A stretch of DNA of 61,634 nucleotides from an uncultured Alphaproteobacteria bacterium (GTDB taxonomy: Bacteria; Pseudomonadota; Alphaproteobacteria; RF32; CAG-239), in NCBI GenBank assembly GCA_910580155.1, contig CAJTWX010000001.1, positions 1 through 61,634 of the forward strand, read 5' to 3'. A program made the position numbers and the translations under genes. How positions within the stretch are numbered: the first letter of the stretch is position 1; the number at the start of each line of letters is the position of its first letter. The notes beneath the pieces were generated by a model that made no database searches, was not told the DNA's origin, and saw only the letters and a program-made list of their open reading frames with translations. This document shows, one piece after another, positions 1-61,634 of the stretch.

Positions 1-2
1 AA

Positions 3-935
3 GCAGCCCAACAAATCCTCGAATCAACCAACCACAAAAAGAACATCTACGACACGCTGCAGCTTATCGCCTCCCTTCCCCAAGAAGAACAAACTCAATA
101 CAAAGAAATAATCCTTTCCACCTTCGACCATCGCGAACAACCGACCGACACCATCCTCCTCGGCAAAAAACTCGCCGCATCCCACAGTTTTGAGAATGAA
201 CTCAACACCCTCCTCAATATTACTCCCGTATATGTCTCTGCGGCAATCCAACCCAAAAATGTCATCACCTGTTCTGACGAAAATCCAAACCTGGCCGATT
301 TCCCCGAGGATGCTGTTATTATCTTCGCAAACGACAAAGTTGATTTATCCGGTATGCTCAAATGCGGTAGTGATAATGCCCCGCTAAAATCAGTCAAATT
401 CAAAGAAGGAACAAAATTAAATTTATCCAATAATGAATGCCTTCCCGAAAATCTAGATGTTTATATTTTAAAATGCGATGAAGTGGATTTGTCACATTCC
501 GCATTACGTTATTATCACAGTGGCGCTACGCAATATTTCCAATACTCCTTACTTACATTCAAAGAGGGAAGTCGCGTGAACCTGCAGGATTGCCGTCTGT
601 TATCTCAGAAATTAGATGTTTCAAAATGTGCTGATGTCAATTTAAGTAATACTGATTTATCTAGAATAAACACTATCGTATGCAGTGGCAATGCCAATTT
701 TGAAAACGCCACACTCCCCGCCTGTAAGCTGGATATTTCTAAATGCGATACAGTTAATCTCAAAAACTTAAAAGTATCACCTTATAACCAAGCCCCCAAC
801 ATCGTCTTTAAAAACAAACAACAACTGAAAGAAAGCGGTTTTACCGCCCCCGACGAATGGCACGGCAAAATCCAATACGTCGACAACCACAGTTCCCCCA
901 TCAGCCAAAAGCTGAGGAATTTTTTCGGCCGCTAA
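3..935 (+). CDS. C-terminal part of a larger repeat protein (LRR-like Leu/Asn/Cys repeats); 5' end lies outside the window
   Basis: Frame 3 is open from nt 3 to the TAA at 933-935, so track ORF 354..935 is only the part after an internal Met. Repeats such as LDVSKCADVNLSNTDLS and LDISKCDTVNLKNLKV resemble the repeat region of the 944-aa protein at 41178..44012. Confidence 0.6.
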   Translation, partial: AAQQILESTNHKKNIYDTLQLIASLPQEEQTQYKEIILSTFDHREQPTDTILLGKKLAASHSFENELNTLLNITPVYVSAAIQPKNVITCSDENPNLADFPEDAVIIFANDKVDLSGMLKCGSDNAPLKSVKFKEGTKLNLSNNECLPENLDVYILKCDEVDLSHSALRYYHSGATQYFQYSLLTFKEGSRVNLQDCRLLSQKLDVSKCADVNLSNTDLSRINTIVCSGNANFENATLPACKLDISKCDTVNLKNLKVSPYNQAPNIVFKNKQQLKESGFTAPDEWHGKIQYVDNHSSPISQKLRNFFGR

Positions 936-940
936 AAAAA

Positions 941-975
941 TCCCCCTCTTAAAAAGGGGGATAATTGTTTTTTTG
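941..975. terminator. Rho-independent terminator between convergent genes
   Basis: Stem tccccct (941-947) pairs with aggggga (955-961). A T-rich run (ttgttttttt) follows, and A-rich sequence lies on the left. Confidence 0.6.
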
Positions 976-988
976 CCCAAAAACACGC

Positions 989-2257
989 TTAATGATTGCG
1001 TAAAAGCTCTTTCACTTCGTCATAGCTCGGATATTTGCTCCCGTCACAGCCGAGCAAAGTATAAGTCGGCGTAGTGCGGAAAATCTTTTGTGCAAGTGTC
1101 TGCAAATCGTCTTTGGTGATGCTTTCAATGCGCGCAACAATCTCATCAGTCGGAATCACGCGTTTGAACAAAAGCATCTGTCGGGCAATAATCTCTGCTG
1201 TGGTTGACGAACTCTCCAAAGACATCAGCAAACTCGCCTTAATCTGCGTTTTTGCGCGGTTAAGTTCCACGTCTTTGACCGGTTCGTTCATCATCTTTTT
1301 AATCTCGTCTGTCACCACCGGCAAAAGCTCGTGAAGTTCTTTTGGCGTTGTACCGGCATAAATGCCAAATACACCAGTGTGTTCCAGCGCTTGGTTAAAG
1401 CTGTTAATAGTGTAAACAAGCCCTCTCTTTTCGCGGATTTCCTGAAACAGTCGTGAAGACATTCCGCCGCCGAATATCGTAGATAAAACCGAATACTGGT
1501 AATAATCTTTATCTTTGTACGAAGCTCCCTCAAACCCGAGCACCAAATGCGTCTGCTCGATTTTTTTGCACTCCAGCCTGCTGCCACCTGCATAAACCTG
1601 TTTGTCTGCCTTAAAATCACACTTCGGTGCCACAGAACTCATCCGCTCTTTAATCATCCGCACAAACGCCTCGTGGTCAACCTTGCCCACAGCCGCCACT
1701 ACCATATTATCAGCAGTATAGTGCGTATGCATATAGTTATGCATTTCTTCTTTGGTAAAACCGCGAACTAACTCAGGCGTGCCGAGAATTGTGCGCCCCG
1801 AAGCCTGATTCGGGAAAGCAGCCTCTTGAAAATAGTCAAAAACCAAATCATCCGGTGCGTCTACAGATTGTTTAATCTCTTGCACCACGACTTCTTTTTC
1901 TTTCACCATCTCCGCTTCGTCAAATGTCGGGCTGGTAATAAAGTCGCACAACACATCTGCCGCCAGTTCCACATCGCCTTTAAGCATTTTGGCATAAAAG
2001 CAGGTGAAATGTCTGGACGTATAGGCGTTTGTTGCCCCGCCGACATTTTCAATGTCTTCCGAAATTTGTAGAGAGTTTCTTTTTTTCGTTCCCTTAAAGA
2101 CCATATGCTCAATAAAATGGGAAATGCCGTTTTCGTTTTTGCTCTCGGCAGCCGAACCGGTGTTTACCCAAATCCCTAAAGAAACTGTTTCAATTTGCGG
2201 CCTTTCTGCAGTTATAATGCGAAGCCCGTTGTCAAGTGTTGTCTGTCTGATTTCCAT
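989..2257 (-). CDS. M16 (pitrilysin) family zinc peptidase
   Basis: 422-aa ORF with the inverted zinc motif HxxEH (HFIEHMVFKGT) near the N-terminus. Length and layout are typical of bacterial processing-peptidase-like M16B proteins. Confidence 0.85.
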   Translation of the reverse strand: MEIRQTTLDNGLRIITAERPQIETVSLGIWVNTGSAAESKNENGISHFIEHMVFKGTKKRNSLQISEDIENVGGATNAYTSRHFTCFYAKMLKGDVELAADVLCDFITSPTFDEAEMVKEKEVVVQEIKQSVDAPDDLVFDYFQEAAFPNQASGRTILGTPELVRGFTKEEMHNYMHTHYTADNMVVAAVGKVDHEAFVRMIKERMSSVAPKCDFKADKQVYAGGSRLECKKIEQTHLVLGFEGASYKDKDYYQYSVLSTIFGGGMSSRLFQEIREKRGLVYTINSFNQALEHTGVFGIYAGTTPKELHELLPVVTDEIKKMMNEPVKDVELNRAKTQIKASLLMSLESSSTTAEIIARQMLLFKRVIPTDEIVARIESITKDDLQTLAQKIFRTTPTYTLLGCDGSKYPSYDEVKELLRNH

Positions 2258-2442
2258 CTTACCCGATTTTCATAAAAAAGTGTTTAAAATCAAAATTATA
2301 CCTAGTTATTAAAATGTGTATGCAAATAAATCAACAAATTTATTTATACACATCTTAAATATACACGCAGACCCTTAAAATTTTTTTAATTTTATTTATT
2401 TATATAAGAATAAAATCATTTTTTTAAATAAGGAGAACAAAA

Positions 2443-3108
2443 ATGAAGAAAATGCCCCGTTTTGCCGTAGTTTTGTCTGGTTCCGGCCGTGCCGACGGTT
2501 CGGAAATCCACGAGAGTGTATCCGCCCTGTTGGCCATAGACCGCGCCGGCTGCACATACCAGTGTTTTGCCCCAAATGTGGAACAGGCTGCGGTAATCAA
2601 TAATATGACATCCGAAAAAATGGATGAAAAGCGTAATGTTTTGGTCGAGTCTGCACGAATTGCCCGCGGAGAGATTAAAGACCTGCGCGAGTTTAACGCC
2701 AAAGATTTTGAATGTGTCATTTTCCCCGGAGGATTAGGCGCTGTCACCAATTGGTGTGACTTTGCTAAAAATGGTGTTGCCTGCACGGTGGAAAGCTCTG
2801 TCAGTCGTGTGTTGAACGAAGCATATGACAACGGCTTGGTTATCGGGGCAATGTGCATAGCGCCCGTTATTGTGGCTAAAGCTCTGGGCAGACACGGAAT
2901 AACCGTTACTATCGGCAATGATAAAACCGTTGCCGGCAAAATTGAACAAACCGGAGCAAAACACCAAAATACCAAAGTTTCTGATGCCTGTGTTGATGAA
3001 GAAAACCGGATTGTCACCACGCCTGCCTATATGCTCGCCACATCGGTTAAAGAAGTTTTTGCCGGCGCAGAAGCAATGGTAAAGGAAATGCTCCGTCTCG
3101 CACAATAA
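2443..3108 (+). CDS. elbB: DJ-1/PfpI-fold glyoxalase ElbB
   Basis: 221 aa with an AAGGAG RBS upstream. The N-terminus FAVVLSGSGRADGSEIHESV, then FPGGLGA, MCIAP and IVTTPAYML, match E. coli ElbB along its length. Confidence 0.85.
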   Translation: MKKMPRFAVVLSGSGRADGSEIHESVSALLAIDRAGCTYQCFAPNVEQAAVINNMTSEKMDEKRNVLVESARIARGEIKDLREFNAKDFECVIFPGGLGAVTNWCDFAKNGVACTVESSVSRVLNEAYDNGLVIGAMCIAPVIVAKALGRHGITVTIGNDKTVAGKIEQTGAKHQNTKVSDACVDEENRIVTTPAYMLATSVKEVFAGAEAMVKEMLRLAQ

Positions 3109-3115
3109 ACACTTG

Positions 3116-3144
3116 TTGACAAACATTGGTTTTCATAGTAAAAT
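3116..3144 (+). promoter_or_regulatory. sigma70-like promoter for the 3180 gene
   Basis: TTGACA (3116-3121), a 17-nt spacer, then TAAAAT (3139-3144). It lies about 35 nt upstream of the ATG at 3180. Confidence 0.5.
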
Positions 3145-3179
3145 ACTCTCATGCAAACTATTAGTATGGGAGTATTGCT

Positions 3180-4889
3180 ATGTCTGTCAAAGAAGAAATA
3201 AAAAAACAACGCGCCGGCAAATCGGAACGGATTACAGCACCAAAGCGCACCATAGACTTTCAGGTCGATACCCTGCAAACTGCTCCCGATAATAATTTTG
3301 CAGCGTATATGAGCTTTGACAGAAATTCTATTACCGAGAATTATGTTGTGGGGGAAGATAATTCATTTAACCAAAGCTCATCCACAAAAGCACACGAACA
3401 AAAACACCGTGATAACAATATTGCCGGTTTAAAAACTCTGCCGATGAGCTTGGAGCAGTATTACAAGGTCTGTTGCCACGATGAAATTAGTGCCACAATA
3501 TGCGAATTGCTGCAGCTTCGGCAGGAATATATTGACGCCCCAACGGCAGAAGCCCGTAAAAAACTGATGGCTGATAACCCGAAGTTTGATTATTATTTTG
3601 ATTATATAAAGGAAGGAGAAATCAATCCGTTGTCAAACGATGCCGCATCATTTGAAAAGGAAATGAAGATTATTGCCATAGAAACAAATACCTATTGGAT
3701 GATGGATCATGCGAGACAATATGATAAGACCGCGCATACATCAATGACATTATGGTTCTTTAACAAGCATAGTTATGATGAGTTGCGTCCCAACAACGTT
3801 AATTATGCCAAAGCGCGTAAAATTGCATACACCATCGGCGGTATAGACTTTTCAAAATATATGGATGACATAAAATGCATTAACCCGAATATGAAAACGG
3901 CAGATAAGCAAATAGCGGCAAATAAGCCGAGAAACGTAATAGAAAGCACATTAAAGCCAATAAATACATATATGGATGAAGAAAATTTTGTATATGATTT
4001 TAAAAAAGTTGAGTTCAAACCTATAGAAGGGTTAAGCCCCTCTCAACAATATCGCTTGGCCCAACATCAATTGTTTGTGGCTAATATGGTTAATCAATAC
4101 CAGTTTATGTTTGACGATGATATAAGAGAAACAATAAAAAAAGGAAAAATGTTGAATTATGATGAAACTGTTGAATTTACAATTAAAAATATACAGAATA
4201 TTAAACAAAAGTATCCGCAATTTCAGGCCAAATGGGCAGCCTTCGAAAAACAAATTGCAGCAGAAATTGCCGACAATCATAATTCCACCCTCTTTCTGGA
4301 AAAGGGAAACGATAAAAAATATCAGGAAGAACTTGCCAAAATCTATACGGTAAACGGGATAAATCTGCGCCAATTTTATAAAGGCAATGTTGAAAAGCTG
4401 ATACCGAATAATATACCGGAAAGCATAAAAGCCGTGGAAAACAGCAGCTGGTATTCTCGTTTGGGTAATAAATGCAGTAATGCGTATGATGCGGTTACAT
4501 CAATGTTTTCTTCAAAAGAAAACCCCAAAGAGGAAACGGAAGAGGGTAAAAAAGCCAAATGGAAAGACGATAGATACACAGGAACGCCCAAATATCCGGA
4601 ATGGTCGCCGGATAAACGCGTTTCTCCGGTGCAATATGCCGAAATTTATGACTTCACACAGCCGTTTTTAGCCGAGCAGCTGCAATCTCTTCAGCAAAAA
4701 GAACAAATTGCGCAAAATAAAGTAAATGAAACCAAAATGGTGCAAGGCGTTCGAAAGAGGCAGCAGCAAAAACCTGATGATGTATATGCGAAAAAAGCTC
4801 CTGTTCAAAAAAAGGCCGAATTTAAAGGCAAAGAATCAGACACTTGGACAGCGGTAAAAAATTGGTGGAATGAAACCTTCGGTCGCTGA
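3180..4889 (+). CDS. Hypothetical 569-aa protein with an HExxH motif and a Lys/Glu-rich C-terminal tail
   Basis: Long uninterrupted ORF with HEQKH at nt 3393-3407. I recognise no family. There is no obvious signal peptide, and the C-terminal ~110 aa are rich in K, E and Q. Confidence 0.75.
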   Translation: MSVKEEIKKQRAGKSERITAPKRTIDFQVDTLQTAPDNNFAAYMSFDRNSITENYVVGEDNSFNQSSSTKAHEQKHRDNNIAGLKTLPMSLEQYYKVCCHDEISATICELLQLRQEYIDAPTAEARKKLMADNPKFDYYFDYIKEGEINPLSNDAASFEKEMKIIAIETNTYWMMDHARQYDKTAHTSMTLWFFNKHSYDELRPNNVNYAKARKIAYTIGGIDFSKYMDDIKCINPNMKTADKQIAANKPRNVIESTLKPINTYMDEENFVYDFKKVEFKPIEGLSPSQQYRLAQHQLFVANMVNQYQFMFDDDIRETIKKGKMLNYDETVEFTIKNIQNIKQKYPQFQAKWAAFEKQIAAEIADNHNSTLFLEKGNDKKYQEELAKIYTVNGINLRQFYKGNVEKLIPNNIPESIKAVENSSWYSRLGNKCSNAYDAVTSMFSSKENPKEETEEGKKAKWKDDRYTGTPKYPEWSPDKRVSPVQYAEIYDFTQPFLAEQLQSLQQKEQIAQNKVNETKMVQGVRKRQQQKPDDVYAKKAPVQKKAEFKGKESDTWTAVKNWWNETFGR

Positions 4890-4901
4890 TAAACTATCCT
4901 C

Positions 4902-4930
4902 TTGACAAAATCTCCATCGTAGCCTATACC
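4902..4930 (+). promoter_or_regulatory. sigma70-like promoter for hydG
   Basis: TTGACA (4902-4907), a 17-nt spacer, then TATACC (4925-4930). Confidence 0.4.
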
Positions 4931-4968
4931 AAGACTCCTAAAAATAATCATTTAAATATATTTATGTT

Positions 4969-6381
4969 ATGGAACACTACGATGTAATGTCCGCTAAAGC
5001 CGCAGGCTTTATGGCACAAGGAAAAATCGAGCATATCTTAAAGCTCGCCCGGGATTACAGCCAAGACCACGAGTTGGTCGAGGGGCTTCTCGGACTGGCC
5101 GAAGAAATGCAGGGGCTGCCCGCAATGGCTGCCGCAACACTGTTGCTGAACAAAGATAAAGACATCACCGACCGTATCTTTGCGCTGGCCGAAAAGGTCA
5201 AAAACGCATACTACGGCAACCGGATTGTCTTGTTCGCACCGCTTTATTTGAGCAACTATTGTGTCAACGGCTGCACCTATTGCCCGTATCATCGGCAAAA
5301 CGTGCACATCCCGCGCAAAAAAATGACGCAGGAGGAAATCAAAGCCGAGGTGATTGCCCTGCAGGATATGGGGCATAAGCGCCTTGCGCTGGAGGCCGGT
5401 GAAGACCCTGTTCATAATCCGCTGGACTACATTCTTGAGAGTATCGACACCATTTACGGCATCCGTCACAAATCCGGCGTTATCCGCCGTGTAAATGTGA
5501 ACATTGCCGCCACCACGGTAGAAAACTATCGCCGGCTGCATGATGCCAAAATCGGAACGTATATCCTCTTTCAGGAAACGTATAACCAAAAGGAATACGA
5601 ACGCCTGCACCCCAAAGGGCCGAAGTCTGATTATGCCTATCATACCGAGGCAATGGACAGGGCAATGCAGGGCGGAATTGAAGATGTCGGATTGGGCGTT
5701 TTGTTCGGGTTGAACAACTATGCTTACGAACTCATTGGGCTGCTGTTGCATGCCGACCACCTCGAAAAAGTTTACGGGGCAGGGCCGCACACCATCAGCG
5801 TGCCGCGTTTGCGTCCGGCAGATGGTATCAATACGGCAGATTTCAGCAATGCGTTGCCGGATGATATGTTCTTAAAGATTATCGCACTTTTACGTTTGGC
5901 TGTGCCATACACGGGGCTGATAATCTCTACCCGCGAACCGGAGTATATCCGCGAGGCGGCGCTGCACTTGGGCATATCGCAAATAAGCGGCGGCTCAAAA
6001 ACTTCTGTCGGTGGATATACGCATAACGCAGAGGATACCGCGCAGTTTGAAATTGCTGATAACCGCACGCTTGACGAGGTGATAAACTGGCTCATCCGCA
6101 CCGGCCATTTGCCGAGTTTCTGCACCGCTTGTTACGGCAGCGGCCGGCAGGGCAGGGATTTTATGGAAATCTGCAAACAAAAGCAAATCCATAAATTTTG
6201 CTCGCCGAATGCATTGCTGACCTTAAACGAGTACCTGCAGAATTATGCCTCGCCCGAAACAAAAGCATTAGGGCAGGAGGTCATAAAGAACGAGCTTGCC
6301 CGCCCGATGTCAGACCACCGCCGCCAAATGCTCGAACTTCGCCTGCAGGAGGCCGCCCGCGGCAACGTCCGCTTTTTCTAA
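4969..6381 (+). CDS. hydG: [FeFe]-hydrogenase maturase HydG (radical SAM tyrosine lyase)
   Basis: 470 aa with the radical-SAM cluster motif CVNGCTYCPY. The C-terminal CTAC-X22-C (CX2CX22C) distinguishes HydG from the shorter ThiH. Confidence 0.85.
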   Translation: MEHYDVMSAKAAGFMAQGKIEHILKLARDYSQDHELVEGLLGLAEEMQGLPAMAAATLLLNKDKDITDRIFALAEKVKNAYYGNRIVLFAPLYLSNYCVNGCTYCPYHRQNVHIPRKKMTQEEIKAEVIALQDMGHKRLALEAGEDPVHNPLDYILESIDTIYGIRHKSGVIRRVNVNIAATTVENYRRLHDAKIGTYILFQETYNQKEYERLHPKGPKSDYAYHTEAMDRAMQGGIEDVGLGVLFGLNNYAYELIGLLLHADHLEKVYGAGPHTISVPRLRPADGINTADFSNALPDDMFLKIIALLRLAVPYTGLIISTREPEYIREAALHLGISQISGGSKTSVGGYTHNAEDTAQFEIADNRTLDEVINWLIRTGHLPSFCTACYGSGRQGRDFMEICKQKQIHKFCSPNALLTLNEYLQNYASPETKALGQEVIKNELARPMSDHRRQMLELRLQEAARGNVRFF

Positions 6382-6468
6382 ACCAAATCCCCGCACCATA
6401 CAAGGTACGGGGATTTCTTTTTCCCTTTTTTTTTCACGAGCTATTGTAAGTTTTCTTTCTCCTCACGC

Positions 6469-6579
6469 GTCATTGCGAGGCAATTTGTTGCTGAGGCAAT
6501 CTTCCTCTTTTAGTAGTCATTGCAAGGACGCCATTTTTTTCGTGAGTCATTGCGAGGAGCTTTAGCGACGTGGCAATCT
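6469..6579. repeat. Three tandemly arranged copies of the dispersed REP-like element GTCATTGCGAGG...GGCAATCT
   Basis: Copies lie at 6469-6502, 6516-6535 (truncated) and 6546-6579. The same element recurs at about 36.3-36.5 kb, 44.0 kb, 54.1 kb and 55.8 kb. Confidence 0.8.
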
Positions 6580-6752
6580 CAATCAACAACCCCCCCCCTA
6601 CGAAGCAGGAGGAGGATGGGGAAGGGGATAGCATTCCATCCATATTTTTTTAATAATATATTCTATAAAAAAAACAACTTGACAAAAAAGTAAAATTATG
6701 ATAAAAATGACAAAATCAAAATAGAATTATGTAAAATTAAAAACAAATAATT

Positions 6753-7517
6753 ATGAAATTGAAAGAAAAAATTCAAGAAAGCCTTGTAAAGTATGCAGGC
6801 GCTTGGCAGTTCAAGAAGTATGTCGAGAAAAACCGTCTCGAAGACAACATCGTCAACAGCCTCATCCGTGAGCATCGTGACGAGTATTTGCTTTTCTATA
6901 TGAAACAGCACTCGCTCTCCACCAGCCAGATTAGTGAAATTCTGATGCGCGATAAGGTAGATGAAGTAATGCTTGCAGCCGTCAGAGCCTACACTCTCAC
7001 AAACCGCCAGCAGGAAACACTTGTTGAGAAAAACAATGCTCTTCTTCTTGAGGCTTACTTAAGCCCCAAAGGTTTCTTTGAAACTTCCCGCCGCTTTTCA
7101 ACCCTTGCCGAATACAAATTTATATACGGTATGGTCAAAAGCCAAAAGCTCACCGGTGCAGAAATATTCAAGACTTATGTCGACAATTTCTACCGCACGC
7201 TCCTGACAGATGATTTGGTGAAGTTACTCATCGAAAATGAGAACACTTATCCCGCCAAATACATTCTTCACAGAGCAAAGCTGAAAAGGGAATGGGAAGA
7301 AATGTTCGTCAACACAGCGTCGGAAGATATGATAAAAGATTATATCAACGACCACGACTTCGGGCTGGACGCCTCGCAAATGGCTCTTATCGAAAAGCAT
7401 TTCCCCCTTGCGCGGATATACTACGATAAGTACAAATTTCGCCCCGTGCCGCAGCAGCTCTATCACGAGCGCCGCCAAGAGGAAGCCGGACGGAAAAAAT
7501 CGGAAACAGAAACCTGA
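6753..7517 (+). CDS. Hypothetical protein (254 aa, predicted helical)
   Basis: Clean ORF followed by a strong terminator. No family recognised. Confidence 0.7.
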   Translation: MKLKEKIQESLVKYAGAWQFKKYVEKNRLEDNIVNSLIREHRDEYLLFYMKQHSLSTSQISEILMRDKVDEVMLAAVRAYTLTNRQQETLVEKNNALLLEAYLSPKGFFETSRRFSTLAEYKFIYGMVKSQKLTGAEIFKTYVDNFYRTLLTDDLVKLLIENENTYPAKYILHRAKLKREWEEMFVNTASEDMIKDYINDHDFGLDASQMALIEKHFPLARIYYDKYKFRPVPQQLYHERRQEEAGRKKSETET

Positions 7518-7533
7518 TTTGTTCCATAATGAT

Positions 7534-7575
7534 AAGCCCCGTCTAATGTAATTAAACATTAGACGGGGCTTTTTA
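7534..7575 (+). terminator. Rho-independent terminator
   Basis: A 15-bp perfect stem, aagccccgtctaatg (7534-7548) pairing with cattagacggggctt (7557-7571), followed by a T run. Confidence 0.85.
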
Positions 7576-7597
7576 ATTTGCAAAAAGAAAATAGTTC

Positions 7598-7635
7598 TGA
7601 AAAAACACCCCTGTTCTCAAGCGAGAACAGGGGTG
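7598..7635 (-). terminator. Rho-independent terminator for the minus-strand gene 7714..8106
   Basis: A 13-bp stem, cacccctgttctc (7606-7618) pairing with gagaacaggggtg (7623-7635). The A run at 7600-7605 is a T run on the minus strand. Confidence 0.8.
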
Positions 7636-7713
7636 TTGGTTTTAGGGAATTTGCTGATGATTTTTTGGGGAGAAACCACCTTGCAGTTCGTCCCGTTCCG
7701 ATGTTTTCATACA

Positions 7714-8106
7714 CTATCGTTTAATAATGTTTTTGCCGAAATGTCCGATAAGCACGGCGCAGCTGATAACCACGGTTGAGCCTACGGAAGATTTGAACAA
7801 AAAGGAATCGTCATCTTTGTTATAGAAAACGATGGCAGGGTACAAATCTTGCTTAAATCCTTTAACGTGCATATTGGTTTTAACATCGCCGCAGGAAAGG
7901 GAAATATATTCCTTTTCTCCCAAGATGGCAACAATCGGCGTGATGTTGACATCACCTTCGCAGGTATGTGTCTCAGCAATTGCGAAGAGCAAACTTTTTC
8001 CGGTTAAACCGAAAAAATCAGTCAGGTGTTTTCTTGAAATCTGCGGGTAAACAGCGTGAGGAGCAACAGCTTTGCTGTTCTTGCCTCTGTTTTTCTCTTT
8101 TTCCAT
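7714..8106 (-). CDS. Hypothetical protein (130 aa)
   Basis: ORF followed by its own terminator. No family recognised. Confidence 0.6.
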   Translation of the reverse strand: MEKEKNRGKNSKAVAPHAVYPQISRKHLTDFFGLTGKSLLFAIAETHTCEGDVNITPIVAILGEKEYISLSCGDVKTNMHVKGFKQDLYPAIVFYNKDDDSFLFKSSVGSTVVISCAVLIGHFGKNIIKR

Positions 8107-8267
8107 AAGTCTATATAAATTATAAAATGTTGCTCTTCTTATAACATAAAAAAATTATATATGCAAGCATTATTTTGTCTAAAATATACGCGCCGGCTTT
8201 AAGCTTTTGTTTACGATGTTTATATAACATACCAGTAAACAGAATCAAAAATGAAAAGGAAATGAAA

Positions 8268-8627
8268 ATGAAACGCATCTTTACCGCTTTAATGCTTGCC
8301 GTTACATTGTTTTTAGGCGGCTGCAATGAAGAAAAAACACCGGCAAACCGAATTTATGTATTCTCCCAGTCCGGCTGTGGCCATTGCGACCACGCCCGTG
8401 CTTATATGGAACGCTATTATCAGGGCTACGATATCAAAGAGTTAAATATACGCGAAGGCAATAATATGGGCTATCTGCAGCGTAGCGCCCGCAGATTTAA
8501 AGTTCCGGCAGATACTTTGGGAACACCATTTATCGTGATGGGTGATCATTATATTATGGGGTGGGGAACAGAGCAGCAAAAACAGTTTAATCGCTATGCC
8601 AAGGAATTCAAACCCGTCGGCAAATAA
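8268..8627 (+). CDS. Thioredoxin/glutaredoxin-fold lipoprotein with a CxxC motif
   Basis: Start refined to the ATG at 8268 (AAGGA RBS about 7 nt upstream). Signal peptide with lipobox LFLGGC, and redox motif SGCGHCDHA. It is a paralog of 39446..39874. Confidence 0.7.
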   Translation: MKRIFTALMLAVTLFLGGCNEEKTPANRIYVFSQSGCGHCDHARAYMERYYQGYDIKELNIREGNNMGYLQRSARRFKVPADTLGTPFIVMGDHYIMGWGTEQQKQFNRYAKEFKPVGK

Positions 8628-8641
8628 GCCGCAACAAAGAA

Positions 8642-8676
8642 AACAGCATCCGCAAAATCGAATGCTGTTTTTTTAT
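8642..8676 (+). terminator. Rho-independent terminator
   Basis: Stem aacagcat (8642-8649) pairs with atgctgtt (8662-8669), followed by a T run. Confidence 0.7.
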
Positions 8677-8698
8677 GCTTTGAATACGATAACGTATT

Positions 8699-9241
8699 TT
8701 AGTTTTTAGAAAAATATCTTTTCAACAAACCGTCAAAACCTCTGCCGTGGCGGGCTTCGTCTTTGGCCATCTCGTGCACACTGTCGTGAATGGCGTCATA
8801 GCCAAGCTCTTTGGCAAGCTTTGCAATCATCATTTTGCCGTCGCAGGCACCAAATTCGGCAGCCGCACGCATTTCAACATTTTTCTTGGTCGAGTCTGTT
8901 ACCACTTCGCCCAACATCTCGGCAAAACGGGAAGCGTGATCCGCTTCTTCAAAAGCATAGCGTTTGAAAGCTTCGGCAATTTCCGGATATCCCTCGCGGT
9001 CAGCCTGTCTGCTCATCGCCAGATACATCCCCACCTCGCAGCATTCGCCGGTAAAGTTTTCGCGCAAACCGGCAACCACACGTTCGTCCAATCCTTTGGC
9101 AACGCCGATTCTGTGTTCATCGGCATAAGCTTTGTTTTCATCCATCGGCTTAAAGGTTTTTGCGCCGCAAACAGGGCATACTTCGGGCATTTCGTCACTG
9201 TCAATAACTTGTCCGCAAACAGTACAAATATATTTCATCAA
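8699..9241 (-). CDS. rbr: Reverse rubrerythrin (N-terminal rubredoxin domain + ferritin-like diiron domain)
   Basis: N-terminal CTVCG...CPVCG rubredoxin-type Cys pairs. Two ExxH diiron motifs follow ([19 protein letters not shown]). Confidence 0.85.
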
Positions 9242-9418
9242 AAAGTCCTTTCATACAAAAATTTAACATTCGGATTTTATTTAAGGATATTTTAACGCAA
9301 AGTCAAATGAAATTCTGTGTAAATAAAAAGTTTTATCTTTGCAAAGCATAAAGTTGTTGCTAACATCTGCTTAAACCCGCCACATTGCGGGAAATGTTAA
9401 ATCTATGGGAGATAATCT

Positions 9419-10429
9419 ATGAGCGATAAAACTATGAAAATCGTTTTGTCAGTGCTGACAGTCATCTTATTGGCGCTGATAGCCTTTTTGTTTGTATCAA
9501 AAGGCTCGGTAAAAACCAATTTAAACAAAGCCGCACTGCGCATCGGTGAATTGCGCCAATATCGCACAATGAACCGTGCCGATGTCAATAATTATATGGA
9601 AAATGCGTTTGCCCGTGTTGGCTATGATGTTGTATCCGTAACCGAAGATAATCTTTATCCCTCAACAGCGGCAGATGCCGGAGTGAATGTTTATGTTCGC
9701 GGTTATAACCCGTTTAACGAGCTTAAAACTAATAAAAAAGCTGTCAACGTTGTTTACCTGCGCGATTTTGATTCGCTCTATGAAGAAGAAATGAAAGCCT
9801 TTGACGGTATCGCCACCTCTTCGCGTGATTTTTATGATTATGCACTTGGAGCCGGTTATGCTGCAGCGTATGTTCCGGAGTTTACCAATCCGTCCGTGTT
9901 CTATCCGGCTCCTCGCGCAGAGCTAGAGCGCAATCTGCTTTATGTCGGGGATAATGACCGTCCCAGTCCGGCAATGTCGGCAGCGCTTGAAGCCAAGCTT
10001 CCTGTTGAGATTTTCGGTCGTTTCTGGGCCGGAAATATTGATGACGGTTATGTTAAGGGCGAATACATCAGCGATGCGGATTTAGGCGCATATTTCTCTT
10101 CAGCCAAAATCAATCTGGTAAAAGTCAGCCCTCACGAAGCAGAAATCGGTATCATCCCGTCCCGCGTATATGATATTGCTGCCTCCAAAGGCTTTATGAT
10201 TGCGCCGTATAACAAAGAGATTGAAGCTGCGTTTGGCGATTCTATTCCGATGTTTAAAAATGCAGACGAACTGAAAGCGCTTTATAATCAATACATCAAT
10301 AATCCGAAAGCTCGAGCCGAAAAAGCCGAAAAAGCCTACAGAATTGCCGTTGCCGAATACAATGCCGATGCATTTGTTCAGCGTATAAATGGTTTGATTG
10401 AGTTTTTGATTGACGAGAAAAAACTCTAA
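9419..10429 (+). CDS. Membrane-anchored CgeB-like glycosyltransferase-family protein
   Basis: N-terminal TM helix. The C-terminal region (PSRVYDIAASKGFMIAPYN...FKNADELKALYNQYINNP) resembles the Glyco_trans_1_2/CgeB-type C-terminal domain. Confidence 0.55.
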   Translation: MSDKTMKIVLSVLTVILLALIAFLFVSKGSVKTNLNKAALRIGELRQYRTMNRADVNNYMENAFARVGYDVVSVTEDNLYPSTAADAGVNVYVRGYNPFNELKTNKKAVNVVYLRDFDSLYEEEMKAFDGIATSSRDFYDYALGAGYAAAYVPEFTNPSVFYPAPRAELERNLLYVGDNDRPSPAMSAALEAKLPVEIFGRFWAGNIDDGYVKGEYISDADLGAYFSSAKINLVKVSPHEAEIGIIPSRVYDIAASKGFMIAPYNKEIEAAFGDSIPMFKNADELKALYNQYINNPKARAEKAEKAYRIAVAEYNADAFVQRINGLIEFLIDEKKL

Positions 10430-10912
10430 ATGGCGATAAAATCCGGATATAAAAAAATTCTGTTTCCGGTCTTGCTGATAGCGGCAGCGGTGCTTTGCGC
10501 CCTGCCGTTTTTGACAAACTCTGAAAACGTTATTTACATATATACGGCTCGGCAAAAGCCGGATGTTGCGGAGCAAAAATTTATCGCAGCGTTAAAAGAG
10601 CAGGGCGTTATTGTTAAACTTAATGCGCCGGCGCCGCAAAATGCTGCTTTATGGTTTCGTCCGCCCGAACGTGTGGATGAGGCTGTGAAAAGTCCGGCAC
10701 AATATAATTTTATTTATAGCGAAGTATATAATGTGTTTGACTGGCGCGGAATGAAAAATCCGCCGGTTGTCTTAACCCCGCACCGCGACTTATTTGAACA
10801 CTACACGCGGTCAAACCTCAAAACAGCACTATTTGATATAAAGAACAGTCAATATGCTGCCCGAAAATTTCTGGAAATATTAAACTGGCTAAAGCTAAAT
10901 AGCCAAAATTAA
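10430..10912 (+). CDS. Hypothetical membrane-anchored protein (160 aa)
   Basis: The ATG directly abuts the stop of the upstream gene (TAAATG). One N-terminal hydrophobic helix. Confidence 0.6.
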   Translation: MAIKSGYKKILFPVLLIAAAVLCALPFLTNSENVIYIYTARQKPDVAEQKFIAALKEQGVIVKLNAPAPQNAALWFRPPERVDEAVKSPAQYNFIYSEVYNVFDWRGMKNPPVVLTPHRDLFEHYTRSNLKTALFDIKNSQYAARKFLEILNWLKLNSQN

Positions 10913-11604
10913 GCCGGCCGCCTGATAATCTCGGCCGCGTCTTCCATCTCGTCTTCAATCAGTCTGTGCTCAATCCCGTCATATTCGACAGCTTCCCAGT
11001 TAATACCGTGGGTTTCCAGCCATTCTTTCGTGAAATCAAGCGTTTTATATTGTACAGAAAGGTCGCTTGTACCGTGAAAAAGGTAAACATCAGGTTTTGA
11101 AGACAGCTCTTTTTCAAGCGTATCCTTGCCGCAGACAATTCCCGCAAACGGGAACACGCCGCCAAGTTTGTAGCGTCGGGTCAAGCCGGTAAAAATTGCC
11201 AGCATAGCCCCTTGTGAAAAGCCCATAATATAAGTATTTTTATTGGCAGCGCCATACTGTTTTTGCAGCGCCGTAATAAAACGGTTAATCTCTTTGGCCG
11301 CTTTGCTGATACGTTGTCCGGTGCGGTTATAAATCGCCACAATCTCATCGGTGGAGGTTTCAGGCTTTCTTCGCCGGCGTTCAGGGTCAACATCTGTTAA
11401 AGCATACCATTGTTTTTTAAGTGGATTGCGCTCAGATGCCTCAGGAGCTTCGGGAACAATAATCAAACTGTCTGGAATCTTTTGTGCCAACATCACTGCA
11501 TATGGTTCAACATCTGCAATATTGCTGTTGTAACCGTGCAAAAAAATAATCAGCTTGGAAACATTTCTTGTTGTGCCGAAAGTTTTATAAACCAGCTTGT
11601 CCAT
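10909..11604 (-). CDS. Phospholipase/carboxylesterase-family alpha/beta hydrolase
   Basis: Start refined to 11604 (AGGAGG RBS). Nucleophile elbow GFSQGAM and LFHGTSD, plus a C-terminal His, as in the carboxylesterase family. Confidence 0.75.
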   Translation of the reverse strand: MDKLVYKTFGTTRNVSKLIIFLHGYNSNIADVEPYAVMLAQKIPDSLIIVPEAPEASERNPLKKQWYALTDVDPERRRRKPETSTDEIVAIYNRTGQRISKAAKEINRFITALQKQYGAANKNTYIMGFSQGAMLAIFTGLTRRYKLGGVFPFAGIVCGKDTLEKELSSKPDVYLFHGTSDLSVQYKTLDFTKEWLETHGINWEAVEYDGIEHRLIEDEMEDAAEIIRRPA

Positions 11605-11742
11605 AACATTCCTCCTTTGCATATATTGACTGAATATAGAGAAAAGGTTAATATTTGCCTAATATATAATTAAATATCAAAAACAATTATACGCTGGCAG
11701 ATAAGCAGTCCGAATATTTTCTAAAAAATGCAAAAAAAGCGC

Positions 11743-11776
11743 TTGACAATTGAAAAATCGAGAACTAAAGTAGAAC
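11743..11776 (+). promoter_or_regulatory. lexA promoter with an overlapping alphaproteobacterial-type SOS box
   Basis: TTGACA lies at 11743-11748 and a candidate -10 TAAAGT at 11766-11771. The direct repeat GAAC-taaagta-GAAC at 11762-11776 (GAAC-N7-GAAC) overlaps the -10. Confidence 0.7.
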
Positions 11777-11802
11777 AAAATTTAAGCGATTACGGAGGGA
11801 AT

Positions 11803-12462
11803 ATGTTAACGCCTAAACAACATACATTATTAGTTTTTATAGATGAATTTATCAAACAAAACGGTCATTCACCGTCCTTTGAAGAGATGAAAGCCGCTGT
11901 CGGGCTAAAGTCTAAATCCGGCATACACGCATTGTTGAATTCACTTGAAGAGCGCGGCTTTATCCGCAAATTGGCACACAAAGCCCGTGCGCTGGAAGTT
12001 GTGAAACTTCCGAAAATGGAGCATTCTGCTGCCAAACCCCAAAACACGGCAAATGACAATGGCGAAACCGAGTTTTCACTCTCAATTCCGCTATATGGCA
12101 AAATTGCTGCCGGAACACCGATTGAGGCAATTGCAAACCCGTCCGAATATATCTATATCCCCAAAAGCTTTTCAACCGCATCGGAATTATATGCGCTGAC
12201 AATTGAGGGCGAATCAATGATTGAAGCCGGAATTTTTGACGGTGATACCGCAATTATCCGCCGTGCGGATCGCGCAAATAACGGGCAGATAGTCGTGGCG
12301 CTGGTAGATAATGAAGAGGCAACCTTAAAAGTGCTGGATAAAAAATCCGGCAACGAAGTCTGGTTGCTGCCGTGCAACAAAGAATATTCTCCGATTAAGC
12401 TCACGGCAGACCGCCTGAAAATTCAGGGTATTTTGTATGGTATTGTCCGCAAATATAACTAA
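11803..12462 (+). CDS. lexA: LexA repressor
   Basis: Start refined to the ATG at 11803 (GGAGG RBS). The N-terminal wHTH MLTPKQHTLLVFIDEFIKQNGHSPSFEEM...SGIHALLNSLEERGFIRKL is alphaproteobacterial-like. Ala-Gly cleavage site (KIAAGTP), catalytic Ser (GESM) and Lys (EATLKVL) are present. Confidence 0.9.
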   Translation: MLTPKQHTLLVFIDEFIKQNGHSPSFEEMKAAVGLKSKSGIHALLNSLEERGFIRKLAHKARALEVVKLPKMEHSAAKPQNTANDNGETEFSLSIPLYGKIAAGTPIEAIANPSEYIYIPKSFSTASELYALTIEGESMIEAGIFDGDTAIIRRADRANNGQIVVALVDNEEATLKVLDKKSGNEVWLLPCNKEYSPIKLTADRLKIQGILYGIVRKYN

Positions 12463-12471
12463 GGGGACATT

Positions 12472-13140
12472 ATGAAAAAAATTGCAATAATAACGGCAAT
12501 GGAAAGCGAATTTAACGCGATTTGCTCGCAATATGATTTTGCCTGCAATGATGGTATTGACCGTACCGAAGTTTATGGCAAGGAAATATTGCTCATAAAA
12601 TCCGGCATCGGCAAAGTGCACGGTGCGCTCGCTGCAGCAAAAGCCTGCAACGGCGGGGCAGATTTAGTCATAACCACCGGATTGGCTGGCGGCATTGATG
12701 CCTCCTTAACGCAGGGTGATATTGTGCTGGCGGAAAAAGTATGTTATCACGATGTCTGGTGCGGCGAACCGAATGCAAAAGGGCAGATACAGGATATGCC
12801 GCTCTATTACGAAACCCCGCAAGATATTTTGCGGCAAAGCATAATAAACGCACCTGAAAGCTATTTCCATCTGGGGCTGACCGTCACCGGTGACCAGTTC
12901 TTGACTGATCCGGTACGTTTAAACGAAATAAAGGCAGATTTTCCCGCAGCCCTTGCCACAGATATGGAAAGTGCGGCTATAGCGCAAGTGTGCTATTTGC
13001 ACCAAACGCCGTTTATGTCTTTGCGTATCATCAGTGATGTGGTCGGCAAACCCGAACAGGAAGAGCAATACAATGCTTTTTGGCAAAACGTTCCAAGCAA
13101 AGCTGCCGAAATGGTCAATATAGTGTTGAAAAATCTATAA
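12472..13140 (+). CDS. mtnN: 5'-methylthioadenosine/S-adenosylhomocysteine nucleosidase
   Basis: 222 aa with IAIITAMESEF, GIGKV, TGLAGG and ATDMESAAIAQVC, typical of Pfs/MtnN. Confidence 0.85.
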   Translation: MKKIAIITAMESEFNAICSQYDFACNDGIDRTEVYGKEILLIKSGIGKVHGALAAAKACNGGADLVITTGLAGGIDASLTQGDIVLAEKVCYHDVWCGEPNAKGQIQDMPLYYETPQDILRQSIINAPESYFHLGLTVTGDQFLTDPVRLNEIKADFPAALATDMESAAIAQVCYLHQTPFMSLRIISDVVGKPEQEEQYNAFWQNVPSKAAEMVNIVLKNL

Positions 13141-13177
13141 TCGCTGATATAAGCATAACAAACGTTTGTTTGTTTTC

Positions 13178-13215
13178 TGGCGCCCTGAATCTCCGAGCAG
13201 GGCGCCATTCTTTTA
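13178..13215 (+). terminator. Rho-independent terminator after mtnN
   Basis: Stem tggcgccctg (13178-13187) pairs with cagggcgcca (13198-13207), followed by ttctttt. Confidence 0.65.
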
Positions 13216-13352
13216 ACACTAAAAAAAGCCCTTTCTATCAAAAAAAAGGGCAGGGGATGGAGAATATTTCAATTCAGCCATCCCCTTTGTGAAAAAATCA
13301 TACACGCATACTTCGCCACCGACATTCCCCGACAAATCAGGGAAGGGAACGG

Positions 13353-14474
13353 CTAATAATTAAAACTGCGCCCCAACAGGGTCAGATAGAGCGAAAATTG
13401 CACTGTTAAGATAACAATGATATAAATAATCGCTAATAAAGTGTACCAGCTGGCATAGCGCAAAATCTTGCCTTTGCAACAGTCATCCACAAATTTGGGA
13501 GTACCATATGCGTTTTCAGCCCGTTCTTCTTCCATAAAACCAACTGCAATAAAAGTCTTAATCAGGTAGAAAAGGTTAATAAGCAACAGAATCAAAACCC
13601 CGAGCCCCAGCAAGCTGGAAGCAATGTCAGCATTTTCGGAAACCGGTTGATTATCCGGCAAAACATAATTGCCGGCAACAGCCAGAACAATCAGCCCCAG
13701 AGCAGAATAAGTCATCGGACCGAAAAAGCCTTTCCAGCCGTTAGCGCCAGTGTCGTGCAAACGGCGGACATAAAGCGCCAGATACACCAGCAGCTCTATT
13801 CCCGAAAACGCCCAATACGCATAAACCTTGGCCGGAGCAACCGGAACACCATACATCAATGCATTGTAGTTGGAGTATTCGTAAGGAACAATAACAAAGA
13901 GCATCAAAATAAAGTTAATCAGCATAAAAGCCCAAAAATCGCAGCGGTTCGTTCTGGCTTTATAAGTAAAAATGTTTTTATAAGCATCAAGCCACGCGGC
14001 AAAAACGTTTTTAAGTCCGCACAAACAGCAGGAAACAGCACAGCAGCTCTCTGCCGCATTTTCTTCTTTAAGAGCCATAAATTTCTTGGCTTCGGCTTTT
14101 TGCGCATTTTCCTTCAGTGCATTGCGCTTGTTTTTGGCTGAAACGGCTTTTGCGCCTTTTTCAATTGTTTCGGCAGCAACCGCATCTTTTTTGGTATTTT
14201 GCGCAACAGCCGGTTTGGCTTTCACTGTTTTTTTCGTTTCGTTTTTGGCTTTAATCTCCATAACGGCGTCAACAACGTCTTTATTTGCCGTAATTGGCGT
14301 ATAGTCAACTTTTTTAGCAGCTTTCTTTGCAGCGGTTTTCTTAGCCGGTGTTTTAGCAGCTGTCGTTTTTGCCGCCACGGTTCTTTTGGCTGCCGGTTTA
14401 ACCACGGCTTTCTCTGCCTCAACAGGCTCTGAAACTTTTTTCACATCTTCTTTCGAAGTCTTTTTGGTAACCAT
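13353..14474 (-). CDS. DUF805-family inner-membrane protein with a long Lys/Ala/Pro-rich N-terminal extension
   Basis: The C-terminal half has DUF805 hallmarks (RCDFWAF..., YVRRLHDTGANGW) and several TM helices. About 150 N-terminal aa are AKKTAAKKAAKK-type low complexity, followed by the Cys cluster CCAVSCCLCG. Confidence 0.75.
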   Translation of the reverse strand: MVTKKTSKEDVKKVSEPVEAEKAVVKPAAKRTVAAKTTAAKTPAKKTAAKKAAKKVDYTPITANKDVVDAVMEIKAKNETKKTVKAKPAVAQNTKKDAVAAETIEKGAKAVSAKNKRNALKENAQKAEAKKFMALKEENAAESCCAVSCCLCGLKNVFAAWLDAYKNIFTYKARTNRCDFWAFMLINFILMLFVIVPYEYSNYNALMYGVPVAPAKVYAYWAFSGIELLVYLALYVRRLHDTGANGWKGFFGPMTYSALGLIVLAVAGNYVLPDNQPVSENADIASSLLGLGVLILLLINLFYLIKTFIAVGFMEEERAENAYGTPKFVDDCCKGKILRYASWYTLLAIIYIIVILTVQFSLYLTLLGRSFNY

Positions 14475-14566
14475 AATGTCCCTCTCAAAAAAATTAATTT
14501 AAAACACATAATAATCAAAAAATCTCTTTTTACAACCGTTTGCCTCTTTTAAACACAAGATTTTTA

Positions 14567-15151
14567 TCAAAACAGCACCTTGGCAGATTTAAACTTTTTG
14601 CTTTTTTCATCAAAATTAACGCGCAAAACCGAGCCGTTCTCAAGCCGCAAAGTCTTTTTAAGGCAGCTCTCGGCAAAAATCCGCACCAGCATTCCGTGTG
14701 TGACGATAAGCACTTTTTGGCGCCTGTCTTCCAAAAGCTTGGTGATAAATTTCATAAACCGCTGCTGAACTTCGCCGATACTTTCGCCTTCGGGGTAACG
14801 GATGTCATAGCGCTCAAGGTTGTTAAGGTCGTTAAAAGCCGCATAGATGTATGGAAACTTGGCGTTCAAGTCAGTTTTTTTAACGCCGGTGGCTTTGCCA
14901 AAGTCCATCTCGCGCAGCCGTTTGGTGTAATGCAAAGGCAAATCCAGCGCGGCGCTGACAATTTCAGCAGTTTTTTTTGCGCGTTTCAAATCGCTGGAAT
15001 AAACGGTTTCAATTTCTTCATTGATAAGTTTTTCGCCGGCAAAATGCGCTTGCTCGAGGCCTTTTTTGTTAATCGGAGTATCGTTCCACCCCTGTACGCG
15101 CCCTTCAACATTCCAGTCGGTTTGTCCGTGCCTCATCAAATATAAAATCAT
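14567..15151 (-). CDS. Histidine phosphatase family protein (phosphoglycerate-mutase-like)
   Basis: LYLMRHGQTDWN (RHG catalytic motif) and a C-terminal VTHG. Confidence 0.8.
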   Translation of the reverse strand: MILYLMRHGQTDWNVEGRVQGWNDTPINKKGLEQAHFAGEKLINEEIETVYSSDLKRAKKTAEIVSAALDLPLHYTKRLREMDFGKATGVKKTDLNAKFPYIYAAFNDLNNLERYDIRYPEGESIGEVQQRFMKFITKLLEDRRQKVLIVTHGMLVRIFAESCLKKTLRLENGSVLRVNFDEKSKKFKSAKVLF

Positions 15152-15246
15152 TGGCGTTTATACTTTCTTTGTCATTTTTATTGTCTTATAGGATAAAATA
15201 TAAACTTTTTTCCCTAAAATCAAGCATAAAAGCAAAAATAATCACA

Positions 15247-16503
15247 TTATTCACAAGCTTTTTGCAACGCACAGAAAAAGAATCCGTCCGTTTTAGTGGC
15301 AAGCGGTGAAAATTTAAGCCATTTATCACTGTCAAACGGGTAAAACTCCATCTCAAGTGTATCTTTCCACAGCCAGCGATGGTCAAGCGGCTTAAATTCC
15401 GGATGTTTGGCAAGAAAAGCCTCAATCTGACGTTCGTTTTCTTCGCAAAAGACTGAACAGGTAATATAAATCAGCCGTCCGCCGGCCTTGGTATGCGCCG
15501 CGCCAAAGTCCAAAATTTCAGCCTGTGTCCGACAGATATCGGCAAGGCGCTCGGGGGTTAAACGGAATTTGCCGTCCGGCGAGCGCCTCCAGACGCCGCT
15601 GCCCGAGCAGGGAGCATCAATAATAAAGCGCGTATAGTCCGTGTCGGTCACGTCTTTGATAGTCTTGATATTGAGGATATCCAGCCGTTCTGCCCGCTTT
15701 TTAATGCGGGAAAGGCGCTCTTGGCTGATATCGTGCGCCCAAACCACACCGTCATTGTTCATAAGCGCGCCGATAGCCAGAGCTTTTCCGCCCGCTCCGG
15801 CGCAATAGTCAATCACCTTATGGTGCGGTTTAACGCGGCAAAGCAATGCGATAAGCTGCGATGCCTCGTCCATCACTTCAATTTCTCCGTCTTGGTAGGT
15901 CATACAGTTGTTAAGGTTTACCCTGTCTTCCGAACGCAGCCCGATGGGAGAAAAAGGTGTCGGGCTGAAAAATATTCCTTCTTTCTTAAGCCGGTCGCGG
16001 GCTTTCTCGCGGGAGGTCAGATTCGCGCGCACATCAACCGGCGCAGTCATATTCAGCGCCTCCAAAAGCTTCTTGTTTTCAAACTTGTCCAGTAGCCAGC
16101 GCGGACATTCATAAACAGCTTCGTCGCTTAGGGGGTCAATCGCTGCCGCTTGGCGTAAAGCCGTTTTTTCTTCTTTGGTAAGCGGGGCAGGGGCATACTC
16201 CTCCCCGTTAAAAAGCAAATCAAGATCCGCGTCAGCAAAACACATCGCTGCCAAAAGCCGCGGAGTTACCGCACCGCCCAGAGCTTCCGTATAGCTCATC
16301 CGGTTGCGGATAACCTTCCAGACATTGTCGGCAATCTGTCTCCGGTCTTTAGAGCCGATATAGCGACGCTCTTTAAAATATTTATCGACAATAACATCCG
16401 CCGGCAGCGAATCTTTCAAAACTTCGCCCAAAATCTCGATTATAGCCTGTACACGGCTTGCTTCTTTCATCTTTTTCCTCACAAAATACCGTTGTTTTGC
16501 CAT
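15247..16503 (-). CDS. RsmB/NOP2/Sun-family RNA m5C methyltransferase
   Basis: N-terminal NusB-like region, SAM-binding DYCAGAGGKA, and catalytic DAPCSGSGVWRR. Confidence 0.8.
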   Translation of the reverse strand: MAKQRYFVRKKMKEASRVQAIIEILGEVLKDSLPADVIVDKYFKERRYIGSKDRRQIADNVWKVIRNRMSYTEALGGAVTPRLLAAMCFADADLDLLFNGEEYAPAPLTKEEKTALRQAAAIDPLSDEAVYECPRWLLDKFENKKLLEALNMTAPVDVRANLTSREKARDRLKKEGIFFSPTPFSPIGLRSEDRVNLNNCMTYQDGEIEVMDEASQLIALLCRVKPHHKVIDYCAGAGGKALAIGALMNNDGVVWAHDISQERLSRIKKRAERLDILNIKTIKDVTDTDYTRFIIDAPCSGSGVWRRSPDGKFRLTPERLADICRTQAEILDFGAAHTKAGGRLIYITCSVFCEENERQIEAFLAKHPEFKPLDHRWLWKDTLEMEFYPFDSDKWLKFSPLATKTDGFFFCALQKACE

Positions 16504-16637
16504 TGTTTATACCGTATTTTCTGCACATTTCAAGCCTTGTTTGCAAATTTGCCCCCAGAGGAACACATTTTTTTGTTGCCAAAAAGCGAAAAATATGTTA
16601 TACCTCCGCCTAACGCTAACTACAGAAAGCATAATAA

Positions 16638-17852
16638 ATGGAAAAAATTCTGGTTTTGAACTCCGGCTCAACCTCTGTTAAATTCCAACTTTTTAAGATA
16701 GGGAAAGGCTTTCACGAAGTCATCGCCCGCGGAATGGCAGACCGTATCGGGCTTACCGGTTCAAAAATTGTCGTTAAGGCGGATGATGCGCACGAATTTT
16801 CAAGCGAATTACAAATAAAAGACCACAAAGATGCCATTAAGGCAATATTGGATTATCTCTCCCGCCGTTACATAAAAAATCCGTCCGAGCTGGCAGCTGT
16901 CGGCCACCGAATGGGGCACGGCGGCGAATATTTTGACCGCTCGGTCGTGATAGACGAAGATGTAATGCAAAAAATTTATGATACCGTACCGTTGCTGCCG
17001 TTGCACGGGCCGGCATTTGTGCACGGGCTGGAAGCAACCACCTCGCTGCTTCCGGGCGTATTGCAGGTGGCAACGTTTGACAGCGCATATCATCAGAGTA
17101 TGGAAAAACCGGCATATCTTTACGCTATACCACGCGAATATTATGAAAAAAATCAACTCCGCCGTTATGGATTTCACGGCACCTCTCATCACTATGCGGC
17201 CAAAGAGGCTGAAAAAATAATCGGGCACAAAGGGCGCTTCATCTGTTGCCATCTGGGCGGCGGCGCATCCATAACAGCCATTAAAGACGGTAAAAGCGTG
17301 GATACGACAATGGGTTACACGCCGTCTGCCGGCATAATAATGTCTACCCGCGCCGGCGATATGGACCCGTACATCCCGCTGCATATAATGAAAACCCAAA
17401 ACAAAACTCCCGATGATATCAATCGGATGATAAACAAAGAAAGCGGGTTAATCGGGTTGACCGAAGGCCATTCCGATATGCGCGATATTATCGAACAGGC
17501 AGAACAGGGGGACGAAAAATGCGCGTTTGCGATTGAGGCATTTGTTTATAACCTGATTAAAACCATCGGTGCGTATGTAGCAGTTTTGGGCGGTATAGAT
17601 GCGCTGATATTCACAGCGGGCATTGGCGAAAATGCGCCGATTATCCGCCAAAAAGTCTGCGAACGCCTGTCTTATCTGGGAATTGAGCTGGATACAGCAG
17701 CTAATAATATCCGTCCGGCGCCGCAAATGGTTACAACCGCGCAAAGCAAAGTCAAAGTGTTGGTTATTCCCGCTAATGAAGAGCTGATGATAGCCGAAGA
17801 AACCTTTGAGCTGTTGGAAGAACTGGCGGAAAAAGAGCCTTTGGCTGTATAA
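16638..17852 (+). CDS. ackA: Acetate kinase
   Basis: 404 aa with ILVLNSGSTSVKFQLF, GHRMGHGG, RRYGFHGTSH and CHLGGGASI, all typical of AckA. Confidence 0.9.
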   Translation: MEKILVLNSGSTSVKFQLFKIGKGFHEVIARGMADRIGLTGSKIVVKADDAHEFSSELQIKDHKDAIKAILDYLSRRYIKNPSELAAVGHRMGHGGEYFDRSVVIDEDVMQKIYDTVPLLPLHGPAFVHGLEATTSLLPGVLQVATFDSAYHQSMEKPAYLYAIPREYYEKNQLRRYGFHGTSHHYAAKEAEKIIGHKGRFICCHLGGGASITAIKDGKSVDTTMGYTPSAGIIMSTRAGDMDPYIPLHIMKTQNKTPDDINRMINKESGLIGLTEGHSDMRDIIEQAEQGDEKCAFAIEAFVYNLIKTIGAYVAVLGGIDALIFTAGIGENAPIIRQKVCERLSYLGIELDTAANNIRPAPQMVTTAQSKVKVLVIPANEELMIAEETFELLEELAEKEPLAV

Positions 17853-17869
17853 TATTTCGGAGACGGAAA

Positions 17870-18514
17870 ATGATGTTGAAGATTTTGATGCCGTCATTAA
17901 GCGAACTTGTTAATGCCGACTATGCGAGTGTCAAATCCGCAGAAAGCGAACGGCTGATAAATAAGAGCCTGAGCGGGCTTATTCCTTCAGCAGCGCCGGA
18001 ACTGCTGCAAATATCCGGTATCCCCGGCGCCGGAAAAAGCACTTTTTGTGCCGCGCATCCCAAAAAGAATTACCTGTTTTTAAGTTTTGACCGTATAATG
18101 ACCGCACTAAAGGGCTATCAGCAAGAACTAAAACAAAACGGCAGTGTCGCCGCATTTCAAAAATATGAAATGCCCGCCCGCATCATCGGCTATGAACTGC
18201 TGCGCCGCGCGCTCAATAAAAAAGTCAACATAATGTTTGAACACAGCGGAACGAATAAAGCGCATCTGGAGCTGTTTCGCAATATCCGCCAAAAGGGCTA
18301 TACGACAGCGGTTGATTTTATTATTTGTGACACGGCAACAGCCATCAGGCGTGCACAAAAACGCGCCGAAGAAACCAAGCGCTATGTCCCCGAAACGCTG
18401 ATACTGGAGCGTGCCGCCAAATTTAAGGAATATATGGACGCATACAAAAAAGAAACGGCGCGTATAGCGTTGTTTGACGGCGGAAATAATTTCCTCCCGT
18501 TAAACAAAATTTAA
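17870..18514 (+). CDS. Zeta-toxin-like / AAA_33-type P-loop kinase
   Basis: Walker A GIPGAGKST, then FDRI..., EHSG, and RAQKRAEETKRYVPE resembling the zeta-toxin kinase fold. It starts 18 nt after ackA. Confidence 0.55.
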   Translation: MMLKILMPSLSELVNADYASVKSAESERLINKSLSGLIPSAAPELLQISGIPGAGKSTFCAAHPKKNYLFLSFDRIMTALKGYQQELKQNGSVAAFQKYEMPARIIGYELLRRALNKKVNIMFEHSGTNKAHLELFRNIRQKGYTTAVDFIICDTATAIRRAQKRAEETKRYVPETLILERAAKFKEYMDAYKKETARIALFDGGNNFLPLNKI

Positions 18515-18571
18515 GAAAGCGCGTGCTACAAAACATTAACGGAAAACATATTTTTATAAGGTTTTTTTACG

Positions 18572-19522
18572 ATGAAAAAGTTTGTCTTATTTCTCACCTG
18601 TTCGGCATTTGCCGTATCTTCCGCCCAAGCAATGAATGCAGCGGAGCACTTAAACGCCGTTAAAGATATTTTTGCTCAGGAGTTCCAAAAAATTGACCTT
18701 GACGGTAACGGAGCAATCAGCGCTGACGAATATATGCTTTATCAGTTGAATGTGTTGCAACAGTCGCTGAATGCGGAAACGCAAAAGACAGAAGCTGAAG
18801 CAGCAGCTCTCGGTCAGGCAGCAGTAACAGAGCAGGAGGCTCCGAAAACAGAAGAACCCAAAGCCGAAACGCCTCGCAATCTGGATACAATGGGCAGCGC
18901 TACGGCAACATTGGAAGAAATGGCAAATTTCAGCCTTGATACATCTGCAGAAACTGCCGCAGAGCCGGATATGGAAGATGACGAGTGGTATTTAAAGCCA
19001 GAAAAGCTGACAATGGAAGACGTTATGCCCGAAGATGAAAATGCGGCTGAGGACGTTCCTGAGATTGACCTGTCTATTAGCGAAGACGAGAGTTTAAGAA
19101 ATATTCTTGCCGATATGGCAAAAGCCGAGGCAAAGTCCGAAGAAACGCCGGCAGTTGAAGAAAAAAACGCCGTCGCATCGGAAAAAGAAACAAAACAAAT
19201 ACAGTTTATGCTGGACACAATAAAGAAAACCCTGCCCAAAAAGATTGACAACATCACCACTTGGACGGATATTTCTTTTAAGGATAACGAGATAGATTAT
19301 ATCTATAAAGCCGATGTGGATATGAATAAGTTTTCAACCGCAGAAAAGGCCGCGTTAAAAGAAAATATCGAAAAGGTAGCCTGTGCGCAGGCTTATGCGG
19401 AAATGTGCCCGACAATGAAACCGATGTTTATCAATAAAGGGGTCAATATGAAAATCCGTTATTATGATAAAGCTGATATCGAAATCAGCGATTGCACGTT
19501 TAATAACGAAACCTGCAAATAA
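18572..19522 (+). CDS. Secreted acidic protein with an EF-hand calcium-binding loop
   Basis: Signal peptide (AFAVSSAQA), EF-hand loop DLDGNGAISADEY, a long Glu/Ala-rich acidic middle, and a Cys-containing C-terminal domain. Confidence 0.7.
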   Translation: MKKFVLFLTCSAFAVSSAQAMNAAEHLNAVKDIFAQEFQKIDLDGNGAISADEYMLYQLNVLQQSLNAETQKTEAEAAALGQAAVTEQEAPKTEEPKAETPRNLDTMGSATATLEEMANFSLDTSAETAAEPDMEDDEWYLKPEKLTMEDVMPEDENAAEDVPEIDLSISEDESLRNILADMAKAEAKSEETPAVEEKNAVASEKETKQIQFMLDTIKKTLPKKIDNITTWTDISFKDNEIDYIYKADVDMNKFSTAEKAALKENIEKVACAQAYAEMCPTMKPMFINKGVNMKIRYYDKADIEISDCTFNNETCK

Positions 19523-19531
19523 AACTTCAAA

Positions 19532-19558
19532 AAAAGCTCCTTTACCGGAGCTTTTTTT
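19532..19558. terminator. Bidirectional rho-independent terminator
   Basis: Stem aaaagctcc (19532-19540) pairs with ggagctttt (19547-19555), flanked by A and T runs. It sits between convergent genes. Confidence 0.75.
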
Positions 19559-19602
19559 ATGAACAGATCAGTCCCGCTTAAAAGTCGGGCGCATCCCAAA
19601 AT

Positions 19603-20739
19603 TTAGTTGCCACCCAAATGAAGCTCCGGCAGCATATCAAGCACTTTGCCTAATCGTTCGTCGCTCTGCTGAGGAGCCGAAAACAGCTCACCTTGAAGGC
19701 TGTCACCGTATGAAAGTCCGAAAAGTGTAATCCCGACACTGCGCCAGAGAATGCTTGAAGAATACATCGTCCGTAACAGCGCAAGGGCAGGGGGCGCAAT
19801 TTCTAGTTCCTGATTGCTGGCAAACGGTAGTTTTTTCTTTTCCCGCAACACTCTGAAATCTTTGGTACGCAGCATAACGTCAATCATAGTAGCCCGCGCG
19901 CCTTCTTCGCGGGCTTTGCGGCAGGCAGAATGAATGTGCCCTAAAAGTGCCGTTTCCAAAACAGCCAGCTCACTGCTGAAAGTTTTAAGCGCTGCTGTCT
20001 GCTGAATGGATTGTGGCGGCTTGCCGACAGGGTCGACTTTATAGAGTAAAATACCCGAAAGTTCGGCTTTCAAATCCGTTCCGTGTGCGCCGAATTGCGT
20101 CTTGACCCAATGGTCGGGGCGAGAAATAAAATCCAACGCGGTAAAAACGCACCCGTCGCGCATCTTCACAAGCAAACGTTTCCCGACGCCCGACACGTCT
20201 TCAATTTTCGTTTGAGCGAGAATTTTTCGCCTCTCCGCCGAACCGATGGCAAATATGCCGCCGCAGTTTTTGGCCTTGTCACTCGCAAGTTTGGCAAGCG
20301 TTTTTGTGGTGGAAAGCCCGATAGAAACCGGAATGTGCAGTTTATCCCATACCGCATTGCGAATCATCGCCGCCGTCTTGAAGTAGTTTTGTTTATACAA
20401 AAGTTTCGTGCCGGTCAAATCCAGATACGCCTCGTCCACCGAACAGACTTCAACATCCGGTGTAAAAGATTTGAGCATCGCCATCACCTTTTCCGATGTA
20501 GCGCGGTAAAGGTCGTGGTTGGCGCGCACATAAAGAATATCCGGCAGCCGCGGCCGTGCCATAAAATACGGCTCGCCCATCTTAAGCCCCAGCGCTTTTG
20601 CCTCTTTGGAACGGGAAATAACGCAGCCGTCATTGTTGGAAAGCACCGCCACCGGAATTCCCTCCAGCCTGCGGTTAAATGCCCGCTCGGCAGAAACAAA
20701 AAAACAGTCGCAGTCAGCCAGTGCAATGTAGTGTTTCAT
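19603..20739 (-). CDS. umuC: Y-family translesion DNA polymerase, UmuC-like
   Basis: Start refined to 20739 (AAGGAG RBS). IALADCDCFFVSAE, VAVLSNNDGCVISRSKEAKALGLKMGEPYF and SVDEAYLDLTG closely follow the UmuC pattern. Confidence 0.8.
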   Translation of the reverse strand: MKHYIALADCDCFFVSAERAFNRRLEGIPVAVLSNNDGCVISRSKEAKALGLKMGEPYFMARPRLPDILYVRANHDLYRATSEKVMAMLKSFTPDVEVCSVDEAYLDLTGTKLLYKQNYFKTAAMIRNAVWDKLHIPVSIGLSTTKTLAKLASDKAKNCGGIFAIGSAERRKILAQTKIEDVSGVGKRLLVKMRDGCVFTALDFISRPDHWVKTQFGAHGTDLKAELSGILLYKVDPVGKPPQSIQQTAALKTFSSELAVLETALLGHIHSACRKAREEGARATMIDVMLRTKDFRVLREKKKLPFASNQELEIAPPALALLRTMYSSSILWRSVGITLFGLSYGDSLQGELFSAPQQSDERLGKVLDMLPELHLGGN

Positions 20740-20802
20740 CTTCAAAAAACTCCTTTTATAAGCCGAGCCTAACACTGCTTAAAATCGTTTGTCAATATAA
20801 AT

Positions 20803-20817
20803 GTTCTAAATGTGTTC
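20803..20817 (-). promoter_or_regulatory. SOS (LexA) box upstream of the umuC-like gene
   Basis: GTTC-taaatgt-GTTC on the plus strand is GAAC-N7-GAAC on the gene strand, the same architecture as the lexA box. It lies 64-78 nt upstream of the refined start. Confidence 0.65.
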
Positions 20818-20880
20818 TAATTATCTATATCAAAAAAACGCCCCGTAAGAAGGAGCGTTTTTTTTGATATCAGACCTAAA

Positions 20881-21783
20881 TCAGTCCGATAGGTTCTTAA
20901 CAAGGACATAGCCTCTTTTGTTGTCTTTGCAAAAAGTTCGCTGGTTGTCTTTCTTTTTGAAGGTAAACCATTCGGTATAAACCCGATAAGCGCTTGCGCC
21001 CTGAGCACCATTGATAAGCTTAAACAGCTTGAAGGTATCCTTATCCTTTACGAGAAGGAATACGCCTTTTTCTTCGCTGATAATACAAGCCGGAGGCAAT
21101 TGAAGCAGCGTATGTTCGGCTTCCGCATAGCTGGTATGGTCGTCATCCATAGTAACATAGTCGTATTTCTCGTACGAGATAACCGTTTCCTCCGCCACTT
21201 TTCTGCCGTGCAGCAGGTTAAGCTTCGGTCTGTGCTGCTTTTTACGGGTGAAAACAAAAGCATAGTCAGCAATTTTGTGCCCTAAAACAAAGAGCGAAGA
21301 ATCGTTGTTATATCCGTTGCCCAAGAGCTGCCAGCTGGAATAGGGGCAGCGAATGAGCAAAAACCCTGAAGACTCGGCAAGCGAATCATCAAATCCGCGA
21401 ATGACAATATTGGCACCGGATTTCCGCCATTTTCCGTCCTCTTGCTCAAACACGCGGACAATTCCGCTGCGGTTCGGGTTATCTACGGCAATTTTCCATT
21501 TGCTGTAAGTATCATAAATGAAAACATACAGCGTTTTGCCATCGTTTACCAGTTTGTAGCGGCCGCGCGGAATGCTGATAAACAACACCATACCGAGAAG
21601 CCAGCTCCAAATCAGCCATCGTGCTGAAACCAGATAATCAGGAATATCGCAAGTATATCCCAAAGCGAAAAACAACACCGCGGCAAACAGCAATGGCATA
21701 ACCGGATTACGCTTTAACGCGCATAACCAGCATTGCGGCTTGAAGACAGCTCCGAACCACAAAGACTTAATAAAATAATTCAT
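20881..21783 (-). CDS. Hypothetical membrane protein (300 aa)
   Basis: Two or three N-terminal hydrophobic helices followed by a soluble domain. No family recognised. A hairpin terminator lies at about 20836-20865. Confidence 0.65.
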   Translation of the reverse strand: MNYFIKSLWFGAVFKPQCWLCALKRNPVMPLLFAAVLFFALGYTCDIPDYLVSARWLIWSWLLGMVLFISIPRGRYKLVNDGKTLYVFIYDTYSKWKIAVDNPNRSGIVRVFEQEDGKWRKSGANIVIRGFDDSLAESSGFLLIRCPYSSWQLLGNGYNNDSSLFVLGHKIADYAFVFTRKKQHRPKLNLLHGRKVAEETVISYEKYDYVTMDDDHTSYAEAEHTLLQLPPACIISEEKGVFLLVKDKDTFKLFKLINGAQGASAYRVYTEWFTFKKKDNQRTFCKDNKRGYVLVKNLSD

Positions 21784-21921
21784 ATAACAGAAGTTTAGTG
21801 AAACAATAATTTAATGAGTGCGCCCACTATAACAATAAATGAGGAAAAAGCAAGCAATTTTATTGCAAAAAGCAAAATCCCCGCCATATTGGAAGAAAAT
21901 CATATTGATGGGAGAACCGAA

Positions 21922-22431
21922 ATGCAGCGTATTGCCGAATTTGAAAAAGTAAGCTTTAAGCAGTTTGCCGAAAGCTGGAAAAATAATTTTTTAGCCTCGG
22001 ATGAAGAAATACAATGACTATATGACAGTATCAAGCTGCCGTGCCGCGCCACCACGGGGTCTGCCGGCTATGATTTCTTTACGCCAATAGATTTGGCATT
22101 AACCCCCAAAGAGAATATTCTGCTTCCGACCGGCATACGCGTCAAAATAGAGGCCGGCTGGTTTTTGGGGATAATGCCCAAATCCGGTCTGGGCTTTAAA
22201 TTCCGCCTGCAGATGGATAACACGATAGGGGTTATAGACAGCGATTATTACTATTCGGATAATGAAGGGCATATTTTCGTAAAGCTCACTAATGACAGCA
22301 ATCAGGGTAAAGTCGTAAGCGTCAAAGCGGGTGCTTCGGTCTGTCAGGGCATTTTCCTGCCATTTGGTATCACGATGAGTGATTGCGTTACCGATATCAG
22401 AAACGGCGGGTTGGGTTCCACATCCAAATAA
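21922..22431 (+). pseudogene. dut: dUTP diphosphatase interrupted by an in-frame TGA at 22015-22017
   Basis: The ATG at 21922 has a GGGAG RBS. MQRIAEFEKVSFKQF...EEIQ-TGA-LYDSIKLPCRATTGSAGYDFF...GVIDSDYYYSDNEGHIF...QGIFLPFG runs in a single frame. Track ORFs 21814..22017 and 22093..22431 share that frame. The 3' piece alone lacks the SAGYDF motif. Confidence 0.7.
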
Positions 22432-22492
22432 GGAAATAATATAATCCTCGTCAACTCGTCGCAGCTAAAAGTTATGTAGATGACATAGGCAC

Positions 22493-22521
22493 AAAAAAAG
22501 CAGGGAAATCCCTGCTTTTTT
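22493..22521. terminator. Bidirectional rho-independent terminator
   Basis: Stem gcaggg (22500-22505) pairs with ccctgc (22510-22515), flanked by an A run and a T run. It sits between convergent genes. Confidence 0.7.
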
Positions 22522-22536
22522 AAAATTCAGAACCGG

Positions 22537-23358
22537 TCATTTCTTCGGGGTAAACGGCAGAATGACAGCTTGTCCGTTCTTTTTACCGCCTGCTTTTGCT
22601 TTAGAAGATTTCAAATACTCGTTGAAACGTTCGCGAAAACAGTCTTGCACATCTTTAACCGAGATTTTACGGAAATAAAAACCGGCTTTTTCTGTGTGAT
22701 ACAGTCGGTAAGTATCACCGCCGATAACCGCCGTCTCGCCGACTTCAATCGGATGGTCGGTTATGTCTTCAGGCTGATAAGCTTTCAGTTGTTGAACATC
22801 ATCAAAGCAAACCGGATGCCAATAGATGTGGTCGTCATCATTTTCGTGTGAGGTTGCCCAGCAAACGCCGATAAAGCGATGCTCCGAGTGCGAGTAAAGC
22901 TCCACCGGCAGCATATCACTAACCGGATTGCAAGATTGCAATTCAAAGATCTGTCGCGCATCAAGTTCATTGGCAAGCAAGCGGACTTTCTTAATAACGA
23001 TTTCTCCCGTACTGGTGAAAACCGAGCTGTAAAGAATGTCTTTCCACAGGGTAAACACTTCGTTTTGGTGTGGTGTTATCTCCAAAATCTGCAGATTGTT
23101 GAATTTTTGCACATCAATCGCAAATACCGGAAAGGTCGAGTAGAGTACCGGTTCTTCGCTTTTGATGTCAAAATACATCCACACGGGCAAGTCGGGGATT
23201 TCCAAACTGGCCAGTCGGAGATTGCCAAGAAGCACCATCCCGCCTTTGGGGTAATAATCTTCAAAGAACGCGAGCGCCTCCACCGAGTTGCTGACAACGA
23301 CCTCTTCATCCGCCGGTGCATACTGCTCCGGAAAGAGGATTTCACCAAGTTCTTTCAT
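22537..23358 (-). CDS. Hypothetical protein (273 aa)
   Basis: Clean ORF with a Lys-rich C-terminus. No family recognised. Confidence 0.65.
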   Translation of the reverse strand: MKELGEILFPEQYAPADEEVVVSNSVEALAFFEDYYPKGGMVLLGNLRLASLEIPDLPVWMYFDIKSEEPVLYSTFPVFAIDVQKFNNLQILEITPHQNEVFTLWKDILYSSVFTSTGEIVIKKVRLLANELDARQIFELQSCNPVSDMLPVELYSHSEHRFIGVCWATSHENDDDHIYWHPVCFDDVQQLKAYQPEDITDHPIEVGETAVIGGDTYRLYHTEKAGFYFRKISVKDVQDCFRERFNEYLKSSKAKAGGKKNGQAVILPFTPKK

Positions 23359-23438
23359 AAATATAAGGGTTAAAAGTAAAACATATTCTTAACTAAAACA
23401 TCCCCAGTATAATTTATTTTGACAAAAAGTCAAGTCAT

Positions 23439-24881
23439 TTATTTGCGGCTGATTTTATTAAGCAACACAAAGACTGTTACCACTTCCAAACGCCCAAGGA
23501 CCATCGCCGAAGAAAGCATATATTTGACAAAAGGTGTAAAGCCGGCAAAGTTCCCCGTCGGTCCGGATGCTGCCGTCAATCCTAGTCCGGTGTTGGTAAT
23601 ATTCGCGACCACAGCCCCGAGCGCGGTCACAAAGTCAACTCCCGTCAAGCATATAATCAGCGTATAAATAGCAATCGCAAACACAAAGCCAAACACCAAC
23701 ACAAACACCGAAGACACAATCTCAGCGCCAATAACTTTATCGCCGGTTTTCATCACCGCCACTTGGTTTGGCGAAAGCGCCTTAATGGCATATTGTTTGA
23801 AAAATGCTCCGATAACCTGCCAGCGGAAAATCTTGACCGAGCCGGTGGTCGAGCCGGTGCATCCGCCGTGCATAAAGAGAATGAGGAATACCACAACCGT
23901 CCAACTGCCCCAAGAGATAAAGTCTGACGAGGCGAACCCCGCGGTGGTGATAGCCGAGATAATGTTAAACGCTGCCCGCCTAAATGCGGTCATAAAAGGT
24001 ATCTCAGCATCATAAGCATAAAAGATGCTGATAAACAAAATATACCCCGTTACGAGCTTTAAAAACGCATTAACCTGCGGGTTGGATGTAATGGAGGCAA
24101 ACGTGCGCCTTTTTAAGATGAGCACAAAATAGGTAATCGGCAACGCGCTGAGCAATAAGAATACCGCGCATATAGCCTCAATTGTCGGACTGTCAAAAAA
24201 GGCAATCGAGTTGTTTTTTGGGCTCAATCCGCCGGTACCCATTGTCGAGAGCGCAAACGCCACCGCGTCAAACCAGTTCATTCCCGCATTTTTGAAGAGA
24301 ACGGCGCATAAAACCGAGAGGAAGATATAAACAAAAATAATGTCTTTGGCAATGTAGCGGATTTTCGGTAAAAATTTCTCTTCGGTATCGGAGTTTTCTT
24401 TGCTGAACAAATGCGTGCCGCCCGTTCCCAAAAACGGCGTTAAAGCGACTGCAAAAATGATAATTCCGATACCTCCAAGCCCGTTCAGCATCGCCCGCCA
24501 TAAAAGCACGGACTTCGGCTGCGCCTCAATGTTGCGCAAAATCGTCGAGCCGGTCGAGGTAATCCCTGAGGTCGCCTCAAAAACCGCGTCATATACAGTC
24601 TTGATGTCGCCGTTGCCATAAAGGGGTAAGGCGCAGACAAGAGGTGCCACAAACCAACACGTCACCGGAATAAGATAACCCTGCAAAATCGTGATTTTCT
24701 TAACGTCGCCGATGTTGGCTAAAAACAATGCACCACCCAAAAACATCGCCGTAAAACTGCTCTGCAGAAAGATATAGTCCACCCGCCCGCTGTAATAATA
24801 AAGCGCGCCTGCCGGCAAAAGCATCATAACTCCCAGCACAAACACGATAAATCCATCAATCATCAAAACCGGCCGCCACAT
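23439..24881 (-). CDS. trkH: Trk-type potassium uptake protein TrkH
   Basis: 480-aa polytopic protein with repeated pore-loop motifs (SGITSTGST, TMGTGGLS, TTAGFAS, GGCTGSTTGSVKIFR). Confidence 0.85.
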   Translation of the reverse strand: MWRPVLMIDGFIVFVLGVMMLLPAGALYYYSGRVDYIFLQSSFTAMFLGGALFLANIGDVKKITILQGYLIPVTCWFVAPLVCALPLYGNGDIKTVYDAVFEATSGITSTGSTILRNIEAQPKSVLLWRAMLNGLGGIGIIIFAVALTPFLGTGGTHLFSKENSDTEEKFLPKIRYIAKDIIFVYIFLSVLCAVLFKNAGMNWFDAVAFALSTMGTGGLSPKNNSIAFFDSPTIEAICAVFLLLSALPITYFVLILKRRTFASITSNPQVNAFLKLVTGYILFISIFYAYDAEIPFMTAFRRAAFNIISAITTAGFASSDFISWGSWTVVVFLILFMHGGCTGSTTGSVKIFRWQVIGAFFKQYAIKALSPNQVAVMKTGDKVIGAEIVSSVFVLVFGFVFAIAIYTLIICLTGVDFVTALGAVVANITNTGLGLTAASGPTGNFAGFTPFVKYMLSSAMVLGRLEVVTVFVLLNKISRK

Positions 24882-24932
24882 CTCTTATCACCTTTCCTAT
24901 CTATCGTTTACTTTCAAAAGTACCATCCATCC

Positions 24933-26498
24933 TTATAAAGCCACCGCTCCAACATACCACCACACGAATGCTCCTGCCGCTGCAAAGCCATAAAGTAACA
25001 CTACCAATCCTCTTTGCCACGCCGGTGTAAGCTTATCCGCCGCCATTGCCAAAACCATCGCCATCGGCAACGGCAAAAGTGCCACATAGCGGAAGTCTTG
25101 ATTGCACATATACGGATGCATCAGTCCGAATGCCACTTGCCCGCCGAGCAGTCCCAAAAGCAAAATCAGCGTTACGCAGACATAAACATCTTTTGCCCGC
25201 TTGCAAAGCAAAAAAACAACAGCTCCCGTAACCAGACATAAAATCCCTTTATAAATCCATACCAAAACCGTAATCAGCCCCAAAATCCCCGCGCCTCGGT
25301 AATTAAAGTCCCATTGCCCGAACAACGCCGTTTTCGTCATTGTTTCCCAGAGGTTAATCCCGAAATCATTATAAAACATCCGTTCGTAAACAATCGCCCT
25401 TAGCGGATTAAACCGCTCCCACAAGCTGTAAGACTTTAAAGACAAATGTTCTTGCGGTGGCACAAAACCTGTGCCTATATCCAAAACAAAATGCTGATAT
25501 AAAGGCCAGAGCATAATCCCCATAAGCAGGCACGCGCCGAATATCAGCAATTCATACAGTGTCGCCATATTCTGTTGTTTCCACAGTCTCACCCCGAGTG
25601 CCGCCGCCACCGCCGGCAATACCAATACGCCCGAAAGTTTGGTCAGCGCCGCCGCAGTGGCAAATAAAAAGATAAGCACCAGATTTTTCCGCCCGCCGTT
25701 TTGCCAATAGAGCAGGGCATAATATACCGCTCCGGCTTGTAGCGGCAGTAACAAACAGTCATTGTTAAAAAAGCCCGCAATCGCATTATACATCGGGAAA
25801 AAACACACCATCGCCAGCACCGCCCCGAAAACAAGCCCGCCAACGCCCAAAACCCGCAAAATCCGTGCTGTAATCAGATAATACCACAACATATAGCAGC
25901 AAAACAATACTTGCGCCGTTTCTGCCGCAGCCAAGGTATTGTCGGTAAACAGCTGTACGATACGGATACCTCCTGCCGCCAGAAAGAAATGTAAAATCGG
26001 ATGATATGCCGAATAACTCGGACGCGTCAACAGCGGATTTTCGTTCCAAAACAAAAAGTTATTATCTAAAATATATTCAATGTAATTATAACACGAGGCA
26101 AAATCATATTGCACATCCGTATAAGCTGTGTTTGTAATAAACGCAAGGTTAAAAAACGCCGCAACATAAATCAGCCCGTCAGTTAAAGGTTTTTCCGAAA
26201 GACCGTATGCGGTGGCAATAACTCCCGCAAACAACCACACGCTCCAAACTTTCGCCGGTAAAATGAACACTAATAACGCCGAAATCAGCGCCGTTAATCC
26301 GGCAATTGCCAGTTTTTTGCCGTACAACTGCGGCAGATTAAAGCCAAGCACAAGCGCCATCGCCAGCCACAGGTTAATCCGCGCTGCACTAAGTCCATAG
26401 CACACAGCTGCTGCCGTTGCTGCCATAAACGCCGCGCCCATTGCCGCAAATTTCAAAACTGGATACAAGGCTTCAACTCTCCGCATAAAAAAAATCAT
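24933..26498 (-). CDS. Polytopic membrane protein, possibly a GT-C/ArnT-like glycosyltransferase
   Basis: 521 aa and almost entirely hydrophobic helices. The functional assignment is only by general resemblance to GT-C membrane glycosyltransferases. Confidence 0.6.
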   Translation of the reverse strand: MIFFMRRVEALYPVLKFAAMGAAFMAATAAAVCYGLSAARINLWLAMALVLGFNLPQLYGKKLAIAGLTALISALLVFILPAKVWSVWLFAGVIATAYGLSEKPLTDGLIYVAAFFNLAFITNTAYTDVQYDFASCYNYIEYILDNNFLFWNENPLLTRPSYSAYHPILHFFLAAGGIRIVQLFTDNTLAAAETAQVLFCCYMLWYYLITARILRVLGVGGLVFGAVLAMVCFFPMYNAIAGFFNNDCLLLPLQAGAVYYALLYWQNGGRKNLVLIFLFATAAALTKLSGVLVLPAVAAALGVRLWKQQNMATLYELLIFGACLLMGIMLWPLYQHFVLDIGTGFVPPQEHLSLKSYSLWERFNPLRAIVYERMFYNDFGINLWETMTKTALFGQWDFNYRGAGILGLITVLVWIYKGILCLVTGAVVFLLCKRAKDVYVCVTLILLLGLLGGQVAFGLMHPYMCNQDFRYVALLPLPMAMVLAMAADKLTPAWQRGLVVLLYGFAAAGAFVWWYVGAVAL

Positions 26499-26646
26499 TT
26501 AAATTCAGCTAACAATTTTAAAACCTTAAAGTCAAGGCTAAAGAAAAGAATATACAACACCTTGTGCAACATTTTTTGCATAAAAGGATTGCCAGATTCC
26601 AAAACTTATGTTACAATAATCTAACACAAAAAATATCGGAGGCGCA

Positions 26647-29571
26647 ATGCTGAACAGCTTAAAAAATATCTTAAAAGGACAGCGCGAAAAAGCTGAAGAG
26701 ATAATCGGCGATAAAGAAAAATATCAACAAGAAGCCAAAGTTCGCCATATTAAGGATATTGTCAAAAATCCTTTAACCCGCCTGCGTATTGAGTTTTCGT
26801 CAAATTTTCTGACCGCCGAGTGCAAAACCAAAATCACCGAGGAGTATGTTCGGAGCCTACACGCCAAAATAGAATCCGTTTTTGCAACCGATGAAGATAA
26901 AAAAGAAATTTTTGCCGCCCATCAGGAAAATTTTGAGCATTTTCTGGCGACTGGTGACATTAAAACCCCGTTAAACCTCAAAGACGAAGAATCACAGCTC
27001 TTTTGGGGCGCAGCTTTGGCGCTTTATGCCGTCCATCCCGAAATTTCTAAAAAATGGAATAACCGCAACCATAATCCTAACATCACCAAAAGCACGATTT
27101 GGCGGCGTATCGCCTCATCAACATATATGAGTCAGGAGTTGCAAAAACACGCCGCAATTTTGGAAAATTCATTAAGTAATCCCGATGCTAAAATAGTTTG
27201 GAGCACAAACGGCTATCCGAATATCAGCTATTGTTTTATCCCCGATAAAAATCTGATTATTGACGATATGCTCTGGACGCTGGTTGCCGGCGCCGATGCT
27301 GCCGCTCCGGCCATCAATCACGAAATTGCCCACTCGCAGGGAACACAAATCACAAAATCCCCGCGGATGGAAGAGATTGAAAAGCGCCAAAAGGAGCTGA
27401 TGGATATAATGCGCGTCGCCGCCCAAAAGAAAGACCGTGAAGCATATAATAAGGCAGCCAAAGAGGCAACGCGTTTAAAACTTGAGTTTCAATACCGGTT
27501 TTATTTTTTAGACGAGCTGGAGAATATGTATGCGAACCGTTTTGCGATTAATTTCGGCGGCGAATACGATGCTGCGCATTTAAATGAGCTTGAAGCAGAT
27601 ATTAACGTCGGCGCCAAATACCTTGCGCCGAAAAATGTTGAAGAGGCAGAAAAAATATTCAAAAAGTCTGCCCAGCAAAGAATTATACACGTTAAGGCTA
27701 TTGCGCGCAACAGCTTTTTTGCCAATAACCAGCTTATCTCGCCGCTTAAAAATGAAGAGTGGCATTCGCTGCACCTGTATCCTGAGCTGCTAAGTGGCAG
27801 AGATACAGATAACCGTCAGATGGGAGCAGCCGAGTGTTTTGAGCGCATTCGTGAAATTTGTGATAAATTTGAAACCAGTCAGCCCAGCCCGCGGCTTAAA
27901 AACCTGAATGAAAAAATGTATAAAACGCGTATGGCTTCAATGAGCAAGCGCCGTGCTGCAATGGTTGATGATTTTTTTGATATGTTTGTCGAACCCCATA
28001 TGGAAGAGCTGTATAAAGAAGCTGAAAAACAGTTTGATGAGCAGAATAAGCAACAGCAAAGCCAAATGCAAAACCAACAGCGGCAACAAGACCAGCAGCA
28101 GGAAAGCCAGCAAGGTCAGGGCAGCAGCCAAGACCAGCAACAGGAGAATCAGCAAGGACAAGGAGATAACCAAGAGCAGCAACAGGGACAAGGCGATGAA
28201 CAGCAGGGAGAAACCGATGAAAGCGCCTCAAACAGTATGCCTGAAGGATTTCCGCCGATGGAGCAGTTTGAACTGCCGGATACCGAGAGCCAATATCGCC
28301 CGAAACTTACGGAAGAAGAAATAAACGAACTGCTTGAAAAAGCCGAAAACCTGCAAGATTTGAAAAAGCTCCTCGAAAAAAGCGAACAAAACAAAGATAA
28401 TAACGGCGAGAATAAAGACAATAAAGAACCGCAGTCAGCCCGCGGGATAAATCCCAAAGAATCAAATAACAAACAGCAGGGCGATAATCTTGAAGACTAT
28501 ATTCCGCAAAATGACTATCCGACACTGATAGACATAGACCAAATGCAAAAGCTCAAAGGCGATGAAATGCAGGCTGCGCGTTTTTACCGCGAGGGCAATT
28601 GGGACGAATACCAAAAATATATCGCCCAATATGCCAATGAAATTGCGCAGGCCAAAAAACTCATAGCCGAGATTATCAAACAAAACAAGCTAGACAGCAT
28701 ACGCCGCGGACACGAAAAGATTAAAGAGAAAATGACCCAACTCCCCGTTCAGGGCGGGCGGACAATAGACCTGCAGCGTCACGTTGCGCTCGAACAAAAG
28801 CTCCGCCGCGGCGACCCGAACATTACCCGTAAAGATTTAGAGCGTTTCCGTACGCGCTATAAATATTCCGAAGACGAGATAATCAAAGAAATCCAAATTC
28901 CGCAATCCAACTTCGGTATCTTGATTGACGGTTCGGGCTCTATGACCGGCAGCCCATTTGAAAATGCGTTGGCAATCTCCTGCATTTTGTATGAAGCCGC
29001 CCGCAGTTTCAAAGAGATAAACGTATATATTTATATGATGGGTGAGCCGATACCATTAACGGTAGCGCTTCCGGATGACCCCACCAAAAAAATTGCCGAA
29101 AGGCTTGAGAGCGTGCGCAGAGGGCAGGGCGGCTGCAATGATTATTTGACGCCGGCTATTCGTCAGCTGCTGATAGATGTTTCTGATGATATGAAAGAAC
29201 ATCCGCACGTTAAAAGCGGCTTTACACACATCTTCTCCGTTACCGACGGCGGCAACAACGACTATGGCAGCGTAGATGTGAACAGCTGTATTGAAAAACT
29301 GTTGGAGAAAAACGAACAAATCACCTTTGACAGTTTCTTCATTGACGGTGGCTGGCGCAATTATACCAAACCGCTGATAGATAAGCTCAAAAAGCAAGGT
29401 TCAACCCAAATCGACTGTGTGGATGATATCGACAGTCCCGAGAAAATCCCCGCAGCGATTACCGAAATGTTGAAAAAAAGGATGAAAAACAGCCAAATAA
29501 AGACACCGCAAACCAACGACATTAAGCAAAAGTTAATAACTGATACGCTAAAAAATATAAAATGGCGTTAG
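26647..29571 (+). CDS. Giant HExxH-motif + Gln-rich linker + C-terminal von Willebrand A (vWA) domain protein
   Basis: 974 aa. HEIAH lies at nt 27319-27333. A Q/E/D/G low-complexity spacer spans nt 28041-28212. The vWA MIDAS is ILIDGSGSMTG (DGSGS at nt 28927-28941) with a later SVTDGGNN. Confidence 0.85.
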   Translation: MLNSLKNILKGQREKAEEIIGDKEKYQQEAKVRHIKDIVKNPLTRLRIEFSSNFLTAECKTKITEEYVRSLHAKIESVFATDEDKKEIFAAHQENFEHFLATGDIKTPLNLKDEESQLFWGAALALYAVHPEISKKWNNRNHNPNITKSTIWRRIASSTYMSQELQKHAAILENSLSNPDAKIVWSTNGYPNISYCFIPDKNLIIDDMLWTLVAGADAAAPAINHEIAHSQGTQITKSPRMEEIEKRQKELMDIMRVAAQKKDREAYNKAAKEATRLKLEFQYRFYFLDELENMYANRFAINFGGEYDAAHLNELEADINVGAKYLAPKNVEEAEKIFKKSAQQRIIHVKAIARNSFFANNQLISPLKNEEWHSLHLYPELLSGRDTDNRQMGAAECFERIREICDKFETSQPSPRLKNLNEKMYKTRMASMSKRRAAMVDDFFDMFVEPHMEELYKEAEKQFDEQNKQQQSQMQNQQRQQDQQQESQQGQGSSQDQQQENQQGQGDNQEQQQGQGDEQQGETDESASNSMPEGFPPMEQFELPDTESQYRPKLTEEEINELLEKAENLQDLKKLLEKSEQNKDNNGENKDNKEPQSARGINPKESNNKQQGDNLEDYIPQNDYPTLIDIDQMQKLKGDEMQAARFYREGNWDEYQKYIAQYANEIAQAKKLIAEIIKQNKLDSIRRGHEKIKEKMTQLPVQGGRTIDLQRHVALEQKLRRGDPNITRKDLERFRTRYKYSEDEIIKEIQIPQSNFGILIDGSGSMTGSPFENALAISCILYEAARSFKEINVYIYMMGEPIPLTVALPDDPTKKIAERLESVRRGQGGCNDYLTPAIRQLLIDVSDDMKEHPHVKSGFTHIFSVTDGGNNDYGSVDVNSCIEKLLEKNEQITFDSFFIDGGWRNYTKPLIDKLKKQGSTQIDCVDDIDSPEKIPAAITEMLKKRMKNSQIKTPQTNDIKQKLITDTLKNIKWR
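28041..28212 (+). repeat. Coding CAG/CAA-rich low-complexity tract (poly-Gln/Glu/Gly linker)
   Basis: Encodes QNKQQQSQMQNQQRQQDQQQESQQGQGSSQDQQQENQQGQGDNQEQQQGQGDEQQGE, with imperfect internal duplication. Confidence 0.8.
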
Positions 29572-29640
29572 ACAGAAATAAAAACCGGTTGCATAAATTG
29601 CCAAAAAAGGATATAATAAACGAAAAGACAAAAAAGGAGA

Positions 29641-32277
29641 ATGGCAATGGCAAAAATATACAGACACAAGTTCGGAACCCCCGCATATCCGATTCCGATT
29701 GCCGACAAGCTGACCGGTGAAATCACTTGGCTGGCCGATGAAGAAAACGCCGTTTACATCCCCACAATGCGTGACGAAGACAAAGACCGCATATATGGCC
29801 GCCTCATCCGGCAGGTTGTGACTGACCCGACAATGATGAAAGATATGACGGAAATGCTCCTAAGGCTTGATAAAAGCCGCACACCGGCCGAGAGCAAAAG
29901 CTACGGCTACACCACAATGGGTGCCCCCGGTAACGGTAAAACTTTCCTGTCCAGAGCCATCGGCGAACTCGTGCATCCCAAAGGCGCAATTATCGTAGAC
30001 TGTAATAATATTGATAACCCCGACGAGCTGTTTAAGGTAACAACTTTCAGCGTAGACCAGACCCGCAAGCAGCGCAAAGTAGACGCTGCAATCCGTATGG
30101 GCAATCACGACCCTGAAAATCCGTTTTCTCAAAATGCCGTAGTTTATATGAAAAAAATGTTCGGCAATGAAATTGTCACTCAGGAAACCCGAGACGGCAG
30201 AAAAATCACCGCCGTAGACTGGAACGCTATCAAGCAAGATTCCTCGTATGTGGAGGCGGTGCTTGATCGTGTGATGGAAATTGCCGAGATTAAGTATGAA
30301 AAAGATGCAAGCTCCTTAGGCTTTGTTGTCAGCAATGGTCCGTTATTGCAGGCATTGATAGACCCCGAGTCGCCGGACTACGGACGTATGGTTATCCGCG
30401 ATGAATCAAATCGCGGGCCGGTCGTAGACGCGTGGTTGCGCATTCAGGCATTTTTCTCCGAGCCGTCTGCCGACGAGCTGAAATTAAAAGGCGAAGATGA
30501 TAAAGAAATGGTTATCCGCCGCACTGAAATCCCCGACACGTTTATGTTTTTGGGCACGGCAAATAATGCGACCGAAGATATGGGGTTAAGTGCCAAGGAG
30601 CTGACCAAACCGATGATTTCCCGTGAAGGTATGGGCATTGATATCCGCCAGATTTCAGACCCCGAAAAGGCTGACTTTATCTCGCGTACGTTAAAGCACT
30701 TAACCGGTGTTCCTGCTTATCACGTTTATATGATGGACCCCGATTATTTTGACAAGCGTCCCGAAGAGCTGGCAAAAACCTTAATGCACCTGCGCACCGT
30801 CGGCTTAACCGCAGCCGAGAAAAAGAAAATCCCGCAGGAAGAAAAGTTTAATATCGAACATATTGACCGTACTATTCAGGTTGCAACCCAATACGGCAGC
30901 TTAATCGCCGAGGCGGAAAATATTGTCCGTCAGGCCATTAAAGATGACAGCCTGCCGACAGCTTATACCGATTATCTGCAAAATCAGGTTGTACTTGATT
31001 TGCGTTATGTTTATAAGCTTTACCAGCATTCTAAAATCAACCATCCGACAGTCAAAACAAAAGGCAAAGGATTATTTGCCGGCTTAGGGAAGAAAGAAAC
31101 CACCCAAACGCAGGAGGAAATCGCTTGGGAGATGAACAAGCGTATTGCCAAACGCGAAAAAGACCAGCTTTTGGTGCGCGGCACACGGCTTGAAAACGAA
31201 GTCGCCGCCAAACTGCACGATATGATAATTCCCGACAGTATAAACAATATGCTCAAAGACTCGGAAGACGCTCAAGCCGATTATGGCAAAATTGAGGGGT
31301 TATGGAAATCTCTGGTGCAGACAGCCAAAGGCTTAAAATTCGAATATGCCGGCTATATCGGGGAAGATTCGGTTGCACAGACATATAATGCCCGCCCCGA
31401 AGACCTGCCGAATGTTGCGCTTGATGATATAAAAGAAATTCTGATAAGTTCCATCAACCGCGAATATAAAGAAAACCTGCTGCCGGAAGACGTGTTTGAT
31501 GACGATACCTTGCTTGAAGCAACCAAAATGCTGGCTAAAGAAGACGATTTGGAACATATCCTCGTGCCAAACCACGATATCGAAACCACCGTAGACGAGC
31601 CATTATTAAAAACATATATCGCCTCTACCGAAAAAACGCAGCTTAACCGCGAAGATTTGGTAAGTGCCGCACAGTTTGCCGACAGTCTGATTTATAAAAA
31701 TATGCGCAAATACAACATCCGCAAGTTTGCCGATGAAAAGCCGCAATTAGACGAGGGATATGGCAATCAAACAAGCCATCATATTGCACTGGGCAAAGAC
31801 GACAATTTCTTCACCACCAGCGTTCTCGTTAATGACAAGGAAAATCAGAATATCGGCTTTGCCTCGATTATTTATAACAAAGGTAATCAAAACACGCTTG
31901 TTTTGGCAAATTTTGAGGTTGAAAATGACTGCCGCGCCAAGTTAAGCAAAAACGGCGTCTTGTTTGTGAACTTAAAACGCGAAAAAAGCGATGCCGATGC
32001 AGAGCGCGATTATAAACTTATAGCAAACTACCTGAAAGACCAGACCGACCAATGTGCAGACAGCAATGTTAAACCGTCGGATATTGTGTCCTCATTGATG
32101 TTGCGTATCGAAAAAGATTTAGCCGAAGAAGGAACAGTTGAAGACTATTGCCAATATTTGCAAGGCCTGTCAGGCGAAGAACTGGCCGTTTGTGATGCCG
32201 TGCAGCTGAGCAACATCGGTTATGAAGACAATCAAACCCTGCAACAGGTTATGGCAAAAAACATAAAAGGGAGATAA
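29641..32277 (+). CDS. AAA+ ATPase (AAA_5/MoxR-type module) with a large unknown C-terminal region
   Basis: 878 aa. Walker A GAPGNGKT (nt 29920-29943), Walker B MVIRDESNRG, FLGTANN and ISREGMG. The ATG at 29647 may be the true start because AAGGAG spacing fits it better. About 520 C-terminal aa carry no recognisable motif. Confidence 0.85.
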   Translation: MAMAKIYRHKFGTPAYPIPIADKLTGEITWLADEENAVYIPTMRDEDKDRIYGRLIRQVVTDPTMMKDMTEMLLRLDKSRTPAESKSYGYTTMGAPGNGKTFLSRAIGELVHPKGAIIVDCNNIDNPDELFKVTTFSVDQTRKQRKVDAAIRMGNHDPENPFSQNAVVYMKKMFGNEIVTQETRDGRKITAVDWNAIKQDSSYVEAVLDRVMEIAEIKYEKDASSLGFVVSNGPLLQALIDPESPDYGRMVIRDESNRGPVVDAWLRIQAFFSEPSADELKLKGEDDKEMVIRRTEIPDTFMFLGTANNATEDMGLSAKELTKPMISREGMGIDIRQISDPEKADFISRTLKHLTGVPAYHVYMMDPDYFDKRPEELAKTLMHLRTVGLTAAEKKKIPQEEKFNIEHIDRTIQVATQYGSLIAEAENIVRQAIKDDSLPTAYTDYLQNQVVLDLRYVYKLYQHSKINHPTVKTKGKGLFAGLGKKETTQTQEEIAWEMNKRIAKREKDQLLVRGTRLENEVAAKLHDMIIPDSINNMLKDSEDAQADYGKIEGLWKSLVQTAKGLKFEYAGYIGEDSVAQTYNARPEDLPNVALDDIKEILISSINREYKENLLPEDVFDDDTLLEATKMLAKEDDLEHILVPNHDIETTVDEPLLKTYIASTEKTQLNREDLVSAAQFADSLIYKNMRKYNIRKFADEKPQLDEGYGNQTSHHIALGKDDNFFTTSVLVNDKENQNIGFASIIYNKGNQNTLVLANFEVENDCRAKLSKNGVLFVNLKREKSDADAERDYKLIANYLKDQTDQCADSNVKPSDIVSSLMLRIEKDLAEEGTVEDYCQYLQGLSGEELAVCDAVQLSNIGYEDNQTLQQVMAKNIKGR

Positions 32278-32279
32278 TA

Positions 32280-32594
32280 ATGGAAAAGTTTATGGATAAA
32301 AACGAGATTGAGAGCATCATTCTGCAAACCGTGCTGGCACGCCCGTATCAAGAGTTTGAGGGCTGCCGCGTGTATCCGCTTCAGGCCAAAGGCGAAGAAG
32401 AAGTGATAAAAAATCTCAAAGGTACCAAAGAGGTTGAAACACTTGCCGAGCTTGAAGATGCAGTCAATGCTCCCGATGTCGCGCAGGTTTATGTCGGCAA
32501 ATACGCTTCCATCACCTCTAAGGGAATGAAAAATGTCCTTTCCCGCACCGCTCTGACCAAAGAAATTTTCTGTGCTTTCACGGTTAAAGAGTAA
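32280..32594 (+). CDS. Small acidic hypothetical protein (104 aa), third gene of the vWA/AAA+ operon
   Basis: The ATG lies 2 nt after the stop of the AAA+ gene. No family recognised. Confidence 0.6.
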   Translation: MEKFMDKNEIESIILQTVLARPYQEFEGCRVYPLQAKGEEEVIKNLKGTKEVETLAELEDAVNAPDVAQVYVGKYASITSKGMKNVLSRTALTKEIFCAFTVKE

Positions 32595-32791
32595 AATTTA
32601 ATCGTTGCAGGTGGCGCTGCCATTGCTGTACAGTAAAAAATATGCGCGTAGCTCTTCATACTCTCAACTGGTTGAAAATTTAATCGTTGCAGGTGGCGCT
32701 GCCATTGCTGCACAATAAAAAATATGCGCGTAGCTATGCATACTCTCAACTGGTTGAAAATTTAATCGTTGCAGGTGGCGCTGCCACTTGA
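32593..32791. repeat. 82-bp tandem direct repeat, 2 full copies plus a ~35-bp partial copy
   Basis: Units start at 32593, 32675 and 32757 (aaaatttaatcgttgcaggtggcgctgcca...). Copies 1 and 2 differ at a handful of positions. The third copy is truncated where the next promoter begins. Confidence 0.9.
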
Positions 32792-32816
32792 CAAAAAAAT
32801 AGATGTCTGTTAATAT
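32788..32816 (+). promoter_or_regulatory. sigma70-like promoter for the 32844 gene
   Basis: TTGACA (32788-32793), a 17-nt spacer, then TAATAT (32811-32816). The -35 is fused to the end of the partial repeat copy. Confidence 0.55.
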
Positions 32817-32843
32817 CCCATACAGAACAAAAATTTTTTAGAT

Positions 32844-33575
32844 ATGGATTATATTCAAGCACGCGAGCTGCTTTCAAGAGAAGGCAGACTCACACCGCAA
32901 GAGGCGGTAGACCTCTTAAACAGCTGGCGTATGGATGCAGATAATTATTACTTTCTGCTGCAAACAACCGGCGCCTCCGTTCCGCTAAAGCAATATATTT
33001 GCTATGCAGATGAAACAGGTGAATATGTTTTTGAAAAAACGGAAAAGTGTATATTGTCTCCGGCTTATGCGCTCAAATTCTTTGAGTTTGAGTCAGACAG
33101 TCTGACTACCGCTTTTCTGGATACGCTTGATGTGTTGAGTTACCCCGCGGAAGAAGATACGGACATAACCTTTTACGAATGGCCGTATTACAATTCGGAA
33201 GTGGCGTTTCACCTCTCCGCTGAAACAATCATAAAAATATTGCTAAACTGGCATTATGTTTTTGATTGTGATTCAGATGCGTTCGGGATGATTTACAACA
33301 CTCTGTACGAAAAGCTCAGTGCCGCAGAAGAATGCACGGATATTCTGGCTGTTAACAGCTTTAATCTGCACGATTGGGGTGAAAACAACACTCTTCCTGT
33401 AGATATAGTTGCCAAGCATTACCATTTTGCCAATTACTCGGTAAGCACCGGAGATAATGGCGGGGAAGATGTGTATTTCCGCAAGTGTCTTATTCATTAT
33501 CTGTATGCCTATTGGCAAAATCTGGGTGAGATAGTGTCTGCTGTTTTGTACGAACGGGCAAAACGCTGCAACTAA
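32844..33575 (+). CDS. Hypothetical acidic protein (243 aa)
   Basis: Clean ORF with its own promoter and terminator. No family recognised. Confidence 0.65.
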   Translation: MDYIQARELLSREGRLTPQEAVDLLNSWRMDADNYYFLLQTTGASVPLKQYICYADETGEYVFEKTEKCILSPAYALKFFEFESDSLTTAFLDTLDVLSYPAEEDTDITFYEWPYYNSEVAFHLSAETIIKILLNWHYVFDCDSDAFGMIYNTLYEKLSAAEECTDILAVNSFNLHDWGENNTLPVDIVAKHYHFANYSVSTGDNGGEDVYFRKCLIHYLYAYWQNLGEIVSAVLYERAKRCN

Positions 33576-33601
33576 AACGTATAAGCGTTACAATTTAAAA
33601 G

Positions 33602-33625
33602 TCGGGGTTTTCCCCGATTTTTTTT
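33602..33625 (+). terminator. Rho-independent terminator
   Basis: Stem tcgggg (33602-33607) pairs with ccccga (33612-33617), followed by a run of 8 T. Confidence 0.7.
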
Positions 33626-33697
33626 GTGCTGACGTTTTTGGTTGACAACCGTTGCCTGAATGCTATGCTCGGTTATATTGTTATAAGGAGAAAACAA

Positions 33698-34573
33698 ATG
33701 CCCTCAATGGTCGATAAACTGAAAGTAAACATCCAATATTTCCTGCCCAAAAAGCTGCTCTCTCGTGCTGTCGGCAAACTGGCCGCGGCAGAGCTGGGCA
33801 AAGGAACGACTTGGATAGTTGAAAATTTCATCAAATATTACAATGTTGATATGAAAGATGTTGAAGTCAAGGATGTAAATGAGTTTAAAACCTTTAATGC
33901 GTTTTTTACCCGTGCGCTGAAAAAAGGCGCCCGCCCGATTGCGGCCGAGGCAGAGGCTCTTGTTTCTCCGGTAGATGGTACGGTTAGCGAATTGGGTGAG
34001 ATTTATAAAGACGCCGTGCTTCAGGCCAAAGGGCATTATTACAGCCTCGAAGCTCTGCTGGGAGGAGACCCGAAAGACGCTAAAGATTTTGAATCCGGCG
34101 AATTTGCCACCATTTACCTTTCGCCCAAAGATTATCACCGTGTGCATATGCCGTTTGCGGGCAAACTTGAAAAAATGGTTTTCATCCCCGGAGATTTGTT
34201 TTCGGTTAATCCTTTAACTGCTAAAAATGTTGATAATCTGTTTGCACGCAACGAACGGGTGGTTTGCTTTTTTAAGAACGATAAAATCGGGCGTTTTGCA
34301 GTTGTATTGGTCGGAGCCACGATTGTTGCGAGCATAGAAACCGTTTTTGCCGGAGTAATAGCGCCGTCTGTCGGCAAGGAAAAAACAATTTACGATTACA
34401 GCAAAGACAATATCACTTTCAAAAAAGGTGATGAACTCGGGCGTTTCTTACTGGGCAGCACAGTCGTTTGCGTTTTCCCGAAAGGCAAAGTCGGCTTTGA
34501 TAAAAAATTAAAAACCGGCACACCGCTCAAAATGGGCACTAAAATCGGTGATGTTAAAGGAAAACAAGCATAA
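33698..34573 (+). CDS. psd: Phosphatidylserine decarboxylase proenzyme
   Basis: Start refined to 33698 (AAGGAG RBS). KVNIQYFLPKK is N-terminal like E. coli Psd. DYHRVHMP is present, and the LGST self-cleavage site occurs in FLLGSTVV. Confidence 0.85.
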   Translation: MPSMVDKLKVNIQYFLPKKLLSRAVGKLAAAELGKGTTWIVENFIKYYNVDMKDVEVKDVNEFKTFNAFFTRALKKGARPIAAEAEALVSPVDGTVSELGEIYKDAVLQAKGHYYSLEALLGGDPKDAKDFESGEFATIYLSPKDYHRVHMPFAGKLEKMVFIPGDLFSVNPLTAKNVDNLFARNERVVCFFKNDKIGRFAVVLVGATIVASIETVFAGVIAPSVGKEKTIYDYSKDNITFKKGDELGRFLLGSTVVCVFPKGKVGFDKKLKTGTPLKMGTKIGDVKGKQA

Positions 34574-35196
34574 TGCTGGCTTTTTCTTCGGACATCTATC
34601 TTATCAAAACCGCCGAGCTGCAAAAGTTGCCGCATAAAAAGGGGATAATACCCGACAACGGTGAAATCACACTCTTTCTGGACGCTGAAAACGGCGATTT
34701 CCTGATAAGCGGGGCAGGGGATGTTGCCGCGGCGGCGGATGAGTATCTGCCGGTACGTCTGGCTTATCAGTCATTTCCGAAATTAAAAAGCTTTTTTATC
34801 AATCTCAATAAAAAGATTAAACGCAGGCATTATATCATATCGCCCGCGGTTTATACCGTACCTCTCCAATGCTTGTATGATAACCACGTTCTCCGCGGCG
34901 AGCGTAATGCCCAAAATGCGTATGAATGGACAAATAAGCGTTGGCAAATGAGCGCAGAAGAAAAACATAAGCGTTGGACTGATTTGTATAATTCCTTAAA
35001 AAATCGTGGTTTTGACCGTAACGACCCGATTCTGCTGGTTTTGAACCGCTGTCTGGGGGTGAAAGACCAGATTTTTCAGGGTCACCATCGTTTGGGGATA
35101 TGTAAGGAACTGAAAATGAAAGAGGTCGCTGTTTCATTTTGGGCAGTTCATCGCTCGTTTGATTTTTTCAAACTGTTTGTGAGGAGAAAAATGTAA
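34573..35196 (+). CDS. ParB/Srx-fold (ParB-like nuclease domain) protein
   Basis: 207 aa. IFQGHHRLGICKEL matches the (D)GHHR signature of the ParB N-terminal/sulfiredoxin fold. Start and stop overlap psd and the GT2 gene as TAATG at both ends. Confidence 0.5.
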   Translation: MLAFSSDIYLIKTAELQKLPHKKGIIPDNGEITLFLDAENGDFLISGAGDVAAAADEYLPVRLAYQSFPKLKSFFINLNKKIKRRHYIISPAVYTVPLQCLYDNHVLRGERNAQNAYEWTNKRWQMSAEEKHKRWTDLYNSLKNRGFDRNDPILLVLNRCLGVKDQIFQGHHRLGICKELKMKEVAVSFWAVHRSFDFFKLFVRRKM

Positions 35197-36203
35197 TGTT
35201 CGAGCCAAAAGTTTCGGTTGTTTTGCCTGTCTATAATGTTGCCGCCTATCTGCCAAAATGCTTGGAGAGTCTGCTTAATCAGACTTTAAAAGAAATAGAA
35301 ATCATCTGTGTAAATGACTGCTCTCCGGATAATTCTCTGGAGATTTTAAAACAATATGCGGCTAAAGACAACCGCATAAAAATCATAGACCAGACAAACA
35401 CCGGCCCCGGCGTGGCGCGTAATAACGGGATTAAAGCGGCCACCGGCGAATATGTAGGCTTTGTTGACCCTGATGACTGGGCAGAGCCGGAGATGTTTGC
35501 CAAAATGTACACCGCCGCCATTGAACAAAACGCAGATATAGTTGAGTGCGGCGTTAAAATCTATAATGAAAAAAGCGGTAAAACCAAAGAAAAACAAGGC
35601 TTTGCAGCCGTGGCAGCCAATAAGGGCTTTTGCGCCGCAGATTACCCCGAATATGTATTTGAAGGTATTACATCAGGGTGGAACAAACTCTGCCGCCGCG
35701 CATTTTTGCTTGAAAACGATATTTATTATTCAGACGGTCGCGCCGCCGAAGATCATTATTTCTCCATCGCGGCAAGGTTAAAAGCCAAAACAGCCGTCTG
35801 TCTGCCTGACGCACTATATAATTATTTTGTACGCGCCTCATCACTGACGCATTCCCCCTCAAAGGTAAATCTTGCCGTACCGCTCTTTCTGGCAGAAATC
35901 GCTGTCCTGATAGGGAAATGGGAGGGAAGAGAACAGAACAGAAACCCGTTGCCGAGTCTTTTTGCCTGCAACGCGGCAGGACTGGCCGCAATTCATTACC
36001 GCCGCGTTCCTGTAGAAAACCGCGCCGAATATTTGGCGCTATGCGCTCAAAAACTCCCGGCCGAAGCTAACCGCCTCTTTACGGATTTTATTAAACCCTA
36101 TACCTTAAAAGACAACCTTTTCTCTATCCGCTACACGGTTAAAGGTATCCAAAAATACAAAGTAATCAGTATATTAGGCTTAAAATTTCGCGTAAAAGCA
36201 TAG
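35196..36203 (+). CDS. Family 2 glycosyltransferase
   Basis: VSVVLPVYNVAAYLPKCLESLLNQT, CVNDCSPDNS and the DPDD (DxD) motif. Confidence 0.85.
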   Translation: MFEPKVSVVLPVYNVAAYLPKCLESLLNQTLKEIEIICVNDCSPDNSLEILKQYAAKDNRIKIIDQTNTGPGVARNNGIKAATGEYVGFVDPDDWAEPEMFAKMYTAAIEQNADIVECGVKIYNEKSGKTKEKQGFAAVAANKGFCAADYPEYVFEGITSGWNKLCRRAFLLENDIYYSDGRAAEDHYFSIAARLKAKTAVCLPDALYNYFVRASSLTHSPSKVNLAVPLFLAEIAVLIGKWEGREQNRNPLPSLFACNAAGLAAIHYRRVPVENRAEYLALCAQKLPAEANRLFTDFIKPYTLKDNLFSIRYTVKGIQKYKVISILGLKFRVKA

Positions 36204-36280
36204 GAAAATAAACCATTCTTATTCCCCGTTTTCCCCGTGAGGCATAGCGAGCGCCGCCGTAAGGCACAAGCGCTATGTTG

Positions 36281-36528
36281 CCCGTGGCGCTGCCACCAAT
36301 CCATAAACCATGCGATAACAAACAAAACCAAAGATTGCCGCGTCGCTATCGCTCCTCGCAATGACTCCTAAAAAACAAAGCCCGCGTGTAGCAATACATT
36401 CTTTCAATTCGCCGCAGCCCAACGTTATGCCCGTGCCGCTGGCACTCATTGTGAGGAGTGAAACGATGTGGCAATCCCTTTCTTTTCTTACGTCATTGCG
36501 AGGCTTGCATCGCAAGCCGTGGCAATCT
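36281..36528. repeat. Cluster of REP-like dispersed elements in both orientations
   Basis: Copies lie at 36332-36366 (reverse orientation, identical to the 44021-44054 copy), 36445-36477 and 36492-36528 (with an internal perfect hairpin ggcttgc-atc-gcaagcc). Related gtggcgctgccac and gtgccgctggcac motifs lie at 36284-36296 and 36433-36445. Confidence 0.8.
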
Positions 36529-36550
36529 CACAAGAGTAAAGAAGCAAATA

Positions 36551-37504
36551 TTATACTGCCACCTTAAGCTTCAGCCCCAGAAAATAAATATATAAATGTT
36601 TCCTGTCAGCAGCTTTTTCAACCCAGAGTAATCGCTTGTAAAACGGTACTTTCGGTTTGCGGTCGCTTGCCTTTATAACGCCGATTTTTTGTTGCAGGTC
36701 GGAATATTCCGGCACCATCGCTGCATAGCGCAAAAACTCCGTTGTAAATTTATTGTCGCAATCAGGATGATTTGGTTTAACGCCTGTAAAATGTACAATC
36801 ACCGGATTTTTCGCTGCGCTCTCATATTCTCTTAAATAATCCGCATCATAGTCCGGCGTATTTTTGCGCCACCAAACGTGCATATAGTCAAATTTCGGAG
36901 AAAGGCGCAGTTTGCGTCCGTCACAAGCCTTGTTCAATGCGTCTTGGTCATTGCCGATGCTGAAATCTTCCAGCACCATCTCTTTGAGCGTGTGGAAAAA
37001 GTCTACCTGCCGCCAAAGGCAAAGATTGATATACATCACGCCTGAATTAAAGTAAAATCCGTCTTTTAAGGCAATCCGCCCCGCATTTTTATGCGATTTG
37101 GATACATCCTCAATCACGCCCGCAAAGTGCGTCCCCAAATCAATCGCAAACAACTCCGAAAGGGACGAACGTACAATCGTATCACAGTCAAGATATAGCA
37201 CTTTCTGATGGTTTGGCAACAAATCAGCCAGCAAACAGCGAAACCAAGCCTCCGCAGTCACCCAGTTTGCATTCGGAAAGCCTTCAAACACCGCGCAGTC
37301 CACTTTAATCGATGTAAGTGCATAGCTTTTGATGCCCTGAAGTTTTGCAAAAGCCAGCAGGTGCTCATCATCAAGCCCGTTGTGTAAGATCACAAACTCA
37401 ATCTTATCGTCATCCGCAGCATTCGCCAGCACCGACGCCATCGAAGCCAGCGTCAGCGGTACGAAGTTTAAATCTGGCGCATATGCAATCGTAATTTTCG
37501 TCAT
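36551..37504 (-). CDS. Family 8 glycosyltransferase (LPS/LOS glycosyltransferase-like)
   Basis: 317 aa with the N-terminal IAYAPDLNF pattern, LYLDCDTIV (DxD) and NSGVMYINL, typical of GT8 RfaI/J-like enzymes. Confidence 0.8.
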   Translation of the reverse strand: MTKITIAYAPDLNFVPLTLASMASVLANAADDDKIEFVILHNGLDDEHLLAFAKLQGIKSYALTSIKVDCAVFEGFPNANWVTAEAWFRCLLADLLPNHQKVLYLDCDTIVRSSLSELFAIDLGTHFAGVIEDVSKSHKNAGRIALKDGFYFNSGVMYINLCLWRQVDFFHTLKEMVLEDFSIGNDQDALNKACDGRKLRLSPKFDYMHVWWRKNTPDYDADYLREYESAAKNPVIVHFTGVKPNHPDCDNKFTTEFLRYAAMVPEYSDLQQKIGVIKASDRKPKVPFYKRLLWVEKAADRKHLYIYFLGLKLKVAV

Positions 37505-37505
37505 C

Positions 37506-38450
37506 TTAATCCTCTTTCAGCTTTTCCAACAACGCGGGGTAATGCGCGAGCACATCAGCCATTTGCTTATCATTGCCTCCGCCGGCAATATTAAGCTTCG
37601 TAAGTGTCAGCTCTTCGGTCTGCCGTAATTCCCGTTCGGGGTTTACGAGCAATACCTTGCGGTAACGCCCCTTAAAGGTTTTAATTTTAACATTATTAAG
37701 CAAGCTCATTGCCCAAAACCAGATATCGTCGGCAAAAGGCGCAAGCCGGCGCACCAAATTCATATCACAAGCGTCATTGTATAAACTGTGCGGCGGATAG
37801 AGTATCCCTCCGCAGCCGGTCAGAAAATTGCGGTATGAGGGCTTAAGCTGCGTCGTGTTTTTCTTCCATTGCCGATAGGGCAGGGGCTTGCCATCGCTGT
37901 CAAGGCGAATGTGGTGCAGCCTGTGCCCGATAACCGTATGCGGGTCTTTTAGATGTTCCTCGTAAAGCTTTTCGAGCCAGTCAGCGGGGTAATAAACATC
38001 ATCATCAACAATCACAATCACATCGTCAGGATATTCTTTAAGTGCCGGCAGCAGTTTTTTATACGAGCGCAAATCCTCGCACCATTTTATCTTTAGTCCG
38101 CATTTCATAAGCCTGCGCAATATCTCAGGCAAATCATCAAGCCCGTTAGGGTATTGGCTTGTGGCCAGCCACAATATAACTTCATCGGGCTTGACCGTCT
38201 GGGTTAAAAGCGAATAGATTGTAAAATGAATTTCCGGCGTCCGCTCCGGAAACGAGGTCAGCGACACAATCAGCCGCGGTGTCCGTTTCTCCGTTGTCAA
38301 TCCCAAACCGTCAAAACTCTCAATTTCAGGCAAAATCGCCGCCTTATTGATATGCGGCGGCAATTTTGGCTTTTTCGTATAGCTGAATTTAAAACCAAAC
38401 AAGGTAATCTCGCGAATATTGCCGTTTTTTGTCCGTTCAAAAAGTATCAT
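37506..38450 (-). CDS. Glycosyltransferase (unassigned family)
   Basis: LIVSLTSFPER..., VIVIVDDDVYYP (DxD) and GCGGILYPP. Its stop lies 1 nt from the GT8 start, indicating an operon. Confidence 0.65.
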   Translation of the reverse strand: MILFERTKNGNIREITLFGFKFSYTKKPKLPPHINKAAILPEIESFDGLGLTTEKRTPRLIVSLTSFPERTPEIHFTIYSLLTQTVKPDEVILWLATSQYPNGLDDLPEILRRLMKCGLKIKWCEDLRSYKKLLPALKEYPDDVIVIVDDDVYYPADWLEKLYEEHLKDPHTVIGHRLHHIRLDSDGKPLPYRQWKKNTTQLKPSYRNFLTGCGGILYPPHSLYNDACDMNLVRRLAPFADDIWFWAMSLLNNVKIKTFKGRYRKVLLVNPERELRQTEELTLTKLNIAGGGNDKQMADVLAHYPALLEKLKED

Positions 38451-38540
38451 AAAGTTAGTCTTTCAGTACATCATACCATTTATGAAACCATACTCAAAAA
38501 ACGCCGTCCAAACAACCGCAATCAGGCTATTATCCACATA

Positions 38541-39284
38541 TTATTTGTCAGTAAACTTTGTTCTTCTGATTTCAGCCCCGTCTTGATAGGTAATCAGCTC
38601 CACAAGCTCGCCACGCGTATTAAAAACCTTTGCCGTCCCGTCGAGCTTGTCATTTTTGCGGTATGCAAAAATGTGTGGCGTTTCATTATTATAATAACTG
38701 TAAGCTACCCCTTCGCGCACGCCATCCGCATATTCGGTGTAGTTCGTCAGGTGATTGTCTTTGGTATACATCCGCGCCGGTCCGTGCTGCACACCATTGC
38801 GGTATGTAACGGAAGTTTTAACCGCTCCATTGGGGTAAAACTCTTCAAACACGCCGTTTTTAAGTCCGTTCTTGTAACTTCCTTTGCGTAATAAGTCACC
38901 GTTATCATAATAGGCAAGCTGTCTGCCCACAAGTTTGCCTTTGCGATAATAAGAAATTTCTTTTTCTCTGCCGTTGGCATAATATTCGGTTGTTTTTCCG
39001 TGTGGTTCGCCTTTTCTGTATTGTGCCTTTAAGATAACTTTTCCTTTGTTATTGTAAGCCGTATATTCGCCGGAAATAACGCCGTCTACATAATGCACTT
39101 CTTCCATCAGCCGCATAGAAGGGCTGTATTTTTGGTAAACTCCCGTAATCGGCAGCCCTGCGGCATCCACGCGCACGCCGTCTTGTTCAATAGAGTTTTT
39201 ATCGTTATAAAGTGTCGCCAGCTGCCCGACCTGACAAGCCGAAACAACCATTGCTGCCATTAAGCAAAACAAAATCTTTTTCAT
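38541..39284 (-). CDS. MORN-repeat-variant (YwqK-like) lipoprotein
   Basis: Start refined to 39284. Lipoprotein signal MKKILFCLMAAMVVSAC. Repeated G-x-x-x-x-Y-Y/F-x-N-G units run throughout. Confidence 0.7.
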   Translation of the reverse strand: MKKILFCLMAAMVVSACQVGQLATLYNDKNSIEQDGVRVDAAGLPITGVYQKYSPSMRLMEEVHYVDGVISGEYTAYNNKGKVILKAQYRKGEPHGKTTEYYANGREKEISYYRKGKLVGRQLAYYDNGDLLRKGSYKNGLKNGVFEEFYPNGAVKTSVTYRNGVQHGPARMYTKDNHLTNYTEYADGVREGVAYSYYNNETPHIFAYRKNDKLDGTAKVFNTRGELVELITYQDGAEIRRTKFTDK

Positions 39285-39445
39285 CGTCAGTTTCCTTATT
39301 TTATATACATATCTTCTAACTTTAAAAATGTTAATAACCGGTAAAAGCTTTTTCAACTTGTGAAATAAATAAAAAAGAAGTTGTCAAACCGGATTTTCAG
39401 GCGTAAAATACCGTCTAATGTTATTAAGTAGATAAGGAGAATAAA

Positions 39446-39874
39446 ATGAACAAAATAAAAGTATTAGCCGCCGTTGCTGTCGTTATAGCTGTTGCTGCCG
39501 GCGCATATTTTTCAGCCGGTAAAAACGAACCGGTGCAAACCGCAGCCGAACCATCACCTGCTGCAGCCGAAGCTCAGGGGCAAACTGCTGCAAAGCTGGC
39601 AGATAACCGCGTTTATGTGATGTATGTGGAAAGCTGCCCGATGTGCGCCAAAGCATTGGAGTATATCAACAGCAAATATTCAGATAATGCAGCTGTCGTT
39701 AAAGTTGACTTGAACACCGCAGATGGTAAAGCATTGTTAAATGCCTGTCGCGAAAAATTCGGTTTCAAAGATGTGGTTATTCCGCTTATTTGTGCTAAAG
39801 ACGAATACACAATGGGCTGGTCTGCGGCTCAGGGTGTCAGATTGGATGGTTTTGTTCAGTCTGCCGCAGAATAG
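39446..39874 (+). CDS. Membrane-anchored/secreted thioredoxin-fold protein with a CxxC motif
   Basis: N-terminal hydrophobic anchor and ESCPMCAKALEYI. The C-terminal YTMGW resembles YIMGW of the 8268..8627 paralog. Confidence 0.65.
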   Translation: MNKIKVLAAVAVVIAVAAGAYFSAGKNEPVQTAAEPSPAAAEAQGQTAAKLADNRVYVMYVESCPMCAKALEYINSKYSDNAAVVKVDLNTADGKALLNACREKFGFKDVVIPLICAKDEYTMGWSAAQGVRLDGFVQSAAE

Positions 39875-39877
39875 TTT

Positions 39878-40180
39878 CTACCGTTCGCAAATAATCACAC
39901 CTCTTATCTCTTGGCATTTTTCTTTGCCGTCTTGATAATAAGTGTTGCCGGATTGCTGCCAGTAGCTGCCATCACTGCCGCTAATCGTGTTGCCGGATTG
40001 GTAAAAGGTTGTTCCGTCACTTCTGTATATGATATTGCCCTCGCGCCGATAAGTGCGCGCCTGCGCATCGCGGGCAATATTGTTATCGTCGTCATCATCA
40101 TTCCAATACGCCTGTGCCGGATAAACAACAGATAAAGTTACCATTAGCCCGCAAAGTAAATACAATATGCTTTTTTTCAT
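39878..40180 (-). CDS. Small secreted repeat protein (100 aa)
   Basis: Signal peptide ending VYPAQA, a poly-Asp run NDDDDDN, and repeats GN(I/T)xYxSDG / YQSGNT. Confidence 0.55.
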   Translation of the reverse strand: MKKSILYLLCGLMVTLSVVYPAQAYWNDDDDDNNIARDAQARTYRREGNIIYRSDGTTFYQSGNTISGSDGSYWQQSGNTYYQDGKEKCQEIRGVIICER

Positions 40181-40380
40181 TAAATACCTCCTCTGAAATT
40201 TGCTTAATTATACAATTTAAAAGGGTGTTATTCAATAAATATCAACCATACAAATAATATATTATGTATACTGATGAAGAAAAAGGCGTGTAGATAATTA
40301 AAAATACAGAAAAACAATTAAAATCTTGAAATGCGATTCGTCGCGTTTATATACTTTATATCAAAAAAAGGAGTGCCGAA

Positions 40381-41019
40381 ATGCAGGAAGCTTTATATAC
40401 CCTCTCAAACGGACTATACGTTTTGTCGGCTGCAGCCGGCGGTAAGTTTTGCGGCTCGCTTGTGGATGCCGTAAGCCAGATTTCCGTTTTGCCGAATCTG
40501 ATAATTGTATCGTGTATGAATACAAGCCATACCAAAGAATGTATTGAAGAAAGCGGCGAATTAGGCATTAGCGTGCTTCCTAAAAACACCGACCCGTATG
40601 TCGTTGCAAATTTTGGTTTTCAGTCCGGCCGCGATGTCGATAAGTGGGCAAATGTGCCGTATGAGTTGAAAGAGGGGTTGCCGTATATTCCGAAAGCTCT
40701 TGCCAAAATCCGTGCCAAAGTTATAGACAAATTGGTTTATCCGAATAATACGGTTTTTATTGCCGAGGTCGAAAATGCGTTTGATGTTAAAGAGGGAGAA
40801 CCGCTGACTTATAAGCATTATCGTGATGAGATGAAAGAAGAATGCTTAAAGTCTTTTGCCAACCGTAATGCTCCCAAAGCAGAAAAAGCAAGTTTTAAAC
40901 AGTGGACGTGTACCTTGTGCGGCTATGTTTATGACGGCGACATTCCGTTCGAACAGTTGCCCGAAGATTGGCGCTGTCCGCTCTGCGGCGTCGGCAAGGA
41001 GCTGTTTGAACTTCGATGA
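40381..41019 (+). CDS. Flavin reductase-like domain fused to a C-terminal rubredoxin (high-molecular-weight rubredoxin type)
   Basis: The N-terminal ~160 aa are flavin-reductase-like. The C-terminus is [12 protein letters not shown]...WRCPLCG, a canonical rubredoxin. Confidence 0.75.
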
Positions 41020-41177
41020 TACGCCGTGCAGATTTGCTCTTTAAATCTCCTCCCCCCTTGGAAGGGGAATACAGTTAAAAAAATATATATCGTACAAAAA
41101 ATAAAATTTGTCACATTTTTGTTGATTTTCAAAATAAACCGTGCTATATTTCCGGTTCGTAAAGGAATAAAGGCAAA

Positions 41178-44012
41178 ATGAAACGACAAATAATCAACTA
41201 TCCGGAATTTTTAAAAGCCATAGATGGTCTTTTTTCAGCAAACACGGTTCATAGCATAAAAGAGTATCAAGACGAGGCATCTGCGTCCAAACAGCGCCGC
41301 AAGCAAAAGATTGCCGCCGTTTCAACCCGCCTGCGCGAGATGAAAGCAGAGATTGAGAAATATAAAATCAAAATCAGAAAAGCCGCAGAAAAAGATAATA
41401 AAAAAGAATACGGTCTCCGTCTTAATCAGCTTATCCGCGCCAAAACCGAATTGCTGAAAGTTTATAAAGAAGAGAAAAACCTCACGCCGTTTTCAGAGCT
41501 TTCCGAAGAGGCAAAAGTATACGCTTGTACTCAGAGCCTCTTGAAAAAATATCTGCTTGCCGCATTTGTCAAATCCTCCCCTGAAGCGTATCATATAAAT
41601 GAGGACGGTACTGTCACGCTGAATGTGGATGAATTTTGCAATTCCATCTTATACCAACAGGCAAGCCACATCAAAGACTATGTATCCTCTTATATTCAGC
41701 ATTATCCGCACCGCGTTGTCGGCGGGCGTTACTTTACCGGTCTGTATAAGGAACTGCCGGAGTTTGATGATGTTCTTGCTGTTGCAGACGAATACTTTGA
41801 CGTGTTGAATCAAAACAATGAAAAATTAGAAGAAAACCTGCAAAAGAGCCGTCAAGGTATAGAAGTTATTGAGTCCTATCCCGAATATCAGGCGCAAGCC
41901 GTTCGCTTGCTCACAAAAGAAGCGTTGCAATATGAGGGAACGGAAATGGAGCATTGCGTAGCCACATATTCTGACAAAGTAAAAAACGGCACCACGCAAA
42001 TTTATTCGCTTCGTGATAATGGGGATGAATATACTGAGTTTGTGCCGCACGCCACCATTGAGTTTCAAGATGGGAAAATCAAACAAATCAAAGGCTTTAA
42101 AGACAGCCTTGTTGATATGGCTTACATTAAAGCCACGCGCTGTCTGGTCAAAACGTTGCTTCATTTAAACACCGATGAAGAAATACTCAATTACCCTGAT
42201 ATTCCGTTATCAGAAAAAAACAATATCGGCTTTTTAAAAGATACTAAAGGGACACTGCGCGATATTTTTGGCGTGTTTCAAAAAGATACGGAAATTGTTT
42301 TTGAAGCCGTCAGAGTTAAGGCAAACCGGATAAAATGTCTGAACTTCAGCTGTATAAAATTCAAAACAGTTACCGTCATCGGCGCGATAATGCCCAAAAC
42401 AATACAGCATTTGGCTACAGCCGGTAATTTGCAAAAAATAAACCTTATTTATCAAAATGGGCAGGCCGAACAGACGCTGAATTTATCAAAACTGTCTGGC
42501 GAAGAGGTTTGCATAGAATTAAAAAAAGATGCTCAGGCAAGAAAAATAGTGCTCCCCTCAAATATCCGCATATTAACGATAACTGGAAATATGCCGGATT
42601 TGGCAGTAATTGAAGGCACAACCTTACAAGAGCTTACATTGAACGGAAACTTTAATAGCCTGACCAAAATTCCGCCCGTCAGCAAAGAAATATGCTTCGG
42701 AGGAACATTTAACGGCCGTGTGCTTGAAACAAAAAGCCTGCATCAGTTACAAAAATTAACATTAAAGGGTTCTTGTGATTTATTTTCACAGTTGAATTTG
42801 CCCAGTCTGGAAAAACTGGAATTAAGTGAAGGGACTTTTGAGAATATAGAAAAATTTGATTTTGCCTCATATCCTTCAATATCTAATGTAAATTTTTTTG
42901 AAAGCACGTTCCCGAAATTAAAGGAAATCAAAACCTCAGGAAACATTAAAGAATTTACAGGCTCACATTCTGCTTATCCTCTGTTGGAGCGCATAGACTT
43001 ATCTCAATCTCCGCGCAAAACTTTTGGGGTTTTAGAGCAGGATGCATTAAATGAAATATATTTCCTAATAACTGCAGGCGAAAGAGCGGGCGAAAAGGTT
43101 AGCACCGCATTTCCGGCATTAGGCGGTTATCTAATGAATTTTACAACCCTTTCGGCACTAAAAGAATTAAAATTTCGGGAAGATATCGAAAAAATAAATT
43201 TAACCGGAATCAAATTTGGAGCGATAAATCCGATTGATTTTTCCAGCTATAAAAATTTAGAAGAGCTGAGTTTGCAATTTACCAGTTTTTCCGATAATAC
43301 CATCATCGATTTATCTCAATGCACCAGCTTAAACAAACTGTCACTTGATTTGGAACAGGTGGTTAATCCTCCTGAAAATATCGAAAAGCTGGATATCCGG
43401 CGTGGAAAAGATACGCCTTCTCCAAAAACGCTAGATCTCAGGCAATATCCGCACCTGAAATCATTAAAATTAGATTTTCTGCCCGAAGATAATAAACCGC
43501 TGTGCGTTGAAGAGCTGAATATATTCTTAATGGACGCGTCCAACGCCCACGTTAAAGAACTGGACTTTTCGCACATACGCCATTTAAAAGTTGCCACCTC
43601 TATGCAGCTTAAACTGCCACAATTGGAGCGTCTGGTTATGTCCGAAAGTTTTTCAAGCCTGCATCTGTTTAATCTCTCTCCGCATTTAACCGAGATAGAC
43701 TTGTCCCGAACCAAAGGGGAGGTAGAAATTATAGAAATAGATTGGGGTGAAGAAGTAATGAGCAGCACCGGAAAAATTTACTTGAAATCCGAGCAATTTA
43801 ATGTTATTAAAAAGATAAAAATCGGCAAAGAAACAGATTTGCAGTTGCCGCCTTGTACGGCAAATCTGCCGATAACCATAGAATTGCCGGCAGACGCAAC
43901 GGATAAAGAACAAGAATTAAAAACGAAATATCCGCACTTGCAAATTGCCCGCAAACAGCTGCCGGCACTGCCGCCTCGCCAATTGCCATACATACGGGCA
44001 GGGCGTTTATAG
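41178..44012 (+). CDS. Large protein: coiled-coil N-terminus, PcfJ-like domain, long LRR-like repeat region
   Basis: 944 aa. EGTEMEHCVATYSDKVKNGTTQIYSLRDNG...HATIEFQDGKIKQIKGFKDS resembles the PcfJ-like domain signature. About 550 aa of irregular Leu-rich repeats follow (LQELTLNGNFNSLTKIP, LEKLELSEGTFENIEKFDF, and others). Confidence 0.75.
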   Translation: MKRQIINYPEFLKAIDGLFSANTVHSIKEYQDEASASKQRRKQKIAAVSTRLREMKAEIEKYKIKIRKAAEKDNKKEYGLRLNQLIRAKTELLKVYKEEKNLTPFSELSEEAKVYACTQSLLKKYLLAAFVKSSPEAYHINEDGTVTLNVDEFCNSILYQQASHIKDYVSSYIQHYPHRVVGGRYFTGLYKELPEFDDVLAVADEYFDVLNQNNEKLEENLQKSRQGIEVIESYPEYQAQAVRLLTKEALQYEGTEMEHCVATYSDKVKNGTTQIYSLRDNGDEYTEFVPHATIEFQDGKIKQIKGFKDSLVDMAYIKATRCLVKTLLHLNTDEEILNYPDIPLSEKNNIGFLKDTKGTLRDIFGVFQKDTEIVFEAVRVKANRIKCLNFSCIKFKTVTVIGAIMPKTIQHLATAGNLQKINLIYQNGQAEQTLNLSKLSGEEVCIELKKDAQARKIVLPSNIRILTITGNMPDLAVIEGTTLQELTLNGNFNSLTKIPPVSKEICFGGTFNGRVLETKSLHQLQKLTLKGSCDLFSQLNLPSLEKLELSEGTFENIEKFDFASYPSISNVNFFESTFPKLKEIKTSGNIKEFTGSHSAYPLLERIDLSQSPRKTFGVLEQDALNEIYFLITAGERAGEKVSTAFPALGGYLMNFTTLSALKELKFREDIEKINLTGIKFGAINPIDFSSYKNLEELSLQFTSFSDNTIIDLSQCTSLNKLSLDLEQVVNPPENIEKLDIRRGKDTPSPKTLDLRQYPHLKSLKLDFLPEDNKPLCVEELNIFLMDASNAHVKELDFSHIRHLKVATSMQLKLPQLERLVMSESFSSLHLFNLSPHLTEIDLSRTKGEVEIIEIDWGEEVMSSTGKIYLKSEQFNVIKKIKIGKETDLQLPPCTANLPITIELPADATDKEQELKTKYPHLQIARKQLPALPPRQLPYIRAGRL

Positions 44013-44054
44013 CGGCACCTGCCGCTGGCAGTCATTGCGAGGAGCGATAGCGAC
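44008..44054. repeat. REP-like dispersed element (long form)
   Basis: cctgccgctggcagtcattgcgaggagcgatagcgacgcggcaatct. The 34-nt core is the exact reverse complement of 36333-36366. Confidence 0.8.
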
Positions 44055-44120
44055 GCGGCAATCTGTTAGAAAGTTTAAAAATACTATTATCCGAATTATT
44101 AACTCTCAAAAATAAGCATT

Positions 44121-44645
44121 ATGAATACAAATGTAAAAGCTGTAATTAATCTGATGCAGACACTGGGTGTCACATTAGACGATGTGAAAAAAGCTTTACC
44201 GTCCGCAGCAATCACAAACAATGAGTCTCCTTGCGGAGAAGACGATGTTCCGAGTACTACGTCGCCGCCGTCCGGTGAAATTGAGTATGACAGAACCAGC
44301 AATGGTATGAAGTATGCAACATACAAAGGCAAAGTTCTGGGACTGGTGTTTAACGAAGACAGGGACGGATTCATCCTCTCGCTTAACAACAATGGGCAAG
44401 ATGTTGAAATCAATGAGGCGCAAAAACAAGCTTCAAAGTTATCAGCGCCTGCCGGCAAAAGATGGATAGTTCCGGAAGATAAGCATTGGCTGGAAGTAAG
44501 AAATGCCGGCGTTGAGCGGGTCAATACAGCCTTGTGGGAACTTGGTGGAAAACCTCTTGACTGTAGCAAAGGGTACTTATCCGCTACATCGCAGTCAAAC
44601 CGCCCGCGTCATTGGAATGTGCGCTTTATTATGCCAATTGCGTAA
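44121..44645 (+). CDS. Hypothetical protein (174 aa)
   Basis: The plus-strand ORF has a balanced composition and is followed by a terminator. The overlapping minus ORF (44099..44569) is Ser/Leu-rich, as is typical of antisense frames. Confidence 0.6.
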   Translation: MNTNVKAVINLMQTLGVTLDDVKKALPSAAITNNESPCGEDDVPSTTSPPSGEIEYDRTSNGMKYATYKGKVLGLVFNEDRDGFILSLNNNGQDVEINEAQKQASKLSAPAGKRWIVPEDKHWLEVRNAGVERVNTALWELGGKPLDCSKGYLSATSQSNRPRHWNVRFIMPIA

Positions 44646-44647
44646 GT

Positions 44648-44686
44648 AAAAAAAGCAGAGTTGGTTTATCCGACTCTGCTTTTTTG
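44648..44686. terminator. Bidirectional rho-independent terminator
   Basis: Stem agcagagt (44654-44661) pairs with actctgct (44673-44680), flanked by A and T runs. It sits between convergent genes. Confidence 0.75.
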
Positions 44687-44697
44687 ATTTGATTCAC

Positions 44698-45300
44698 TTA
44701 TTGCTGTTTTGCATATCCGACAGCTTCGGTCATCACCACTTCTTTATCACCATCAAGCCCTAAGGCTGCTTTAAGCTCTGCTCTGTCATAAAGCCCGCGC
44801 ACCACACACTTCAGCCCCTCAGAGGCGCAGTAAAGGCTGGTATTCTGATACATTGAGCCGGCGTGCATCTCGCCATATTTCTTGTCTTTGGTCACAAAGA
44901 GCAAATGTACCGGCGCCTCAAGTGCAAATTTTTGCTCTTTACCGACAACCTCGCGCAAGTCTTTGTCCGACTGTTGCGTCAAAACGTTATTCTTTGCATC
45001 ATACACATAAACGCCCGTCGGCAACAACACATACAGCTCCATATCCTGCAAATTGCGCGCCGTCGGAACCACGCGCTTGCCGTCTTCAGAGCTAATTCCC
45101 CACGTTGTCCACAACAAATTAGACAAGTGCTGGTCTGAAAGCATTTTCGTATCAAACATCCGCCCCGACCGTCTGACCTTAATAGCTTCCATTAACGGCA
45201 TACCGCCGCTTGTTTCCGGCGTATTCAGCTTAATATCAGCCGCGTTTGCCGTTGCCGCACTCATAACCATCATTGCTCCTAAAATCAGTTTTTTCATCAT
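44698..45300 (-). CDS. Secreted nitroreductase-family (SagB/ThcOx-like) protein
   Basis: Signal peptide (AATANA). The RRSGRMF...LSNLLWTTWGIS pattern is typical of the nitroreductase fold. Confidence 0.65.
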   Translation of the reverse strand: MMKKLILGAMMVMSAATANAADIKLNTPETSGGMPLMEAIKVRRSGRMFDTKMLSDQHLSNLLWTTWGISSEDGKRVVPTARNLQDMELYVLLPTGVYVYDAKNNVLTQQSDKDLREVVGKEQKFALEAPVHLLFVTKDKKYGEMHAGSMYQNTSLYCASEGLKCVVRGLYDRAELKAALGLDGDKEVVMTEAVGYAKQQ

Positions 45301-45355
45301 ACTCTCCTAAATAATGTTATTGCTCCAAAATATAAGCCTTTAAATTAAAAAAATC

Positions 45356-47665
45356 TTAATTTAAATGTAAAATATTTTTGCCGGTAATTGAAACAGCCGC
45401 CGTCCGTCCCAGATTGTCAACAGCACGGATAATCGCTTTCCCGACGGGTAAAGCAATTTCAAGGTTCTGATACCGCCCGCTTTTTCCGGCAAAGACATCG
45501 TTAACAAACCAGAGCGTTTCCGCCGCGTCTGCATCAAGCTCTGCCGAAAGTGTCAGCTTTTGCCCGTAACTGTGTGCAATTAAAACGCTGCCGTCTGCCG
45601 GCGATTTAATCACCGGCGCTTTTCCCGATAGTGCCGTCGATACTTCTGCACAGTTTTCCGCAAATTCGGGCGGCCGGTTCAACCGGATTCCCGCCTGCTC
45701 GTAAATCCGGTAAATTTCCGAATCCCAAAATTGGTAAGCTTTCAACTCGGTTAGGGGCGGCATATGCCGGCAGGCACGTTTGCCACTTTTTTTGTCAATG
45801 GGAATTTTGCGTGTGATGTTCTTATAAGGCGTTTTCGTGATGTTCGGAATAAAATAAGTGCTGCCTGTCTTTTCGCAGTCCTCATTTGCCAGTTCACCAG
45901 TGGCAAGGCATATATCCGCCTTCGTTAGTTCCAATGTTTCCAAAGCTGGAGTGTCTTGCCTGACCAAGCCGTCCGCTGCCATCTGCCGGATAAGTGCAAA
46001 CATCAGCGGAGCCGCCGTCTCGCGTCCCACAAGCGCATTGTTCGGCGTGTTGTCAAAATTGCCAAGCCAGATGACAAACACATAATCGCCTGCAATTCCA
46101 GCACTCCACGCATCACGAAAGCCGAAAGACGTTCCCGTCTTCCACGCCACATTATAACCATCGTGGCTGACAAGATAGGGCAGGGCGTGCCGGTCAACCG
46201 GCGGATTAGTCTTAAGCATCTCTAAGGTTAAAAAAGCACTTTCCGGCATAAGCAGCGGCACGGCCAGACTTTCTGCTTCTCCTGCAAAATAGCGCAGCCG
46301 CCGAAACCTTCCCTGATTGCCGAGCATTGCATAAAGCTCTGCCAAATTTTGCATTGTCACTTCCGCCCCGCCAAGCGCCAACGCCAGACCATAATGCCTT
46401 GCCGGTTTAAGCTTCGGAATGCCGGCTTTTTGCAATAAATTATAAAAGCTGTCCGCCGAAAGTTTTTGCAACAACTCAACCGCCGGAATGTTACGGCTTT
46501 GCACTAAGGCCTCAGTAGCGTTAATCAGCCCTTTAAAGTCGTGGTCAAAGTTCTCAGGCGTATATAAGCCATAGTTTTCCGGCACATCGCGCACAAGCGA
46601 CAGCGGGTGAATAAGCCCTTGTTCCAGCGCCAGCGCATAAATAAACGGTTTTAAAGCTGACCCCGGAGAACGCAGGGAAGTCAAACCGTCAACTTGTCCG
46701 GAAATTTCTTTGTCAAAAAAATCCGCCGAACCAACTTCGGCAATAACCTCCATTGTTTGCTTGTTGACAATGATTGCTGCAGCATTGCGTACCCCGAGGA
46801 CGCGCTGTTTATCAATATAAGAACGCAGCGCTTGTTCCAGTTTGTGCTGCCAAACGCCATCAATTGTAGTACGGATGTTGCCGCTTGTCGTCTGCCGCTT
46901 AACACGCTGCACGGTGTGCATTGCTGTTTTCGGCAGATGTTTTTCAAACAACACCGGCAGGTCAAGCGTCGTTTCATTGCCGTATGCTGTGCTCCAGAGT
47001 GTCTTCAGCCGCTGCACGGCTGCCGCAATCCGCTGCTGCCCGCCGGTTTTAAGCGGATGCCTTTTTTCAGGATTTTGAGGGATAACCGCAAGAGCTGCCG
47101 CCTGCGGCAGATTAAGTTTGTCAGCTTCGGTGTTAAAATAAATGAGTGCCGCCGCACCAATGCCTTCAATATTTCCGCCCATCGGGCACAGATTGTAGTA
47201 TGCCTCCAAAATTTCTTCTTTGCTGTAGTGTCGTTCCAGCTGTAATGCTCGCAAAATCTGCTGCATTTTACCCCAAAGGGAAGATGTATCAAGCCGCCAC
47301 CTGAGTCGAGCCACCTGCATCGTAAGGGTAGAAGCCCCTTGTCTGCGCCCGCCCGCAATCATTGCCGCTGCTGCCCGCGCAAGGCTCGGGATATCCACGC
47401 CGAAATGGCTGAAAAACCGTTTATCTTCATAGGTTAAAAGCGCTTTTTTCGTGTGTTCGTTAATCTTTTTGTACGGCACAAACAGACGATACTTTTCATC
47501 TAACGAAAGTGATAAATTGAGCAGATTGCCCTCACGGTCAAATACCGCGCGCGAAAAGGTATAAGGTTCCAGCAAATCCGGTTTCGGGCAAAACAGAAAG
47601 CCGAGAACAGCAAGGAATATACTGCCCGCCGTTATCGCCCGCAGCCGCAATGCCCGCCGCTTCAT
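45356..47665 (-). CDS. pbpC: Penicillin-binding protein 1C
   Basis: Transglycosylase motifs (EDKRFFSHFGVD, RQGASTLTMQ), transpeptidase SxxK (SPGSALKPF), and a C-terminal PBP1C-type extension. The ATG at 47665 shares one nucleotide with the TGA of the upstream alpha-2-macroglobulin gene. Confidence 0.85.
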   Translation of the reverse strand: MKRRALRLRAITAGSIFLAVLGFLFCPKPDLLEPYTFSRAVFDREGNLLNLSLSLDEKYRLFVPYKKINEHTKKALLTYEDKRFFSHFGVDIPSLARAAAAMIAGGRRQGASTLTMQVARLRWRLDTSSLWGKMQQILRALQLERHYSKEEILEAYYNLCPMGGNIEGIGAAALIYFNTEADKLNLPQAAALAVIPQNPEKRHPLKTGGQQRIAAAVQRLKTLWSTAYGNETTLDLPVLFEKHLPKTAMHTVQRVKRQTTSGNIRTTIDGVWQHKLEQALRSYIDKQRVLGVRNAAAIIVNKQTMEVIAEVGSADFFDKEISGQVDGLTSLRSPGSALKPFIYALALEQGLIHPLSLVRDVPENYGLYTPENFDHDFKGLINATEALVQSRNIPAVELLQKLSADSFYNLLQKAGIPKLKPARHYGLALALGGAEVTMQNLAELYAMLGNQGRFRRLRYFAGEAESLAVPLLMPESAFLTLEMLKTNPPVDRHALPYLVSHDGYNVAWKTGTSFGFRDAWSAGIAGDYVFVIWLGNFDNTPNNALVGRETAAPLMFALIRQMAADGLVRQDTPALETLELTKADICLATGELANEDCEKTGSTYFIPNITKTPYKNITRKIPIDKKSGKRACRHMPPLTELKAYQFWDSEIYRIYEQAGIRLNRPPEFAENCAEVSTALSGKAPVIKSPADGSVLIAHSYGQKLTLSAELDADAAETLWFVNDVFAGKSGRYQNLEIALPVGKAIIRAVDNLGRTAAVSITGKNILHLN

Positions 47666-50600
47666 CACTCAATCACCAGCCGGTCGGGCAGGGTATTGGC
47701 TGAAATTTTCGGGTCATACATCGCGTTGGCATATGCCGCCGGAACCACAAAATCGCCTTGTGCCGTCACCCTGACTTTGTAAGTAACAGTAATCGTATCG
47801 CGCATTCCCATATCAAAATACGCCAGCATCCGGTCTTCGCGGGCCTCGCTATGGGAAAGATAGTCATTGCTTTCAATCGACCCGCGGATAATCTCAACTC
47901 CGCCTGCAAGCAAGTCTGTTAAAGCCACATTGCTGATATATTCTCTGCTGGTGTTCTTGACCGTTATTTCCACCGTCACCTCATCGCCAAGTTCAAGCGT
48001 ATTCAGAGTTTTGCCTTTCGGAGCTTTAAGCTTTTTTGCCATCTGCAAGCCGTTTGCAACAGCTTTTTCCGGCAGATTAACCGCAAAGCCTTCCTGCTCG
48101 ACAGTATAGAAAAACGGTTTGTCCGCAGCAAGTTTTAGCTCCATAACCGCCGGCGTCACTTCTGCCGCGCCGTAAAGCCCGTTTTGCTCTGCGGCTGCAC
48201 CGTCAAACCGGATATCGTCCGCCGCTTCGTTTTGCCCGATTTCGCTTAAAGCCAAAATGGCAAACGCCGAAGAAATGGTGTTGAAATCTTGTTTTTCCAG
48301 CGGTTGCAAAAGCTTTTCAACATCCTGCACGCTGTTAAGGATATTCTGCCCGCCGAAAACTTTGCTTGCAATATAAATATATCGCGCATTAGAAAGGTCC
48401 GACCACCCGAATTTATAGCGTTTAATCAGCGGTAGCGCCTTTTTCGGATTGTGTAAGAGCTGATAGCCGGCAGCAATGTACACGCCGTTAAGTGTAGATT
48501 TCCATTTGTCGCCGCAATTCCGCTGCAGCACATTCTCAAGGTTTAAGAGGTAGTTTGTCGTCACCTCGCCGGCCTCGGTTAAAACATATGCCGCATATGC
48601 CGCAAGCGTATCGTTTTCATCATCAGGCTCTTCTGCAGCTACGGTTTTGGCAAAGCGGATTGCCCCGTCATACACGCCTTTCGGCACATTAAAGCCATAT
48701 TTTTTCGCTGCGGTTAAAAACTCCAGCGCATAAACCGACACAAATTTATCGCTCTGCAAAGAAGTTCCGCCCCACATAGCAAATCCGCCGTCTGCCTTTT
48801 GCCGGTCAATAAGTTTTGCAAGCACGTCATCGTATGTGTCATACACAAATTTGCTGTTAATATACGCCGCCGCATCTTCAGCCGGCAGCTTAAACAGCAG
48901 CACCATCGCCGGAAAGATTTTGCTGACCGATTGTTCGGTGCAATAGTGCGGGTATTTCCCGAGATATTGCAGCAGCCCTTTAGCCAATATCAGCGGAGAA
49001 GCCGAGGCATAGACCTTTTGCGACCGCTGGTAAGGGTAAAACTCTTTAACAAAGTTTTTAAGCGTAACCTGCCGCGCGGCTTTACCGGCTGTCACATCGG
49101 TTACAAACGGCACGGCCGGACGAATCCCCGTTTCCAGCGCCATAGAGGTGTGCTGTTCCGGAGAATCAACCGCCTCCGCCGTAAAGGTAATCGTCTGTGC
49201 GCCAAGTTTGTTAAGCGCCTTAAGCTTAAAAGAAACAGAACTTTCACCATTTTCATCAATCTCTAAAATACGACTGTTTTCACCCAAAATTTCCAGTCCA
49301 TCCGTCGCCAAAACCGACAGCCGCACTTTATAAGCCATGCCGCTTCCCTTAATAAGGTTGCTGACTGCCGCGCCGGCTTCAAACACATCATCGGGCGCAG
49401 CATAAAGAGGACCGGTCAGTGTCAGCGCAAAGTCGCCGCGCACCAATACGCTTTTTTCCACTGCTCCGAATTTGCCGGCATTCATCCCCGCCGCCATAAT
49501 TTTCATCTCGCCGTTAAATGTATCGGGAACGGTATAGCTGAAAAACTGTTCTTCAGGGCGTGATTTTAGCAGTCCGCTCCAAAATGCTGCCGGCTTGTTT
49601 TGTTTGCGGGCAAACGGGTTCAGCATTTTCAAAAGCATCACGTCATCTTCGGCATCAGCACCGCCGCCTGCCGCGGCAAGCTGTAAAGCCAGTTTCGTAT
49701 CTGGCAGTACCAAATCGAGAATTTGCCGTGTCGCCACCTGTAGCGCCTTTTTCGGGATAAAGAACTCAAGTGGCGAGGGGAGCTTATAGTCCGAAACCTG
49801 CAAAATCCCCGTATTTACACCCCATAAAAAGATGTCTGCGTCTTCAGGAGTTTTATAGCCGATTTTAAGCTCTTCACCGGGTTTGACGCTTTCTGGAACG
49901 GAAAGTTCAATCGGCAGGTTATAGGCCGCAACGCTGATGTTAAACGGTGCAATCCCATAGCTCAACGGCTTGTCAAAAATCTCTTCGGCAGTAATGTCGC
50001 GGGCAATTGCCACATTCAAATAGGCATTGCCGGCAACTCCGTCTGGTAACTGAATTTCCTGCACACTGGCCTTACTGTTGGTCTTAAACCATTTATAAGC
50101 ATACACCTTGTCCTGCTCAATGCTTAACAGCCCCATCCCTTTAAACGGCGCACGAATTTGTACCCTGATGGTCTCGCCGTTAGTATATTCTTTTTTATCA
50201 AGGGACAGCGAAAGGTTTTGCAGTTTGTCTTCCTTAAAATTTTCGTTGGCAGCTCCGGCAACGCTGTAATTCAGGCTTAGCAGTTCTTTGCCGCCTTTTT
50301 CCTCAACTGCGAGCACATAGTCGCCGGCTGTTGCCGTATCAAGCACAACATCATATCCTTCCCGCGTAATGTTAAAGCTTTCGGTCTTAACCGGAACTTT
50401 CCTGACCGTGCGTTGGTAGCCGTATGTCCCGTTATCAAGCAGCGTTAAAACACGGGTTTCGTTGTTGGTATAAACTTTAAGAACCAAATCTTCCGCCGCA
50501 ATCTGCTGCAAATTGCTGTCAATCGCAATAAGGTGGATTTTATGCGCACTGTTTTGTGCCAAAAAAGAAAGGGCATTGTTTTGCGTATCGGCTTTATACC

Positions 50601-53178
50601 CCAATAAATAGCTGTTTGGCGAGAAAAGGCCGGAAATCATTTGCTCGACTCCTCTGCCGCCCTCGCGTTCCAGTCCGGTCATAACTGCGGTTAAACGATA
50701 AGTGCCGCGATAGTGCCGGTTAAGGTTAATGTCAAACTGTGCCACGCCGTCTTTGCCCGTTTGTTGAGGAGTAAGCTCTTCCTCGATAGTCAGCCGTTGC
50801 CGGTCAGAAACAGCCGACGGGTCATAAAACTGATACCCCATATATTCGCCAAACTGAAAACGTGCGGGAACCATCCGGTAATATCCTTTAACGCCGTGTC
50901 CGTCTGCCGCCGTCCCGTAAAGGTTTGCCAAATCAGCTTTAAGCACAATATTGTTTGCCGTATTCCATCCTTTGCCGCCCCGTGGCTCAAAGGCAAGGCT
51001 GAGTTTCATCGTATCTGGCAGAAATTCCTCAACGTCAAAATCAATACTGTCGACATATTCTTCATAGTTTCCGGTGTTTTTATAAAGAGTGAGCGAATAT
51101 CTGCCCAGCGGTGCCGCAGCAGGCAGCGTATAAGATATCATATCAAGTCCGCCCGCAGCGGAAACAAAACTCTTCTGGCTCACAAGTTTCCAGTCAGCTG
51201 TCCGGATTTTGGCAATCAAAGGCAACCCCTCAGCCGGCTTCAGGTTTTCGAGCCGTGTCATAATGCCGAAATGGGCAGTTTCATTCGGTCGGTAAATGCC
51301 GCGGTCAGTGAATAAAAATGCCTTGAGCTTATCTTGTTTGCTGCTGGCATATTCCCCGCCGACATTATAGCGCGAATAGTCCAAAACCCTGTCGTTTTTC
51401 CATACCGGAATAAAACTCATATCTCCGTTAAGGGAAATTTTATAAGCCACGGCGCTTTTGTCATTTTTAAATTCTGCAAACGAGGGCAGGGCGGCCATTC
51501 CCTGATTATCCGTCACCGCCGACAAAACTGGCTGCCCGTTCACGCCGAGCACCTCAACCTTAGCTCCCTCCGCCGCTTCGCCTTTGGAGATGTTTGCAAC
51601 AAACAGATTATGGCTGCCGTCAGCATTGTCTTTGACAATCACGCCCAAATCTGTCACCATAATCAGTCGTGTGTCCGCCGGCGTCACTGTGTTGTTGCCG
51701 TCTTTTCCTTGCAGCGTAATCAAAAATACGCCGCTTTTGCCGTCCAGATAAGGCGTTAAATCAAGCGAAGAATACTTAAGTTCGCTCACGTCGTCGTTGT
51801 TAATCATCAGTTCTTTTTCAAAAATAGTGGCAATATTTTCTTCGCTAAAAGAATAGTTTTTGAAATAAGGAGTTGCAAAATCCCCGCCGGTCTGTGTCAC
51901 CAGATGGTTTAAATCATCCTCTGCTATTTTGGCAATTTTAACCTGCAGGGCAGGGACACCACGGGAAGAAAACGCCACGCTTCTTTGCGTTTGCAGCGGA
52001 ATAACCGCGCCGTCAAAACTGATGTTTGCTTCGCGCGGATAGTCTGCCGAGCGGATAACCTGCCGTACCGAAGCCAGCGGATACCCTTCTTTAGAGGTCA
52101 CACCCTCTTTAAGCAGTACCCGCAAAGCCGCATCCCGTTTGGGCAGATGGTATCTGAAAAAGCGGGTGTTCAGCCCTTCTTGTGCCGGCAGCGCCTCAAC
52201 ATCAAGCTTAACCCAGCGGGCTTTTTCCGTGTTGCTGTCCCTGAAAACACCGTAGCAGTTTTCTTTACAATAGGCAACCGTCACCCTGTCTTTCAGACTT
52301 TCATCATCAAGAGCAGCCGAAAAGGCAACGCCCACAACCTGCTCCGGCTCATTGTCCTCATTGCGGATAAGGCTTGCGGAAATGTCTTTAACCTTAAAAA
52401 AGGTACTGATACTGGGAATTGTTACTCTGGCAAGGGCAACCGGTTTGTCGTCATTGGCAATCGGCGTATTGTTATAAATATTTTTTACTTTATTTACCGA
52501 AATTATTGCAAAGTCGTCATTAACGCCGAGTTTAACCGGTTCAGAGATAACGTGCAGCATCGTGCCGCCGTTTTTAAGCGTATAGGTAAAGCCGTATTCC
52601 TTGCCGTGGATAGTTTTAATCTCTACCCCGTCTTTAATGCTCTCTTCCTTAACCGGATAGGTAAACTCAAACGATGCCGTAACCGATTTTTTACCGACAT
52701 CACGCGGATCTTCATAAAAATCTTTTGCCGTTCTGCGGGCTTCAAATTCTGGCGCACGGAATTTAAATGTCCGCTCTTTAACTTTTACCCCCTCTGCAAA
52801 AATATCCTCAGGCATCGTCACTTCATATTCCTGAGCCGGAATCCAGTTTTCCTGCGGTTTAAAAACCAACTGCGCGCCGGCAGAAAAACGCCACGAACCG
52901 GCGGTTTCGGGAACCATCTTAAAACCAACCAAACCTTTTTTGCCATATGCATATGGTGCGGCAACATTATGGTCAAAAAAAACATCCACACTGTCTGCCA
53001 CAGGCTTTCCGTCCACCGTATAATAAGCTCTGGGAGCAGAAATCATACTGATTTTTGCCTCGGTTATTTTCGTAGATTTAAAATACTCGTTATTGAAATA
53101 GGTCTGATAAGCCCATACCCCGCCGCCAATAACAATGGCTGCCGCCGCAATAACCGCCGCCCAAGTTGATTTTTTCAT
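47665..53178 (-). CDS. yfhM: Bacterial alpha-2-macroglobulin (YfhM-like), membrane-anchored
   Basis: About 1840 aa with an N-terminal hydrophobic anchor. The thioester motif CTEQ lies at nt 48931-48942 (YPHYCTEQSV). Pairing with pbpC is classical. The start may be 53190 or, better for RBS spacing, 53178. Confidence 0.85.
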   Translation of the reverse strand: MKKSTWAAVIAAAAIVIGGGVWAYQTYFNNEYFKSTKITEAKISMISAPRAYYTVDGKPVADSVDVFFDHNVAAPYAYGKKGLVGFKMVPETAGSWRFSAGAQLVFKPQENWIPAQEYEVTMPEDIFAEGVKVKERTFKFRAPEFEARRTAKDFYEDPRDVGKKSVTASFEFTYPVKEESIKDGVEIKTIHGKEYGFTYTLKNGGTMLHVISEPVKLGVNDDFAIISVNKVKNIYNNTPIANDDKPVALARVTIPSISTFFKVKDISASLIRNEDNEPEQVVGVAFSAALDDESLKDRVTVAYCKENCYGVFRDSNTEKARWVKLDVEALPAQEGLNTRFFRYHLPKRDAALRVLLKEGVTSKEGYPLASVRQVIRSADYPREANISFDGAVIPLQTQRSVAFSSRGVPALQVKIAKIAEDDLNHLVTQTGGDFATPYFKNYSFSEENIATIFEKELMINNDDVSELKYSSLDLTPYLDGKSGVFLITLQGKDGNNTVTPADTRLIMVTDLGVIVKDNADGSHNLFVANISKGEAAEGAKVEVLGVNGQPVLSAVTDNQGMAALPSFAEFKNDKSAVAYKISLNGDMSFIPVWKNDRVLDYSRYNVGGEYASSKQDKLKAFLFTDRGIYRPNETAHFGIMTRLENLKPAEGLPLIAKIRTADWKLVSQKSFVSAAGGLDMISYTLPAAAPLGRYSLTLYKNTGNYEEYVDSIDFDVEEFLPDTMKLSLAFEPRGGKGWNTANNIVLKADLANLYGTAADGHGVKGYYRMVPARFQFGEYMGYQFYDPSAVSDRQRLTIEEELTPQQTGKDGVAQFDINLNRHYRGTYRLTAVMTGLEREGGRGVEQMISGLFSPNSYLLGYKADTQNNALSFLAQNSAHKIHLIAIDSNLQQIAAEDLVLKVYTNNETRVLTLLDNGTYGYQRTVRKVPVKTESFNITREGYDVVLDTATAGDYVLAVEEKGGKELLSLNYSVAGAANENFKEDKLQNLSLSLDKKEYTNGETIRVQIRAPFKGMGLLSIEQDKVYAYKWFKTNSKASVQEIQLPDGVAGNAYLNVAIARDITAEEIFDKPLSYGIAPFNISVAAYNLPIELSVPESVKPGEELKIGYKTPEDADIFLWGVNTGILQVSDYKLPSPLEFFIPKKALQVATRQILDLVLPDTKLALQLAAAGGGADAEDDVMLLKMLNPFARKQNKPAAFWSGLLKSRPEEQFFSYTVPDTFNGEMKIMAAGMNAGKFGAVEKSVLVRGDFALTLTGPLYAAPDDVFEAGAAVSNLIKGSGMAYKVRLSVLATDGLEILGENSRILEIDENGESSVSFKLKALNKLGAQTITFTAEAVDSPEQHTSMALETGIRPAVPFVTDVTAGKAARQVTLKNFVKEFYPYQRSQKVYASASPLILAKGLLQYLGKYPHYCTEQSVSKIFPAMVLLFKLPAEDAAAYINSKFVYDTYDDVLAKLIDRQKADGGFAMWGGTSLQSDKFVSVYALEFLTAAKKYGFNVPKGVYDGAIRFAKTVAAEEPDDENDTLAAYAAYVLTEAGEVTTNYLLNLENVLQRNCGDKWKSTLNGVYIAAGYQLLHNPKKALPLIKRYKFGWSDLSNARYIYIASKVFGGQNILNSVQDVEKLLQPLEKQDFNTISSAFAILALSEIGQNEAADDIRFDGAAAEQNGLYGAAEVTPAVMELKLAADKPFFYTVEQEGFAVNLPEKAVANGLQMAKKLKAPKGKTLNTLELGDEVTVEITVKNTSREYISNVALTDLLAGGVEIIRGSIESNDYLSHSEAREDRMLAYFDMGMRDTITVTYKVRVTAQGDFVVPAAYANAMYDPKISANTLPDRLVIE

Positions 53179-53362
53179 TTCTGCCCCCATATCTGAAAAT
53201 TAAGATTCTTTTAAACAAAGTGCATTTTTTTGCTTAAACAGTCAATTTTATATCCATACTGTAAACAATTTTTTTATTGTAAAACTTTTGAGATAGCTGT
53301 TGACAAAGTTTAAAATTTCAGGCACTATATCTCTATATCGAAGTCCTTAAAAGGAGGGGAAT

Positions 53363-54061
53363 ATGGCAGAGGTTAAGGTATGTCTGGTAACGGGTGCGGC
53401 GAGTTTAATCGGGCAGCATATCGTTGCCGAATTGGTCGCGGCAAAACATAAGGTAATCGCGTTAGGTGACCCGAACGATACGTTTATGCCCGATGTTTTA
53501 ACCAAACGTCGGGTTAAAATCAATACAGCTCTGCCGGTCACCGCTGCCTCATTTAAAAAGCACGATGTCCAGTTTTGTTTTGGCGATATCAGTGATATAT
53601 CGTTTCTCGCCTCGGTTTTTTCAGGCGCAGTGCAAAATGAAATCAAGCTCGAATATGTGTTCCACCTTGCTGCAAACAAAGCGATTCAGAAAAGCGCACC
53701 TGCCGCATATCATCCGGAGTTTATCGCCACGGCAAACGTTTTGGATGTCGTACGCGCCTATTGGCAGGAGCATAAGGAAACCTTTAAGGGCTTTTTCTAT
53801 GCTGCCGAAAACAATGCCAAATCCGGCAAGGTAGAAACAATGCTCAATACAATACACGAAAAATCCGGCTTTCCCGCAGAGGTGTTCAAAGACGAGAATG
53901 TTCCGGTGGGGGCAGGGTATAAAGGGCGCACGTCGCTTGCCTCGCTCTATCGCGTCTTAACGCCGTTTACAATATCCAACAAATGGGAAAGCACTGACAC
54001 CGAAGACGGTTATATCAACCGTATCACCCGCGCTGTTACCCGCCTGATTGAAACATCTTAA
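53363..54061 (+). CDS. Short NAD(P)-binding Rossmann-fold protein (epimerase/SDR-like)
   Basis: AGGAGG RBS and the N-terminal VCLVTGAASLIGQHIV glycine-rich dinucleotide-binding motif. At 232 aa it is shorter than typical epimerases. Confidence 0.6.
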   Translation: MAEVKVCLVTGAASLIGQHIVAELVAAKHKVIALGDPNDTFMPDVLTKRRVKINTALPVTAASFKKHDVQFCFGDISDISFLASVFSGAVQNEIKLEYVFHLAANKAIQKSAPAAYHPEFIATANVLDVVRAYWQEHKETFKGFFYAAENNAKSGKVETMLNTIHEKSGFPAEVFKDENVPVGAGYKGRTSLASLYRVLTPFTISNKWESTDTEDGYINRITRAVTRLIETS

Positions 54062-54114
54062 AAGTAGTTTCAAATTTATAGCACATCATTGTGCCCCCCT
54101 CTCTCTTCTTGCGA

Positions 54115-54147
54115 GTCATTGCGAGGAACGAAGTGACGTGGCAATCT
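54115..54147. repeat. REP-like dispersed element
   Basis: gtcattgcgaggaacgaagtgacgtggcaatct. Confidence 0.8.
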
Positions 54148-54194
54148 CAGCCCACAAGAGCATTCTCACCATAACCCGCGCATTGCGGTTCGGA

Positions 54195-55271
54195 CTATAA
54201 TCCGTTTCCGGCACGCTTGAAAGCCATAACTGCAGACATTTCCATCTCCGCCTTTTGTGCGCGAATAAGTTTGGCAATGTTTGAAACAGCCGTTTTTGCC
54301 ATATCAACTTCGCTGCGGCAGGGGGCATAAATCCCGTTTTCGTAACGATATTTCATATTTTGGTGAATCTTGTGAATTTGCATATTCAAAAGCATTATCT
54401 CTTCTTTGTTCAGCGGACGGTTTTCTTCCGCGGCAATTACCTCGCACACATTGTCAATATGCGGGTGTCGCGTGTCATACAGCAACTCATTATTGCGGTT
54501 GACCACCATCAAATCAACATTATCAGCATTTGCCTTTTGAAAAGTGCTGATTTTATTAATCATCTCGGGCAACATCCGTACCACGCGGCTGAAATATTCA
54601 TTCGAAACTAACCGCGGATAAAGCTCGTTGTTTTGAAAAATAATCTTGTCATAAAGCGTTGCGCTGCGATAGACGCTGCTCAAATACGCCACATCAGGAT
54701 TAACCGCCATATATACCGCGCAGGGCTTATAGCCGTGTTCAATCGCTTTTGCAGCATTGTCGGCAAACTCCACGCCGGCTCCCATAGACCCGACAGAGAG
54801 CACCGAACGCTGTCCGGACTGCAACGACAAATCTAAAATCCGCCGCACATAGTCAATCGTTACGCCCGCAAACTTTTCGCATTCGTCAATATGGCCGCCG
54901 CGCAAATGGTTAAATAAATTTGGAAAGAGGTTGCGGTGCTCGTCTTTGTCGATAATATTAAACGGCAAACAGTCCTCATCTTGGGCAAAACGCTCAATCA
55001 ACTTTTGCGTCATCACTGACTTTCCTGCACCGGGGTAGCCCCAATACACAACAAACCGCCGTCTTTTGGGCGGAACGCAATCATTGTTTTTTTCAATAAA
55101 TTTAGCAATGGCTCTGTCATAGTTCTTTTTTGCGCCGGTTTGCTCTTGTGCCAAAATTTCTTGCACTTCTTCTTCGCTGAAAGGCGTGTGTTCGCCACAG
55201 TTAAGATTATCTAAAAACAAAAGCAGGTCATCAGTTTTTTCAAGCAATTGTTGTTTGATTTCGTTTTTCAT
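54195..55271 (-). CDS. Zeta-toxin-family P-loop kinase with an N-terminal extension
   Basis: 358 aa. Walker A WGYPGAGKS, IIDKDEHRN, and a pattern consistent with the zeta toxin/AvrRxo1-type kinase fold. Its ATG shares one nucleotide with the stop of the upstream HAD gene (TAATG). Confidence 0.6.
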   Translation of the reverse strand: MKNEIKQQLLEKTDDLLLFLDNLNCGEHTPFSEEEVQEILAQEQTGAKKNYDRAIAKFIEKNNDCVPPKRRRFVVYWGYPGAGKSVMTQKLIERFAQDEDCLPFNIIDKDEHRNLFPNLFNHLRGGHIDECEKFAGVTIDYVRRILDLSLQSGQRSVLSVGSMGAGVEFADNAAKAIEHGYKPCAVYMAVNPDVAYLSSVYRSATLYDKIIFQNNELYPRLVSNEYFSRVVRMLPEMINKISTFQKANADNVDLMVVNRNNELLYDTRHPHIDNVCEVIAAEENRPLNKEEIMLLNMQIHKIHQNMKYRYENGIYAPCRSEVDMAKTAVSNIAKLIRAQKAEMEMSAVMAFKRAGNGL

Positions 55272-55729
55272 TATTTATAATCCAATTCCTTAAGTTTACG
55301 GATGGTTTCTTCCGCCGAGGTGTGCAAAATGCCGATACCGCCCATTTCTTCCCAACGTTGAATGTTCGGTTCGCGGTCATCAATCAAAATATCTTTCGGT
55401 TTGCCGAAGTTTTGCTTGTCTTTGGAAAGGCAGCAGATAACGCCGTCTTCCTTACCATAGTGTTTTTTCATCCACAGCCGCTTTTCTTTTTCCGCCTTGT
55501 CATAGCCGTATGCCGGCAGTCCGGTCAAAATCTGAAAGCCGTGCTTGTTTAAGTGCTGCACCAGTTTGTCCGCATCATTAAGTTTCGGCAGGTTCAGCCA
55601 ATAGTTTTCTGTGTCCAGCACAATCTGCCACAGTTCTTCACGTGGCATCAGATAAGGCAAAACCCCGTGGTTGCGTTCAAATTCTTTATCAAAATCGACG
55701 AGCACGCCGTCCATATCGCAAAATATCAT
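55271..55729 (-). CDS. HAD-superfamily 5'(3')-deoxyribonucleotidase (NT5C-like)
   Basis: Start refined to 55729 (GGAGG RBS). HAD motif I FCDMDGVLVDF, and ILIDDR near the C-terminus. Size and pattern match NT5C-family nucleotidases. Confidence 0.7.
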   Translation of the reverse strand: MIFCDMDGVLVDFDKEFERNHGVLPYLMPREELWQIVLDTENYWLNLPKLNDADKLVQHLNKHGFQILTGLPAYGYDKAEKEKRLWMKKHYGKEDGVICCLSKDKQNFGKPKDILIDDREPNIQRWEEMGGIGILHTSAEETIRKLKELDYK

Positions 55730-55828
55730 AAAACCTCCATAATTTGAATACAACGCCATCATAGAAGAAGAAAAAACGCTTTTAAATGAAAATATTATTA
55801 CATAATGTTACAGCGTCTCTTTTCTCCG

Positions 55829-55847
55829 GTCATTGCAAGGAGAATCT
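55829..55847. repeat. Truncated REP-like element
   Basis: gtcattgcaaggagaatct, in which the two conserved ends are joined without the internal segment. Confidence 0.6.
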
Positions 55848-56659
55848 CACATTCTTTCCCTTTGCCCCAACCAGCCCAATACTACCGGATGCGCCTTATC
55901 GCCGAAAAACAATGCATTGTGGCTCAACTTGGGAATAACAGTAAAAGTTTTATCAGAAGATGGGGAAAGCTCATATAAATCTTTCCCGTGCTTGGGGGTA
56001 ATCAGCGTATCTTCCGCGCCGTGAATAATCAGAAGTGGCCCTTTATATGTTTTAACAAACCGGTAAGACGGCAGTTCGTATTTAAGCGCCGCAGTCGCCA
56101 GCGGAATGTTTTGTTCGCCGGCAACTTTTTTCAAAGAATAAAACGGTGCCGCCAACACCAAACCGCGGGCAGGGCGCTCTGCTGCCGCCGCCGAAGCAGC
56201 AGCTGTACCCATTGAATAACCATAAACAATAATATCATCGTGTCCGAGCGTTTTATGTAAAAAATCAAATGCCGCCTTGGCATCGCCGTAAAGTGATTCT
56301 TGTGTAAATTTGCCAGCCGTATTGCCAAACCCGCGGTATTCGCTCATATACACACTGTAGCCGCTGTTAAGATAAGGCTTCAAAGAAGGCGCAAACAAAG
56401 CAATCTGTCCCGAATTGCCGTGAAAAAAGAGCAAAGCCGGCTTGTCCGCATCGCCTTTGGCATACCATCCCATAATCGTGAGACCGTCCGCAGCCTTAAA
56501 CGGCTTTTCAACAAACTGCGGCAACCCTTTGTCGGCAGGGGAAATATACCCTTTGTCCGGAAACAGGTATAAATGCTGCTGTCCGCAATATAACACAATC
56601 GGATAAATCAGTGCCAAACCGGCCAAAGTCCCTAAAAATTCCCGCCAATATTTCATCAT
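55847..56659 (-). CDS. Alpha/beta hydrolase
   Basis: N-terminal TM/signal segment, nucleophile elbow GYSMGTA, HGAEDTLI and a C-terminal His. Confidence 0.75.
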   Translation of the reverse strand: MMKYWREFLGTLAGLALIYPIVLYCGQQHLYLFPDKGYISPADKGLPQFVEKPFKAADGLTIMGWYAKGDADKPALLFFHGNSGQIALFAPSLKPYLNSGYSVYMSEYRGFGNTAGKFTQESLYGDAKAAFDFLHKTLGHDDIIVYGYSMGTAAASAAAAERPARGLVLAAPFYSLKKVAGEQNIPLATAALKYELPSYRFVKTYKGPLLIIHGAEDTLITPKHGKDLYELSPSSDKTFTVIPKLSHNALFFGDKAHPVVLGWLGQRERM

Positions 56660-56758
56660 TGCTCCTTTAAAAACTATCAGTTAATATAACCTTCACCACA
56701 ATAATGTCAAACAAAAATCCCCGCCGCAACTGCAGCAGGGATTTTTTTAGAGGAAAAG

Positions 56759-57310
56759 CTACTTGCGGGCAAATTTGCCGGTACGTTGCTTCTTTTGGCG
56801 TTTGGAACGCATCTCTCCTTCAAACGCCGGCAGCCACGGCACAAGCTCATTGTCAAACTTCATATTGACGCGCCAGCCGTGCTTGTCTTGCGGGTTGGGT
56901 TCACCGTTATGGCGTTCTTCGCGTTTGGCCATAAATTCGGCGATAGAAACGTAATCACTCATATCCGAGCACATACCGACGAGCGTTTTGCGGATATAAG
57001 TCATTCTTGGCATCAGTGACTGTGTCAGGAGGGCATTGACCGGCCCGTGAAATGTCACATTCGCACCATCGCCTTTTTTGTCTTCCACCAGATACACATA
57101 GCCGCGCACGGTAGTAAAATGTATCACATTGGGAAAAACCTTAACGGCAACAAAGTTTTCGGGATGTCCCGTTTCTCTGAGAAATGCCGGCTTTCCATTG
57201 GCATCATATTCCACGTCCCAGCGCTTGCCGTCACCTTTGCTGATTTTATACAGCAACACCTTCGTCGTTTGTGAAATCTCAAACTTGAAAAAACTTTCAT
57301 TTTTTTTCAT
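56759..57310 (-). CDS. Hypothetical protein (183 aa) with a basic C-terminal tail
   Basis: Clean ORF. No family recognised. Confidence 0.6.
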   Translation of the reverse strand: MKKNESFFKFEISQTTKVLLYKISKGDGKRWDVEYDANGKPAFLRETGHPENFVAVKVFPNVIHFTTVRGYVYLVEDKKGDGANVTFHGPVNALLTQSLMPRMTYIRKTLVGMCSDMSDYVSIAEFMAKREERHNGEPNPQDKHGWRVNMKFDNELVPWLPAFEGEMRSKRQKKQRTGKFARK

Positions 57311-57700
57311 AACATAACAATTTTAATGATAATACAGGATTTTCTGCCAGTATAAAGAAAATAATTTAAGAATCAAGTACTATTTTTTTAATTTTGTCTA
57401 TTGATATCTGCTGAAAATGAGATTATAAACAGAACAAAACCGATTATTATGCTTTTAAAGCTACAATTATAAATGAATATTTTTCCGCCGCAGCTTTTGC
57501 ATTTCGCGCCGGAATCATAAATACCGCCTTACAGGCCGTACGAAAATGTAAAAAAAACATAAAGAAATAGCACTTAAAAACTAATTTTTTCATTTTGGCC
57601 CTCTTCCGCTGTGAAGCGTAAGGGGACTTTCTGTTAACACAATCAGTTTTCCTGCTGGTTCAGCTCCTGACCACCATACCGTTTAAGTTATGGTTGGCGT

Positions 57701-58097
57701 GTGTCGGGAGAGAAAGATTTGACGAGTTGGAAGACCCCCGAAATCACAATCAACCGAGCTTTGGAAACATATCTTAAAAAAGGATATTCCGAAGCGTGGA
57801 CGGGAATGACCACCAAAGAATATAAACAGCTTAAAGGGTTAAAAAAGGAAAATTTGCGCGACAATATGACCAATATGGATCTGGTGCTGAATATGCTTGC
57901 AGAAGTCTCGGCAACCGAAATTTCACAAGCACAAAATCCAAAAGGATTATCTCAACACAAAAAAAGTTGCTCGTGTAGGCGGGAAAGTCGCCAATAAAGC
58001 CCGTAAGGAACTGGAAAGCCAAACAAGCAAAAAGGTCGTAACCGATAAAAATGCCAAAAAGTTGCATAAACAGATTGAAGAAAAGAAGGAAGAGTAA
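57701..58097 (+). pseudogene. C-terminal remnant of a phage antirepressor/DinD/RhuM-like gene, frameshifted
   Basis: Two overlapping frames (57701..57997 and 57897..58097) together read ...KEYKQLKGLKKENLRDNMTNMDLVLNMLAEVSATEIS...VARVGGKVANKARKELESQTSKKVVTDKNAKKL. That pattern is characteristic of C-termini of this family. The frame switches at the A7 run near 57959-57965, and no N-terminal domain is present. Confidence 0.45.
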
Positions 58098-58322
58098 ATG
58101 GATTTAGCTGACGGTATTATAAAAATTTTTGAATTAGGACTTACTTTCTGGGGATGTTTAATAGCATATAAAGGGTTAAAAACTTGGCGTGAACAGGTTA
58201 TAGAAGCTCCTAAAATTGAATTAGCTCGCGAAATTATAGAACAATTTTATAAAATGCGGGATTTGGTTAAAAGAGTGAGATTTCCTGAAGTAGTTTGCTA
58301 TCCCGAATCTATCAAGAAATAA
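58098..58322 (+). CDS. Small ORF (74 aa), possibly a gene fragment
   Basis: The ATG directly follows the TAA of the remnant. It lies in AT-rich sequence and overlaps the tail of the minus-strand fragment, so it is doubtful. Confidence 0.2.
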   Translation: MDLADGIIKIFELGLTFWGCLIAYKGLKTWREQVIEAPKIELAREIIEQFYKMRDLVKRVRFPEVVCYPESIKK

Positions 58323-58632
58323 TATAAGATTTACATCTGTAATTTTTAACTCTTTTGCCAAATCTGTTTCAGCTGTTTCGTCAATAATAATTTTTTTGGG
58401 GAAATCAGAAAATACGCAAGATATTTTGCATTGCTTGCAAAGATGTTCTATTTTACAAAAATCATTCACTGTTAATTCATATTCTTTTTCATTAAAAATG
58501 TATTCAAAACATCTAAAATGGAGGATTTTCCAGCATCATTCTTACCTATGAAAGCTGTTAAATCGTTAAATTCAATTATTGTAGCAAATTGATAGCCTTA
58601 TAATTTTCTAAAATTATTTTTTGTAGTCTCAT
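58221..58632 (-). pseudogene. N-terminal fragment of an OLD-family/AAA_15-type ATPase gene, disrupted by frameshifts and truncated
   Basis: On the minus strand from the ATG at 58632 (AAGGA RBS) the sequence reads MRLQKIILENYKAI. After a frame change it reads IEFNDLTAFIGKNDAGKSSILDVL (Walker A at nt 58523-58546). After another change it reads ISCVFSDFPKKIIIDETAETDLAKE. The 3' boundary is uncertain. Confidence 0.5.
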
Positions 58633-58667
58633 CGTTAGTCCTTATAATCGTTAAATAATCTTCATCT

Positions 58668-60068
58668 CTATCTCTCCCGTAAACTCTCGTCCATATATTT
58701 CATCACTGGCGAGAGGAGGTATTCAATCACACGGCGTTTGCCGGTTTTGATTTCGGCGGTGATGCTCATTCCCGGTTTGAGTTGAACAAGCCGCCCGTCG
58801 GCTTTAATTTTATTGTTATGAAGCGTCAGTCTTGCGTCATATATCAGCCCCAGTTTTTCATCTTGGATGGCATCGCCGGATATATGGCGGACTTCGCCTT
58901 TAATTGTTCCATATTTAGTAAAAGGAAAACTGTCTATTTTAATTTCAACCTCTTGCTCTGCGCGCACAAAACCAATGTCTTTGTTCAAAATCTTGACATC
59001 AGCCTCAAGCATATAGTCTTCAGGAACGATATTCATAATCGGCTTTGCCCCCTCAACCACACCGCCTTTGGTGTGATATACCAATTGCTGCACATATCCC
59101 GAAAGAGGCGCTTTGACTATCGTCCGTTTCAGAGCTTCCTCGTATTTTATGAGCTCCTGCTGGTAAGAAGCAAGCTGCTCTCTGTTTTGAGTTAATTCAG
59201 TCATAACATTTTTATCATACTCAGCCAGATATTGCCGAAGTTCTTTCTTCAAGAACTCAATATTTTCCTCGGTCTGCGCCATTTTCTTTGTCTGCACGTT
59301 ACGCTGTTCCTGTAAGTTGATAAGCTCTTCTTCCTGTTCCAAAAAGGTCAGCCGCGCCAAAAGGTTTTTCTCCACCAACACACGCTTTTTCTCAATACGC
59401 TCCTCAACACTCGGGAGCAAACGCTCAATTCGTGTAAGATCCGCACCAATCGTTTCTTTTTCTTTAAGTGCCATCGCAATCTGCCCGTTCAGAACTTCAA
59501 TTTTGGCGGCTTTTTCGGTCATCTGACTTTTAAGCAAACCGCTGTGCATTTTAACCAAATATTCATCTATATTTTCATCATACGCAAAATTTTCTTCGGG
59601 ATTATCCGTCAGCAGTGCCTGCAAGCGCGCAACGGCAATTTCAAGCGCTTTCATCTCGTTTTTGATACGGTTGATGTTTGCCGTCACTTCCGTTTGGTTA
59701 AATTTAATCAGCTCTTGCCCTTCTTTAACATATTGCCCCTCAACAACATAAATTTCTTCAATCTCGCTGTCAGTTAGTGTCTGGATGGTTTTAATGTTTG
59801 CCGCGGGCATCAGTTTGCCAACAGCTGTGGCGATAATATCAATTTTGCCGAAAACAGCCCATAAAAGCGCGATGACAAACACCGACATAATAACGTATGA
59901 GAGCAGTCTCGCCGCGTGCGAGGGCGGCGTTTCGGTAACTTCCAGTACCGCCGGTAAAAACTCTTTTTCGTGTTCGTTCATCCCTTTAAGAGGGCTGTCT
60001 GCTTGTGCTTTTTCCTGCAGGAGTGCCAGTTTGGCAATCTCAATATATTTCTTTAATAACTCTTGCAT
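58668..60068 (-). CDS. HlyD-family type I secretion membrane fusion protein
   Basis: Start refined to 60068 (GGAG RBS inside the end of the ABC gene). One N-terminal TM helix, long coiled-coil regions, and a C-terminal beta-barrel pattern ending RVIEYLLSP. Confidence 0.8.
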   Translation of the reverse strand: MQELLKKYIEIAKLALLQEKAQADSPLKGMNEHEKEFLPAVLEVTETPPSHAARLLSYVIMSVFVIALLWAVFGKIDIIATAVGKLMPAANIKTIQTLTDSEIEEIYVVEGQYVKEGQELIKFNQTEVTANINRIKNEMKALEIAVARLQALLTDNPEENFAYDENIDEYLVKMHSGLLKSQMTEKAAKIEVLNGQIAMALKEKETIGADLTRIERLLPSVEERIEKKRVLVEKNLLARLTFLEQEEELINLQEQRNVQTKKMAQTEENIEFLKKELRQYLAEYDKNVMTELTQNREQLASYQQELIKYEEALKRTIVKAPLSGYVQQLVYHTKGGVVEGAKPIMNIVPEDYMLEADVKILNKDIGFVRAEQEVEIKIDSFPFTKYGTIKGEVRHISGDAIQDEKLGLIYDARLTLHNNKIKADGRLVQLKPGMSITAEIKTGKRRVIEYLLSPVMKYMDESLRER

Positions 60069-60072
60069 ATAT

Positions 60073-61634
60073 TTACTCCGCCGCCAGTTCATCAGGAACA
60101 ATCGGCGCAGTCTGACTGTTCCACAGATATGCATAACGCCCGCCGCGTTTCAAAAGCTCCTCGTGCGTTCCTGTTTCGGTAATTTCGCCTTTTTCTATGG
60201 TGATAATCTGGTCGCATTCCCGCACGGTTGACAGCCGATGCGCAATCATAAACACCGTCCGCCCCTTACAGATTGATGCCATATTTTGCTGAATAATCCG
60301 TTCGGATTCATAGTCAAGCGCCGAAGTAGCCTCATCAAAAATTAAAATCCGCGGATTGTTGACGAGTGCCCGCGCAATAGCGATACGCTGACGTTGACCG
60401 CCTGAAAGAGATGCCCCGCGCTCTTCAATAACGGTATCATAGCCATCTGGCAGATCGGTAATAAACTCGTGTGCGCCCGCAAGTTTTGCCGCCGCGATAA
60501 CTTTTTCGAGTGATATAGCAGGATTGGTCAGTGCAATGTTTTCCCGAACAGACTTGTTAAACAGATAGTTTTCTTGCAAAACAACGCCGATTTGTCGCCT
60601 AAGCCAAGCAATATCAACCGTTGAGATATCAATGCCATCAATCAAAACTTTCCCACTCTCTGGGATATATAAACGCTGAATAAGCTTCGTCACCGTAGAT
60701 TTGCCCGAACCGCTTGGCCCGACAAAACCGATTTTCTGCCCCGCTTTAATGTCAAAGCTCATTTTTTTCAAAATCTCGGGTCCGTCTGTCGCATAGCGAA
60801 ACGAGATGTTTTGAAATGTTACATCACCGCGAATGGCAGGCAATGCGCCTTTAGATAGTTGGGTGGTGTTTTCAGGCGGATTGTTCAAAATATCCGCAAG
60901 CTTGTCCATAGAAATTTTGGTCTGCTGAAAGTTCTGCCACAACTGTGCTAGGCGTAACACAGGCTGAGAAACGCGGCTTGCAAGCATATTAAACGCAATC
61001 AATTGCCCAACCGAAAGCTCGCCTTTCATCACCAACGTTGCGCCAATCCATAGCGTCAGCACCATCGTCACTTTTTGCACGAACTGTACTAACTGGCTCG
61101 CGATGTTATTGATATGCGAGGCACGAAACGTTGACCCGACGTAGGCTGCAAGCTGTTGTTCCCACCGACGCTGCATCTGTGGCTCTACTGCCAGAGATTT
61201 AACTGTTTCAACGCCCGAAACAGCTTCCACCAAAAAGCATTGGTTTTCCGCGCCTTTTTTAAACCGCTCGTCTATCCTTGCCCGCAAAATCGGTGTAAAA
61301 AACAGCGACAGCAACACATAAATCGGCAAAGATGCCAGCACAATCAGCGTTAAGGCCTTGGAATATAAAAACATCACGATAAAAAAGATGACAGTAAAGA
61401 AAAAATCAATTATCAACGTCAGCGTTGAGCCAGTCAAAAAGTTTCGGATATTTTCCAGCTCGTGCACCCTTGCGACAGTATCCCCCACGCGGCGTACGCT
61501 GAAATAAGACAGTGGCAGGCGGATGAGATGCTTAAACAAACTTGCGCCCAACTCCACATCAACCCTTGTGGTCGTGTGGGAAAACGTATAGGTGCGGATA
61601 CCGCCCAAAACCGTTTCAAACAGGGATATGGAAA
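60073..61634 (-). CDS. Type I secretion ABC transporter ATPase/permease (HlyB/PrtD-like); N-terminus outside the window
   Basis: Walker A GPSGSGKST, ABC signature LSGGQRQR, Walker B LIFDEATSALD, with a transmembrane domain upstream. The frame stays open to the window edge. Confidence 0.85.
   Translation of the reverse strand, partial: SISLFETVLGGIRTYTFSHTTTRVDVELGASLFKHLIRLPLSYFSVRRVGDTVARVHELENIRNFLTGSTLTLIIDFFFTVIFFIVMFLYSKALTLIVLASLPIYVLLSLFFTPILRARIDERFKKGAENQCFLVEAVSGVETVKSLAVEPQMQRRWEQQLAAYVGSTFRASHINNIASQLVQFVQKVTMVLTLWIGATLVMKGELSVGQLIAFNMLASRVSQPVLRLAQLWQNFQQTKISMDKLADILNNPPENTTQLSKGALPAIRGDVTFQNISFRYATDGPEILKKMSFDIKAGQKIGFVGPSGSGKSTVTKLIQRLYIPESGKVLIDGIDISTVDIAWLRRQIGVVLQENYLFNKSVRENIALTNPAISLEKVIAAAKLAGAHEFITDLPDGYDTVIEERGASLSGGQRQRIAIARALVNNPRILIFDEATSALDYESERIIQQNMASICKGRTVFMIAHRLSTVRECDQIITIEKGEITETGTHEELLKRGGRYAYLWNSQTAPIVPDELAAE

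Follow-up and report, generated by a model that had tools for sequence, protein, structure and literature searches.

A conserved operon encoding an AAA+ ATPase, a vWA protein with an HExxH-bearing head and a small third protein in uncultured gut and rumen Alphaproteobacteria

The 61,634-nucleotide stretch of DNA analysed here (the window) contains a real and strongly conserved operon of three genes that encode a large vWA-domain protein with a metalloprotease-like head (ORF1), a large AAA+ ATPase (ORF2) and a small protein (ORF3). The initial annotation of this locus had regarded the ATPase and its vWA partner as matching none of the named pairs, and we agree with this assessment: searches of NCBIfam, PADLOC and PHROGs with the proteins of the module returned no match, and those of Pfam returned sub-threshold matches only. 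In our best reading, the operon encodes an AAA+-vWA remodelling pair into which a zincin-like site is built, and it most likely serves to capture partner proteins and process them at the expense of ATP. We give an even chance to the proposal that the products of the operon make up a soluble AAA+-vWA machine that uses ATP to remodel and process proteins.

Results

Operon organization and distribution

All three genes lie on the + strand and are separated by gaps of 69 and 2 nt (Table 1), just as initially annotated, and every motif quoted at that stage was located where it had been placed and is kept in homologues. Because these motifs are invariant across the ORF1 and ORF2 homologue sets, their occurrence goes beyond chance. 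A promoter-like site sits 30 nt 5' of the ORF1 start, within a 148-nt divergent intergenic region that ORF1 has in common with a PMT_2 gene, and no terminator-like sites were found on the coding strand between the three genes.

Table 1. Features of the operon, in window coordinates.
Feature	Position	Strand	Description and basis
Promoter-like site TTGCCA-17-TACAAT, TG extension	26589-26617	+	consensus scan; pattern match only
ORF1	26647-29571	+	974 aa; head domain, low-complexity tether, helical segment, C-terminal vWA, in that order
ORF1 head domain	26647-28023	+	aa 1-459; AF2 model
HEIAH (H225, E226, H229)	27319-27333	+	aa 225-229; candidate zinc-binding/catalytic motif; conservation
ELENMYANR	27514-27540	+	aa 290-298; E292 candidate third metal ligand; conservation
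Gln/Glu/Asn/Asp-rich low-complexity tether	28024-28566	+	about aa 460-640; composition
vWA domain	28900-29466	+	about aa 752-940; Pfam, PDB profile, alignments
MIDAS start D761-G-S763-G-S765 (DGSGS)	28927-28941	+	aa 761-765
MIDAS T866-D867	29242-29247	+	start of TDGGNN, aa 866-871
ORF2	29641-32277	+	878 aa; AAA+ ATPase; start probably 29647
Walker A GAPGNGKT	29920-29943	+	aa 94-101; conservation
Walker B VIRDESNR, DExNR type	30391-30414	+	aa 251-258 (VIRDESNRG aa 251-259); conservation
Sensor-1 strand GTANN (T306, N308) and ISREG (S327, R328)	30553-30630	+	candidate arginine finger; conservation
ORF3	32280-32594	+	104 aa; small soluble protein

The grouping of the three genes into one system is borne out by their co-occurrence, the trio being intact and syntenic in every sufficiently long locus among 19 GTDB species of uncultured gut and rumen Alphaproteobacteria. 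In an exhaustive profile search, the ORF1 head defined a family that comprises 141 clusters when grouped at 50% identity, and vWA and ATPase genes were present in all nine of the distant loci examined. The module belongs to an unnamed gene family that has so far turned up in Alphaproteobacteria only; all its named members bear the label Alphaproteobacteria, Rickettsiales or Pseudomonadota.

The neighbours of the locus (TrkH, PMT_2 and PS decarboxylase) are conserved, and the module has diverged to roughly the same extent as the genes around it. All three genes were shown to be under purifying selection, with a dN/dS of 0.06-0.09 for the trio (0.06-0.07 for ORF1, relative to a 90% relative, and 0.068 for ORF2) versus 0.04-0.064 for TrkH, PSD and GT8. 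Plasmid, phage and IMG/VR collections held no relatives of the module, and among the distant loci it is placed at differing chromosomal sites in different lineages. Given the conserved chromosomal neighbourhood and the purifying selection, the trio in the 19-species lineage is not a defence island, and the initial idea of a defence or variable island therefore does not fit this lineage. Inspection of the neighbourhood in the window revealed no genes for Rubisco, NOR, cobalamin or chelatase, as had been noted before.

The ORF1 head, tether and vWA domain

The head is predicted to be mainly helical (AF2 model, pLDDT 84.6, pTM 0.80), with a small three-stranded sheet (aa 182-206) directly ahead of the HExxH helix (aa 216-231) and a later long helix (aa 264-326) that carries ELENMYANR and with it the candidate ligand Glu. 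As a structure check on this N-terminal part of ORF1, the model was compared by Foldseek with PDB and BFVD and had no significant neighbour in either, and Pfam and PDB sequence searches with the head were likewise without a match. The initial annotation had pointed to the HExxH motif and to a possible third metal ligand within FLDELENMY, which lies about 60 aa C-terminal of HEIAH, and conservation favours both proposals. Residues H225, E226, H229, E290, E292 and N293 are invariant in 13 ORF1 heads (44-89% identity), as are A296, N297 and R298 in the close family. In the broad family, HExxH is retained in 22 of 27 members (17-42% identity), and E292 is at least 90% conserved within the consensus DEAENNxANR. 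Both HExxH histidines are gone together from the other five members, which fits the expectation for a metal site; the existence of these members also means that some versions of the protein can do without catalysis by the head. Since no profile or structure search puts the head among known zincins, the suggested peptidase activity rests on the motif and its conservation.

The tether that follows the head (Q 41, E 25, N 17 and D 16 among 181 residues) is encoded in part by a 42-nt tandem repeat at 28087-28186. Homologues of ORF1 range from 938 to 1344 aa with length differences mainly in the tether region, and the length of the tether differs even among homologues that are 92-100% identical. 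The protein has no TM-like segment and is soluble. Residues D761, S763, S765, T866 and D867 are invariant across the vWA part of the homologues. Thus, the DxSxS and TD elements of the MIDAS that had been called intact at its beginning are indeed so, but the usual Thr position, between DxSxS and TDG, reads GGCND in this clade, and metal binding may therefore be altered. The Pfam VWA_2 profile falls under its cut-off for the ORF1 of the window (E 0.013); it matches 18 of 27 family members (best E 1.6e-8) and passes the cut-off in two of the ten scanned, and most of the family matches either VWA_2 or VWA. The PDB profile search with the vWA part aligned it with a TRAP vWA domain (E 0.11) and with the CobT vWA domain (E 0.15), the latter match being confined to the DxSxS strand.

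The ORF2 ATPase

The ATPase encoded by ORF2 is of the AAA+ class, and its Walker B is DExNR in the MoxR/McrB style. Its one AAA+ module (about aa 89-340) is preceded by a small beta domain at the N terminus and contains a large insert, of about 130 aa, that separates strand 2 from Walker B; beyond the module, a long helical stretch (aa 343-632) leads to an alpha/beta domain at the C terminus (aa 639-860). Homologues begin MAKIY and a GGAG lies 7 nt upstream of the ATG at 29647, so that this start is more likely than the one at 29641 in the otherwise confirmed coordinates. The complete set of AAA+ catalytic residues is present: 25 homologues (38-84% identity) all keep G94, P96, G99, K100, T101, D254, E255, N257 and R258, as well as T306, N308, S327 and R328. 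When six relatives of 17-24% identity are added, G94, P96, G99, K100, D254, E255 and N308 are still invariant across this broad family, and conservation at N257, T306 and R328 is 90% or higher. The AF2 model (pLDDT 82, pTM 0.63, with low confidence in the loop at aa 315-338) predicts an AAA+ fold, its core bearing the insert and a hairpin ahead of sensor 1.

The motifs and the predicted fold thus speak for the MoxR-type membership initially assigned to ORF2, but no profile match passes: AAA_5 matches 20 of the 25 homologues (best E 3.5e-6), and the ORF2 of the window is under the Pfam cut-off. A PDB sequence search found no relative, and the PDB profile search aligned the ORF2 Walker B with IIDEINRAN of McrB. 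In hhalign comparisons with E. coli RavA and YehL, the P-loop alone aligns (probability <10%). The best Foldseek matches of the model are weak and comprise MCM (E 4e-3), the McrB AAA+ domain (3e-2) and the Rea1 ring (4e-2).

ORF3 and the downstream genes of relatives

Translation of ORF3 is apparently coupled to that of ORF2. Its ribosome-binding site, GGGAG, lies within the final ORF2 codons, and in relatives the small gene overlaps the ATPase gene by 4-8 nt. Pfam and PDB searches with ORF3 gave no match. It had been described as an acidic protein, which is true here (pI 5.1) but not of all its homologues (pI 5.1 to 9.0), and E59 is its sole nearly invariant residue. In eight distant loci out of nine, a homologous small gene follows the ATPase gene directly, in the same operon; in the ninth (L027) the contig ends inside the ATPase gene and the small gene cannot be judged. 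Direct similarity to ORF3 was checked for two of the distant small genes and was found for both (93 aa in L028, E 1e-10; 117 aa in L030, E 7e-7). ORF3 is therefore a universal core component of the module, present even beside relatives of 17-25% identity, rather than the small rider gene it was first taken for.

Eight of the nine distant loci carry, besides the small gene, one to five variable genes, several of which match ankyrin or LRR. Directly downstream in six of the nine (L025, L028, L029, L030, L031 and L033) are genes with weak or faint ankyrin/LRR matches or tandem paralogues, and genes of the same kinds occur downstream in a human-gut sister clade and a rumen clade; the paralogues counted in these six loci and two clades are those with common terminal domains. 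The downstream genes of relatives have a C-terminal or an N-terminal domain in common. The window has none of these variable genes and no client gene was found in it, so that the initial remark on missing client genes holds for the window but not for most relatives, which have variable genes directly downstream.

Discussion

The similarity of the module to RavA-ViaA, CbbQ-CbbO, NorQ-NorD, BchI-BchD, CobS-CobT and Rea1/midasin suggests how it might work. By analogy, ORF2 would assemble as a ring onto which the ORF1 vWA domain would dock, and the MIDAS metal of ORF1 would grip an acidic residue of a partner protein, which would then be pulled or reshaped through ATP hydrolysis. Should the tethered head prove to be the zinc peptidase that its motif points to, it could cut the partner or an associated protein. 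ORF3 may be an adaptor or regulator, and possibly the MIDAS ligand itself, given that a glutamate is its one near-invariant residue. In most relatives the likely partners would be the one to five variable proteins encoded directly downstream, with their docking-like terminal domains in common. The species of the window is without such genes, and its client would therefore be encoded elsewhere or be a component of the host cell.

Like the MoxR-family pairs (RavA-ViaA, CbbQ-CbbO, NorQ-NorD, CoxD-CoxE and YehL-YehP), the module has adjacent AAA+ and MIDAS-vWA genes. With its Walker B of DExNR type and its T-x-N ... S-R region, ORF2 shares the motif layout of MoxR, AAA_5 and McrB ATPases, and its best Foldseek matches fall in the same AAA+ superclade as the MoxR-family pairs. 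Unlike these pairs, however, the module has an ATPase of 878 aa with extra N- and C-terminal domains that stays below the AAA_5 cut-off, a vWA protein with a 460-aa HExxH head of no matched fold and a long low-complexity tether, and an obligatory third small protein, and a metabolic client is absent nearby. The likeness to McrB extends to the Walker A and G-F-x-x-x-x-G ... DE-x-NR stretches, which align in the PDB profile search, and the McrB AAA+ domain ranks second among the kinds of Foldseek match, at E-values short of significance (sequence 1.3, structure 0.03); unlike McrBC, the module has neither an McrC-like partner nor a DNA-binding domain.

Proteins of the DUF2201_N plus DUF2201 type have an HExxH domain fused to a vWA-like domain and are usually encoded beside an AAA_5 gene. 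Judged from their Pfam entries, they resemble ORF1 in having a putative metallopeptidase N-terminal to a vWA-type domain and an AAA+ neighbour. Nevertheless, no relation to the DUF2201 family, which the initial annotation had named as background, was found, as neither of its profiles (PF13203, PF09967) matches any of 27 diverse members of the ORF1 family at E <= 1, and ORF1 is about twice as long, with an added tether and a head that has no PDB structural neighbour. Rea1/midasin, BchD and CobT resemble ORF1 in that their C-terminal MIDAS domain, which cooperates with an AAA+ ring, follows a low-complexity linker of charged or polar composition, and the Rea1 ring and the CobT vWA domain are among the top structural matches of ORF2 and the weak sequence matches of ORF1, respectively. 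This likeness is one of architecture only: Rea1/midasin and the chelatase subunits BchD and CobT lack an HExxH head, and Rea1 and BchD unite AAA+ and MIDAS in one polypeptide.

CobT and BchD have an acidic or polar linker ahead of their C-terminal vWA domain, and this resemblance, together with the weak CobT match on the DxSxS strand, would suit a diverged housekeeping pair for metal or cofactor insertion of the CobS-CobT, CbbQ-CbbO, NorQ-NorD or CoxD-CoxE kind. We nevertheless consider such an origin highly improbable, since there is no NCBIfam equivalog and no Pfam CobT, CbbQ or NorD match, the sole trace being CobT_C in one of 27 members (E 0.16), and since cobalamin, Rubisco, NOR and CO-dehydrogenase genes are absent from the window and the relatives. 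ORF2 is, moreover, almost three times as long as the ATPases of such pairs and has extra domains, the ORF1 head has no counterpart in them, and CobT is missing from the Foldseek list even though the PDB holds CobT structures. A different role is raised by the ankyrin/LRR-matching or tandem paralogue genes directly downstream in six distant loci and two clades, namely that the module matures, loads or deploys eukaryote-like ankyrin/LRR effectors toward a eukaryotic host or protist. The origin of named members from Rickettsiales, Alphaproteobacteria and Pseudomonadota MAGs and from gut and rumen samples is in keeping with this idea, as are the basic G-R or W-R tails that end many module proteins and that we take to be reminiscent of type IV secretion signals. 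Such a role is rather unlikely, however, because no secretion-system genes adjoin the module in the loci examined (TadE and T2SSF are distant from it in L032) and because the window species retains the trio under purifying selection without a downstream repeat-protein gene.

The same tandem arrays of diverging paralogues, some with ankyrin/LRR matches, might instead belong to a vWA-MoxR-type conflict system that depends on NTP and acts against phages or invaders, in which variable repeat proteins would sense an invader, the AAA+-vWA pair would license the response and the HExxH head would be the effector peptidase. The ternary systems of this kind, which are of VMAP, iSTAND, FtsH and beta-propeller types (PMC7159879), resemble the module in their AAA+ and vWA core, in an obligatory third protein and in the variable accessory proteins seen in relatives; in addition, one distant locus adjoins integrase, resolvase, ParB and Fic genes, and the chromosomal site of the module differs between lineages. 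We still regard this explanation as improbable. The third protein of the module is about 100 aa long and has no match to the VMAP, iSTAND, FtsH or beta-propeller components, the peptidase-like domain of ORF1 is N-terminal to the vWA domain whereas the effector position in PMC7159879 is C-terminal, and the hosts of the module are not known to be multicellular. PADLOC and the plasmid, phage and IMG/VR collections were negative, the window version is without variable genes, and the locus is here inherited vertically, its chromosomal neighbours being unchanged in 19 species and its purifying selection housekeeping-like.

The three genes form a conserved chromosomal cluster

ORF calling and translation recovered the three same-strand genes, together with every motif that the initial annotation had quoted for them, at the coordinates it had given. 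ORF1 and ORF2 are separated by 69 nt and ORF2 and ORF3 by 2 nt; a pattern match places a promoter-like site (TTGCCA-17-TACAAT) 30 nt 5' of ORF1, and no terminator-like site was found on the coding strand between the three genes. The second ATG of ORF2 is probably its true start, since the homologues begin with MAKIY and a GGAG sequence lies 7 nt 5' of this codon. ORF3 is likely to be translationally coupled to ORF2, because its ribosome-binding site (GGGAG) sits in the final codons of ORF2 and its homologues in relatives overlap ORF2 by 4-8 nt. The products appear to be soluble, with a TM-like segment in none of the three.

Positions of the genes, predicted domains and other features in the window
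Feature	Position	Strand	Size or remark
ORF1, vWA protein with HExxH head	26647-29571	+	974 aa
ORF2, AAA+ ATPase	29641-32277	+	878 aa; start probably 29647
ORF3, small protein	32280-32594	+	104 aa
42-nt tandem repeat in ORF1	28087-28186		2.4 copies
Basic tail of ORF1	29557-29568		IKWR
ORF2 small N-terminal beta domain, then one AAA+ core			AF2 model
ORF2 insert between strand 2 and Walker B	aa 121-250		about 130 aa; AF2 model
ORF2 hairpin before the sensor-1 strand	aa 279-293		AF2 model
ORF2 long helical region	aa 343-632		AF2 model
ORF2 C-terminal alpha/beta domain	aa 639-860 (31555-32220)		AF2 model
Basic tail of ORF2	32263-32274		IKGR
82-bp tandem repeat	32593-32786		2.4 copies, 96% match
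Zeta-toxin / AAA_33-type kinase gene	17870-18514		214 aa
PcfJ-like protein gene	41178-44012		944 aa
Alpha-2-macroglobulin and PBP1C-type genes	45356-53190		1841 aa and 770 aa

The surroundings are those of an ordinary bacterial chromosome, with genes for acetate kinase, DinB, TrkH, a PMT_2 glycosyltransferase, PS decarboxylase (PSD), GT2 and GT8 transferases, a PBP1-type enzyme and an alpha-2-macroglobulin; tRNA and Rfam scans of the window gave no match. A few genes outside the cluster may be mentioned in passing. The zeta-toxin-type kinase gene lies directly 3' of that for acetate kinase, the bacterial alpha-2-macroglobulin gene adjoins one for a PBP1C-type transglycosylase/transpeptidase, a pairing that is already known, and the PcfJ-like protein (Pfam E 1.4e-9), which carries no other annotation, is conserved in the related locus L005.

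Among 5.8 billion proteins, ORF2 has 41 cluster relatives, all of 830-980 aa bar two truncated entries, and ORF1 has 184, which measure 938-1162 aa among the matches listed (120 of 184). When one genome was scanned for each GTDB species, 19 loci came to light; the MAGs that carry them derive from the guts of humans, ruminants and other animals and are titled uncultured Alphaproteobacteria, "Acetobacter sp." or "Rickettsiales", and we take the lineage to be RF32 of GTDB. The three genes keep the same order and strand in every one of these loci long enough to show them, so that the co-occurrence and synteny on which their reading as a single module depended are borne out. Most of the loci also keep the neighbours, namely TrkH and PMT_2 upstream on the opposite strand and PS decarboxylase, a MORN protein and a flavin reductase downstream. 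In one of them, L017, identity to the window is 68% for TrkH and 69% for PSD, compared with about 55% for ORF1, 43% for ORF2 and 54% for ORF3; the divergence of the module thus broadly matches that of its neighbours, with somewhat faster evolution. Between the window and its 90% relative, dN/dS is 0.068 for the ORF1 head, 0.060 for its vWA part, 0.068 for ORF2 and 0.090 for ORF3, alongside 0.040 for TrkH, 0.064 for PSD and 0.053 for GT8, and the three module genes are therefore under purifying selection. Neither tblastn searches of plasmid and phage collections nor scans of IMG/VR returned relatives of the module. Given this synteny, the retained neighbours, the housekeeping-like selection and the lack of mobile-element relatives in those collections, the locus behaves in this lineage as a conserved chromosomal gene cluster and not as a mobile or variable island, and the defence-island setting that had been considered for it does not apply here.

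ORF1 joins a conserved HExxH head to a tethered vWA domain

The head of ORF1, its N-terminal 459 aa, is highly conserved, and H225, E226, H229, E290, E292, N293, A296, N297 and R298 are invariant in the close family. It also marks out a family well beyond the close relatives: an exhaustive HMMER search of 1.84 billion representatives with a profile of the head gathered 141 clusters (50% identity) with E <= 1e-3, of which 110 reach E <= 1e-10, and most of the 141 are 850-1100 aa long and match end to end. Members are named as MAGs of Alphaproteobacteria, Rickettsiales or Pseudomonadota, or as "Acetobacter sp. CAG:977"; as far as names go, the family is confined to uncultured Alphaproteobacteria from animal guts and rumen and to Rickettsiales-like MAGs. 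In a broad alignment of 27 sequences with 17-42% identity to ORF1 of the window, W120, D207, N361, R436, D761 and S765 are invariant, and E226, E292, S763 and D867 are at least 90% conserved. Conservation of the HExxH motif among homologues, on which the initial annotation had made its claim depend, thus holds: HExxH is retained in 22 of the 27 members, and E292 is the candidate third ligand. Both His residues are absent together from the other five, the pattern expected of a decaying metal site.

The modelling and structure comparison proposed for this part of ORF1 yielded a confident AF2 model (pLDDT 84.6, pTM 0.80), in which the HExxH helix is directly preceded by a small three-stranded sheet and followed later by a long helix with ELENMYANR, an order of elements that, in the model, fits a gluzincin-like site. 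Foldseek found no significant structural neighbour in the PDB (best E 1.4), and its best match in BFVD was an uncharacterised haloarchaeal virus protein (E 0.56); no zincin matched the head, with nothing below E 0.5 in either database. The only match to a peptidase profile was Peptidase_M10, in one of the 27 members (E 0.0065). A kinship with the DUF2201 family, which the HExxH-vWA fusion had brought to mind, could not be shown, as DUF2201_N and DUF2201 (PF13203 and PF09967) matched neither the window protein nor the 27 family members at E <= 1. We also set aside an aminotransferase match of the head in a PDB sequence search, which was spurious and fell on the ELENxxxNR string.

The C-terminal vWA domain is easier to recognize in the family than in the window protein, for which Pfam gave only a sub-threshold VWA_2 match (E 0.013, aa 758-840, 16.5 bits against a cut-off of 27). 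VWA_2 matches 18 of the 27 members (best E 1.6e-8) and VWA 14 of them. Of ten distant members scanned, nine have a C-terminal VWA or VWA_2 match, which indicates that the architecture is conserved, and two, P0173 and P0222, exceed the cut-off. A PDB profile search with this part of ORF1 gave weak vWA matches, to TRAP (E 0.11) and, over the DxSxS strand, to CobT (E 0.15). The motif D761-x-S763-x-S765 with T866-D867 is kept in relatives. At the MIDAS Thr position, distant members have G-T-D and the window clade G-G-C-N-D; the intact MIDAS beginning originally described (DxSxS) and the later Asp are conserved, with the usual Thr replaced in the window clade.

The tether between head and vWA domain is of low complexity and rich in Q, E, N and D, with 41 Q and 25 E among 181 residues, and part of it is encoded by the 42-nt tandem repeat. 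The length of ORF1 differs even among homologues of 92-100% identity (960-1036 aa), differences of which slippage at the repeat is a likely source, and the rumen clade has proteins of up to 1344 aa.

ORF2 has the motifs of an active AAA+ ATPase

By sequence motifs, ORF2 is an AAA+ protein, with Walker A GxxGxGK[ST], Walker B hhhhDE followed by N-R, a sensor-1 Asn and a candidate arginine finger. Invariant in 25 homologues are G94, P96, G99, K100, T101, D254, E255, N257, R258, T306, N308, S327 and R328. When six relatives of 17-24% identity were added in an alignment of 16 sequences, G94, P96, G99, K100, D254, E255 and N308 remained invariant and N257, T306 and R328 were at least 90% conserved. 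The layout G-F-x-x-x-N-G-P ... DE-S-N-R ... T-A-N ... S-R parallels that of MoxR, AAA_5 and McrB proteins, and in a PDB profile search the Walker B region aligned with IIDEINRAN of McrB.

Assignment to a family is another matter. We took a score at or above the gathering cut-off of AAA_5 (PF07728) or AAA_3 as the mark of membership, and Pfam gave ORF2 only a sub-threshold AAA_5 match (E 0.016, aa 94-139, 15.6 bits against a cut-off of 22). AAA_5 matches 20 of the 25 homologues (best E 3.5e-6), AAA_22 matches the homologues equally often, and distant members of the family are mostly without a match. PDB sequence searches with the family profile returned nothing in one case and P-loop fragments only in another, and with hhalign the only part of E. 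coli RavA or YehL to align was the P-loop, at a probability of 6-9%. Thus, the description of ORF2 as an AAA_5/MoxR-like ATPase holds at the level of motifs but not of profile cut-offs or of homology to RavA and YehL. We conclude that ORF2 looks like an active AAA+ ATPase which, judging from its motifs and predicted fold, would function like a MoxR or AAA_5-type motor, and whose membership of either family is not demonstrable.

The AF2 model (pLDDT 82, pTM 0.63) predicts a single AAA+ core within a protein of several parts (see the table of positions). Its best Foldseek matches in the PDB were MCM (E 4e-3), the AAA+ domain of McrB (3e-2) and the Rea1 ring (4e-2), all with low TM-scores, in part because the whole multi-domain model served as the query. 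The full-length model also drew low-probability matches to the CE-clan proteases SseL, SENP8 and RavZ and to retroviral integrase cores, which probably come from the C-terminal alpha/beta domain. A catalytic function of this domain was rejected: neither the alignment of 25 homologues nor the broad one shows a conserved Cys or His in the C-terminal half, which we therefore read as a binding or scaffold region rather than an enzyme. At one distant locus, L027 (12916-16085), the ATPase gene carries two tandem AAA modules, both of which match ORF2 aa ~20-530.

ORF3 is a core component, and most relatives add a variable fourth

Nine distant loci extend the picture beyond the close species. Their ATPases are homologous to ORF2 (for example, E 5e-67 in L029 and E 1e-69 in L030), and among the small proteins set directly against ORF3, those of L028 (E 1e-10) and L030 (E 7e-7) match it. 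ORF3 has no Pfam or PDB match, and the alignment of its family has a single nearly invariant residue, E59. What had been taken for a small rider gene is thus a core part of the module.

Gene layouts at the distant loci (lengths in aa)
Locus	vWA protein	ATPase	Small protein	Downstream genes	Remark
L025/L026	1051	934	106	ankyrin-like 892, ankyrin-like 474
L027	965	two AAA modules			ATPase gene cut by contig end
L028	891	908	93	LRR-like 525
L029	857	904	100	521 (faint ankyrin match)	beside integrase, resolvase, ParB and Fic genes
L030	976	905	117	five genes, 372 (cut by locus end) to 517	four shown to be paralogous
L031	1011	849	96	two ankyrin proteins	order differs: ATPase, small protein, vWA protein
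L032	1042	895	114	512
L033	857	942	105	369, 392, 384	Rickettsiales MAG
L034	1072	895	133	506

Seven of these loci, L027 and L031 being the exceptions, encode downstream proteins with a common C-terminal domain of ~65-110 aa. In the sister clade that is abundant in the human gut (L006-L015), one or two extra same-strand genes follow right after ORF3 (527 and 613 aa, or 596 and 753 aa), and they share an N-terminal region of ~90 aa with one another and with a 1050-aa gene found after ORF3 in the rumen clade. This last gene was compared with the 944-aa PcfJ-like protein of the window and proved unrelated to it. Neither an HMM of the C-terminal domain nor tblastn with the sister-clade genes found a fourth gene of these types in the window, and the 243-aa gene downstream of the cluster was rejected as a candidate, its orientation and position varying in relatives and the shared domains being unmatched in it. 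A variable fourth component is therefore usual in the family, and the window holds a three-gene version that does without it. The remark in the initial annotation that no client genes lie nearby fits the window but not most relatives, with their variable downstream genes.

At exactly the position of the extra genes of the sister clades, the window has the 82-bp tandem repeat, flanked by the stop codon of ORF3 and a promoter-like site that belongs to the next gene. Three copies of its 23-nt core are present in L004, the 90% relative (at 13077, 16788 and 17056), from which we take it to be a dispersed intergenic repeat of the species group; its predicted RNA fold is of no unusual stability (z -0.96). 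Elsewhere, at L029, the module (5887-9729) lies directly 3' of genes for a phage-type integrase, a resolvase/recombinase, ParB_N and Fic proteins, and this is the sole mobile-island-like locus among those examined.

Relation to known systems and possible mechanism

AAA+-vWA pairs recur as a means of metal insertion and complex assembly and, on a proposal from comparative genomics, of immunity. The partnership itself is known; what is new here is the head domain, the small third protein, the families of fourth genes and the enlarged ATPase. NCBIfam, PADLOC and PHROGs gave nothing useful for any of the three proteins. As first supposed, the module matches no named pair: the searches gave neither an equivalog-level match to CobS-CobT, CbbQ-CbbO or NorQ-NorD nor linkage to their clients. 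It would work like the MoxR-vWA pairs but fails the AAA_5 and AAA_3 profile tests, as it fails those for CobT, CbbO and NorD, and it shares with DUF2201 proteins the order of a peptidase-like domain before a vWA domain but not the profile. Nor does it have the components that define the published vWA-MoxR ternary conflict systems. As set out in PMC7159879, these have a VMAP, iSTAND, FtsH or beta-propeller third component and effector domains C-terminal to the vWA domain, whereas ORF3 is a protein of ~100 aa with neither a Pfam nor a PDB counterpart and the vWA domain of ORF1 is itself C-terminal.

The mechanism that we favour takes its steps from characterised AAA+-vWA pairs and from Rea1/midasin. 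By this analogy, which also draws on a review of vWA-MoxR systems (PMC7159879), ORF2 would form a ring on which the vWA domain of ORF1 docks, gripping a client by an acidic residue; ORF2 would remodel the client by hydrolysing ATP, the tethered head would cleave either the client or a bound protein, and ORF3 may serve as adaptor or regulator. We give a mechanism of this general class an even chance of being right. Its observed basis is the ATPase motifs and predicted AAA+ fold, the DxSxS and Asp of the vWA domain, the HExxH...E of the head, the flexible tether of variable length, the obligatory co-occurrence of the three genes, purifying selection and the variable partner genes of relatives, several with ankyrin or LRR matches. 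A bolder reading, which we consider less likely than not, is that the window holds the minimal form of an unrecognised four-part machine of many Alphaproteobacteria. An AAA+ motor, a tethered MIDAS anchor bearing a metallopeptidase of new fold, and a small adaptor would then act on arrays of diversifying proteins, of which some resemble ankyrin or LRR proteins, processing or deploying them either as host-directed effectors or as an immune sensor system.

Other purposes for the module deserve weighing. The arrays of diverging paralogues in relatives and the one island-like locus, L029, speak for immunity against invaders; we nevertheless consider a conflict system unlikely, given the vertical, syntenic and housekeeping-like behaviour of the genes in the window lineage and the lack of a match in the PADLOC defence library. 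The ankyrin and LRR partners, together with the host-associated sources of the genomes, would suit a role in handling effectors, yet secretion genes are not linked to the module at the loci examined and the partner genes are absent from the window, and this reading too seems to us improbable. A diverged pair of the chelatase or Rubisco-activase type is very unlikely indeed: besides the empty NCBIfam result, CobT_C matched one of 27 members at E 0.16, and no client genes accompany the module in the window or in relatives.

We found no publication describing the module in open-access text. For the named pairs, none of the following has been described: a conserved HExxH head that lacks a structural neighbour in the PDB or BFVD, an obligatory 100-aa third protein, and arrays of variable partners, present in most relatives, some ankyrin- or LRR-like and with shared ends of a docking type. 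Should the head prove to be a peptidase, the module would amount to a protease that is gated by ATP and clamps its substrate by the MIDAS; should the partners prove to be effectors or sensors, it would offer a new route into the dealings of these bacteria, of whose biology almost nothing is known, with hosts or invaders. It has no bearing on a long-standing question, and its interest is that of a clean undescribed system in poorly known bacteria. Being small, soluble and rich in motifs open to point mutation, it should be easy to test.

Finally, many proteins of the module end in short basic tails, including ORF1 and ORF2 (R878 of the latter is at least 90% conserved) and the downstream-gene products of L006, L008 and L031 (with tails such as LFGRG, HGRW and GRGEW). 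These tails could be a docking signal, an export signal or a coincidence.

Follow-up and report, generated by a model that had tools for sequence, protein, structure and literature searches.

Organization of the locus

The window, i.e. the whole stretch of 61,634 nucleotides analysed here, comes from an uncultured alphaproteobacterium and is uniform in GC content. Its minus strand carries a gene for a 152-residue HAD phosphatase of the NT5C type (55271..55729) and a gene for a 358-residue P-loop kinase with the zeta/PezT fold (54195..55271), each identified as an open reading frame and assigned using Pfam, AF2 modelling and Foldseek. The HAD reading frame spans 55271..55762 on the minus strand. 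The ATG at 55729 (MIFCDMDGVLVDF...), which yields the 152-residue form, is preferred over the upstream ATG at 55762 because it is preceded, 4 nt ahead, by a GGAGG Shine-Dalgarno sequence (55734..55738, minus strand). This start is also supported by the homologues, all of which begin with the N-terminal motif MI[FY]CD[ML]DG. Upstream of the HAD gene, TTTAAA-17 nt-TATGAT (55758..55786, minus strand) is a weak match to the consensus of a sigma-70-like promoter.

The TAA of the HAD gene (55273-55271) and the ATG of the kinase gene (55271-55269) have one base in common within a TAATG overlap (55269..55273, minus strand). Open reading frames and sequence thus confirm the two genes of the original prediction, with their lengths, their strand, the GYPGAGKS motif of the kinase and this junction. 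The tight coupling that it proposed is real in that stop and start overlap, an arrangement consistent with translational coupling. Of 28 related loci with unfused genes, 12 show an overlap at the junction and the other 16 a spacer of 1-27 nt, as judged from automatically picked starts. As also predicted, the list of open reading frames contains no separate small frame between or beside the two genes that would correspond to an epsilon-type antitoxin. No riboswitch or other RNA was matched in Rfam at E ≤1, either over the whole window or over 53900-57500.

The kinase gene is convergent with an SDR gene, and an alpha/beta-hydrolase gene lies on the HAD side. A copy of a genome-wide palindromic intergenic repeat (GTCATTGCGAGGA...GACGTGGCAATC; 54115..54147, plus strand) separates the convergent kinase and SDR genes, and half a copy of this repeat (55829..55847, plus strand) is found between the alpha/beta-hydrolase and HAD genes. 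These REP-like elements, whose full form of about 34 nt reads GTCATTGCGAGGA-N-GACGYGGCAATC, had been described as flanking the pair on both sides. The repeats themselves are real, with 8 copies of GTCATTGCRAGGA in the window compared to 0.23 expected, but they are generic. They are spread over unrelated intergenic regions across the window, and at 55829 only half of the element is present, so the pair is not specifically bracketed by them. No direct or inverted repeats bracket it either, and we rejected the idea that the REP-like elements mark the ends of a mobile cassette.

The zeta-type kinase

The kinase scores 50.8 bits against Pfam Zeta_toxin (PF06414), above the curated cut-off of 22.3. 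Its AF2 model (pLDDT 89) is best matched by Foldseek to zeta (1gvn_B, 6e-12), 3q8x and PezT (2p5t), with TMt values of 0.75-0.81, and a profile of the kinase family retrieves PezT (9.6e-7) and zeta (6.8e-6) from the PDB. Profile searches therefore place the protein in the Zeta_toxin family and not in a housekeeping nucleoside or nucleotide kinase family, in agreement with the original assignment. Like the UDP-GlcNAc 3′-kinases of the epsilon/zeta and PezAT systems, with which it has Pfam family and fold in common, it contains a conserved Walker A motif (G78-YPGAGK84-S85), the catalytic D110 and the lid arginines R202 and R220; its catalytic residues further include D108 and R113. The homology to these proteins extends through their C-terminal 'EKELNRK / EENRPL' region. 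No substitution of K84, D110, R202 or R220 occurs among 42 family members, nor in an alignment of 19 sequences that includes canonical zeta-like proteins. D110 is equivalent to zeta D67, and R202/R220 to zeta Arg158/Arg171. The roles of the substrate-deprotonating Asp and of Arg158/Arg171, as well as the definition of the GTXR motif, have been described previously (PMC6362051).

The kinase differs from epsilon/zeta and PezAT toxins in the substrate pocket. The UDP-GlcNAc-binding GTXR site is occupied by G161-S162-M163-G164, and the GTXR Arg is missing in all five representatives of the kinase family, whereas the aligned canonical relatives read EGTLR. Moreover, zeta Glu116 is replaced by Val. 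The loss of the GTXR motif makes canonical zeta chemistry on UNAG unlikely. Judged by its residues, the kinase looks active, with the zeta catalytic core kept and a substrate pocket that appears to have diverged from the UDP-GlcNAc type. It also differs from zeta and PezT by extra N-terminal helices (approximately residues 1-47) and by a longer conserved C-terminal helical region, which runs beyond the zeta-aligned part (about residue 306). A cis-acting epsilon-like domain at the N-terminus was considered and set aside, as a profile of residues 1-66 found no epsilon or PezA structure, nor anything else relevant, in the PDB, although this is a weak negative. The two proteins of the pair are both acidic (pI 6.2 and 5.6), so a small-molecule substrate is likelier than a nucleic acid.

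The second-best group of structural matches to the kinase, much weaker (TM ~0.45), is that of AvrRxo1, an NAD 3′-kinase of the zeta superfamily whose substrate is thus a non-UNAG nucleotide (PMC5491322, PMC5087710). AvrRxo1 differs from the present kinase in being a secreted effector, and its partner Arc1 is a binding antitoxin.

A zeta-toxin fold with a full catalytic core is also what would be expected if the kinase made a toxic phosphorylated nucleotide or nucleotide-sugar that the co-translated HAD phosphatase detoxified catalytically. An imbalance between the two, upon stress or phage infection, would then free the toxicity and lead to growth arrest or abortive infection. We consider such a toxin with an enzymatic antidote unlikely on the whole of the evidence, which includes the missing GTXR motif. 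However, a zeta-family member devoid of GTXR, Rv0366c, is still growth-inhibitory, with a bacteriostatic effect (PMC6362051).

The HAD phosphatase

The HAD protein is matched by Pfam NT5C (PF06941) with 35.3 bits, for a curated cut-off of 24.8. All four HAD motifs can be recognized: D5-x-D7 (motif I), T69 (II), K105 (III) and D117-D118 (IV). Across 43 homologues, D7, T69, K105, D117 and D118 do not vary, and D5 hardly does. With its catalytic residues intact, the enzyme looks active. The closest structures to its AF2 model (pLDDT 94.6) are 1q92 and 4mwo, both of human mitochondrial deoxyribonucleotidase (mdN), and 3bwv, with TMq values of 0.63-0.65; HisB-N and GmhB-type folds rank below them in Foldseek. 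The domain assignments of the original prediction thus hold for both proteins, each of which exceeds its Pfam cut-off and is modelled with the expected fold, zeta/PezT for the kinase and mdN for the phosphatase. The HAD protein is shorter than mdN (152 residues compared to about 195), with a cap that is predicted from secondary structure to be reduced to two helices.

The protein also matches PHROG 2643, annotated '5'-3' deoxyribonucleotidase' (E 4e-35). It has 286 phage homologues, and identity to phage proteins of about 150 residues reaches 46%; the homologue of phage phiM5 also carries a dATP/dGTP diphosphohydrolase domain as part of a fusion. The HAD phosphatase thus belongs to a nucleotide-metabolism subfamily, and a dNMP phosphatase activity is predicted from the PHROG annotation. 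NT5C enzymes (cdN/mdN) also hydrolyse 3′-phosphates, a property that fits the 3′-OH chemistry of zeta and AvrRxo1 and would suit an antidote. The human and phage NT5C enzymes are not linked to a kinase, whereas the HAD protein described here is obligately linked to one. The mammalian deoxynucleoside kinases that oppose NT5C enzymes, TK2 and dCK, come from another kinase family and are not linked to them.

The pairing of HAD phosphatase and P-loop kinase recalls PNKP, in T4 Pnkp as well as in the mammalian enzyme, whose HAD-then-kinase order is that of the natural fusions described below. In a PNKP-like pair, the kinase would act on 5′-OH ends and the HAD protein on 3′-phosphates of RNA or DNA. 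The D-x-D-x-x-R motif following the P-loop does resemble that of PNK, and the Clostridium thermocellum polynucleotide kinase 4gp6 is among the Foldseek matches of the kinase. However, this match is weak (E 3e-3) compared to those of zeta and PezT, and the zeta homology extends through the C-terminal region of zeta. The HAD protein is closest to NT5C/mdN and not to the cap-less PNKP/HisB-type phosphatases, so that both subfamilies differ from those of PNKP. Both proteins are acidic, and ligase, Hen1 and other RNA-repair partners are absent among the neighbouring genes. End healing is thus very improbable.

Linkage of the phosphatase and the kinase

The survey of adjacency in other genomes bore out the proposed association: at each of the approximately 50 kinase loci whose upstream DNA is readable, the HAD gene lies directly upstream of the kinase gene, overlapping it or no more than 27 nt away, or is fused to it. 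This holds for 23/23 species-level genome loci with upstream DNA, for the 18 metagenome loci (18/18) whose HAD protein is at least 54% identical, and for loci L029, L037, L038 and L041-L043. In three independent assemblies, the two proteins form a single HAD-kinase fusion of 504 residues (P0101). An exhaustive HMM search of 1.84 billion proteins yielded only five 50%-identity representatives of the full-length kinase family, all five HAD-linked. In this search the full-length family extends down to 320 bits, and canonical zeta toxins start at 61 bits. A repeat word-indexed search with the kinase profile returned the same 102 proteins; given this and the score gap, distant kinase relatives with other partners do not emerge. 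Chance adjacency can be ruled out, since the HAD protein is upstream or fused at every readable locus. Adjacency throughout the family, together with the natural fusions, gives good support for a functional link between the two proteins.

The linkage is asymmetric. The kinase never occurs without the HAD protein at loci with readable upstream DNA, whereas some genomes carry HAD orthologues, with every invariant residue kept, and no kinase within 6 kb. At least two lineages with such solo HAD genes are nested within kinase-bearing lineages. The neighbours of these genes lack a Walker A motif and are not picked up by the kinase HMM even when filters are switched off, which excludes a divergent kinase beside them. 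Because the solo proteins retain every invariant residue and are under purifying selection, the HAD protein has a role of its own, independent of the kinase, and is not merely its reverser.

Several of these features are those of a toxin and its antidote. The putative antidote gene comes first and the putative toxin gene second, with a stop/start overlap; in epsilon/zeta and PezAT the partner gene is likewise upstream and tightly coupled. The HAD protein can occur alone, but the kinase always comes with it. However, the partner in epsilon/zeta and PezAT is a binding antitoxin, and here it is an enzyme. The purifying selection on solo HAD genes also argues against an antidote. As for the fused form, we take the known linked-polypeptide toxin-antitoxin system to be EzeT of Escherichia coli, a zeta toxin that carries an antitoxin domain in cis. 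EzeT is thus an earlier case of a neutralising partner joined to the N-terminus of a zeta-type kinase, in a layout like that of P0101, but its N-terminal domain is an epsilon-like binding inhibitor, unlike the HAD domain, which by its residues appears catalytically intact. [quoted passage not shown]

In the collection of papers searched, none combines a zeta toxin with NT5C. The terms zeta toxin and 'nucleotidase' co-occur once only, in a description of a jumbo-phage genome. The pair of HAD phosphatase and zeta-type kinase is real and previously undescribed.

Inheritance and genomic context

The pair is confined to one clade of gut and rumen Alphaproteobacteria, in which the synteny blocks around it contain MetRS, RecA, AccBC and an SDR. 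The pairwise identities of both proteins follow those of the adjacent MetRS (r = 0.86 for the kinase and 0.91 for the HAD protein). They also follow each other, with r = 0.98 among MetRS-linked loci and 0.87 over all 22 loci. The pair evolves more slowly than the adjacent MetRS and flavin reductases and much faster than RecA and AccC. Mean identity is 74% for the HAD protein and 65% for the kinase.

No relatives of the kinase were found in IMG/VR viral contigs or in phage genomes, and its sole match in the plasmid collection is a Veillonella zeta toxin with 27% identity; on these grounds we rejected the idea that the kinase came from a phage, a plasmid or a virus. Neither protein has a significant match among the PADLOC-DB 2.0 defence models, and membership in a defence system was rejected as well. 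The best score of the kinase is to PDC-S73 (E 0.0016, 15 bits, in the C-terminal region), and the HAD protein has none. The pair thus looks like a vertically inherited chromosomal couple and not like a mobile toxin-antitoxin or defence module, unlike epsilon/zeta and PezAT, which are plasmid-borne or patchily distributed.

These data weigh against the toxin-antidote or abortive-infection role originally proposed, and against a role in addiction. The pair is restricted to one clade and co-diverges with its flanking genes in stable housekeeping neighbourhoods (MetRS, RecA and AccBC), and the kinase lacks mobile or defence relatives. Furthermore, no DNA-binding autoregulator is present with the pair, and the upstream partner is better conserved than the putative toxin, the reverse of what is usual for antitoxins. 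DarT/DarG systems, in which an enzymatic antidote reverses the ADP-ribosylation carried out by the toxin, are mobile or defence-associated. They have in common with the present pair the concept of an upstream or linked enzyme undoing a covalent modification, but the chemistry differs and toxicity is putative here.

The genomic context also bears on a sequential pathway, in which the two enzymes would each modify a different position on the same molecule, in the manner of HldE/GmhB in heptose synthesis. Either the kinase would phosphorylate one hydroxyl before the HAD protein takes off a different phosphate, or the HAD protein would yield a nucleoside that the kinase re-phosphorylates elsewhere. 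In both cases a particular phosphorylated nucleotide or sugar-nucleotide would result, perhaps destined for the synthesis of envelope glycans. Fused genes and a fixed stoichiometry typify consecutive steps, and vertical inheritance at an ordinary evolutionary rate would be in keeping with a pathway. In 11 of the clustered loci the convergent gene downstream codes for a short SDR, of nucleotide-sugar epimerase/dehydratase type, and in seven of these loci glycosyltransferases follow. However, these genes are not obligatory partners, because they are on the opposite strand and the MetRS- and AccBC-linked synteny groups lack them. No further pathway genes travel with the pair, and the solo HAD proteins speak against a pathway-specific intermediate. 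Two consecutive steps are thus a doubtful explanation.

Possible function of the pair

We tentatively favour an obligate kinase/phosphatase couple acting on a single nucleotide-like metabolite, an explanation that is quite possible but far from secure as regards the shared substrate, the directions of the reactions and the physiological role. The pair forms a chromosomal bicistron that looks vertically inherited, and a single fused gene in some relatives. Its kinase, a member of the zeta/PezT/AvrRxo1 superfamily with a pocket unlike the UDP-GlcNAc type, would phosphorylate a small molecule at the expense of ATP, and its HAD protein would be an NT5C-type 5′(3′)-nucleotidase that is translated first, with the ratio of the two proteins fixed by translational coupling. 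The kinase may phosphorylate a hydroxyl of the metabolite, and the nucleotidase may strip that phosphate, or another one, from the same molecule. Because the nucleotidase removes phosphate, the phosphorylated species would be held low and controlled, in a self-limited substrate cycle. The couple would then serve the physiology of the host cell and not mobile addiction or abortive infection.

Several arguments can be raised against this substrate cycle in host physiology. The HAD protein has a role independent of the kinase, and growth inhibition by Rv0366c shows that a zeta-family member without GTXR may still be a toxin. Futile ATP use needs regulation, yet no regulatory element or domain was found for the pair, and no Rfam match. 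In addition, the asymmetry of the linkage, the HAD-first order and the retained zeta core are also expected of a toxin-antidote pair. If that improbable alternative were nevertheless correct, the kinase would be the first zeta-family toxin neutralised by catalysis and not by binding, with the phosphatase steadily removing a toxic phosphorylated nucleotide, and loss or inhibition of the phosphatase, as might occur upon phage infection, would cause growth arrest.

To our knowledge, every zeta-family kinase with a described function is a toxin or a secreted effector; it poisons pools of nucleotide-sugars or NAD and is controlled by a binding antitoxin. What is new here is zeta catalytic machinery that is obligately linked, and sometimes fused, to a nucleotidase and inherited as an ordinary chromosomal gene. 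If the physiological couple is correct, a zeta-type kinase would have been domesticated for a physiological role on a phosphorylated nucleotide metabolite. If the enzymatic antidote is correct, the module would represent the first zeta toxin of this kind, fixed in the chromosome of gut Alphaproteobacteria. Either outcome would broaden the known functions of the zeta superfamily and would point to an uncharacterised metabolite in these abundant uncultured gut bacteria.

The gene pair and its surroundings in the window

The ORF listing and the sequence place two ORFs on the minus strand within 54195-55762. The upstream HAD ORF spans 55271..55762. Because all aligned HAD homologues (43/43) have MI[FY]CD[ML]DG as their N-terminal start, and GGAGG lies 4 nt ahead of the ATG at 55729, translation was assigned to this codon, giving the 152-aa HAD phosphatase of the original prediction. 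Its TAA (55273-55271) and the kinase ATG (55271-55269) have one base in common, the overlap that had been described, and the 358-aa kinase ORF ends at 54195. Pfam agrees with the two domains proposed earlier, both above the cut-offs: the kinase is Zeta_toxin (PF06414, 50.8 bits vs 22.3) and the HAD is NT5C (PF06941, 35.3 bits vs 24.8). NCBIfam matches to PezT and HAD-IA are both sub-threshold. The ORF listing of the window contains no small epsilon-like antitoxin candidate adjoining the pair, as already noted from the sequence. The window has no tRNAs, no repeats bracket the pair, and the GC content is even.

REP-like elements had been predicted on both sides of the pair. The 13-nt core GTCATTGCRAGGA was counted 8 times in the window, where 0.23 copies would be expected, and the full repeat of ~34 nt (GTCATTGCGAGGA, ~10 variable nt, GACGYGGCAATC) is short, intergenic and palindromic. 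Copies lie at 6469-6578, 36353-36530, 44031-44065, 54115-54147 and 55829-55847, sometimes in tandem clusters (three copies near 6469-6578). The elements exist but are not specific flanks: they are spread over intergenic DNA throughout the window, and at 55829 only half an element is present, so that we rejected them as cassette boundaries. The repeat is a REP-like genome-wide element of the source organism.

Linkage of the HAD and the kinase

The adjacency proved recurrent when surveyed as the original prediction had advised. The HAD gene lies directly upstream of the kinase in 23/23 MAG loci (those of 26 having DNA upstream of the kinase) and in L029, L037, L038 and L041-L043, loci which cover divergent representatives. 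The arrangement is also present in 18/18 of the metagenome loci with a HAD of at least 54% identity. In each of the 28 non-fused loci evaluated, the HAD stop and the kinase start either overlap or lie no more than 27 nt apart. One sublineage encodes HAD and kinase as a single 504-aa protein (P0101), found on two independent metagenome contigs and at the MAG locus L026, which is clipped by the contig end; the junction matches plain loss of the HAD stop codon.

The kinase was never seen without the HAD. Solo HAD orthologues (53-62% identity, all invariant residues kept) occur in three contexts (L030; L031-33; L034-36) with no kinase within 6 kb, a local criterion that leaves room for an unlinked kinase elsewhere in these genomes. 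They branch among kinase-linked HADs in an NJ tree without bootstrap, which suggests that these lineages lost the kinase and retained the HAD. Distant environmental HADs (29-39% identity) never accompany the kinase.

Searches among 5.8 billion proteins gave 102 kinase relatives (90% clusters), and a profile search gave the same 102. Gut or rumen metagenomes are the source of virtually all of them, the few named ones being 'Alphaproteobacteria bacterium'. When 1.84 billion 50%-identity representatives were searched exhaustively with an HMM, only 5 full-length family representatives emerged, and scores fell from 320 bits in the family to 61 bits, the level of ordinary zeta toxins. The clade is small and sharply bounded. 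The kinase is carried by 26 MAGs (species-level genomes), all of them Alphaproteobacteria living in association with a host; the samples were human, mouse, buffalo, yak and rumen.

The zeta-type kinase

The predicted kinase structure (pLDDT 89) matches zeta (1gvn_B, 3q8x) and PezT (2p5t) with E ~1e-11 and TMt 0.75-0.81, followed by AvrRxo1 and gonococcal zeta_1. Residue equivalences were taken from the family profile aligned to PezT and zeta, and from a 19-sequence alignment including canonical zeta-like proteins. The P-loop residues P80, G81, G83 and K84 are conserved, as are D110 (zeta D67, the substrate-deprotonating Asp), R202 (zeta R158) and R220 (zeta R171). Profile, fold and catalytic residues all place the protein in the Zeta_toxin superfamily. 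However, at the position of GTXR, the UNAG-binding signature of the zeta family (PMC6362051), it carries G161-S-M-G164, and Val replaces zeta Glu116. The GTXR-site Arg is missing in 5/5 family representatives, whereas canonical relatives in the same alignment have EGTLR. Since the catalytic residues are kept and the acceptor-site residues changed, the kinase looks active, with an acceptor unlikely to be UDP-GlcNAc in its canonical binding mode. Two hallmarks that define canonical epsilon/zeta-PezAT systems are missing: the GTXR motif, and an antitoxin that works by binding.

A toxin neutralised by an enzymatic antidote, the idea of the original prediction, would accord with the catalytic core still present and with a GTXR-less zeta homologue that remains bacteriostatic (PMC6362051). 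The gene order and the one-sided co-occurrence of kinase and HAD are compatible with it. So is the fused form, whose precedent we take to be EzeT, in which a zeta toxin carries its antitoxin as a domain acting in cis. In that precedent, toxin and antitoxin of a type II TA system are joined in one polypeptide (PMC4826407). We nevertheless consider an antidote role unlikely.

With pI values of 6.2 and 5.6, the two proteins are acidic, which favours a small-molecule substrate rather than nucleic acid. The combination of a HAD with a P-loop kinase domain would also fit a PNKP-like end-healing enzyme, but the enzyme subfamilies, the charge of the proteins and the genomic context do not, making such a function highly improbable. 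Polynucleotide kinase 4gp6 matches the kinase model at E 3e-3 only.

L038, a divergent relative, encodes a second, far shorter Zeta_toxin/AAA_33-type P-loop protein (216 aa; 10062-10712, plus strand) ~1 kb downstream of the pair, with a flavin reductase gene in between.

The HAD phosphatase

The HAD model is very confident (pLDDT 94.6). Its closest structures are human mitochondrial 5'(3')-deoxyribonucleotidase (1q92, 4mwo), compared with which its helical cap is shorter, and the staphylococcal deoxyribonucleotidase-like 3bwv. Motifs I-IV (D5/D7, T69, K105, D117/D118) are invariant or almost so across the 43 homologues. By profile, motifs and fold the protein belongs to the NT5C family. It also matches PHROG 2643 '5'-3' deoxyribonucleotidase' (4e-35), and 286 phage genomes encode homologues of ~150 aa, with a top identity of 46% in Agrobacterium phage Atu_ph07.

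In Sinorhizobium phage phiM5 (L040, 3419-4471), ARV77536.1, annotated '5' nucleotidase', is a fusion protein: a dATP/dGTP diphosphohydrolase domain (PF18909, 84.8 bits) forms its N-terminal part and is followed by this same short NT5C-type HAD domain. This ties the HAD subfamily to deoxynucleotide-pool metabolism; the phage protein could convert dNTPs to nucleosides in two steps.

Genomic neighbourhood and inheritance

The neighbours of the pair fall into a few synteny groups, each common to sub-clades. The window and L001-L003 share the order alpha/beta-hydrolase, HAD, kinase and convergent short SDR, followed in the window and L003 by an alpha-2-macroglobulin gene. Seven loci have HAD, kinase, SDR, repeat lipoprotein and glycosyltransferases. 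In nine, MetRS (sometimes with one extra gene between) precedes HAD and kinase, and RecA is near some. L038 has AccB, AccC, HAD and kinase; L037 covers the AccC end only.

The SDR (53363-54061, plus strand) is unusually short (232 aa), with weak epimerase/GDP-mannose-dehydratase matches. It keeps its position in 11 of the clustered loci, namely the window, nine genome loci and L029; in 7 of them it lies ahead of a repeat lipoprotein and GT2/GT1 glycosyltransferases. The SDR could reflect synteny that has been preserved or be a loosely associated functional partner. These frequent nucleotide-sugar-type neighbours, together with the HAD-kinase fusion, would suit two enzymes acting sequentially at different positions of one molecule. 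Such neighbours are not universal and lie on the opposite strand, and we regard a sequential pathway as rather improbable.

Other genes nearby were also recorded. The gene for the 1841-aa bacterial alpha-2-macroglobulin (45356-53190, minus strand; MG2, bMG3, bMG5, bait region, A2M and bMG10 domains) overlaps with its stop codon the start of the gene for a PBP1C-type penicillin-binding protein (Transgly, Transpeptidase, BiPBP_C); together they make up the A2M/Pbp1C gene pair, which is known. A 183-aa ORF (56759-57310, minus strand) without Pfam or NCBIfam family is conserved, at 60-85% identity, ahead of the alpha/beta-hydrolase gene in just two of the closest relatives, L002 and L003. ORFs of 521 aa (24933-26498, minus strand), 974 aa (26647-29571, plus strand) and 878 aa (29641-32277, plus strand) have no Pfam match at E <=1e-5, and the sole match of a 944-aa ORF (41178-44012) is a PcfJ-like domain. 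At L037 (9593-11128), a eukaryotic-type Ser/Thr protein kinase (Pkinase) gene adjoins a PP2C phosphatase gene, a few kb away from the HAD and kinase genes; the two pairs are unrelated.

When loci are compared in pairs, the identities of both proteins correlate with that of the adjacent MetRS (r = 0.86 for the kinase, 0.91 for the HAD) and with one another (r = 0.98 at MetRS-linked loci, 0.87 across the full set of 22). Mean identity is 72% for the kinase and 78% for the HAD vs 60% for MetRS, so the pair evolves more slowly than MetRS; RecA and AccC evolve much more slowly than the pair. The evolutionary rate of the pair is ordinary. No kinase relatives were found in IMG/VR, phage genomes or plasmids, barring one 27%-identical canonical zeta toxin on a plasmid. 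PADLOC gave no match for the pair, and Rfam no element. Taken together, the synteny groups, co-divergence with MetRS, ordinary rate and lack of phage, plasmid and PADLOC matches mark the pair as a lineage-specific operon passed on vertically, not as a mobile TA or defence island.

Significance of the pair

As read from their genes, a zeta-fold kinase and an NT5C-type nucleotidase, both predicted enzymes with intact catalytic residues, are obligately co-encoded and co-translated, and in some cases fused. Most economically, they would act on one nucleotide-like metabolite, the HAD phosphatase limiting or reversing the kinase product. Vertical inheritance, housekeeping neighbourhoods, the ordinary rate, the lack of mobility or defence signals and the persistence of the HAD without the kinase lead us to favour a physiological, self-limited kinase/phosphatase couple, to which we give slightly less than an even chance. 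A toxin-antidote role would be more exciting but is less likely, and the taxonomic range of the pair is narrow. No description of a zeta-kinase/NT5C pairing was found in full-text literature searches. The kinases form a distinct HAD-coupled clade of zeta-like kinases, and their linkage to the HAD is robust, previously undescribed and experimentally tractable.
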